DNA from: Delftia acidovorans NBRC 14950
GTDB taxonomy: Bacteria > Pseudomonadota > Gammaproteobacteria > Burkholderiales > Burkholderiaceae_C
Length of the DNA: 32,000 nucleotides
NCBI RefSeq assembly: GCF_001598795.1
Contig: NZ_BCZP01000006.1
Location: 297,008-329,007 of the forward strand
Direction: 5' to 3'
Part shown: piece by piece, positions 1 to 32,000 of the stretch
Layout of the letters: every line of letters begins with the position of its first letter
How positions within the stretch are numbered: position 1 is the stretch's first letter
Notes under the pieces: model-generated
What the model was told of the DNA's origin: nothing
What the model saw: the letters and a program-made list of their open reading frames with translations, nothing else
Databases searched by the model: none
Program-made: the position numbers and the translations under genes

Positions 1-3000
1 CCACTTGGGATTGGTGACGCGCGAGCGCACCACGCGCGCAATCTCTTCCTTGAGCGAGCGCACGCGCGGCTGGGCCGGGTTGGCGTGGTCGCCGTGGTAG
101 AGCGCGGGCTGGCGGCCCGAGAGGTGGCGCACGGCCGAGGCCATGCCGCCCTGGAACTGGAAGTAGTCGCCCGAGTCGAGGATGTCGTGCTCGCGGCTGT
201 CCTGGTTGTGGGCCACCACGTCGAGCTCGCCCAGGCGGCGGCGCAGCGCATCGCCTGCGGGCACGCCCTCGGCGTCCTGGCCGTAGGCGTGCTGGCTCCA
301 GCCCAGGTAGGCCTGGGCCAGGTCGGCATCGCCCTGCCAATCACCGCTCTGGAACAGTCCGCCCAGGCCCGATCCATAGTGGCCGGGCGGCGCGCCGAAC
401 ACGCGCCAGCCGGCCTGCAGGCGGGCCTGCACGGCGTCCATGCCCTGCGCCTGCAGTTGCTCGGCCTCGGCCAGGATGCGCGCGCGTATGGGGTTGTCCT
501 CGGCGTCTTCGTCCAGCGCGGCCACGGCCTGCACGGCCGCATCGAACATCTGCACGGCGCCCGGGAAGGCGTCGCGGAAAAAGCCCGAGATGCGCAGCGT
601 CACATCCACGCGCGGCCGGCCCATGCCCACGCGCGGCACCACCTCGAAGTCCACCACGCGCTGGCTGCCGGACGCCCATTTGGGGCGCACGCCGATCAGC
701 GCAAAGGCCTGGGCGATGTCGTCGCCGCCCGTGCGCATGGTGGCCGTGCCCCAGACCGACAGGCCCAGGGTGCGCGGGTACTCGCCATGCTCCTGCAGAT
801 AGCGCTCCAGCAGCCTGAGCGTGGCCTGCTGGCCCAGCTCCCAGGCGGCCTGGGTGGGAATGGCGCGCGTGTCCAGCGTGTAGAAATTGCGCCCCGTGGG
901 CAGCACGTCGGGCCGCCCGCGCGAGGGTGAGCCGCTGGGCCCGGGCGGCACGAAGCGGCCCTGCAGCCCGCGCAGCAGCTGGCGCAGTTCCTCGCCGCCG
1001 CAGGCATCCAGCGCGGGCGCCAGCACGGCATGCACCTGTTCCAGCGCGGCGCGTGTCTGCGGCCAGTCACCGGCCGGGGCCTCACCTTCCAGCAGTTGCT
1101 GGGCCAGCAGTTCCAGGCGCTCGCGCGTGTCGCCCTCATGGCGCCAGGGCTCGTCGCTCACGGCCTGCAGGGCGGCGGGGCGCGCGCCGATCCAGGGGCG
1201 TGCAGGCTCCATGCGCAGCGGGTCGAACCCGGGGCTGTCCAGCAGGTCGGCGGCCAGCGCCTGTATCAGGCCCTGGCCTTCGTCCGACGGGAAGCGCGCC
1301 AGCGCCAGCAGCGTGTCGCGGCGCTGGCGCCCTTGCGGCGAGGCGCCGAAGACATGCAGGCCGTCGCGGATCTGGGTTTCCTTGAGCTCGCACAGGTAGG
1401 CGTCTATGCGTTCGAGCACGGCATCGTCGTCCTGCGCGGCACCGGGCGCCAGGTCCAGCTCCTGGTCCAGGTGCTGGCGGCGCACGATGTCCAGGATCTG
1501 GCGGCGCAGCAGCGCGCCGCGCCGCGCATCGACCAGCAGGGCATCGTAGTACTCGTCCACCAGGCGCTCCAGGTCCTGCAGCGGGCCGTGGTTTTCGGCG
1601 CGCGTCAGCGGCGGCATCAGGTGGTCGATGATCACGGCCTGGCTGCGGCGCTTGGCCTGGGCGCCTTCGCCGGGATCGTTGACGATGAAGGGGTACAGGT
1701 GCGGCAGCGGGCCCAGGATGGCATCGGGCCAGCACGCGCCCGACAGCGCCAGGCTCTTGCCCGGCAGCCATTCGAGGTTGCCATGCTTGCCCACGTGGAC
1801 CATGGCGTCCACGGCAAAGCGGTCGCGCAGCCAGAAGTAGAAGGCCAGGTAGCCGTGGGGCGGCACCAGCTCGGCATCGTGGTAGCTCGCATAGTCCTGC
1901 GCGCCCATGCCTTTACCGCCCAATGCACGCGCCGGCTGTATGCCGACAAAGACATGGCCCAGGCGCAGGCCCGCGATCATGAAGCGGCCCTGGCGCAGCA
2001 GCGGGTCGGCCTCGGGCGCGCCCCAGCGCGCAGTGATGGCGTCGGCCATGCCGTCCGGCAGCGCGGCCAGGCGCGCCAGGTACTCGTCCAGCGCATAGCT
2101 TTGCCAAGCCGGGCGCAGCGGCCACTGGGCTGGGTCGTTGGCAATGCCCTGCTGCAGGGTGTGCATCAGCGCCTCGCCATCGGCGGGCAGCTGCGCGGGG
2201 TCGCCCAGCTCGTGTCCTTCGGCAGCCAGGTGCTGCAGGATGGCGATCACCGAGGCCGGCGTATCCAGCCCCACGCCGCTGCCGATGCGGCCTTCGCTGC
2301 CCGGATAGTTGGCCAGCACCAGGGCCAGGCGCTTGTCGCGCGCGGGCAGGCTGCGCAGGCGGCACCAGCGCCAGGCCAGGTCGGCCACGAAATCCACGCG
2401 GTCGGGCTCGGGCTGGTAGGCCACCACGTCGGCCTGGGTGAAGGCGCAGCGGTGGGACAGGCCCTTGAAGCTGATGGCGCGCGTGATGATGCGGCCATCC
2501 ATCTCCGGCAGCACCACCTGCATGGCGATGTCGCGCGGGCGCAGGCCCTGGCTGTCGGCCCACCAGTCCTCGCGGTTGCCACCGCTGGCAATGACTTGCA
2601 GCACGGGCGCATCGCCGGCCAGGGCCGTGCCCGATTCCAGCGCCGAGAACGCCGTGGTGTTGAGCACCAGCTGCACGGCATGGTCTTCGCAGAGCTGGCG
2701 CAGGGTGGCCAGGCACAGCGGGTCCTTGAGCGAGTCCAGCGCCACGGGCAGCGGGTTCATGCCGCGCTGCTGCAGCGACAGGGCCATGGCGTCGAAGGCC
2801 GCCGTATTGCCCGCCAGCAGGTGGGAGCGGTAGAACACCAGGGCCACGGTGGGCGCGCCCGGCGTCCAGGCGCGCTGCAGGTCGTCGATGCCGGCCACGT
2901 CATGGGCATGGGCCTGGACCTGGGCATGGCTCCGGGCAGCGAACAGCGCGGGGGGAACGTGGACAGCCGCCTGCGGCAGGGTGCGCGGCGGCAGCGGCGC

Positions 3001-3510
3001 ATCGCCCCGGTCCAGCCCGTGGTAGACGGTGGCCTTGAGGAATTCGCGCGCATTGGCCGCGCCGCCCGAGCGCAGGTATTGCCACAGCTGGCGGCAGGCG
3101 GCGGCCGGCAGCGTGCTGCGCGCCAGCAGGTGCGGGTCTTCCTGCAGGTCACCCGAGAACATGGCCAGGCGCTGGCCCTTGCGGCGCGCCAGAGAGCCGA
3201 TCTGCTCGATGCCGTAGGGCCAGGCCGATTCCGAGCCCAGGTGGTCCACGATGACCACGCGCGCATGGCGCAGCACCTCGTCCACATACAGGTCCAGCGA
3301 GGCCGGCTGGCGCAGGTACAGCAGATTGGCCAGCCGCACCGAAGGAAAGTCCGCCGACGCCCCGGCCAGCGCGGCCACGGCCGAGGACAGCAGGGCCAGC
3401 GTGGTGTCGGCCGAGCTCAGGATGACGATGTCGGCCGGCGTCTGGTCGAGGCGGGTGACGATGCTCTCGTCCTCGACGAAGCCGCCGGGGCGCGTGGACA
3501 GCAGGTGCAT
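1..3510 (-). CDS. cobN: Cobaltochelatase subunit CobN, C-terminally truncated by the window edge
   Basis: I translated the minus strand myself. This ORF is absent from the track because it has no stop inside the window. The ATG is the reverse complement of 3508-3510 and gives MHLLSTRPGGFVEDESIVTRLDQTPADIVILSSADTTLALL..., a typical CobN N-terminus. The frame stays open for 1170 codons to position 1. The last residues, ...RSLKEEIARVVRSRVTNPKW, match the conserved CobN C-terminal region. It lies directly downstream of cobW. Confidence 0.9.
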   Translation of the reverse strand, partial: MHLLSTRPGGFVEDESIVTRLDQTPADIVILSSADTTLALLSSAVAALAGASADFPSVRLANLLYLRQPASLDLYVDEVLRHARVVIVDHLGSESAWPYGIEQIGSLARRKGQRLAMFSGDLQEDPHLLARSTLPAAACRQLWQYLRSGGAANAREFLKATVYHGLDRGDAPLPPRTLPQAAVHVPPALFAARSHAQVQAHAHDVAGIDDLQRAWTPGAPTVALVFYRSHLLAGNTAAFDAMALSLQQRGMNPLPVALDSLKDPLCLATLRQLCEDHAVQLVLNTTAFSALESGTALAGDAPVLQVIASGGNREDWWADSQGLRPRDIAMQVVLPEMDGRIITRAISFKGLSHRCAFTQADVVAYQPEPDRVDFVADLAWRWCRLRSLPARDKRLALVLANYPGSEGRIGSGVGLDTPASVIAILQHLAAEGHELGDPAQLPADGEALMHTLQQGIANDPAQWPLRPAWQSYALDEYLARLAALPDGMADAITARWGAPEADPLLRQGRFMIAGLRLGHVFVGIQPARALGGKGMGAQDYASYHDAELVPPHGYLAFYFWLRDRFAVDAMVHVGKHGNLEWLPGKSLALSGACWPDAILGPLPHLYPFIVNDPGEGAQAKRRSQAVIIDHLMPPLTRAENHGPLQDLERLVDEYYDALLVDARRGALLRRQILDIVRRQHLDQELDLAPGAAQDDDAVLERIDAYLCELKETQIRDGLHVFGASPQGRQRRDTLLALARFPSDEGQGLIQALAADLLDSPGFDPLRMEPARPWIGARPAALQAVSDEPWRHEGDTRERLELLAQQLLEGEAPAGDWPQTRAALEQVHAVLAPALDACGGEELRQLLRGLQGRFVPPGPSGSPSRGRPDVLPTGRNFYTLDTRAIPTQAAWELGQQATLRLLERYLQEHGEYPRTLGLSVWGTATMRTGGDDIAQAFALIGVRPKWASGSQRVVDFEVVPRVGMGRPRVDVTLRISGFFRDAFPGAVQMFDAAVQAVAALDEDAEDNPIRARILAEAEQLQAQGMDAVQARLQAGWRVFGAPPGHYGSGLGGLFQSGDWQGDADLAQAYLGWSQHAYGQDAEGVPAGDALRRRLGELDVVAHNQDSREHDILDSGDYFQFQGGMASAVRHLSGRQPALYHGDHANPAQPRVRSLKEEIARVVRSRVTNPKW

Positions 3511-3539
3511 GGAACAGGTTTCAGTGCGGAATCGGAAGG

Positions 3540-4589
3540 TCAGGCGGCCACATTCTCCAGGCCCTTGCGCAGCGCTGCTTCGTCAAGGTCTTGCCCGATG
3601 AACACCAGGCGCGTGCCGCGTGCCTCGCCCTCGCGCCAGGCGCGGTCGAAATGGTGGTCGAAGCGGCGGCCCACGCCCTGCAGCAGCCAGCGCATGGGCT
3701 TGCCCGGGATCTCTGCAAAGCCCTTGACGCGCAGGATGCTGTGCTGCTCCACCAGCGTCTCCAGCGCGGCCAGCAGGCGGTCGCGGTCCACGGCGGGCAG
3801 GTCGATCACGTAGGAGTCGAAGTCGTCGTGGTCATGGTCCTCGTCGTGGTCATGGTGGCTCACGCGCTGGTCGATGGTGGTCTCGGCCGCCTTGGCCAGG
3901 CCCAGCACCACGTCCAGCGGCAGGCGGCCCTGGGACGATTGCACGATCTTGACCTCGGGCGGCAGCTCCTCGCGCACCAGGGCGGTCACGCGGGCCAGGG
4001 CCTCGGCATCGGCCAGGTCGGTCTTGTTGAGCACCACCAGGTCGGCCGCGCCCAGCTGGTCCTCGAACAGTTCGTGCAGCGGCGATTCGTGGTCCAGGTT
4101 GGGGTCGGCGCGGCGCAGCTCGTCCACGGCCTGGGGATTGGCGGCGAACTGGCCGCTGGCGGCCGCTGGCGTGTCCACCACGGTGACCACCGCGTCCACG
4201 GTGAACACGTTGGCGATCTCGGGCCACTGGAAGGCCTGGACCAGGGGCTTGGGCAGGGCCAGGCCCGAGGTCTCGATGATCACGGCATCGATCTGGTCGC
4301 GGCGCTCGGCCAGCGCGCGCATCACGGGGAAGAACTCTTCCTGCACCGTGCAGCACATGCAGCCGTTGGCCAGCTCGTACAGCGCGCCTTCGCGCTCGTT
4401 GCCGTCGTCGTCGCAGCCGATGCCGCAGCCCTTGAGGATCTCGCCGTCGATGCCCAGCTCGCCGAACTCGTTGACGATCACAGCGATTCGCCGGCCATCG
4501 GCGTTGTCCAGGATGTGGCGCAGCAGCGTGGTCTTGCCGCTGCCCAGGAAGCCGGTGACGATGGTGGCGGGAATCTTGGCGGTTTGCAT
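3540..4589 (-). CDS. cobW: Cobalamin biosynthesis protein CobW (COG0523 G3E-family metallochaperone GTPase)
   Basis: 349 aa. P-loop GFLGSGKTTLL, CxCC metal motif (GCMCC) and a His/Asp-rich stretch HHDHDEDHDHDD. A GGAGAA RBS precedes the ATG. It sits immediately upstream of cobN. Confidence 0.92.
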   Translation of the reverse strand: MQTAKIPATIVTGFLGSGKTTLLRHILDNADGRRIAVIVNEFGELGIDGEILKGCGIGCDDDGNEREGALYELANGCMCCTVQEEFFPVMRALAERRDQIDAVIIETSGLALPKPLVQAFQWPEIANVFTVDAVVTVVDTPAAASGQFAANPQAVDELRRADPNLDHESPLHELFEDQLGAADLVVLNKTDLADAEALARVTALVREELPPEVKIVQSSQGRLPLDVVLGLAKAAETTIDQRVSHHDHDEDHDHDDFDSYVIDLPAVDRDRLLAALETLVEQHSILRVKGFAEIPGKPMRWLLQGVGRRFDHHFDRAWREGEARGTRLVFIGQDLDEAALRKGLENVAA

Positions 4590-4616
4590 GGAAGGTTCTC
4601 CAGAAAAAAGAGGAAG

Positions 4617-5639
4617 TCAGACGGTGGCGAAAGGCACGGCGCTGCGCAATGAAGGGAGAACCTCCTGCGCAAACAGTTCCATGCCGGCGAGGGCCTGGGC
4701 ATCGCTCCACAGGCCGTTGGCGTTGAAGACGCAGCGCAGCTGGCCAATGCCCGTGCGCTCGCGCAATGCGGTGATCTGCGCATGGCACTGCTCGGGCGTG
4801 CCATGGATGAATTGTTCGGCCAGCACGCGCGGCACATCGATGGGCAGCACCTGGTCGGCCGGCACGCCGCGCTTGCCCGCAAAGTACACGCGCCGCTGGT
4901 ACAGCTGCGGCCACAGCGTGGCCAGCTGGGCCTGCACGGCGGCCTCATCGGCACCGATGCAGACATAGCGCGCCAGCGATGAACGCGCACGCAGCGCGGC
5001 GGCATCGCGCCCGCGCTCCCGGGCAGCGGCCTCCAGGCGCTCCAGCTGTGTGCCTTCGGGCGGCTCCAGGCTCAGCAGCAGGGGCAGATTCTGATCGACG
5101 GCAAAGCCCAGGGTCTCTGCCGTGGAGCCGGCCACATACAAGGGAGGATGCGGACGCTGCACGGTCGAAGGCAGGGCGGGCCGGTCCTCGAAGCTCCACG
5201 GCCCCTGCCCCGCCACGATGAGCCTGCCGGACAGCGCCTCCACCAGAATGCGGCAGGACTGCGCAAAGCGTTCGCGCGTGCTGTCCGCATCGATCTGCAG
5301 GGCGCGCAGCGCGGCCGGCTCCGTGCCCCGGCCCACGCCCACGTCGATGCGGCCGGCGCTTTGCAGGTCCAGCTGGGCAATCTCCTCGGCCAGCATCAGC
5401 GGGTGGTGCAGCGGCAGCACAAGCACCGAGGTGCCCACGCGCAGCCGCTCGGTGCGCGCCAGCACGGCGGCGGCCAGCAGCAGGGGCGAGGGATAGGGCC
5501 AGGCGGTATCGGGCACGCGGAATTCGTTGAACCACACGCCCTGGAAACCCAGGCGCTCGGCGCGCTCGAACAGCGCCAGGAATTCACGGTGCCCGCCGCG
5601 CGTGGCGTCGCGCGTCCAGCCGGCCAGATCGATGCGCAT
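4617..5639 (-). CDS. LLM-class (luciferase-like) flavin-dependent oxidoreductase
   Basis: 340 aa. MRIDLAGW...FQGVWFNEF...LLLAAAVLARTERLRVGTSVLVLPLHHPLMLAEEIAQLDLQSAGRIDVGVGRG is the typical LLM TIM-barrel signature. It is packed between the ABC ATPase (4-nt gap) and cobW (27-nt gap). Confidence 0.85.
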   Translation of the reverse strand: MRIDLAGWTRDATRGGHREFLALFERAERLGFQGVWFNEFRVPDTAWPYPSPLLLAAAVLARTERLRVGTSVLVLPLHHPLMLAEEIAQLDLQSAGRIDVGVGRGTEPAALRALQIDADSTRERFAQSCRILVEALSGRLIVAGQGPWSFEDRPALPSTVQRPHPPLYVAGSTAETLGFAVDQNLPLLLSLEPPEGTQLERLEAAARERGRDAAALRARSSLARYVCIGADEAAVQAQLATLWPQLYQRRVYFAGKRGVPADQVLPIDVPRVLAEQFIHGTPEQCHAQITALRERTGIGQLRCVFNANGLWSDAQALAGMELFAQEVLPSLRSAVPFATV

Positions 5640-5643
5640 GGGT

Positions 5644-6411
5644 TCAGTTCTCCTGTTTCAGCCGCGCGCGCAGCAAGGTTTGCGGAGGTGCGTCGATGCG
5701 CTCGAAATCCACGCCGAAGACGGCATCCAGCCCCGGCGCATGCAGCAGCTCGGCAGGGGCCCCATCGAGCGCAATGCGCCCCTGGTCCAGCACGATGACG
5801 CGCCCGAAGTGCGCCAGCGCCAGGTCCAGGTCATGCATGACCACCAGCACCAGCCGCTCGCGCCCGCGCTGCGCCAGCGCCTGCACCAGGGCCAGGCGGT
5901 GGCGCACGTCCAGCGCGGCGCCGGGCTCGTCGGCCAGCAGCACGGGCGGGTCGGTGGCCAGCACGGTGGCCAGCAGGGCACGCGCCTGCTCGCCGCCGGA
6001 CAGCGTGGACCAGCGCCTGCGCGCGAAATCCTGCAGCCCGGCGCCGGCAATGGCCGCCTCGACATCACCCCGTCCCGCCAGCCGCATGTGCATGAGCTCG
6101 GCCAGCGTCAGGTCCCAGTGCGGCGCAAAGCGCTGGGGCATGTAGCCCACGCGGCGTGCGCGCTCGGCCACGGGCAGGGTTGCAATGTCTTGCCCGTCCA
6201 GCAGCACGCTGCCGGATGCAGGCGCCTGCAGCCCCGCCAGCAGGGACAGCAGGCTGGACTTGCCCGCGCCATTGGGTCCCACCAGGGCCACGGCGCCGCA
6301 GGCGGGCAGCTGCAGCGAGACGGCGTCCAGCACACTGCGGCCACGATGGCGCAGCGTGAGGGACCGGGCCTGCAGGCGTGGCACGGCGTCGTCCATGGCT
6401 TGATCGTTCAT
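5644..6411 (-). CDS. btuD: ABC transporter ATP-binding protein, iron-siderophore/cobalamin type (BtuD/FecE-like)
   Basis: 255 aa. Walker A GPNGAGKSS, signature LSGGEQ and Walker B LLLADEP. The start overlaps the permease stop (ATGA at 6408-6411 on the minus strand). The symbol rests only on the B12-riboswitch context. Confidence 0.8.
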   Translation of the reverse strand: MNDQAMDDAVPRLQARSLTLRHRGRSVLDAVSLQLPACGAVALVGPNGAGKSSLLSLLAGLQAPASGSVLLDGQDIATLPVAERARRVGYMPQRFAPHWDLTLAELMHMRLAGRGDVEAAIAGAGLQDFARRRWSTLSGGEQARALLATVLATDPPVLLADEPGAALDVRHRLALVQALAQRGRERLVLVVMHDLDLALAHFGRVIVLDQGRIALDGAPAELLHAPGLDAVFGVDFERIDAPPQTLLRARLKQEN

Positions 6412-7430
6412 GCGGACCTCAGCCTGCGCGCGAGCAGCACGATGAAGAAGGGCCCGCCGGCCACGGCCGTGACCAGGCCCAGCGGGATCTCGGCCGGCGG
6501 CAGCACGCTGCGCGCAATGGCATCGGCCAGCGTGACGATGATGGCGCCCGTGAGCGCCGACGCCGGCAGGGCCGCGCGGTGCAGCGGTCCCGCCATCCAG
6601 CGCGCGATGTGCGGCGCAGCCAGGCCCACGAAGGCCACCAGCCCGCCATAGGCCACGGCCACGGCCACCACCAGCGAGCCGGCCAGCACGGCCAGCGGCG
6701 TAAAGCGCGCCACGTCCAGGCCGAAGCCCTGGGCCGCATCCTGTCCCAGGCCCAGCAGGTCCAGCCCGCGCGCCAGCGCCATGGCCCCGGCCAGGCAGGC
6801 CAGGGAGGCACCGGCCAGCAGGCCCAGCCCGCTCCAGGACGGCGTCTGTATGCCCCCCAGCACCCAGCTGAGCACCACCTGCAGGCTCACCGTCTCATCG
6901 GACAGCGCCAGCATCAGGAACGAGCGCAGCGCGCCCAGCACGGCCGCCAGCGCCACGCCGGCCAGCAGCATGCCGGCCGCATCGGTGGCACCGGCCACGC
7001 GCGAGACGGCCAGCACCAGCACGGTCGAACCCCAGGCGCCCGCAAAGGCCAGCACGGGCAGCGTCCAGGCCTGGGACAGGCCGAACAATAGATGCATGGG
7101 AACCAGCAGGGCGACAGTCGCCCCCAGCGCCGCGCCGCCCGAGGCGCCCAGCAGATAGGGCTCGGCCAGCGGATTGCGGAACACGCCCTGGAAGATGGCG
7201 CCCGACAGGCCCAGCAGCGCGCCCACCAGGGCGGCTGCCAGCACGCGCGGCACGCGCCACTGCAGCAGCAGCCGGCTGCGCAGGCTGTCTTCGCCGCCCA
7301 GCGCGGCCAGCAGGTCGGCCGGGCTGGCCCACTGGTGGCCCGCGCAGGCGGCGATCAGCAGGCTGGCCAGCAGCAGCAGGACCGCACCGGCCCAGGGGCG
7401 CCACGCAGGTGTCCGTGAAAGGGAATTCAT
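6408..7430 (-). CDS. btuC: FecCD-family ABC permease (BtuC-like)
   Basis: The track ORF 6408-8288 has a 286-aa Arg/Gly/Ala-rich N-terminal extension that overlaps the binding-protein gene. The credible start is the ATG at 7428-7430 (MNSLSRTPAWRPWAGAVLLLLASLL...). That gives 340 aa of multi-pass hydrophobic sequence with FecCD motifs (FRNPLAEPYLLGASGGAALG). The junction with the upstream gene is an ATGA overlap. Confidence 0.85.
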   Translation of the reverse strand: MNSLSRTPAWRPWAGAVLLLLASLLIAACAGHQWASPADLLAALGGEDSLRSRLLLQWRVPRVLAAALVGALLGLSGAIFQGVFRNPLAEPYLLGASGGAALGATVALLVPMHLLFGLSQAWTLPVLAFAGAWGSTVLVLAVSRVAGATDAAGMLLAGVALAAVLGALRSFLMLALSDETVSLQVVLSWVLGGIQTPSWSGLGLLAGASLACLAGAMALARGLDLLGLGQDAAQGFGLDVARFTPLAVLAGSLVVAVAVAYGGLVAFVGLAAPHIARWMAGPLHRAALPASALTGAIIVTLADAIARSVLPPAEIPLGLVTAVAGGPFFIVLLARRLRSA

Positions 7431-8368
7431 GCGGCCTCCCCGGCCCAGGCCGCAGGGTGCAGCCAGCGCGAGAGCTTTTCCACGCCGCCAAAGGTGCGCG
7501 GCCCGGGAATCAGGAACTCGGCACGCGCCACCGTGGTGGCCCGGCCGCCGCGCACGGCACGCAGGTCGCGCCAGCCGCGCTGGCCGATCAGGTCCTGCAT
7601 GGCCTCCTGCGTGCCTGCGAACAGCAGCACGTCGGGGTCGGCGGCCAGCACGGCCTCGGGCGAGACCTGGGGCACCGTGCCCAGGCCGTCCAGCGCGAAC
7701 GCGGCGCCCGCGCGCACCATGGCCTCGCCGGTATAGGTGCCAGGGCGTGCCGCCAGCAGCATGCCGTTGCCCAGCCGGCCCGTGACCATGAGGGCGCGCG
7801 GTCGGGGCTGGCCGGCCACCTGCCGGTCCACGCGCAGCAGCCGCGCTTCCTGCGCCAGGGCCAGCGCCTGGCCGCGCGCCTGCACGCCCGTGGCGCGGGC
7901 CACCAGGCGCAGGTTGTCCATCACCTCGGCCAGCGAGCGGCTGAGCAGCACCATCACCGGCACGCCGATGCGCTCCATGGGATCGACCAGCTGGTGCGCC
8001 GCCTGGCGCGCGGGCGTGACGATGACCAGGTCCGGCTGGCGCGCCACCACGGCGTCCACCGAAAACCCCAGCCGCCCGCCCACCTTGGGAATGCGCTCCA
8101 CGCCCGGTGGAAAGCGCGTGAAATCCTCCACGCCCACCACGCGGTCCAGCAGGCCCAGCGCGGCCACCAGCTCGGTGTTGGAGGCAAAGATGGAGACGAT
8201 GCGCTGCGGCGGCGCAGCAATCTCCACGCGCCGGCCCAGCGCATCCTGCAGCACCACCGGACCGCCTGCAGCGACGGTGTCGGCCCATGCCGCGGGCAGG
8301 CCGCAGCCCAGGGCCGCCGCCGCGCCCTGGCGCAGCAACTGGCGGCGCGTGGTGCTGGATTGCTTCAT
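7427..8368 (-). CDS. btuF: Periplasmic ABC substrate-binding protein, cluster A / BtuF-FecB-like, with a Tat-type signal
   Basis: 313 aa. The N-terminus MKQSSTTRRQLLRQGAAAALGCGLPAAWA carries a twin-arginine motif. The body resembles periplasmic-binding-protein family 2 (RIVSIFASNTELVAALGLLDRVVGV...PDLVIV). The symbol rests only on riboswitch context. Confidence 0.8.
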   Translation of the reverse strand: MKQSSTTRRQLLRQGAAAALGCGLPAAWADTVAAGGPVVLQDALGRRVEIAAPPQRIVSIFASNTELVAALGLLDRVVGVEDFTRFPPGVERIPKVGGRLGFSVDAVVARQPDLVIVTPARQAAHQLVDPMERIGVPVMVLLSRSLAEVMDNLRLVARATGVQARGQALALAQEARLLRVDRQVAGQPRPRALMVTGRLGNGMLLAARPGTYTGEAMVRAGAAFALDGLGTVPQVSPEAVLAADPDVLLFAGTQEAMQDLIGQRGWRDLRAVRGGRATTVARAEFLIPGPRTFGGVEKLSRWLHPAAWAGEAA

Positions 8369-8378
8369 GCCATGGTCC

Positions 8379-10640
8379 TCAAAACTCTGCTTGCAGGCCG
8401 ACCATGAGTTCGCGCCCCGCCATCGACGTTCCGCAGCCGCCGTTCTGGTACGCCGGGTTGGCGATGCAGGGCGCGCGGTCCAGCGCGATGAAGATGGGAT
8501 GGCGGTTCAGGTCGAACAGGTTGTTGACGGCCGCGAACAGCTTGACGCCGCGCGACACGCGGTAGTCGGCCCGCAGGTTCCAGATGGTGAAGGCGCCCTT
8601 GCGGTGGATGAAGGTGCTGCTGGGCTCGCCCTGCGGGATGAGCAGCGCCTCTTCCGTGTCGTACCACATGGGGCCGCGCAGCAGCGTGGACAGCTGCAGG
8701 CTCCAGTCGCCCTGCAGCCGCCCGCTGCCCTGGCCGTAGCGCACGCCGGCCGAAGCCTCGTAGCGGTACATGCGCTGCACCTTGTCGGTATTGGCCGAGG
8801 CTGGCGATCCCTTGTCCCGCATGCTGAAGTGGTAGTAGCCGCCAGCCCAGGCCTTGAGCTGGTGGCCCGTCAGGTTCAGCGCCCGCGCCAGGTCCATGTC
8901 GGCCTGCATTTCCAGGCCGCGCGCCACGATGTCGGCCGCGTTGTTGGCGTAGTCCGAGGTGTTGGTCGTGGCCCCGCGCGAGACGGTGATGATGCGGTCG
9001 CTGATGGTGTTCTGGAACAGGGCCGCATCCACGCGCCAGCCGGGCTGCTGCAGCGCAGCGCCGACCTCGATCTGGCGGCTGGTTTCGGGCTTGAGGTTGG
9101 GGTTGCCGAAGGTGCGGCCACCGCCGACGGCCGTGAAGTCCGAAGCCAGCTCCGTGGCCGTGGGCGCGCGGAACCCCGTGGAGGCCGCAGCGCGCAGCGT
9201 AAGCCGGTCCGTGGCCTTCCAGGTGGCGCCGGCCGACCAGGTGTGGTTGTCATAGTCGCGCGTGCTGGCCTGGGCCAGGGCGAGGTTGGGCGTATCGTCG
9301 AAACGCGTCGTGCCCCAGGTCTTGCGCAGGCCGGCACGCAGCGTGAGGCGATCGTCGAACAGGGTCTGCGCGTCCTCGAAGTACAGCGCGTGCACCTGCT
9401 CGGTCTGGTTGTTGTCGTAGGGCGCGACCTGGCCCGCCGGGCCGCCCGGCATGGCCACGCGCAGGCGGTCGGAGCGCAGCTTGCTGCGCTCCCAGTCGAA
9501 ACCCATCAGCAGGTCATTGGTCTGGCTGACACGCAGGCGCGGCTGAAAGCGCAGGCCCGTGGCGTCCAGCTGGCGGTGGTTGTAGTCGCGCGCCGTGCCG
9601 GGCACGGCGCTGTTGCCCGAGCGGATCACGGGCGATGCCCAGTTGAACTCATCGGTATCGACCAGGCTGTAGAGGTGGGTCGTCCAGCTCAGGCGCTGGC
9701 CGGGCAGCGCGCCCTCGTAGGTCAGGTCCAGCGAGCGGTTGCTGCGGTTGTCGCGGCTGTAGATGTTGGCGCCCGATCCGCGAAAGCCCGCGTTGTAGAT
9801 GCCGTCCGTGCGCAGTTGCAGCTCCACGCGGTGCAGCTCGTGCAGCTGCCAGCCCAGGGCGCCGCTGGCGCCGCGCCGCTTCCAGCCCGTGTTCTCCATG
9901 CGCGTGCCGCCGTCGCCCGACTCGTAGTCGCCGCGCCCGCCTGCGCTCACGCCGAAGTACCAGTCGAAGCGGTCATTGGCGCCGGCCGTCTGCGCATCGG
10001 TGCGCCACAGGTCCCATGAACCAGCCTGGACCTGAGCGCGCGTGCCGGGCGCCGTGGCCCCCGTCTTCATGATGATGTTGACCACCCCGCCCATGGCCTG
10101 GCTGCCGTAGATCACCGAGGACGGGCCGCGCACGATCTCGATGCGCTCCACATCCGAGGGGCTGAGCTTGGACAGGTTGGCCGTGCCCGCGCGCCGGCCG
10201 TTGACCAGCACCAGCACCTGGCTGCGGAAGTCGCGCCCCTGGCCGTCGGTGGAGGCGCCGCGCAGGTTCATCGAGGTCTGGGCCGCCGTCCATTCGCTGA
10301 GAAAGCCCACGGCGTTCTCGGCCAGCAGGTCGGTGACCGAGCGCGCGCTGGAGCGCTCTATGGCCTCGCGGTCGATGGTCTGCGTGGTGCCCGCGATGCG
10401 GCTGCGCGCCTCGGGCCGCGCGGTGGCGGTCACGAAGACGGCGTCCAGCGCATCGTCGGCGGAGTCCGTGGATCGGCCCGAAGCCGGCTCCTGCGCGGCG
10501 CCGGCCGCTGCAACGCAGCTGGCCAGCAGGACGGCGGCCGCTACGGGCCGCAGGCTGGAGACAAGAGGGAGAACAGAGAGAAGGCCGGAGGAATCGGCGG
10601 CCGAGGAAGCGAAGCGCATGCGTTGACCCAACTGCCCCAC
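8379..10640 (-). CDS. btuB: TonB-dependent outer-membrane receptor (BtuB-like cobalamin/corrinoid receptor)
   Basis: 753 aa from a GTG at 10640. An alternative ATG at 10619 gives MRFASS.... TonB-box-like DAVFVTATA, plug-domain motifs (IERIEIVRGPSSVIYGSQAMGGVVNII) and a C-terminal ...VGLQAEF with terminal Phe. It is directly preceded by a cobalamin riboswitch. Confidence 0.9.
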   Translation of the reverse strand: MGQLGQRMRFASSAADSSGLLSVLPLVSSLRPVAAAVLLASCVAAAGAAQEPASGRSTDSADDALDAVFVTATARPEARSRIAGTTQTIDREAIERSSARSVTDLLAENAVGFLSEWTAAQTSMNLRGASTDGQGRDFRSQVLVLVNGRRAGTANLSKLSPSDVERIEIVRGPSSVIYGSQAMGGVVNIIMKTGATAPGTRAQVQAGSWDLWRTDAQTAGANDRFDWYFGVSAGGRGDYESGDGGTRMENTGWKRRGASGALGWQLHELHRVELQLRTDGIYNAGFRGSGANIYSRDNRSNRSLDLTYEGALPGQRLSWTTHLYSLVDTDEFNWASPVIRSGNSAVPGTARDYNHRQLDATGLRFQPRLRVSQTNDLLMGFDWERSKLRSDRLRVAMPGGPAGQVAPYDNNQTEQVHALYFEDAQTLFDDRLTLRAGLRKTWGTTRFDDTPNLALAQASTRDYDNHTWSAGATWKATDRLTLRAAASTGFRAPTATELASDFTAVGGGRTFGNPNLKPETSRQIEVGAALQQPGWRVDAALFQNTISDRIITVSRGATTNTSDYANNAADIVARGLEMQADMDLARALNLTGHQLKAWAGGYYHFSMRDKGSPASANTDKVQRMYRYEASAGVRYGQGSGRLQGDWSLQLSTLLRGPMWYDTEEALLIPQGEPSSTFIHRKGAFTIWNLRADYRVSRGVKLFAAVNNLFDLNRHPIFIALDRAPCIANPAYQNGGCGTSMAGRELMVGLQAEF

Positions 10641-10759
10641 TCACCCGCGGGGCCTATCGTCTGAACCACGCCGCACAGCGCGCACGCCGGAGCCGGCCAC
10701 GGCAGCGCAGGCTGGGGCCGGACCGGACAGGCGCACTCCCGCGGCGTCCGAAAGCAATG

Positions 10760-11020
10760 CAGAAGGCCGGTATCCGGGCTTGCGGAACGCTGCGGCACGC
10801 AGGGTGGGCGCGCTGCGGCAGGCATCCCCGCCTTCCCATGCCCGAGAAGGACACAGTGGCTTGCGGCGCGCGACCTGTCGATAGCGCGCCAGCGTGGGGA
10901 GTTGTATTCCGCTGACCGTTGCGGGGGCAGCGCAGGCATTGCGAGCGGCCACCTCGATGGCATCGCGCACCTGCTTCCCGTTGAACCCCTGGCCGGTGAA
11001 CGGCATGGGGCACCTTCAGC
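10760..11020 (-). promoter_or_regulatory. Cobalamin (B12) riboswitch in the 5' leader of the btuB-like operon
   Basis: The minus-strand reading contains the conserved cobalamin-riboswitch blocks in order. These are GGUGCC, then AACGGGAAGCAGGUGCG, then CCUGCGCUGCCCCCGCAACGGU, then GCCACUG....GGGAAGGCG. A B12-box-like AAGCCCGGAUACCGGCC follows (plus-strand 10765-10782). Block by block this parallels my recollection of the E. coli btuB leader (GGGAAUCCAGUGCG, GCUGACGCGCAGCGGU, CACUGCC..GGGAAGUC, AGCCCGAAGACCUGCC). About 120 nt of expression platform follows before the start codon. Confidence 0.85.
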
Positions 11021-11070
11021 AACAGCGCACCGCCACGGCCCAGAGGCTGCGGCGGTGCGCCAGCGGCGGA

Positions 11071-11952
11071 TTATCGCCCAGCCCAGAAGCCTGGCACCCG
11101 GGCCAGCGCCCGCAGCGCGCGGCGGCTGCTGCGCGCGCTGGTAGCCAGGCGGGCCTGCAGGTAGCCGGCGGCGAACCAGGCGCGCGGGTCGCGCGCGGCC
11201 TCGGCATGGAAATGCTCGGCCGCCACGGCCATGTCGTTGTGCAGACCCAGCGCGTCCTGGGCGGGCACCAGCGCCTCGGCAAAGCGCCGGCCCTTTTTGC
11301 CGGGCCACATTCCGGGCGCGAATTCCCGCGCAAAGTCCGCCAGGTAGCGCAGGCGCTTGAGCCGCTTGCGCACGCGGTGCTGCTGCGCCAGCGGCAGGCG
11401 GTCGAAGTGCCGGCCATCGCGCAGCACCTGGCGGTGCAGGCGCGCCAGCCGCCGTGCCAGGTACTTGCGCGTGCCTGCGGCGGACAGGTGGACAAAACGG
11501 GCCGATGGCTCTCCCTGCGGCGCCTGCGCCAGCGCCTGGATCTCGGCCAGCGCGTGCAGGAATGGCGGCTCGCGCACGGCAGCGGCTGCATCCGCCTGCA
11601 CGGCCTGCGGCGCCTGCCAGTCGCACAGGGGCGCATGGGCTGCCTGCAGCAGCGGGCGCACCACATCGGCCAGCGTATCGGCATCGCGCAGCGTGCCCAG
11701 CTGCGCAAAGGCCTGGGCCAGGGGGTCATCCCATTCGGCGCGCATGCCGGGCGCCAGCCCCGCGCACTCACGCAGCACGGTGCGCAGGCGCCGCAGGGCC
11801 ACGCGCAGCTGGTGGATGGTCTCGGCATCGCTGCCACCGCCCTCCAAAACCGCCAGATGCGACTGCACCTGGGCCAGGGCAGCAGCCAGCGCCGCACGCA
11901 CAAAGCCGGCCGCATCGGGCCGGTCAGGTTGCTGCTTCGCAGAGGTGGACAT
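11071..11952 (-). CDS. CHAD domain-containing protein
   Basis: The ORF runs 11071-11994. The likely start is MSTSAKQQ at 11952. It has repeated CHAD-type helices with conserved His/Arg: IHQLRVALRRLRTVLRE, LGTLRDADT, QHRVRKRLKRLRYLADF and LGLHND. Confidence 0.75.
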   Translation of the reverse strand: MSTSAKQQPDRPDAAGFVRAALAAALAQVQSHLAVLEGGGSDAETIHQLRVALRRLRTVLRECAGLAPGMRAEWDDPLAQAFAQLGTLRDADTLADVVRPLLQAAHAPLCDWQAPQAVQADAAAAVREPPFLHALAEIQALAQAPQGEPSARFVHLSAAGTRKYLARRLARLHRQVLRDGRHFDRLPLAQQHRVRKRLKRLRYLADFAREFAPGMWPGKKGRRFAEALVPAQDALGLHNDMAVAAEHFHAEAARDPRAWFAAGYLQARLATSARSSRRALRALARVPGFWAGR

Positions 11953-12009
11953 GGTCAGGAGAGGGTGTGCGGGCGTTGCTGCGATTGTGGGCACCGCCCG
12001 GCCCCCGGG

Positions 12010-12501
12010 TCAATCGGCGCCATCCCCGCTCAGGCTGTGCAGCGCGGGCCGGGCAATGCGCACATAGTCGGCCGAGTCCAGCACGATGGAGCGGTCCAGC
12101 CGGCCCGCGTTGAAGGCGATCTCGCCAAAGCGCTCGACCAGGGCCGGGTCCACGACCAGGCGCACCTGCGGGTTGAAGGAGAACGGCGGCACCGATCCCA
12201 TCACGCAGCCCGTGGCGGCCTGGGCCTCCTCGGGCGAGGCCAGCGTGGCCTTGCGCACGCCCACGGCCTGGGCCAGGCGCTTGAAGTCCAGCTTGCGGTC
12301 GCCGGGCAGCACGGCCAGGAACAGCTGGGGATCGGCCGCACCGGACGCATCGCGGCTCTTGCAGAGCATGGCCTTGGCGCCCTGGCCGGGGGCGGTGCCC
12401 CGGATTTCGGCGACCAGGTCAGAGCGGCCTTCGGCCGGATGTTCCAGGACGCGAAAACGCGCGCCCTGGGATTGCAGCAGGTCTACAAGGGTGTCGAACA
12501 T
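12010..12501 (-). CDS. YbaK/EbsC/ProX-like aminoacyl-tRNA deacylase domain protein
   Basis: The track ORF 12010-13260 is over-extended. The credible start is the ATG at 12499-12501 (MFDTLVDLLQSQGARFRVLEHPAEG...), giving 163 aa. The pattern is YbaK-like: LAVLPGDRKLDFKRLAQAVGVRKATLASPEEAQAATGCVMGSVPPF...IAFNAG. Confidence 0.75.
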   Translation of the reverse strand: MFDTLVDLLQSQGARFRVLEHPAEGRSDLVAEIRGTAPGQGAKAMLCKSRDASGAADPQLFLAVLPGDRKLDFKRLAQAVGVRKATLASPEEAQAATGCVMGSVPPFSFNPQVRLVVDPALVERFGEIAFNAGRLDRSIVLDSADYVRIARPALHSLSGDGAD

Positions 12502-12558
12502 GGTGGAAAGCGCAGAGAAGTCGTCTGGATTTTGACATTCTGTCCAATTCAAAACAAA

Positions 12559-13209
12559 ATGTCCAATATGACCCAACGAACCCCTGAACAGCGCCAGCTT
12601 CTGGACCAGCTGGCCCAGATCGCCGAAGGCCTGGGCCAGACCTTTGCCCCGTTCTGCGAGGTGGTGGTGCATGACCTGCTCGACCCGTCCCATGCGGTGC
12701 TGGCCATCCACAACAACCTGTCGGGCCGCGAAGTGGGCCAGGGCGCGACGGAGCTGGGCCTGGCCCGCATCCTCGACCCCGGCTACGAGCAGGTCATCGC
12801 CAACTACCCCAACCAGTTCGCCGATGGCCGCCAGGCCAAGAGCACGTCCATCGGCATCCGCGACTCCGAGGGCCGCTACATCGCCGCCCTGTGCATGAAT
12901 GTGGACCTGACGATGTTCCAGGGCTTCCAGGGCATGCTCAACCGCTTTGCCGCCGTCAGCGGCGACACCCCCGCGCGCGAAATGCTGGACCCCACGGGCG
13001 CCGGTGCAGGCGCCGACACGGTGCGTGCCCGCATCGATCAGTTCGCGGCCCGCCTGGCGACCACGCCGCGCGCCCTCAAGCCCGAGGAGCGGCGCGCCCT
13101 GGTCCGTGAACTCAAGGGCGCCGGCCTGCTGGACCTTCGCCGCTCCATGGAGACCATTGCCGCCCACCTGGGCGTGTCGCGCGCCACGGTCTACAGCTAC
13201 GCCAAGTAG
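12559..13209 (+). CDS. YheO/DauR-like transcriptional regulator (PAS-like sensor plus C-terminal HTH)
   Basis: Only the C-terminal third of track ORF 10894-13209 looks like protein. MSNMTQRTPEQRQLLDQLAQIAEGLGQTFAPFCEVVVHDLLDPSHAVLAIHNNLSGREVG... is the YheO-like PAS domain. The C-terminal IAAHLGVSRATVYSYAK is an HTH. The start is ATG 12559 or ATG 12568. Confidence 0.8.
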   Translation: MSNMTQRTPEQRQLLDQLAQIAEGLGQTFAPFCEVVVHDLLDPSHAVLAIHNNLSGREVGQGATELGLARILDPGYEQVIANYPNQFADGRQAKSTSIGIRDSEGRYIAALCMNVDLTMFQGFQGMLNRFAAVSGDTPAREMLDPTGAGAGADTVRARIDQFAARLATTPRALKPEERRALVRELKGAGLLDLRRSMETIAAHLGVSRATVYSYAK

Positions 13210-13253
13210 GTCCGGGCCCCCCTTCCCGATCCACCCCTGTTTTTCCTGTACCG

Positions 13254-14219
13254 ATGACAAGCCTTCTTCCCACCTACGACGACGTGGCCGCTGCGGCCCA
13301 ACGCATCCAGGGCCATGCCCACCGCACGCCCGTGCTCACCTCGCGCACGCTGGACGATGCGCTGGGCGCCCGCGTCTTCCTGAAGTGCGAGAACCTGCAG
13401 CGCATGGGCGCCTTCAAGTTCCGGGGAGCATTCAATGCGCTGTCGCGCTTCAGCCCCACCCAGCGCAAGGCCGGCGTGGTGGCCTTTTCCTCGGGCAACC
13501 ACGCCCAGGCCATCGCCCTGGCAGCGCGGCTGCTGGAGATCCCCGCCACCATCGTCATGCCGCATGACGCGCCCGCCGCCAAGGTGGCGGCCACCAAGGG
13601 CTATGGCGGCCAGGTGGTGGTCTACGACCGCTATACCGAAGACCGCGAGCAGATCGGCCGCGGCCTGGCCGAGCGCCACGGCCTGACCCTGATCCCGCCC
13701 TACGACCATGCCGACGTGCTGGCCGGCCAGGGCACGGCCGCCAAGGAACTGTTCGAGGAAACCGGCCCGCTGGACGCCCTCTTCGTGCCGCTGGGCGGCG
13801 GCGGCCTGCTGTCGGGCACCGCCCTGTCCACGCGTGCGCTCAGCCCCGAGTGCGCGCTCTACGGCGTGGAGCCCGAGGCCGGCAACGACGGCCAGCAGTC
13901 GCTGCGCGCAGGCCGCATCGTCCACATAGACACCCCCAAGACCATTGCCGACGGCGCCCAGACCCAGCACCTGGGCGGCATCACCTTCCCCATCATCCAG
14001 CGCGACGTGACCGACATCCTCACCGCCAGCGATGCCGAGCTGGTCGATGCCATGGGCTTCCTGGCCACGCGCATGAAGCTCGTGGTCGAGCCCACCGGCT
14101 GCCTGGGCCTTGCCGCCGCGCGCCAGAAAAGCGAAGAACTGCGCGGCCGGCGCGTGGGCATCATCCTCAGCGGCGGCAACGTGGACATGCAGCGCTTTTG
14201 CAGCCTGCTGGGCGCCTGA
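13254..14219 (+). CDS. PLP-dependent serine/threonine dehydratase family enzyme (serine-racemase / threo-3-hydroxyaspartate ammonia-lyase-like)
   Basis: 321 aa. PLP-lysine motif CENLQRMGAFKFRGAFNAL, plus SSGNHAQA and a Gly-rich loop PLGGGGLLSG. Confidence 0.88.
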   Translation: MTSLLPTYDDVAAAAQRIQGHAHRTPVLTSRTLDDALGARVFLKCENLQRMGAFKFRGAFNALSRFSPTQRKAGVVAFSSGNHAQAIALAARLLEIPATIVMPHDAPAAKVAATKGYGGQVVVYDRYTEDREQIGRGLAERHGLTLIPPYDHADVLAGQGTAAKELFEETGPLDALFVPLGGGGLLSGTALSTRALSPECALYGVEPEAGNDGQQSLRAGRIVHIDTPKTIADGAQTQHLGGITFPIIQRDVTDILTASDAELVDAMGFLATRMKLVVEPTGCLGLAAARQKSEELRGRRVGIILSGGNVDMQRFCSLLGA

Positions 14220-14244
14220 TCCTGATCCTGATCCTGGTCCTGAT
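14215..14244. repeat. Hexanucleotide microsatellite (CCTGAT)x5 with one variant copy (CCTGGT)
   Basis: Read directly: cctgat cctgat cctgat cctggt cctgat. It begins inside the last codons of the dehydratase and includes its TGA stop at 14217-14219. Confidence 0.9.
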
Positions 14245-14256
14245 CGAAGGCCGCCC

Positions 14257-14991
14257 TCACCCGCGCGGGCTGAAGGTGCGCGGAAACACCACGGGCGCGC
14301 TGCGGTCGGCCAGGCGGTAGCCCATGGCGGGGCGGCGTGACGTGCCCTCCACCTGGCCGGCCTCCACCAGAAAGCCGGCCGCCATCATGCGCGTGCGAAA
14401 ACCGCTCTTGTCCACGGGGCGGCCCAGCACCACCTCGTAGGCCTGCTGCAGCTGCGGCAGCGTGAAGGGCTCGGGCAGCAGGAACGCCGGCAGCGAGGTG
14501 TACTCCACCTTGCCCCGCAGCCGCTCCACCGCTGCGCGCAGGATCTCGCCGTGGTCGAAGGCCAGCGCAGGCTCGCGCAGCAGTTCATCGACGGCAAACC
14601 ACGACACATCGGCCGCATTCGCGCCCTTGGCCAGGATCAGGTCATGGCCCGGGATCAGCGCGAAATACACATGCGTGGCCGACCAGCCACGCGGGTCGCG
14701 CGCCGCGCCGCCCCAGCTTCCCAGCTGCTCCAGGTAGGGGCTGTCCACACCCGTCTTGTCCAGCAGCTTGCGCCGCGCGCAGGCCAGCAGGTCCGCGTCC
14801 TGGCGCACATCCACAAAGCCGCCGGGCAGCGCCCACAGCCCCGGAAAGGGCTCGCTGCCCGCCGTGGGGCGCTGCACCAGCAGCACCTGCAGGGCATCGT
14901 CAGCCACCGTGAAGATGACCACGTCCACCGTGGTGAACGGGCGCGGGAAGTCCAGCGCGCCCTGCGGGGATGGGGAATTTTTTTCAGCCAT
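14257..14991 (-). CDS. nrtR: NrtR-family transcriptional regulator (Nudix-like ADP-ribose-sensing domain plus C-terminal winged helix)
   Basis: 244 aa. The N-terminal Nudix fold is FTTVDVVIFTV..LQVLLVQR...GLWALPGGFV. The Nudix box is degenerate (RRKLLDKTG where REx2EExG is expected). The C-terminal half is NrtR-typical: LAFDHGEILRAAVERLRGKVEYTSLPAFLLPEPFTLPQLQQAYEVVLGRPVDKSGFRTRM. Confidence 0.88.
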   Translation of the reverse strand: MAEKNSPSPQGALDFPRPFTTVDVVIFTVADDALQVLLVQRPTAGSEPFPGLWALPGGFVDVRQDADLLACARRKLLDKTGVDSPYLEQLGSWGGAARDPRGWSATHVYFALIPGHDLILAKGANAADVSWFAVDELLREPALAFDHGEILRAAVERLRGKVEYTSLPAFLLPEPFTLPQLQQAYEVVLGRPVDKSGFRTRMMAAGFLVEAGQVEGTSRRPAMGYRLADRSAPVVFPRTFSPRG

Positions 14992-15020
14992 GGGATGGAT
15001 TGTGCTTGACGTGCCGGATT

Positions 15021-15066
15021 TTAAGTTGCACTATGCAACCCATACAAGTTGCACAGAGCAACTTAA
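15021..15066. promoter_or_regulatory. Candidate NrtR operator: two adjacent palindromes nested inside a larger inverted repeat
   Basis: Box 1 is GTTGC-ACTAT-GCAAC at 15025-15039. Box 2 is AAGTTGC-ACAGA-GCAACTT at 15046-15064, with perfect 7-bp arms. The outer TTAAGTTGC (15021-15029) and GCAACTTAA (15058-15066) are also inverted repeats. The region lies in the 87-bp gap between divergent nrtR (ATG 14991) and the SPFH gene (ATG 15079). It abuts the AAAGGA RBS at 15065-15070. A possible plus-strand promoter is TTGACG 15006-15011, 17 nt, CACTAT, which would overlap box 1. Confidence 0.55.
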
Positions 15067-15078
15067 AGGAAAAGCACC

Positions 15079-16152
15079 ATGTTCGGCATCCGTTTCATCA
15101 AGTCCCAACCCACGGTCCACCTCATGCAGTTCCGCGCCGGCAAGGTGGTGCGCGAGGGTGCGGGCCAGTCCTTCTTCTACTACGCCCCCACCACCACCCT
15201 GGTCGCGGTGCCCGTGGGCAGCCAGGACTGCCACTTCATGCTGGAGCTGGTGACGGCCGACTTCCAGAGCGTCACCGTGCAGGGCCAGGTCACCTACCGC
15301 ATCAGCACACCGCGCCAGACCGCCACGCTGATGGACTTCTCCCTGGCGCGCGACGGCCAGAAATACATGTCCGAAGACCCGCAGCGCCTGGGCGACCGCG
15401 TGACCATGCAGGCCGAGGTCATCATCCAGCAGGCCGTGCAGGCGCTGGAGCTCAAGCAGGCGCTGCGCTCCTCGGCGCTCATTGCGCGCACGGCCCAGCA
15501 GGAGCTGGCCGCCCAGCCCGAGATCGAGGCGCTGGGGCTGGAGATCCTGGGCGTCTCGGTCATGGCCGTCAAACCCACGCCCGACATCGCCCGCGCCCTG
15601 GAAGCCGAGGCGCGTGAGTCCAACCTCAAGGCTGCGGACGACGCCGTCTATGCCCGCCGCATGGCTGCCGTGGAAAACGAGCGCGCCATCCGCCAGAACG
15701 AGCTCGATACCGATGTGGCCGTGGAAAAGAAAAAGCGCCAGATCCGCGAGGCCCAGCTGGAAGCCAAGGCCGCCCAGATGCGCAAGGAAAACGAGCTGCG
15801 CGCCGAACAGATGTCCGCCGATGTGGCGCTGGAGACCAGCCGCCGCGACTTCGTCGAAGGCCAGGCCGCCAACAGCCGCACCCTGGCCGAGGCCGAGGCC
15901 TACCGCGTGGGCGCCGTCATGCAGGCCCTGGAAAAGGCCGACCCGCGCATCGTGCAATCGCTGGCCGCCGTGGGCATGCAGCCGGGCCAGCTCATCGCCC
16001 AGGCCTTTGGAGGCATTGCCGAGAAGGCCGAGCGCATCGGCCAGCTCAACGTCTCGCCCGAGCTGCTGCAGTCGCTCATGGGCGCCGGTGCAGGCCATGC
16101 AGCTGCCGTGGCCGATCCCGAACCCGCAAGGAGCCGCCGTGAACGCCAATGA
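15079..16152 (+). CDS. SPFH/Band-7 (prohibitin/flotillin-like) domain protein with a coiled-coil tail and no obvious TM helix
   Basis: 357 aa. The SPFH core is VAVPVGSQDCHFMLELVTADFQSVTVQGQVTYRI...LGLEILGVSVMAVKPTPDIARALEAEARE. A charged Ala/Glu/Lys/Arg-rich helical region follows. I saw no 20-residue hydrophobic stretch. The RBS AAAGGA lies 8 nt upstream. Confidence 0.85.
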   Translation: MFGIRFIKSQPTVHLMQFRAGKVVREGAGQSFFYYAPTTTLVAVPVGSQDCHFMLELVTADFQSVTVQGQVTYRISTPRQTATLMDFSLARDGQKYMSEDPQRLGDRVTMQAEVIIQQAVQALELKQALRSSALIARTAQQELAAQPEIEALGLEILGVSVMAVKPTPDIARALEAEARESNLKAADDAVYARRMAAVENERAIRQNELDTDVAVEKKKRQIREAQLEAKAAQMRKENELRAEQMSADVALETSRRDFVEGQAANSRTLAEAEAYRVGAVMQALEKADPRIVQSLAAVGMQPGQLIAQAFGGIAEKAERIGQLNVSPELLQSLMGAGAGHAAAVADPEPARSRRERQ

Positions 16153-17071
16153 ACGCAAGACCGTGCTGGTGGTGCGGCGCACGCGGCTCGATGAGCTGGT
16201 GGCCAAGTACCACACGCTGTCCCAGGCGCGCTTCTACATCGAGCACCTGGGTGCCGACTTCGGCGACTACCTGCGCGAAAGCGCCGCCTACGCCGCCGCC
16301 CTGCAGGCCGTGGTGCAGGCGCTGGAGGCACGCGGCCGCTACCAGATCGTGGACCGCGCCCTGGTGCCCAACTTCGTCTTCGGCGCCGACGACATCGTGG
16401 TGGCACTGGGCCAGGACGGCATGGTGGCCAACACCATGAAATACCTGGACGGCCAGCCGCTCATCGGCGTCAATCCCGAGCCCGCGCGCTGGGACGGCCT
16501 GCTGCTGCCCTTCGCCCCCGCCGACCTGGCCGCCCTGCTGGGCGACGTGGCCGCCAACCGCCGCCCCACGCGCGCCGTCACGCTGGCCGAGGCGCGCCTG
16601 AGCGACGGCCAGGTGCTGCGCGCCGCCAACGACCTGTTCATCGGCCCGCGCAGCCATACCTCGGCCCTGTACGACATCGCGCTGGGCGAGCGGCGCGAAT
16701 CCCAATCGTCCTCCGGCCTCATCGTCGCCACGGGGCTGGGCTCGTCCGCCTGGATCAAGAGCATCGTCACGGGATCGATGGGCATTGCCCGCGCCGTGCG
16801 CGGCGCGTCCACCGACTTCGACTACCAGCCCTTCGCCTGGGATGCGCCACGCCTGGACTTCGCCGTGCGCGAGCCCTTTCCCAGCCGCTCCTCCACGGCC
16901 GAACTGGTCTATGGCCAGGTCACCGCCGGCCAGCCGCTGACCCTGCGCTCGCGCATGCCCGACCATGGCGTCATCTTCTCGGACGGCATGGAAGCCGACT
17001 ACCTGCAGTTCACGGCGGGCATGCAGGCCACCATCGGCCTGTCGGAGCGGCAGGGCTGCCTGGTGGTGTGA
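16139..17071 (+). CDS. NAD kinase-family (ATP-NAD kinase-like) protein with non-canonical motifs
   Basis: In-frame GTG at 16139 preceded by AAGGAG (16128-16133). The start overlaps the SPFH stop by 14 nt. The product VNANERKTVLVVRR... is 310 aa. NADK-type motifs occur in order: VALGQDGMVANT (GGDG becomes GQDG), AANDLFI (NE/ND motif) and SSGLIVATGLGSSAW (the TGSTAY-like motif). Confidence 0.75.
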   Translation: MNANERKTVLVVRRTRLDELVAKYHTLSQARFYIEHLGADFGDYLRESAAYAAALQAVVQALEARGRYQIVDRALVPNFVFGADDIVVALGQDGMVANTMKYLDGQPLIGVNPEPARWDGLLLPFAPADLAALLGDVAANRRPTRAVTLAEARLSDGQVLRAANDLFIGPRSHTSALYDIALGERRESQSSSGLIVATGLGSSAWIKSIVTGSMGIARAVRGASTDFDYQPFAWDAPRLDFAVREPFPSRSSTAELVYGQVTAGQPLTLRSRMPDHGVIFSDGMEADYLQFTAGMQATIGLSERQGCLVV

Positions 17072-17712
17072 AGCCCGAAGCACGGACAATCATCGACACA
17101 ACAAGAAAATCCATGGAAATGGACCGTATGAACAACAAGAACACAATGACATCGACCAGCAAATTCATGAGCCTGGTCCTGCGCCACAACCCCGGCCGCG
17201 CTGGGCTCGCACTGGACGCCCAGGGCTGGGTCTCCATAGACGCATTGCTGCGCGGCGCCCAGGCGGCCGGCCGCAACATCTCACCCGCACTGCTGATGGA
17301 GGTGGTGCAAAGCTGCCCCAAGCAGCGCTTTGCCATCAGCGCCGACGGCCTGCGCATCCGCGCCAGCCAGGGGCATTCCGTGCAGATCGACCTGGGCCTG
17401 CAGGCCAGCGTGCCGCCGCAGCGCCTCTACCATGGCACGGCCACGCGCTTTCTGGACTCCATCCTGCGCACCGGCCTGGACCGGCGCAACCGCCACCACG
17501 TGCACCTGACCGACAACCTGGCCACGGCCCGCTCCGTGGGCCAGCGCTATGGCCGGTTGGTGCTGCTGGAGATCGATGCGGCGCGCATGCATGCCGATGC
17601 CTGCCTGTTCTACCGTTCGGACAACGGCGTCTGGCTCACGGACAGCGTGGCACCGTACTACCTGCGCGTGCTGGCCGAAGAGGAACACGATGAAACCCAT
17701 CATTGCCCTTGA
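17068..17712 (+). CDS. kptA: RNA 2'-phosphotransferase KptA/Tpt1 (NAD-dependent ADP-ribosyl/2'-phosphotransferase)
   Basis: It aligns by eye along its length with E. coli KptA: TSKFMSLVLRHNP, GWVSIDALL, RIRASQGHS, LYHGTATRFLDSI, RHHVHL and NGVWLT. The start is ambiguous. GTG 17068 forms a GTGA overlap with the upstream stop. Internal ATGs at 17113, 17128 and 17146 would give a KptA-sized protein. None has a clear RBS. Confidence 0.88.
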   Translation: MKPEARTIIDTTRKSMEMDRMNNKNTMTSTSKFMSLVLRHNPGRAGLALDAQGWVSIDALLRGAQAAGRNISPALLMEVVQSCPKQRFAISADGLRIRASQGHSVQIDLGLQASVPPQRLYHGTATRFLDSILRTGLDRRNRHHVHLTDNLATARSVGQRYGRLVLLEIDAARMHADACLFYRSDNGVWLTDSVAPYYLRVLAEEEHDETHHCP

Positions 17713-18301
17713 CGCCGATGGCGTGCTGCTGGACTACAACCGCGCCTATGCCGGAGCCTGGGAGCGCGCGTTCGGCCAGCGCCCCGCCGAGGCCGACCCC
17801 CATGCCTACTGGGCCATGGACCGCTGGGCCGTGCAGGCGCTGGACGGCGAGCGCCTGCAACAGTTCAGGGCCTGCATGGACGATGCCTTCTGGCGCAGCA
17901 TTCCCGCGCTGGGCAATGCCTTGCAGGCCTGCCACGACCTGCAGGGCGCCGGCTACGAACTGGTCTGCGTGACGGCCCTGGCGGCGCGCTTCGAGCAGGC
18001 CCGCCTGGGCAACCTGCGCGACCTCGGCTTTCCCATCGACCGCGTGATCGCCACGGGCCGGACCATCGGCGTGCGCAGCCCCAAGGCAGACGCCCTGCAG
18101 CGGCTCGGCCCGGTCGCTTTCGTGGACGACTATCTGCCCTACCTCCGGGACATTGGCCCGGGCATTCACGCGGCCCTGGTGTGCCGTGGCCCGAACGGCA
18201 CGCCCAACACCGGGCCGGACCTGGTCCACGCCCACTCGCAGCACGCAGACCTGATGGCCTTCAGTCAGTGGTGGCTGCAGCAAGCTCCATCGCATTCCTG
18301 A
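17690..18301 (+). CDS. HAD-superfamily phosphatase/nucleotidase-like hydrolase
   Basis: The start is ATG 17690 after GAAGAGGAA, and it overlaps the kptA end by 23 nt. 203 aa. HAD motif I is IIALDADGVLLD, motif II is VCVTAL, then a Lys (SPKAD), and motif IV is FVDDY. Confidence 0.78.
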   Translation: MKPIIALDADGVLLDYNRAYAGAWERAFGQRPAEADPHAYWAMDRWAVQALDGERLQQFRACMDDAFWRSIPALGNALQACHDLQGAGYELVCVTALAARFEQARLGNLRDLGFPIDRVIATGRTIGVRSPKADALQRLGPVAFVDDYLPYLRDIGPGIHAALVCRGPNGTPNTGPDLVHAHSQHADLMAFSQWWLQQAPSHS

Positions 18302-18329
18302 AACGGCACACACGGCAACGAGACAGCCC

Positions 18330-18911
18330 ATGACCACCACAGACCACATCGCCTCCCTGCAAGACCTCCAGAACGCCATGGCCCAGGGTCTCACCCCGCG
18401 CTTCCTGCCGTTCTGGGGCCACCAGCCTGCGGCCGATGGCTCCATCGGCAAGACCTGCATGAGCCAGTGGTTCGAGGCGGGTTTCGAGGTCGATGGCCAG
18501 CACTACCCCACGGCCGAGCATTTCATGATGGCGGGCAAGGCACGGCTGTTTGGCGACGAGGCGGCGCACGCGGCCATCGTGCGCTGCCGCACGCCGGGCG
18601 AGGCCAAGAAGCTGGGGCGTGGCATCCAGGGCTTTGATGAAGCGGCCTGGGTGGCCGCGCGCATGGGCATCGTGGTGCGCGCCAACGAGGCCAAGTTCTC
18701 CCAGAACCCGGCCCTGGCCAGCTATCTGCTGAACACGGGCGACCGGGTTCTGGTGGAAGCCAGCCCCGTGGACGCCATCTGGGGCATCGGCCTGGCAGCC
18801 GACGATGTGCGCGCCGCCAATCCCGCGCGCTGGCAGGGCCTGAACCTGCTGGGCTTTGCCCTCATGCAGGTGCGCGCGCGGCTGCGCAGCACCGCTCCTG
18901 AACAACCATGA
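18330..18911 (+). CDS. NADAR (DUF1768/YbiA-like) family protein
   Basis: 193 aa. The pattern is NADAR-typical: FLPFWGH....MSQWF...FEVDGQHYPTAEHFMMAGKARLFGD...KKLGRGIQGFDEAAW...KFSQNPAL..LLNTGDRVLVEASPVDAIWGIGL....W.GLNLLGFALMQVR. Confidence 0.82.
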   Translation: MTTTDHIASLQDLQNAMAQGLTPRFLPFWGHQPAADGSIGKTCMSQWFEAGFEVDGQHYPTAEHFMMAGKARLFGDEAAHAAIVRCRTPGEAKKLGRGIQGFDEAAWVAARMGIVVRANEAKFSQNPALASYLLNTGDRVLVEASPVDAIWGIGLAADDVRAANPARWQGLNLLGFALMQVRARLRSTAPEQP

Positions 18912-19876
18912 GCGCGAGCACAGGCATGGCCATGGACACGCTGGACCGATACCGTGGTGCCCTGCTGGGCCTGGCCTGTGGCGATGCCGTGGGAACGACG
19001 CTGGAATTCCAGCCGCGCGGCAGCTTTGCGCCGCTGACCGACATGGTCGGCGGCGGCCCGTTCTCGCTGCCCGCAGGCAAGTGGACCGACGACACCTCCA
19101 TGGCCCTGTGCCTGGCCGAAAGCCTGCTCCAGCGCGGCGGCTGCGACCCGCAGGACCAGATGACGCGCTATGCCAACTGGTACGAATGGGGGTACTGGAG
19201 TTCCACCGGCAACTGCTTTGACATCGGCATGGCCACCAGGGCGGCCATCCAGCGCTTCCTGGCCACCGGCGATCCGCTGGCCGGGTCGCCCGACCCGGAC
19301 CAGGCCGGCAACGGCTCCCTGATGCGGCTGGCGCCCGTGCCCATGTTCTTCGGCCCCGACGAGGACCTGGTGCAGCGCATGGCTGAACTCAGCTCACGCA
19401 CCACCCACGCGGCACCTGAATGCCTGCAGGCCTGCCGCCTGTTCGCCGTGGCGCTGTGCCGGGCACTGCAGGGACTGCCCCGGTCGCAGGTTCTGGACCT
19501 GGGCGGCGTTCTGCAAGACTGCGCCAGCCCACGCCTGCGGGAGATTGCCCGTGGCGACTATCGCGACAAGCCGGCCGCACAGATTCGCGGCAGCGGCTAC
19601 GTGGTGGACAGCCTGGAGGCGGCCCTGTGGTGCTTTGCGAGGCATGACAGCTTTGAAGGCGCGGTACTGCAGGCCGCCAACCTGGGCGATGACGCCGACA
19701 CCACGGCAGCCATCACGGGCCAGTTGGCAGGAGCCCTCCACGGCGCCAGCGGCATTGCGGACCGCTGGCTGGAACGCCTGCACCTGGCCCCTGAGATCAC
19801 AGCCCTGGCCGATGCGCTCTGGCAAGCCGCCAGAGGTGCCAGTGACACTTCTCCGACCGCACCTCTCAGCAACTGA
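18908..19876 (+). CDS. ADP-ribosylglycohydrolase family protein (ARH/DraG-like)
   Basis: 322 aa, with an ATGA overlap with the NADAR stop. Motifs are RYRGALLGLACGDAVGTTLEF, WTDDTSMALCLAESL, GNGSLMRLAPV and LGDDADTTAAITGQLAGALHG. Confidence 0.9.
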   Translation: MSASTGMAMDTLDRYRGALLGLACGDAVGTTLEFQPRGSFAPLTDMVGGGPFSLPAGKWTDDTSMALCLAESLLQRGGCDPQDQMTRYANWYEWGYWSSTGNCFDIGMATRAAIQRFLATGDPLAGSPDPDQAGNGSLMRLAPVPMFFGPDEDLVQRMAELSSRTTHAAPECLQACRLFAVALCRALQGLPRSQVLDLGGVLQDCASPRLREIARGDYRDKPAAQIRGSGYVVDSLEAALWCFARHDSFEGAVLQAANLGDDADTTAAITGQLAGALHGASGIADRWLERLHLAPEITALADALWQAARGASDTSPTAPLSN

Positions 19877-20175
19877 GCGGACTGGACCAGGCTTGTCTGC
19901 GCAACCTCCACGCACCCGAGCTCCGTGACACGCGGGCCTTGCTCTTTACGAATGGCGTGCATGGGCGGCTTTTGACTGAGCCACGCTCCATTATCAGAGC
20001 AGTCTGATTGCATCACCTCATATCTTCGGCGTAGAGTGCGAAATACTAAAGAGGCCACCCATCGAATGATTCGATGCTTTCATTTCCAGCCTCTCATTAT
20101 TCACTCAAAAGTTCAATAAAACTATTGCGTGATATTTTCGAGAATCATACTTCAGCAATGGAGCGAATCAGTATC

Positions 20176-21264
20176 ATGCATTCTTCTTTCATTCCGTCAT
20201 TTCCCTCGCAAGTACGCCGCCTTGCATTGATCGCCCTTCCATTTCTCATCGCCTTTTCAGCGGCAACGATGAACACCAATGCCTTTGCCGGGGGCGTATT
20301 CTCCCCCACCAGCTCCAGCATTTCACTGCCCGAGGAAATAACAGTACCCGGAAATTACTCCAACGGATCGACGCTATGGAAGTCTACGGCAACCGTATTT
20401 AATCTTAAAGCGGTGCTGAACACGGCATTCGAGTACGATGTTTCCAAAGCTGTTGTAGCCGCCAATGTTCAATCCGGAAACAAGACGCCCGGATACAATA
20501 ATGTCTACAGCACCAATATTCCCGGCATTGGAATCCGCTGGTGGGCAACATGGCGCGGCCCCAGCGCTCCCAGTGGCAGAACCATGCCCATTACCACCGA
20601 ATCAGAAAATCATTCGGGCGCGCTGGGTTATTTCTGGAATGTTTCATCCACCCAGGATGTCTGGATCGAGCTGGTGAAAACCGGCAGCGTTTCCGCTGGC
20701 GTGCTAACGGGCTCCGGGATGAACGTCGATATGCGATTCCAGTGCCCCAACTGCATCGCAGGAAACGTCAACCTGTCCGGCCGCACCAGGGTGGTGGTCG
20801 GTCCCTCCTGCTCGGTGGCCGCCTCGACCATCTCCGTACCCATGGGCGCTGTGCCCATCCTGCGATTCACGGGCCTCCAATCCACCTCCATCCCCCAGCA
20901 CTTCGACATCACGCTGGAATGCAAGGGCGGCGCGCCCGAAAGCGTTCTGCGCCCCCACATCACGCTCACCGATGCCAACGACACCAGCAATCGGAGCACC
21001 GTCCTGACCTTGAGCCAGACCGCGCCAGACGGCAAGCCGGTTGCCACCGGAATAGGCATACAGATATTGAAGGATGGCACCGCTCTCGGCTACGGCCCGG
21101 ACTCCAACGTGCCTGGCAACACCAACCAATGGAGTGCGGGAACCATCGTCCAGGGCGTTGCCCAGTTCAAGATCCCGCTGACTGCCAAATACGTGCAGAC
21201 CGCTGCGGCAGTCACGACGGGGCAGGCCAACGGCAGGGCCACCTTCACGCTGAACTACCAGTGA
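20176..21264 (+). CDS. Fimbrial (chaperone-usher type) two-domain adhesin-like subunit, orphan
   Basis: The signal peptide is MHSSFIPSFPSQVRRLALIALPFLIAFSAATMNTNAFA. An N-terminal domain of roughly 190 aa has no family I recognise. The C-terminal pilin-like domain begins GPSCSVAASTISVPMGAV...FDITLECKGG (Cys pair) and ends in the classic fimbrial terminus GRATFTLNYQ. Alternative upstream starts are at 20158 and 20074. GC is markedly lower than in the flanks. Confidence 0.72.
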   Translation: MHSSFIPSFPSQVRRLALIALPFLIAFSAATMNTNAFAGGVFSPTSSSISLPEEITVPGNYSNGSTLWKSTATVFNLKAVLNTAFEYDVSKAVVAANVQSGNKTPGYNNVYSTNIPGIGIRWWATWRGPSAPSGRTMPITTESENHSGALGYFWNVSSTQDVWIELVKTGSVSAGVLTGSGMNVDMRFQCPNCIAGNVNLSGRTRVVVGPSCSVAASTISVPMGAVPILRFTGLQSTSIPQHFDITLECKGGAPESVLRPHITLTDANDTSNRSTVLTLSQTAPDGKPVATGIGIQILKDGTALGYGPDSNVPGNTNQWSAGTIVQGVAQFKIPLTAKYVQTAAAVTTGQANGRATFTLNYQ

Positions 21265-21279
21265 GCAGCGTCCCCGCCC

Positions 21280-21693
21280 TCAGGGCTTCTTGTCCAGCTG
21301 CATTTCCCAGGACTTGAGCTGCTTGGTGCGGGCGCGGGCGAAGTCGCTCCAGCAGTTGGCGCGCGCATCGTCCTTGGCAAAGCTGGCGGAATTGAATTCA
21401 GAGAGGAACTCGCAGGCACTGCGCGCGTACTGCACCCAGTTCCTCTGCGCCACTTCCAGCTCTTCCGACGCCTGGGGCATGCGGGCCTTGAGCTTGAGCG
21501 ACAGCGAGGCGTAGGCGGCCTTGACCATGGCCACGTTCTGCTCGTGCAGGCAGGCGCGCACCTCGGACATGTTGGTGGAGCTTTCCTCGCAATTGCCCGA
21601 GCTGGTGGGATTGGCGGCCCAGGCCACGGGGCTGGCACACAGCAGGGCGGCGCAGGCGAGAGGGGCGAGTAGGGACGCTAGGGCTTGGTGCAT
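21280..21693 (-). CDS. DUF1311 / LprI-like (lysozyme-inhibitor family) secreted protein
   Basis: The likely start is MHQALASLLAPLACAALLCASPVAWA (signal peptide) at 21693. The DUF1311 pattern is C..S.T.MSEVRAC...........Y..L..........L...QR.W..Y....C. Confidence 0.7.
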   Translation of the reverse strand: MHQALASLLAPLACAALLCASPVAWAANPTSSGNCEESSTNMSEVRACLHEQNVAMVKAAYASLSLKLKARMPQASEELEVAQRNWVQYARSACEFLSEFNSASFAKDDARANCWSDFARARTKQLKSWEMQLDKKP

Positions 21694-21917
21694 GGAAGAG
21701 GGCTCGCTGGGAGGTGCCGGTGGGCGCAGCACCCCGGCCGTCGCGATTACACCATCGACCCGCCCTGCCTCGGGCCCACATTTCCCTGGTGATCACCCTG
21801 ATGCAGCGACTCAAAGTGCATAAACATGCTCCCAAAGCTTTGTTGCCGTGGGTCAAGGGCGGCCAGAAGATGCGGGCGTACGCATCTTTCGTTCGTCCCG
21901 ACCGCCCCGCTCCCGCC

Positions 21918-22778
21918 ATGCACACAAGCCCCACCCTGCGCCGCCAGCCCCGCGCAACCCTTTCCGTATCCCTGACCTTCATCGCCGCCGCGCTAGCCCT
22001 GGCCTGCACCCAGGCCCGGGCCGATGCCACGCTGGACAAGATCAAGCAGCGCGGCAAGGTCACCATTGGCGTGCTGGTCAATGGCGGGCCCTTCGGCTCC
22101 ATCGACCCGTCCACCCAGCAGCTGGTGGGCTGGAACCCCGAGCTGGCACGCGCCCTGGCCAAGGGCCTGGGCGTGGAGGCCGAGCTGGTCCAGGTGCAGA
22201 CCGCCACGCGCGTGCAGTTTCTGCAGGCCGGCAAGGTGGATCTGCTGATCGCCTCCATGGAGCTGAACCCCGACCGTGCCGAGACCCTGGGCTACGCGCC
22301 CACGCCCTTCTACCGCGTGGGCGGCATTGCCGCCGTGCGCAAGGGCAGCGGCATCGCCAGGTGGGAAGACCTGCGCGGCAAGCCCGTGTGCGTGTCCCAG
22401 GGCAGCAGCTTTGCCAAGCCGCTGGCCAGCGAGTACGGCGCCCAGGTGCATGGCTACAAGAGCTCGTCGGACTCGCTGCTGGCGCTCAAGGGCGGCAACT
22501 GCGTGGCCGCCGTGCATGACAGCACGCTGATCTACCCGCTGCTGCGCAGCAACCCCGAATGGGCGCAGTACTCGGCCCCCATCGCCAGCGAGGTGCTGCC
22601 CGCGCCTTCCGTGGTCTGGACCCGCAAGGGCGAGGCCGACACCATCGCCGCCGTGGACAAGGTGGTGCAGGACTGGCACCGCACGGGCTGGCTGATTGCC
22701 GCCGAAAAGCGCGTGGGCATCGAGCCGGCCAACCCGCTGCTGCCCGAGCTGCAGGCCAAGTTCAAGTCCGCCAGTTGA
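21918..22778 (+). CDS. Amino-acid ABC transporter substrate-binding protein (family 3), paralog 1
   Basis: The start is MHTSPTLRRQ...LALACTQARADATLDKIKQRGKVTIGV. 286 aa. It shares long identical blocks with the next two genes. Confidence 0.85.
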   Translation: MHTSPTLRRQPRATLSVSLTFIAAALALACTQARADATLDKIKQRGKVTIGVLVNGGPFGSIDPSTQQLVGWNPELARALAKGLGVEAELVQVQTATRVQFLQAGKVDLLIASMELNPDRAETLGYAPTPFYRVGGIAAVRKGSGIARWEDLRGKPVCVSQGSSFAKPLASEYGAQVHGYKSSSDSLLALKGGNCVAAVHDSTLIYPLLRSNPEWAQYSAPIASEVLPAPSVVWTRKGEADTIAAVDKVVQDWHRTGWLIAAEKRVGIEPANPLLPELQAKFKSAS

Positions 22779-22879
22779 CCGCCGACCGCCACGGCGGTCC
22801 ACCCCTACTTTTTTCCGACCACCCAGGCCCAGGCCCCGCAAGACGGGGCCGGGCCTTCCGTTCCCTGATGGATTCACGC

Positions 22880-23794
22880 ATGCCCCGCCTTCTTCCCCCC
22901 CTTGCCGCCGCCCTGGCCCTGCTGCTGGGCGCCGGTGCCGCCCACGCCGATGCCACGCTGGACAAGATCAAGCAACGCGGCAAGCTGTCCGTGGGCATTG
23001 ATGGCGCCAGCCCGCCGTTCGGCGTGCTGGACCCCGCCACCGGCAAGACCGGCGGCTACCAGACCGAGCTGGCCGCCGACATCGCGCGCCGCCTGGGCGT
23101 GCCGCTGGAGACGGTTCCCGTGACGGCCTCCACGCGCGTGCAGTTCCTGCAAAGCGGCAAGGTGGACCTGTTGATCGCCAACATCCAATGGACGCAGGAG
23201 CGCAGCGAGATCCTCTCGTTCGCGCCCACGCCCTATGACCTGATCGGCGGCGGCGCCCTGGTGGCCAAGGCCAGCGGCATCAAGCGCTGGGAAGACCTGC
23301 GCGGCAAGGTGGCCTGCGTGTCGCAGGGCAGCAACTTCGCCAAGCCCCTGGCCGAGAGCTATGGCGCCGTGGTCAAGGGCCTGCGCGGCATTCCCGAGTC
23401 GCTGCTGGCGCTCAAGGGCGGCACCTGCGCGGCTTCGGTCCATATCCAGCCCGCGCTCTATGAAAAGCTCACCGGCCCGAATGCAGCCGAGTGGAAGGAC
23501 TTCGAGCTGGGCACGCAGGACCAGTTGATTCCCTCGCCCACCGTGGTGTGGACGCGCCGCGGCGAGGCCGATACCCAGGCCTTCGTGGACAAGGCCATCC
23601 AGGACTGGCACCGCACGGGCTTTCTGCTCAAGGTGGCCCGCGCCAGCGGCGTGCCCGACACCTGGATCGCCGAGCGCCACGAACGCGCGCTGAAGGGCCA
23701 GTTCGACCGCGCGCCCTACGACTTCGCGGTGTATGCGGCAGCACAAGCCGATGCGCAGGCAACCCAGGCCGCCGCCAAGGGAGCCAAGCCATGA
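22880..23794 (+). CDS. Amino-acid ABC transporter substrate-binding protein, paralog 2 (with an Ala/Gln-rich C-terminal tail)
   Basis: MPRLLPPLAAALALLLGAGAAHADATLDKIKQRGKLSVGI.... 304 aa. An alternative ATG is at 22868. Confidence 0.85.
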   Translation: MPRLLPPLAAALALLLGAGAAHADATLDKIKQRGKLSVGIDGASPPFGVLDPATGKTGGYQTELAADIARRLGVPLETVPVTASTRVQFLQSGKVDLLIANIQWTQERSEILSFAPTPYDLIGGGALVAKASGIKRWEDLRGKVACVSQGSNFAKPLAESYGAVVKGLRGIPESLLALKGGTCAASVHIQPALYEKLTGPNAAEWKDFELGTQDQLIPSPTVVWTRRGEADTQAFVDKAIQDWHRTGFLLKVARASGVPDTWIAERHERALKGQFDRAPYDFAVYAAAQADAQATQAAAKGAKP

Positions 23795-24609
23795 AGCCGA
23801 CTCGCACCGCACTGGCGGCCCTGCTAGCCCTCACGGCCCTGGCAGCCCATGCCGACGCCACGCTGGACCGCATCAAGCAGCGCGGCAAGATCGTGGTGGG
23901 GGTGATGCTTTCGGGGCCGCCGTTCGGCACCATCGACCCCGTCACGCAAAAGCATGTGGGCTACAACGTGCAGCTGTCCGAAGGCGTGGCCAAGGGCCTG
24001 GGCGTGGGGGTGGAGACCGTGCAGGTCCAGCCGTCCAACCGCGTGCAGTTCCTGCAGCAGGGCAAGGTGGACATCCTGATCGCCAACATGCAGTGGACGC
24101 AGGAGCGCAGCGAGATCCTGTCCTTCGTGCCCACGCCGTTCGAGGAAGTCGGCGGCGCCGCCATCGCCAAGAAGGGCAGCGGCGTGCGCCAGTGGGACGA
24201 CCTGCGCGGCAAACCCGTGTGCGTGTCGCAGGGCAGCAATTTCACCAAGCCACTGGCCGATCAATACGGCGCCCAGATCAAGGCCTTCCGGGGCCAGCCC
24301 GAGTCGCTGCTGGCCCTCAAGGGCGGCAACTGCGCGGCCGCCGTGCATGTCAGCCCCACGCTGCGCGAACTCGTGGCCAGCAATGCGGACTGGAAGGACT
24401 ACGAGATCGTCTCGCCCGCGGACATCATTCCCTCGCCCTCGGTGATCTGGCTGCGCAAGGGCGAGTCCGACACGCAGGCGGCCATCGACCGCATCGTGCA
24501 GGACTGGCACCGCACGGGCTGGCTGATCGAGGTGGAGCAGCGCAACGGCATGACGCCCACGCCGCTGCTGCACCAGCTGCACGACAAGTTCAGGAAGGCG
24601 CCCGCATGA
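23791..24609 (+). CDS. Amino-acid ABC transporter substrate-binding protein, paralog 3
   Basis: MKPTRTALAALLALTALAAHADATLDRIKQRGKIVVGV.... 272 aa. AAGGGAG RBS, and an ATGA overlap with paralog 2. Confidence 0.88.
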   Translation: MKPTRTALAALLALTALAAHADATLDRIKQRGKIVVGVMLSGPPFGTIDPVTQKHVGYNVQLSEGVAKGLGVGVETVQVQPSNRVQFLQQGKVDILIANMQWTQERSEILSFVPTPFEEVGGAAIAKKGSGVRQWDDLRGKPVCVSQGSNFTKPLADQYGAQIKAFRGQPESLLALKGGNCAAAVHVSPTLRELVASNADWKDYEIVSPADIIPSPSVIWLRKGESDTQAAIDRIVQDWHRTGWLIEVEQRNGMTPTPLLHQLHDKFRKAPA

Positions 24610-26147
24610 GCACCCACACCAGCACCAACACCAGCACCAGCGGCCACATCACCGGCCCCGCCGACCTGGTCACCGCGCTGCGCCACGCCCTGGGCGATGC
24701 CCATGTGCTCACGGGTGCCGATGCGGCCGGCTACCTGACCGACCAGCATGGCCGCCTCACGGGCCAGGCCCTGGCCGTGGCACGGCCTGCCGACACGGCC
24801 CAGGTGGCGCAGCTGGTGCGCCTGTGCCGCGCCCACCGCACGCCCATCGTGGCCCAGGGCGGCAACACCGGGCTGATGGGCGGCGCCACGCCCGACGCCT
24901 CGGGCCACGCCGTGCTGCTGTCGCTGGCGCGCCTGAACCGCGTGCGCGCCATCGACACCGACAACGACACCCTGACCGTGGAAGCCGGCGCCGTGCTGGC
25001 CCATGTGCAGCAGGCAGCGCGCGATGCGGACCGGCTGTTTCCCCTCAGCCTGGGCTCCGAGGGCAGCTGCACCATTGGCGGCAACCTGTCCACCAACGCG
25101 GGCGGCACCCAGGTGCTGCGCTACGGCAACGCGCGCGAGCTGGTGCTGGGCCTGGAAGTGGTGACGGCCGAGGGCGACATCTGGGACGGCCTGCGCGGGC
25201 TGCGCAAGGACAACACCGGCTATGCGCTGCGCGACCTGTACGTGGGCAGCGAAGGCACGCTGGGCATCATCACGGCGGCCACGCTGCGCCTGCATCCGCT
25301 GCCCCGCGCCCAGCACACGGCCCTGCTGGCCTTTGGCTGCATACGCGATGCGGTGGCCTTCCTCAGCCAGGCGCGGGCGGGCTTCGGCGCCGGCCTGACG
25401 GCGTTCGAGCTGATGTCGGACACGGCCCTGGGCCTGATAGCCCGCCATGTGCCTGAGCAGCCGATACCGCTGGCGCTCAAGGCGCCCTGGTTTGCGCTGA
25501 TCGAGCTGTCCGACAGCGAGGGCGAGGACCATGCGCGCCAGCGCTTCGAGTGCGTGGTGGGCCAGGCCTTCGAGGACGGCCTGGTCACCGATGCCGCCAT
25601 TGCCGAGAGCCTGCAGCAAAGCCAGGCCCTGTGGCGGCTGCGCGACCAGGCCCTGGGCGAGGCCCAGCGGCGCGACGGCCGCAACATCAAGCACGACGTG
25701 TCGGTGCCCATCTCGCGCATCCCCGACTTTCTTGCGGCCACGGCCGCGCTGCTGCAGGCGCGCTTTGGCGCCGTGCGGCCCGTGGCCTTCGGGCACCTGG
25801 GCGACGGCAACCTGCACTACAACGTGTCGCACGCGCCGGACAGCACGCCCGCGCAGCTGTTTGCCCAGGAAGACGCCATCCACGAGGTGGTGCACGACAG
25901 CGTGCACGCCCATGGCGGCTCCATCAGCGCCGAGCACGGCGTGGGCCAGACCAAGCGCGACCTGCTGCCCCGCTACAAGAGCGCCGTGGAGCTGCAGCTC
26001 ATGCGGCGTCTCAAGCAGGCCTTCGACCCGCTGGGCCTGCTCAATCCCGGCAAGGTGCTGCAGGCCCTGCCGGACGATTTGCAGCACGACTTGCCGCAGG
26101 TTTCTCCAACGCCAGCCGCCGCATTCCAGGAAGGCCCCACGCCATGA
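24606..26147 (+). CDS. FAD-linked oxidase (GlcD / D-2-hydroxyacid dehydrogenase family)
   Basis: The start is ATG 24606, in an ATGA overlap. 513 aa. The FAD_binding_4 motif is IVAQGGNTGLMGGATP. It also has GSEGTLGIITAATLRL and the C-terminal GGSISAEHGVGQTKR. Confidence 0.85.
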   Translation: MSTHTSTNTSTSGHITGPADLVTALRHALGDAHVLTGADAAGYLTDQHGRLTGQALAVARPADTAQVAQLVRLCRAHRTPIVAQGGNTGLMGGATPDASGHAVLLSLARLNRVRAIDTDNDTLTVEAGAVLAHVQQAARDADRLFPLSLGSEGSCTIGGNLSTNAGGTQVLRYGNARELVLGLEVVTAEGDIWDGLRGLRKDNTGYALRDLYVGSEGTLGIITAATLRLHPLPRAQHTALLAFGCIRDAVAFLSQARAGFGAGLTAFELMSDTALGLIARHVPEQPIPLALKAPWFALIELSDSEGEDHARQRFECVVGQAFEDGLVTDAAIAESLQQSQALWRLRDQALGEAQRRDGRNIKHDVSVPISRIPDFLAATAALLQARFGAVRPVAFGHLGDGNLHYNVSHAPDSTPAQLFAQEDAIHEVVHDSVHAHGGSISAEHGVGQTKRDLLPRYKSAVELQLMRRLKQAFDPLGLLNPGKVLQALPDDLQHDLPQVSPTPAAAFQEGPTP

Positions 26148-27415
26148 CCACGCCCTTTCCCCTTTCGCAGCGCGTGCAGCGCGTCAGGCTCTCGCCCAAT
26201 GCTGCGGCCAGCGCGCGGGCCACGGCCCTGGCCCGCCAGGGCCGCGACATCATTGCGCTGACCACGGGCGAGCCCGATTTCGACACGCCCGAGCCCATCA
26301 AGCAGGCCGCCATCGCGGCCCTGGCCCGTGGCGAAACCAAGTACACGCCCACGCCCGGCACGGCCGCGCTGCGCCAGGCCATCAGCGCCAAGTACCGGCG
26401 CGAGAACGGGCTGGACTTCGACGCCGGGCAGATCATCGTCAGCAACGGCGGCAAGCAGGTGATCTACAACGCGCTGGCGGCCACGCTGGACGCGGGTGAC
26501 GAGGTCATCGTGCCGGCGCCGTACTGGCCTTCGTTTCCCGACATCGTGCGCGTGAACGACGGCACGCCGGTCATCGTGGACTGCGGCATTGAGCAGGGCT
26601 TCAAGCTCACGCCGGCCGCGCTGCAGGCCGCCATCACGCCGCGCACGCGCTGGCTGGTGCTGAACACGCCGGGCAACCCCTCGGGCGCCGTCTACAGCCG
26701 CGAGGAACTGGCCGCCCTGGCCCAGGTGCTGCGCCAGCACCCGCAGGTTCTGGTGCTGCTGGACGAGCTGTACGAGCACATCTGGTTCACGCCCCAGGCC
26801 CCCGCGCACTGGCTGGCGGTAGCCCCCGACCTGCGCGAGCGCACGCTGCTGGTCAACGGCGTCTCCAAGACCTATGCCATGACCGGCTGGCGCATCGGCT
26901 GGGGCGCAGGCCCGGCCGCGCTGGTGCAGGCCATGGTGGTGATCCAGTCGCAGGCCTCGTCAGGCCCCAATTCCGTGGCCCAGGTCGCAGCCGCGGCGGC
27001 GCTGCAGTCGCCCGACCAGAGCTTTGTGCAGCAGGCCCGCAACGCCTATGCGCGGCGCGCGCAACGGGTCACCCAGGCGCTGGACCAGGTGCCGGGCCTG
27101 GCCCTGCTGCCGCCGGGCGGATCGTTCTTTGCCTTTGTGCACTGCGGCGCGCTGATAGGCCACCTGCGCCCGGACGGCCAGCCCATCGCCAGCGACACCG
27201 ACCTGACCGAATGGCTGCTGGAGTCCGAAGGCGTGGCCGCCGTGGATGGCGGGGCCTACGGCCTGTCGCCGTACTTCCGCATCTCCACGGCCGCCAGCGA
27301 CGAGGTGCTGGCCGAGGCTACGGCCCGCATCGCACGCGCCGTGGCCGCGCTGAAAGACCCCGCTGCACAAGCGCAAGCGCATGCACAGCCGGCTGCCCTG
27401 GAGGCCGTGCCATGA
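26144..27415 (+). CDS. Class I PLP-dependent aminotransferase (AspC-like)
   Basis: The start is ATG 26144, in an ATGA overlap. 423 aa. Motifs are GEPDFDTP, YTPTPG, NTPGNPSG and the PLP-lysine motif SKTYAMTGWRIGW. Confidence 0.88.
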   Translation: MTTPFPLSQRVQRVRLSPNAAASARATALARQGRDIIALTTGEPDFDTPEPIKQAAIAALARGETKYTPTPGTAALRQAISAKYRRENGLDFDAGQIIVSNGGKQVIYNALAATLDAGDEVIVPAPYWPSFPDIVRVNDGTPVIVDCGIEQGFKLTPAALQAAITPRTRWLVLNTPGNPSGAVYSREELAALAQVLRQHPQVLVLLDELYEHIWFTPQAPAHWLAVAPDLRERTLLVNGVSKTYAMTGWRIGWGAGPAALVQAMVVIQSQASSGPNSVAQVAAAAALQSPDQSFVQQARNAYARRAQRVTQALDQVPGLALLPPGGSFFAFVHCGALIGHLRPDGQPIASDTDLTEWLLESEGVAAVDGGAYGLSPYFRISTAASDEVLAEATARIARAVAALKDPAAQAQAHAQPAALEAVP

Positions 27416-28161
27416 ACGACAGCCTGCTTGCCCAGGGCGTGCAAGCGCTCAAGGGCCTGGGCCTGAACTACGCCTTCGTGCTGGACGTGTCCGAGCGCCA
27501 GGCCTTTGTGCGCGGCATGTTCGTGACCGTGCAGCTGGCCCTGCTGACCATTGCCGGCAGCCTGGCGGCCGGCGTGGCGCTGGCGGCGGCCCTGACCTCG
27601 GGCCGCGCCTGGCTGGCACGGCCTGCGCGCGCCTTTGTGGAGGTCACGCGCAACACGCCCACGCTGGTGCAGCTGTACTGCGCCTTCCTGGTGCTCAACA
27701 TGCTGATCACCCAGCAGCTGCGCGACTGGGGTGCGGGCAACAACCCGCTCACGCCCTTTGTCTGGGTGGTGATCGTGGTTTCGCTGCACAAGGGCGTGTT
27801 CCATGCCGAGGCGCTGCGCGCCGGCATCGAGGCCGTGCCCGCCACCACGCTGGAGGCAGCGCGCTCGCTGGGCTTTTCGCAGCGCCAGCTGCTGGTGCGC
27901 GTGCAGCTGCCGCTGGCCGTGCGCTTTGCCCTGCCCTCGCTGACCAACAACCTGGTGGACCTGGTGAAGATGACGGCCGTGGCCTCGGCCATTGCCGTGG
28001 GCGACGTGACCTACGAGTCCATCATGATCTGGTCGCAGCGCGACAACGTGCTGGAGCTGCTGCTGCTCATCCTGCTGTGGTTCGGCCTGCTGACCTGGCT
28101 GGTCAGCCTGGCGGGCCGCTGGCTGGAGCAACACCTGAGGATGCCCGGCTATGGCCAATGA
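27412..28161 (+). CDS. Amino-acid ABC transporter permease (His/Glu/Gln/Arg/opine family)
   Basis: The start is ATG 27412, in an ATGA overlap. 249 aa. It is multi-pass hydrophobic with an EAA-like loop: EALRAGIEAVPATTLEAARSLGFSQRQLLVRVQLPLA. Confidence 0.85.
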   Translation: MNDSLLAQGVQALKGLGLNYAFVLDVSERQAFVRGMFVTVQLALLTIAGSLAAGVALAAALTSGRAWLARPARAFVEVTRNTPTLVQLYCAFLVLNMLITQQLRDWGAGNNPLTPFVWVVIVVSLHKGVFHAEALRAGIEAVPATTLEAARSLGFSQRQLLVRVQLPLAVRFALPSLTNNLVDLVKMTAVASAIAVGDVTYESIMIWSQRDNVLELLLLILLWFGLLTWLVSLAGRWLEQHLRMPGYGQ

Positions 28162-28972
28162 AGCCACCCTGAACACCGGCGCCGCGCCCCGTCCGCTGCC
28201 CGCCGCCCTGCTGCGCGCGGCGCGCAGCCCCTGGCTGATCGCGGGCGCCGCACTGCTGGCCCTGTGCGCCTGCTGGGCCGCCACGGACAGCGCCCCGCCC
28301 GCCTTCGTGCACCTGTGGAAATGGCTGCCCGCGCTGCTGCGCGGCCTCCTGGTCAACATCGAGATCAGCGTGCTGGCCGTGGCCATCGGCACCGTGGCCG
28401 GCCTGGTGCTGGGCGCCCTGTCGCTGTCGCCCACGCCGGCCGTGCGCACGGGCGTGCGCTGGTATGTGCAGCTGTTTCGCAATGCGCCCATCCTGGTGCT
28501 CATCTACTTCACCACCTATGTGTTCCCGTTCGAGCTGAAGCTGGTGAGCTGGACCTTTCCGTTCCCCGACTGGGTCAAGGTGGTGCTGGGCCTGGCCCTG
28601 CCCACCAGCGCCAACGTGGCCGAGATCTTCCGGGGCGCCATCCAGTCCATTCCCAGCGCGCAGTGGGAGGCGGCCCAGTCGCTGGCCTTTCGCCGCAGCG
28701 AGATCTTCCGCCTCATCGTGCTGCCGCAGTGCGTGCGCCGCATGCTGCCGCCGTGGATGAACCTCTACGCCAGCATCACCATGAGCACCTCGCTGGCCTC
28801 GCTGGTGGGCGTGCACGACGTGGTGGACACCGCCCAGATCGCCAGCAACACCGTGGCACGCACGGACTTCACCATCCTTGTGTACTTCACGCTGCTCGCG
28901 CTTTTCTTTGCCTATTGCTATCCCATCGCCCGGGCAACCCGGGCATTGGAGCGACGCCATGAACGCCACTGA
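28151..28972 (+). CDS. Amino-acid ABC transporter permease, second subunit
   Basis: 273 aa. The EAA-like loop is EIFRGAIQSIPSAQWEAAQSLAFRRSEIFRLIVLPQ. It overlaps the upstream permease by 11 nt. Confidence 0.85.
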   Translation: MANEATLNTGAAPRPLPAALLRAARSPWLIAGAALLALCACWAATDSAPPAFVHLWKWLPALLRGLLVNIEISVLAVAIGTVAGLVLGALSLSPTPAVRTGVRWYVQLFRNAPILVLIYFTTYVFPFELKLVSWTFPFPDWVKVVLGLALPTSANVAEIFRGAIQSIPSAQWEAAQSLAFRRSEIFRLIVLPQCVRRMLPPWMNLYASITMSTSLASLVGVHDVVDTAQIASNTVARTDFTILVYFTLLALFFAYCYPIARATRALERRHERH

Positions 28973-29837
28973 CTCCTTTCTCTCCCAACTCGCCACGGCC
29001 GATGCCCCCGCAGGCACGGCGCCCGCACTGGTCCACCTGCAGGATGTGCACCTGTCCTTTGGCGACAACCAGGTGCTCAAGGGCATCGACGTGCAGGTGC
29101 GGCGCGGCGAGGCGGTGACCATCATCGGGCCCTCGGGCTCGGGCAAGTCCACCATCCTGCGCTGCATCACCGGCCTGCTGCGGCCCCAGCGCGGCGCCAT
29201 CTCGGTGGCGGGCACGCGCGTGGATCAGCTGCGCACCGAGGCCGAGCTGATCGCCCTGCGCAAGCGCGTGGGCTTCGTCTTCCAGCAGTACAACCTGTTC
29301 CCCCATCTGTCGGTGCTGGAGAACCTGGTCATCGCCCCCACGCGCGTGGTCGGCCGCGACCGCGCCACGGCCGAGCGCGAGGCCCGCGCCCTGCTGCAGA
29401 AGGTGCGCCTGGACCACAAGGAATCCGCCTACCCCGGCGAGCTGTCCGGCGGCCAGCAGCAGCGCGTGGCCATTGCGCGCGCCCTGGCCATGCGGCCCGA
29501 GCTGATCCTGTTCGACGAAGTGACCTCGGCCCTGGACCCCGAGACCGTGGGCGAGGTGCTGACCGTGATCCGCGACCTGGTCAGGGACGGCATGACCTGC
29601 GTGCTGGTCACGCACGAAATGCGCTTTGCCGAAGAGGTCAGCGACCAGGTGTATTTCACCGAGGCCGGCCGCATCGTCGAGCACGGCCCGGCCGCCCAGA
29701 TCTTCGGCAGCCCGCGCAGCGAGCGCACGCGCGAATTCCTGCAGCGCGCCCTGGGCGATGGCGCCCGGCCCAGGCCTGCGCCAGCCGCCCCGGCCACAAC
29801 GCCGCTGCCCTTCAACAGCCTGCGCTTTGCCCTTTGA
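28959..29837 (+). CDS. Amino-acid ABC transporter ATP-binding protein
   Basis: The start is ATG 28959 (MNATDSF...). 292 aa. Walker A GPSGSGKST, signature LSGGQQQRVAIARAL, Walker B LILFDEVTSALD and H-loop THEM. The C-terminal tail is Pro/Ala-rich. Confidence 0.9.
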   Translation: MNATDSFLSQLATADAPAGTAPALVHLQDVHLSFGDNQVLKGIDVQVRRGEAVTIIGPSGSGKSTILRCITGLLRPQRGAISVAGTRVDQLRTEAELIALRKRVGFVFQQYNLFPHLSVLENLVIAPTRVVGRDRATAEREARALLQKVRLDHKESAYPGELSGGQQQRVAIARALAMRPELILFDEVTSALDPETVGEVLTVIRDLVRDGMTCVLVTHEMRFAEEVSDQVYFTEAGRIVEHGPAAQIFGSPRSERTREFLQRALGDGARPRPAPAAPATTPLPFNSLRFAL

Positions 29838-29863
29838 TCCCCCACCTCCAGGAGCACATCCCC

Positions 29864-30535
29864 ATGACCGCAGAAACAACGACTGAAACCCCGGCCGGCA
29901 CAGGCGCAGATACAGGCACCCATACAGACGCCACCACACTGCGCCGCCAGGCCGTGGACGCCGCCCTGGCCGACGTGCGCCAGCTGCTGCAGGCCGGCGC
30001 GCCCGACCGCAGCACCCTGTCGGCCATCACCGCACGCCTGGAGCAGCTGGCCGCGCACAAGGCCTTGTTCAGCCGCGCGGACTTTCCCCCGCCCGCGCAG
30101 ACCGAAGGCGTGGGCGCCTCCACGCGCTACCGCCTCAACCCGGCCGATGGCGATGCGGGCCTGGCCCTGTACCTGAACTCCATCAACCCCGGCAAGACCA
30201 CGGCCCCGCACAACCACACGACCTGGGCCGTGATCGTTGCCGTCGAAGGCCAGGAGCTCAACCGCCTCTACGAGCGCACGGACGACCGCAGCAACCCCGC
30301 ACGCGCCAGCATCCACCTGGCGCGCGAATTCACCGTGCAGCCGGGCGCCTCCATCGCCTTCCTGCCCGATGACATCCACAGCATTGCCGTCGTGGGCGAG
30401 CAGCCCACGCTGCACTTGCATCTCTACGGCCAGCCGCTGGAAACCCTGAGCGGCCGCGTGGCCATCGACCCCGACACCGGCGAAGTCAAGAACTACAACG
30501 CCGCCTACTTCCGTCCCAGCGAGGCCGTGGCATGA
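29864..30535 (+). CDS. Cupin-fold thiol dioxygenase-like protein (cysteine dioxygenase type I / 3-mercaptopropionate dioxygenase family)
   Basis: ATG 29864 lies 9 nt after AGGAG (29850-29854). 223 aa. The pattern NPGKTTAPHNHTTWAVIVAVEGQE ... DDIHSI resembles the PGQxTPIHDHxxWG...G.E...DIH.V signature of bacterial CDO/MDO enzymes. The family call is from memory of that signature. Confidence 0.62.
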   Translation: MTAETTTETPAGTGADTGTHTDATTLRRQAVDAALADVRQLLQAGAPDRSTLSAITARLEQLAAHKALFSRADFPPPAQTEGVGASTRYRLNPADGDAGLALYLNSINPGKTTAPHNHTTWAVIVAVEGQELNRLYERTDDRSNPARASIHLAREFTVQPGASIAFLPDDIHSIAVVGEQPTLHLHLYGQPLETLSGRVAIDPDTGEVKNYNAAYFRPSEAVA

Positions 30536-31755
30536 GCATCCCCCAAGACAAGCACCGGCCCCTGGGCCCGTCGACCCGCCTGCTGCACGCAGGCACGCCG
30601 CCGCTGCAGGGCGGCTCCGGCCCCGTCAACGTGCCCGTGGTGCGCACCAGCACCGTGCGCTTTGCCGACAGCGCCGCCTACGCCGACCTGCACCACCGCC
30701 GCGAGGCCGGCGAGCGCGTGGCCTCCTACGGCCGCCACGGCCTGGACACGCACCGCGCGCTGGAAGACGCCGTGGTCGCGCTGGAGGGCGGGCACCGCGC
30801 CTTTCTCACGCCCTCGGGCCTGTCCGCCATCACCCTGGTGCTCATCGCCCTGCTCTCGCCCGGCGACCATGCCCTGGTGGCCGACAGCGTCTACTCTCCC
30901 GTGCGCCGCGTGGACGCCACCTTGCTGCAGCGCCTGGGCATCACGCTGGAGTACTTCTCGCCCTCGCGCGACGATCTGGCCGGCAAGATCCGCCCCAACA
31001 CCCGCCTGGTCTACCTGGAATCGCCCAGCTCCCTGCTCTACGAGGTGCTGGACCTGCCCGCCCTGGCCGCCGTGGCGCGCCAGCACGGCATTGCCGTGGC
31101 CACCGACAACACCTGGAGCGGCGGCTGGTTCTACCAGCCCCTGGAGCACGGCGCCAACCTCTCCATCCAGGCCGCGACCAAGTACATCGCCGGCCACTCC
31201 GACGTGATGCAGGGCATCGTCATCACCGACGGCCCCGCGCTGTCGAAGAAGATATCCACCGCCTACGAGGCCCTGGGCCTGACCATAGGCGCCGACGACG
31301 CCTACCTGGCACTGCGCGGCCTGCGCACCCTGCCCGTGCGCCTGGCCCAGCACCAGCGCCACGCCACCGAAATCGCCCAGTGGCTGGAGCAGCACCCCCA
31401 GGTCGGCCGCGTCTTCTACCCGGCCCTGCCCTCCGATCCCGGCCATGCGCTGTGGAAGCGGGACTTCAGCGGGGCCAGCGGGCTGGTCTCGTTCGCGTTT
31501 GCCGAAGGGGTGGACGCCGGTGCCGGCGCCGTGTTCGTTGACTCGTTGCGGCAGTTTGCGCAGGGGGCGTCGTGGGGCGGGTACGAGAGCCTGGCGCTGG
31601 TGGCGCAGCCTGAGCGGTTGCGGGAGCACAGTGTGTGGACGGGGACTGCGCCTGTGGTGCGGCTGCATGTGGGGCTGGAGGATCCTTTGGATTTGATTGC
31701 GGATCTGGAGAGGGGGTTTGGGGGGGTGGTGGAGCGGTTCAGGCTGGCTGCCTGA
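30532..31755 (+). CDS. Cystathionine beta-lyase-like PLP enzyme (Cys/Met metabolism family)
   Basis: 407 aa, with an ATGA overlap with the cupin gene. Motifs are STRLLHAG, YGRHG and the PLP-lysine motif AATKYIAGHSDVMQG. Confidence 0.85.
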   Translation: MSIPQDKHRPLGPSTRLLHAGTPPLQGGSGPVNVPVVRTSTVRFADSAAYADLHHRREAGERVASYGRHGLDTHRALEDAVVALEGGHRAFLTPSGLSAITLVLIALLSPGDHALVADSVYSPVRRVDATLLQRLGITLEYFSPSRDDLAGKIRPNTRLVYLESPSSLLYEVLDLPALAAVARQHGIAVATDNTWSGGWFYQPLEHGANLSIQAATKYIAGHSDVMQGIVITDGPALSKKISTAYEALGLTIGADDAYLALRGLRTLPVRLAQHQRHATEIAQWLEQHPQVGRVFYPALPSDPGHALWKRDFSGASGLVSFAFAEGVDAGAGAVFVDSLRQFAQGASWGGYESLALVAQPERLREHSVWTGTAPVVRLHVGLEDPLDLIADLERGFGGVVERFRLAA

Positions 31756-31767
31756 GATTTTTTGGGC

Positions 31768-31869
31768 GCTGCTGCGTTTGCTGCGTTTGCTGCGTTTGCT
31801 GCGTTTGCTGCGTTTGCTGCGTTTGCTGCGTTTGCTGCGTTTGCTGCGTTTGCTGCGTGCGCTGCGCTT
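31768..31869. repeat. 9-bp tandem repeat (GCTGCGTTT)n
   Basis: Nine perfect head-to-tail copies span 31771-31851. A partial copy (gct) precedes them, and two degenerate copies (gctgcgtgc, gctgcgctt) follow. The array starts 13 nt after the lyase stop codon. Confidence 0.95.
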
Positions 31870-31899
31870 GCTGGTTCTGGCCCTGCCGGGGGGTTTCTT

Positions 31900-32000
31900 T
31901 TCGAGGCCGGGTCTCGGCCCGGCGGCCGACCTACCTTCTTTTGCTTCGCCAAAAGAACGTAGGCCAAGAAAAGGCGACCCGGATGTCCGCGACCCTCCGC
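31900..32000. repeat. Possible 5' part of a dispersed intergenic repeat element, cut by the window edge
   Basis: The stretch ...cttcttttgcttcgccaaaagaacgtaggccaagaaaaggcgacccggatgtccgcgaccctccgc resembles, from memory only, a repetitive intergenic sequence seen in many copies in Burkholderiales genomes. I cannot verify this here. Confidence 0.25.

Follow-up and report, generated by a model that had tools for sequence, protein, structure and literature searches.

An NrtR divergon of Delftia acidovorans with an SPFH and NAD kinase-like core and sporadic ADP-ribose-processing genes

Described relatives of the locus

A divergon in which nrtR faces the gene pair nrtX-nrtY, of unknown function, was predicted by Rodionov et al. 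in 2008 and listed for Proteus mirabilis; Betaproteobacteria lay outside the coverage of that study (PMC2330246). In vitro, ADPR and 2'-phospho-ADPR free NrtR from DNA (PMC2330246), and release by ligands of the ADP-ribose type is established for the Shewanella and Synechocystis regulators. The locus described here lies in a window of 32,000 nt from Delftia acidovorans NBRC 14950 (contig NZ_BCZP01000006.1). It has the same build as the predicted divergon, with a divergent nrtR, operators in the shared intergenic region and then two genes, here encoding an SPFH protein and a NAD kinase (NADK)-like protein. Judged by sequence, the core of the window matches this member of the NrtR regulon, and we infer that nrtX is the SPFH gene and nrtY the NADK-like gene. 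In the P. mirabilis genome nrtR is divergent from SPFH and NADK-like genes, and the three products are 43, 38 and 47% identical to the window proteins. The SPFH-kinase pair of Streptomyces lies apart from nrtR, in agreement with the table in PMC2330246. The window differs from the 2008 divergon in its four extra downstream genes and in its predicted operator, GTTGYA-N3-TRCAAC (centre GT-N5-AC), as opposed to the GT-N7-AC core of most groups in PMC2330246.

Classical NrtR salvage regulons (nrtR with pncA-pncB-nadE or prs-nadV; Pseudomonas aeruginosa, Shewanella) share with the window the regulator family and the logic by which a NAD breakdown product de-represses NAD supply. Unlike them, the window holds no salvage or biosynthesis gene, and has a kinase, a scaffold and ADP-ribose-processing enzymes instead. 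From computational analysis, Iyer, Burroughs, Anantharaman and Aravind predicted in 2022 a set of ARG-centric anti-ADP-ribosylation systems that combine a Nudix transcription factor, ARG, a HAD phosphatase and NADAR (PMC9503650, section 3.8). Like the window, they have a Nudix-HTH repressor with ADP-ribose as its predicted ligand, alongside an ARG/ARH hydrolase and a coupled HAD-type phosphatase; NADAR or Macro is optional and the accessories vary. Where the window has SPFH, these systems have vWA, SseB or TY-Chap as chaperones, and their conserved centre is ARG, whereas here it is the SPFH-kinase pair. No experimental characterisation of the present arrangement was found, as the preliminary description of this DNA had also stated.

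Gene layout, regulator and predicted operators

All seven ORFs of the locus (Table 1) were intact, with six co-oriented on the + strand and divergent from nrtR, as first described. The same layout was found in the NCBI gene calls of two Delftia assemblies that encode an identical ARH protein. Most of the junctions noted earlier were confirmed, namely the 14-nt overlap of the SPFH and NADK-like genes at 16139/16152 (GTG start, AAGGAG 8 nt upstream), the 23-nt overlap of the KptA and HAD genes at 17690/17712, the 28-nt gap before the NADAR gene and the ATGA overlap of the NADAR and ARH genes at 18908-18911. The bases GTGA are likewise present at 17068-17071, but the overlap of the NADK-like and KptA genes read from them is doubtful. 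In the NCBI call KptA begins at ATG 17128 (194 aa), which is also where conservation among KptA orthologues sets in; the alternative GTG start at 17068 yields 214 aa. More probably nrtY and kptA are separated by a gap of 56 nt, which could hold a separate promoter. A scan of the + strand between 15079 and 19876 found no terminator-like site. A consensus scan of the nrtR/nrtX intergenic region found no sigma-70 promoter.

Table 1. Features of the Delftia locus, in window coordinates
Feature	Position	Strand	Length and basis
nrtR, predicted ADP-ribose-responsive Nudix-wHTH repressor	14257..14991	-	244 aa; degenerate Nudix box; Pfam and structure match
Predicted NrtR operator 1, perfect palindrome GTTGCA-CTA-TGCAAC	15025..15039		motif scan and conservation
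Predicted NrtR operator 2, GTTGCA-CAG-AGCAAC	15048..15062		motif scan and conservation
nrtX, SPFH/Band-7 protein	15079..16152	+	357 aa; Pfam Band_7
nrtY, NADK2-type NAD kinase homologue	16139..17071	+	310 aa; profile-to-PDB and predicted fold
kptA/tpt1, NAD-dependent 2'-phosphotransferase	17128..17712	+	194 aa; Pfam PTS_2-RNA
HAD-superfamily phosphatase, weakly NT5C-like	17690..18301	+	203 aa; DxDGV motif I
NADAR-domain N-glycosidase/ADP-ribosyl hydrolase	18330..18911	+	193 aa; Pfam NADAR
ADP-ribosylglycohydrolase, ARH/DraG/Tri1-like	18908..19876	+	322 aa; Pfam ADP_ribosyl_GH; ATGA-coupled to NADAR
Weak terminator-like hairpin with T-rich tail	19922..19946	+	first such site past the six genes

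The nrtR product matched Pfam NUDIX (1.9e-16) and NrtR_WHD (6e-21), as well as the Shewanella NrtR structure 3gz5 (E 2e-48). Its degenerate Nudix box had been taken to mark a sensor rather than a hydrolase; this held, and the degeneracy turned out to be a family trait. In the REUxEExGU stretch, 59 orthologues show R-K-L-x-E/D-K-T-G-V (R-K-L-x-D-K-T-G-V in the window protein); at two catalytic Glu positions they have Lys, essentially without variation.

Palindromes had been pointed out at 15021-15066, and two predicted operators were located there, in tandem and 23 bp apart. The second lies 16 nt upstream of the SPFH start and extends to AAGTTGCACAGAGCAACTT (15046-15064). Their consensus matches the 32 kb window twice, against 0.16 matches expected. 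The motif is kept in 55 of 66 orthologous intergenic regions, with 101 sites in 8.0 kb of such DNA compared with 2 in 935 kb elsewhere, and the spacing is 23-24 bp in 42 of the 46 loci with two sites.

Conserved core and sporadic accessories

Profile searches upheld six of the seven family assignments made earlier. Scores exceeded the Pfam gathering values for NUDIX and NrtR_WHD, Band_7, PTS_2-RNA, NADAR and ADP_ribosyl_GH; the HAD assignment was weak, with NT5C (7e-5) and Hydrolase (8.5e-4) both below gathering score. The NADK-like protein had no Pfam match and was assigned by the other routes given below. Family motifs are kept in all five enzymes.

The SPFH protein (Band_7, 5e-14; 53 bits against a cutoff of 23.6) has no transmembrane segment, its peak 19-residue hydropathy being 1.25, and its C-terminal half is long, charged and helical. 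To our knowledge, no SPFH protein has a role in nucleotide metabolism, and no paper naming both SPFH and NAD kinase was found in the literature searched. One protein in which SPFH and kinase are fused was found.

By both profile and fold, the best solved relative of nrtY is human mitochondrial NADK2/C5orf33 (PDB 7r4j, 7n29). The profile-to-PDB match to 7r4j had an E of 7e-21, and that to bacterial NadK was weaker (1e-7); the AF2 model (pLDDT 96) aligned with NADK2 at a Foldseek TM of 0.74-0.77. The conserved motifs are GxDG, ND and SSSG...GSxxW, the GGDG motif reading GQDG. NADK2 shares the GxDG and N-D/E motifs, and the Ser and Trp of its specific signature (PMC3535332) also replace in nrtY the Asp and Tyr of classical NAD kinases. 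Unlike NADK2, nrtY is bacterial, lacks the NADK2 insertion and is translationally coupled to an SPFH gene; identity is about 20%. Its score falls below every curated NAD kinase threshold. Sequence motifs and the structural model support a NADK2-type NAD kinase homologue, with NAD kinase activity as a prediction.

Co-occurrence was counted in kinase-anchored loci of 80 genomes. The SPFH gene adjoins the kinase in 79/80; nrtR is present in 70/80 and directly divergent in 66/80. In contrast, KptA occurs in 7/80, NADAR in 5-6/80, ARH in 3-4/80 and HAD in 3/80, with ADP-ribose-type accessories in 11/80 loci altogether. The conserved unit is nrtR with the SPFH and NADK-like genes, and KptA, HAD, NADAR and ARH are sporadic accessories, an add-on of this Delftia lineage. 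The self-contained six-gene module of the preliminary description, co-occurring as a unit with nrtR, was not recovered, and the SPFH-kinase pair, which it had treated as a side feature, is the core. The pair is widespread in bacteria, including Proteus, Rhizobium plasmids, Streptomyces, Clostridia and Planctomycetota. The nearest other Delftia species among the genomes compared lacks all four accessory genes, and synteny with Delftia sp. PS-11 ends precisely at the stop codon of the kinase gene. An unrelated orphan low-GC fimbrial adhesin gene is part of the inserted segment (17070-21274) as well.

Salvage genes adjoin the same core, with pncA in 11/80 loci, pncB in 9/80 and either or both, beside the same nrtR, in 13/80. 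The NAD context comes from a minority of loci, since in 54/80 the core stands alone with nothing NAD-related beside it. One operon, from Clostridiales, has the order nrtR-pncA-pncB-Macro-KptA-x-SPFH-NADKl, and KptA-anchored loci repeatedly contain nrtR, pncA/B, Macro, ARH and NADAR. In the window and in L015, L027, L029, L039, L040 and L090, kptA lies directly 3' of the kinase gene.

The window KptA (PTS_2-RNA 7e-47; Runella Tpt1 7kw8, E 3e-49) has the invariant residues R19, H20, R67, R78 and R122. The NADAR protein matched Pfam NADAR (6e-51), TIGR02464 (155 bits, cutoff 73.7), structure 8bau (E 2e-20) and the PADLOC candidate defence family PDC-M42C (2.5e-39). ARH matched ADP_ribosyl_GH (4e-81) and the structures 2cwc (6e-79) and Tri1 6dre (3e-73); against NCBIfam Tri1 it scored 331 bits, below the cutoff of 490.

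Proposed working and alternative explanations

We give roughly even odds (about 0.5) to the reading that the NrtR divergon works as a regulon, induced by ADP-ribose, for restoring NAD(P) and clearing ADP-ribose derivatives. NrtR, with its catalytically lost Nudix domain, would occupy the two tandem palindromes, whose placement over the promoter region is evident from sequence and conservation. On NAD(P) breakdown, ADP-ribose or 2'-phospho-ADP-ribose would build up and take NrtR off the DNA, and the operon would then be read as a single transcription unit. Fold and motifs suggest a kinase that rebuilds NADP(H) by phosphorylating NAD(H) again, with an SPFH assembly holding or regulating it. Going by family chemistry, the appended enzymes may handle by-products: HAD and ARH would remove phosphate or ADP-ribose from derivatives and modified macromolecules, and NADAR would take off base-linked ADP-ribose. 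In other lineages the same core is joined by salvage genes (pncA/pncB) or by Macro, KptA, NADAR and ARH. The window KptA keeps the catalytic Arg and His of the archaeal Tpt1 enzymes that transfer the NADP(H) 2'-phosphate onto NAD+ (PMC10622864), and adjoins a predicted maker of a 2'-phosphorylated dinucleotide, the phosphate donor that Tpt1 can use. With kptA right behind a predicted NAD 2'-kinase, the proposed NADP(H) role of KptA becomes testable. Regulation of Tpt1 was not known according to PMC10622864, whereas the window kptA lies in an operon predicted to respond to ADPR.

An unlikely, though the strongest, alternative is counter-attack immunity of the ARG-centric type, a system that would remove ADP-ribose which toxins of phages or competitors have attached to the host's proteins or nucleic acids; NrtR would sense the freed ADP-ribose, ARH, NADAR and HAD would act as erasers, and SPFH would serve as chaperone or scaffold. 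The component list of PMC9503650, the closeness of ARH to the Tri1 immunity hydrolase, the PADLOC match of NADAR, the variable accessories, the patchy taxonomy and the location of the pair on plasmids or chromids are consistent with this. However, ARG-centric systems were selected for having no linked ART-fold enzyme and KptA is linked here, ARG is found with so few core relatives, and nrtR, SPFH and the kinase had no PADLOC match. The core proteins also evolve slowly, those of Delftia being 70-80% identical to their Burkholderia or Ralstonia counterparts, and the plain salvage genes pncA/pncB pair with the core just as often.

The model first proposed for this DNA, a self-contained system of reversible nucleic-acid ADP-ribosylation or RNA repair, now appears quite improbable. 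In it, KptA would consume NAD to write on 5'-phosphate ends and NADAR and ARH would be dedicated erasers. Tpt1/KptA does cap 5'-phosphorylated RNA and DNA with ADP-ribose (cited in PMC11833690; PMC12678800), ARH-type hydrolases can remove such phosphate-end ADP-ribose (PMC11833690), and KptA, NADAR and ARH meet again in a few loci (L025, L040). Yet NADAR enzymes cannot remove phosphate-end ADP-ribose from RNA (PMC11833690), which weakens the writer-eraser pairing; the four genes are not co-conserved with one another or with the core; and the locus has no RNA ligase, 2H phosphoesterase or polynucleotide kinase. The most frequent partners of KptA in NrtR loci are instead pncA/pncB, Macro and DUF4291.

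Slightly less probable still is chance juxtaposition, with the four downstream genes and the fimbrial gene gathered in a variable spot and functionally unlinked to nrtXY. The break of synteny in PS-11, the adhesin gene within the segment and the many unrelated contexts of the HAD homologues (about 1,900, in mostly unrelated neighbourhoods) point that way, but KptA, NADAR, ARH, Macro and HAD recur beside the core in differing orders and in distant taxa including Clostridiales, far above expectation for individually uncommon families, and the junctions are tight, with no terminator between genes.

Least probable is a purely inferential signal-nucleotide generator, in which the kinase makes NADP(H) out of NAD(H), KptA at once passes the 2'-phosphate of this product to a second NAD+ and HAD, ARH and NADAR degrade the resulting alarmone: the recurrent kinase-kptA order fits, and ADPR>p has been proposed as a signalling molecule (PMC10622864), but KptA occurs in only about 9% of core loci, no receptor or effector is evident, and the transfer of the NADP(H) 2'-phosphate onto NAD+ was demonstrated with two archaeal Tpt1 enzymes only, at high enzyme concentration (Jacewicz, Dantuluri and Shuman 2023, PMC10622864).

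Gene layout and the conserved core

Six intact ORFs in a single orientation were found by inspection of the plus strand of the window (15079-19876), encoding in order an SPFH protein, an NADK-like kinase, KptA/Tpt1, a HAD protein, NADAR and an ADP-ribosylglycohydrolase (ARH). The NCBI calls of two Delftia assemblies with an identical ARH protein give the same layout, and the kinase shares 98% identity with an entry from Delftia tsuruhatensis. The preliminary description was right on four of the five junctions in the string. The exception is a GTGA at 17068, which had been read as a coupled kinase/KptA junction but is probably not the KptA start codon, since NCBI places that start at ATG 17128 and conservation among orthologues begins there too; the real junction would be a 56-nt gap. 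No terminator-like site was found within the six genes in a scan of the plus strand, and Rfam at gathering thresholds gave no match in 13000-21500. A sigma-70 consensus scan of the window's nrtR/SPFH intergenic region did not find a promoter; a TTGACG seen by eye at 15006-15011 would place operator 1 over the -10 region. On the far side of nrtR (stop 14257), a 37-bp spacer separates it from a convergent PALP-enzyme gene (stop 14219), with a hexamer repeat, GATCCT GATCCT GATCCT GGTCCT GATC, at 14219-14250.

Table. Features of the nrtR locus in window coordinates
Feature	Position	Strand	Description
nrtR	14257-14991	-	intact ORF, divergent from the six-gene string
Predicted operator 1	15025-15039		15-bp palindrome GTTGCACTATGCAAC, nrtR/SPFH intergenic region
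Predicted operator 2	15048-15062		15-bp palindrome GTTGCACAGAGCAAC, nrtR/SPFH intergenic region
SPFH/kinase junction	16139/16152	+	14-nt overlap, AAGGAG 8 nt upstream
KptA/HAD junction	17690/17712	+	23-nt overlap
HAD/NADAR junction		+	28-nt gap
NADAR/ARH junction	18908	+	ATGA
First terminator-like site	19922	+	3' of ARH

Eighty loci anchored on the kinase were searched with all seven window proteins, and co-occurrence was counted by tblastn. The SPFH gene lies immediately upstream of the kinase gene in 79/80 loci, and nrtR is present in 70/80 and directly divergent from SPFH in 66/80, whereas KptA was found in 7, NADAR in 5-6, ARH in 3-4 and HAD in 3. By this comparison, the conserved unit is the three-gene core nrtR-SPFH-kinase. 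The earlier reading of the six genes as one self-contained module is contradicted by these counts, and the SPFH-kinase pair, previously treated as a side feature, is the constant part.

Delftia sp. PS-11, the closest congeneric species among the loci compared, carries nrtR-SPFH-kinase and none of the four accessory genes. Nucleotide synteny with PS-11 covers 13266-17069, where it ends with the stop codon of the kinase gene, and begins again at 21275. The segment between (17070-21274) contains the genes for KptA, HAD, NADAR and ARH together with an orphan fimbrial gene of low GC content, and has no direct or inverted repeats at its ends. Because it is absent from PS-11 between the two synteny blocks, this segment is, on the alignment, a lineage-specific addition. 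The orphan gene (20074-21264) encodes an adhesin with Pfam Fimbrial and MrkD-like receptor-binding domains; the GC content of this patch is 0.54-0.57 against about 0.69 (composition measured over 19500-21000), and no usher or chaperone gene lies beside it.

An arrangement of this kind was listed in 2008 by Rodionov et al. (PMC2330246), whose Table 1 gives 'nrtR<#>nrtX-nrtY' for Proteus mirabilis, Kineococcus and Frankia, describes both genes of the pair as 'of unknown function', and places nrtX-nrtY at a separate site-bearing locus in Hahella and Streptomyces. Our inference is that nrtX corresponds to the SPFH gene and nrtY to the kinase gene. The P. mirabilis locus fits the published divergon, with nrtR (minus strand, 4067-4771) divergent from a two-gene pair of SPFH (plus strand, 4924-5925) and NADK-like kinase (plus strand, 5950-6861), the products being 43, 38 and 47% identical to the window proteins in the order nrtR, SPFH, kinase. 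A Streptomyces yangpuensis plasmid carries the pair without an adjacent nrtR, as in the published table, and has a von Willebrand factor A (vWA) gene directly 5' of it (3129-6852). In the literature searched, no further paper using nrtX and nrtY in the NrtR sense was found, nor any experimental characterisation, in agreement with the preliminary description. In the window, a predicted NrtR regulon that is known but unexplained has been elaborated in a lineage-specific way.

The pair occurs in at least 584 species-representative genomes, and the nrtY family counts more than 4,346 homologues in 90%-identity clusters and 286 clusters at 50% identity with E <1e-30. The SPFH-kinase pair was found in Proteus, Providencia, on Acinetobacter and Rhizobium plasmids, and in Streptomyces, Treponema, Clostridia and Planctomycetota; one 4.08-Mb 'plasmid' record looks like a chromosome. 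In the P. mirabilis record (NZ_OL790811.1; 5950-8792), the kinase gene is followed by tet(J) at a distance of ~740 bp. Small plasmids of Pasteurella, Actinobacillus, Psychrobacter and Aeromonas (plasmid matches H34-H40) hold C-terminal kinase-gene fragments only, which looks as though part of nrtY was carried along in the mobilisation of a gene next to it.

A scan of viral contigs with the kinase profile returned only one 98% identical Delftia-derived contig and one distant match, and the pair was rejected as a phage counter-defence gene set, being essentially absent from viral contigs. The 98% identical contig (IMG/VR UViG 2895169357_000003) is a 46-kb predicted viral contig that begins within the kinase gene. 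Rather than a phage-borne copy, it is probably part of a Delftia genome in which the boundary of a provirus was called in the wrong place.

NrtR and its predicted operators

The nrtR product has the N-terminal Nudix fold (Pfam NUDIX 1.9e-16, residues 22-152) and the C-terminal NrtR-type winged helix (NrtR_WHD 6e-21, residues 169-227) of the NrtR family, and matches the Shewanella NrtR structure 3gz5 with E 2e-48 over residues 15-238. It scores 237 bits against a cut-off of 400 for the NCBIfam equivalog NF050029, which by sequence places it within the family and outside the curated equivalog set. Across 59 NrtR orthologues the Nudix signature reads R-K-L-x-E/D-K-T-G-V, with two catalytic Glu replaced by essentially invariant Lys, a pattern tied by Rodionov et al. 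to loss of hydrolase activity (PMC2330246). Electrophoretic mobility shift assays in the same study showed release of Shewanella NrtR from DNA by ADP-ribose (ADPR) and 2'-phospho-ADPR (pADPR); relief by ADP-ribose has been shown only for the Shewanella and Synechocystis proteins (PMC2330246).

The two palindromes between nrtR and SPFH are the sole matches to the motif in the 32 kb, where 0.16 would be expected. The 66 loci with nrtR divergent from SPFH were surveyed allowing up to one mismatch, and at least one match was found in 55/66 and two in 46/66. Among the 46 loci with two sites, 42 have them 23-24 bp apart. In total, 101 sites fell in 8.0 kb of intergenic sequence against 2 in 935 kb of flanks, an enrichment of ~6,000-fold. 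The consensus differs from the GT-N7-AC core of the NrtR sites in PMC2330246. The site conservation and the Lys-substituted signature make the predicted operator placement and the sensor character of NrtR well supported, in line with the NrtR control suggested earlier; NrtR would bind these operators and the operon would be induced on its release. One of the two flank sites (at 15626 of L027) adjoins a pncA-pncB operon and a second nrtR paralogue. Such a paralogue with pncA-pncB was seen ~5 kb downstream of the core in Methylibium and Albitalea (about 13500-16400 in L015 and 13500-15700 in L027), and these loci therefore hold two NrtR-type regulators.

Proteins of the core and of the appended segment

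The nrtY product has no Pfam match, NAD_kinase included, and reaches 16 bits against NCBIfam NadK equivalogs with cut-offs of 316-371. A profile built from an alignment of 56 diverse family members matched human mitochondrial NADK2 best among solved structures (7r4j, E 7e-21), with bacterial NadK/PpnK chains at about 1e-7 only. The AlphaFold (AF2) model from the same alignment has a pLDDT of 96 and a pTM of 0.91, compared with a pLDDT of 63 when the alignment was shallow and limited to sequences of 70% identity or more. It shows the two-domain NAD kinase fold, and Foldseek ranked NADK2 structures 7r4l, 7r4j and 7n29 on top (E ~1e-21, TM 0.69-0.77), followed by bacterial NadK. The GxDG motif is present as GQDG, with G91 and G94 invariant and D93 kept in at least 90% of the 56 members, and the second Gly of GGDG is not kept in the family. 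N164-D165 corresponds to the N-D/E motif, and S190-S192, G193 and W205 of an SSSG...GSxxW stretch are invariant or nearly so in these members; the Ser and Trp of this stretch are the residues that specifically in NADK2 take the place of the classical Asp and Tyr (Ohashi et al., PMC3535332). Profile match, fold ranking and motifs mark nrtY as a bacterial NADK2-type kinase homologue with predicted activity, so that the earlier 'NADK-like' call is both borne out and sharpened (7r4j E 7e-21; fold TM 0.74-0.77).

The SPFH domain of nrtX was recognised by Pfam Band_7 (5e-14, 53.2 bits against 23.6, residues 16-188), and with its profile, chains of HflK, flotillin and stomatin were matched only weakly (E 0.1-0.4). 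Single-sequence PDB searches with the SPFH and HAD proteins gave no match. Stomatin, HflK/C and YqiK typically have an N-terminal membrane anchor and/or an NfeD operon partner, whereas nrtX has neither: no hydrophobic segment was found (maximum 19-residue Kyte-Doolittle score 1.25), and its neighbours are nrtR and the kinase rather than NfeD. In the literature searched, no paper mentions SPFH together with NAD kinase, and a survey of SPFH proteins in P. aeruginosa makes no reference to NAD. In one metagenome assembly, a 574-aa protein (P0186) joins Band_7 (16-197) to an NADK-like region (270-571); it could be a genuine SPFH-kinase fusion, or else an artefact of assembly or of a frameshift.

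Among the appended proteins, KptA gave strong matches to Pfam PTS_2-RNA (7e-47, 160 bits) and structure 7kw8 (E 3e-49), narrowly missed the NCBIfam equivalog (235.4 against 239), and has the Tpt1/KptA catalytic residues R19, H20, R67, R78 and R122, invariant in 7 sequences. NADAR was identified by Pfam (6e-51, 173 bits against 35.1), TIGR02464 (155 bits against 73.7) and structure 8bau (E 2e-20), and its domain fits two candidate substrates, ADP-ribosyl-guanine or a riboflavin intermediate. ARH matched Pfam ADP_ribosyl_GH (4e-81, 273 bits), scored 331 bits against the Tri1 equivalog (cut-off 490) and 153 against DraG (cut-off 337), and has 2cwc and Tri1 6dre as closest structures (6dre E 3e-73). 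The HAD protein has the DxDGV motif I and weak HAD/NT5C Pfam matches below the gathering score; its homologues are common in Burkholderiales, mostly in unrelated contexts, and no relation to NAD was seen in HAD-anchored neighbourhoods. The family calls made earlier thus stand by Pfam for nrtR, SPFH, KptA, NADAR and ARH and by NADK2 profile and fold for the kinase, with HAD as the exception, and the ADP-ribose-centred chemistry read earlier is kept as the predicted one. A DarT-NADAR (DarTG-like) toxin-antitoxin system was rejected, no DarT model being matched by the seven proteins in PADLOC or Pfam.

Recurrent neighbours, rival readings and a proposed role

NAD-related genes lie within 4 kb of the core in 26/80 loci and come in two non-overlapping flavours. 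Of the 13 loci of the salvage flavour, 11 carry a divergent nicotinamidase gene and 9 an NAPRTase gene, usually placed immediately downstream of nrtR. The ADP-ribose-processing flavour (11 loci) has Macro in 8, KptA in 7, NADAR in 5, ARH in 3 and DUF4291 in 2. Where KptA joins the core, it is usually directly 3' of the kinase, and a ~120-aa protein follows KptA in 5 of the 11 loci; one Clostridiales contig has the order nrtR-pncA-pncB-Macro-KptA-(824 aa)-SPFH-kinase. In the reverse test, 80 metagenomic loci were anchored on KptA, and an nrtR-family gene was found nearby in 11/80, often with pncA/B, Macro, ARH, NADAR or DUF4291. Since the kinase was present in only one of these 11, KptA is, by neighbourhood counts, a recurrent member of NrtR-type neighbourhoods and not a dedicated SPFH-kinase partner. 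The ~120-aa family has no Pfam or NCBIfam match. It follows KptA in four Burkholderiales loci and forms the N-terminus of the 824-aa methyltransferase-containing protein of the Clostridiales locus (L025 10170-10550, L029 9538-9885, L039 9492-9860, L040 9539-9892, L079 4505-4849); it also occurs in KptA-anchored metagenome loci. DUF4291 is another repeated neighbour of KptA.

The 2022 'ARG-centric' anti-ADP-ribosylation systems, named after ADP-ribosylglycohydrolase (ARG), share with the window a Nudix transcription factor, ARG, a HAD-type phosphatase and NADAR (PMC9503650). The vWA proteins among their 'chaperones' recall the vWA gene that precedes the Streptomyces pair. A role in conflict would also agree with the patchy distribution, with the carriage of the pair on plasmids in places, with the Tri1-like ARH and with the match of NADAR to a PADLOC candidate. 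By definition, such systems have no ART-fold enzyme linked to them, whereas KptA, which has the ART fold, stands in the window string, and ARG, their centre, is present in only 3-4/80 relatives while SPFH and kinase are constant. The core proteins are moreover highly conserved, and the nrtR, SPFH, kinase, KptA, HAD and ARH products have no match in PADLOC. These points weigh against membership in that class; a conflict role keeps some probability.

The preliminary description had instead proposed KptA as a writer of ADP-ribosylation, with NADAR and ARH as its erasers. This model is weakened, as the accessories are not co-conserved and NADARs cannot strip phosphate-end ADP-ribose from RNA, a reaction open to ARH- and macro-type enzymes (PMC11833690). 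Pure chance juxtaposition of the accessories with the core is unlikely, because the same families recur with it in different orders and in different phyla.

Sequence and comparison together show a sensor-type NrtR, two conserved predicted operators and an SPFH-kinase pair with tightly coupled genes, behind which the set of ADP-ribose enzymes varies. In the most likely reading, breakdown of NAD(P) would raise ADPR or pADPR, NrtR would dissociate and the operon would be expressed. The NADK2-type kinase, scaffolded or gated by an SPFH assembly, would then rebuild NADP(H) from NAD(H), and in Delftia the appended enzymes would remove ADP-ribose derivatives or return them to use. A bolder proposal makes nrtX-nrtY a widespread, unrecognised device in which an SPFH assembly gates a mitochondrial-type (NADK2-like) kinase that is switched on by NAD breakdown products, a long shot to which we give a probability of roughly 0.12.

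What bacterial Tpt1/KptA does in the cell has been a question since the 1990s. Archaeal Tpt1 was shown to move the 2'-phosphate from NADP(H) onto NAD+, yielding NAD(H), nicotinamide and ADP-ribose cyclic phosphate (ADPR>p); the latest proposal is that it might serve NADP(H) dynamics or signalling by ADPR>p, with no Tpt1 regulation known (Jacewicz, Dantuluri and Shuman, PMC10622864). In agreement with that proposal, kptA lies directly 3' of an NAD 2'-kinase homologue in the window and is predicted to stand under the control of an ADPR sensor. The theme, with its conserved predicted ADP-ribose-sensor operator, recurs in unrelated bacteria and therefore offers a concrete system for the NADP(H)/ADPR>p idea. 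If the gated-kinase device is real, bacterial KptA would gain a long-sought physiological substrate and a regulated setting. The locus is of value mainly as a way into the roles of both KptA and nrtX-nrtY. A soluble SPFH protein paired with an NADK2-type kinase also leads to the hypothesis of a new kind of SPFH client. The nrtY family may be the closest prokaryotic relative of mitochondrial NADK2 and may bear on the origin of the mitochondrial NAD kinase.

HAD was found within 4 kb of the core in 3/80 loci and a PTP/rhodanese-type phosphatase in 1/80. The latter (L029, 5002-5619) lies in the nrtR operon beside Macro; Pfam assigns it to BLH_phosphatase, with a weaker match to PTP-NADK ('phosphatase fused to NAD+ kinase'), an independent hint of a tie between such phosphatases and NAD kinases.
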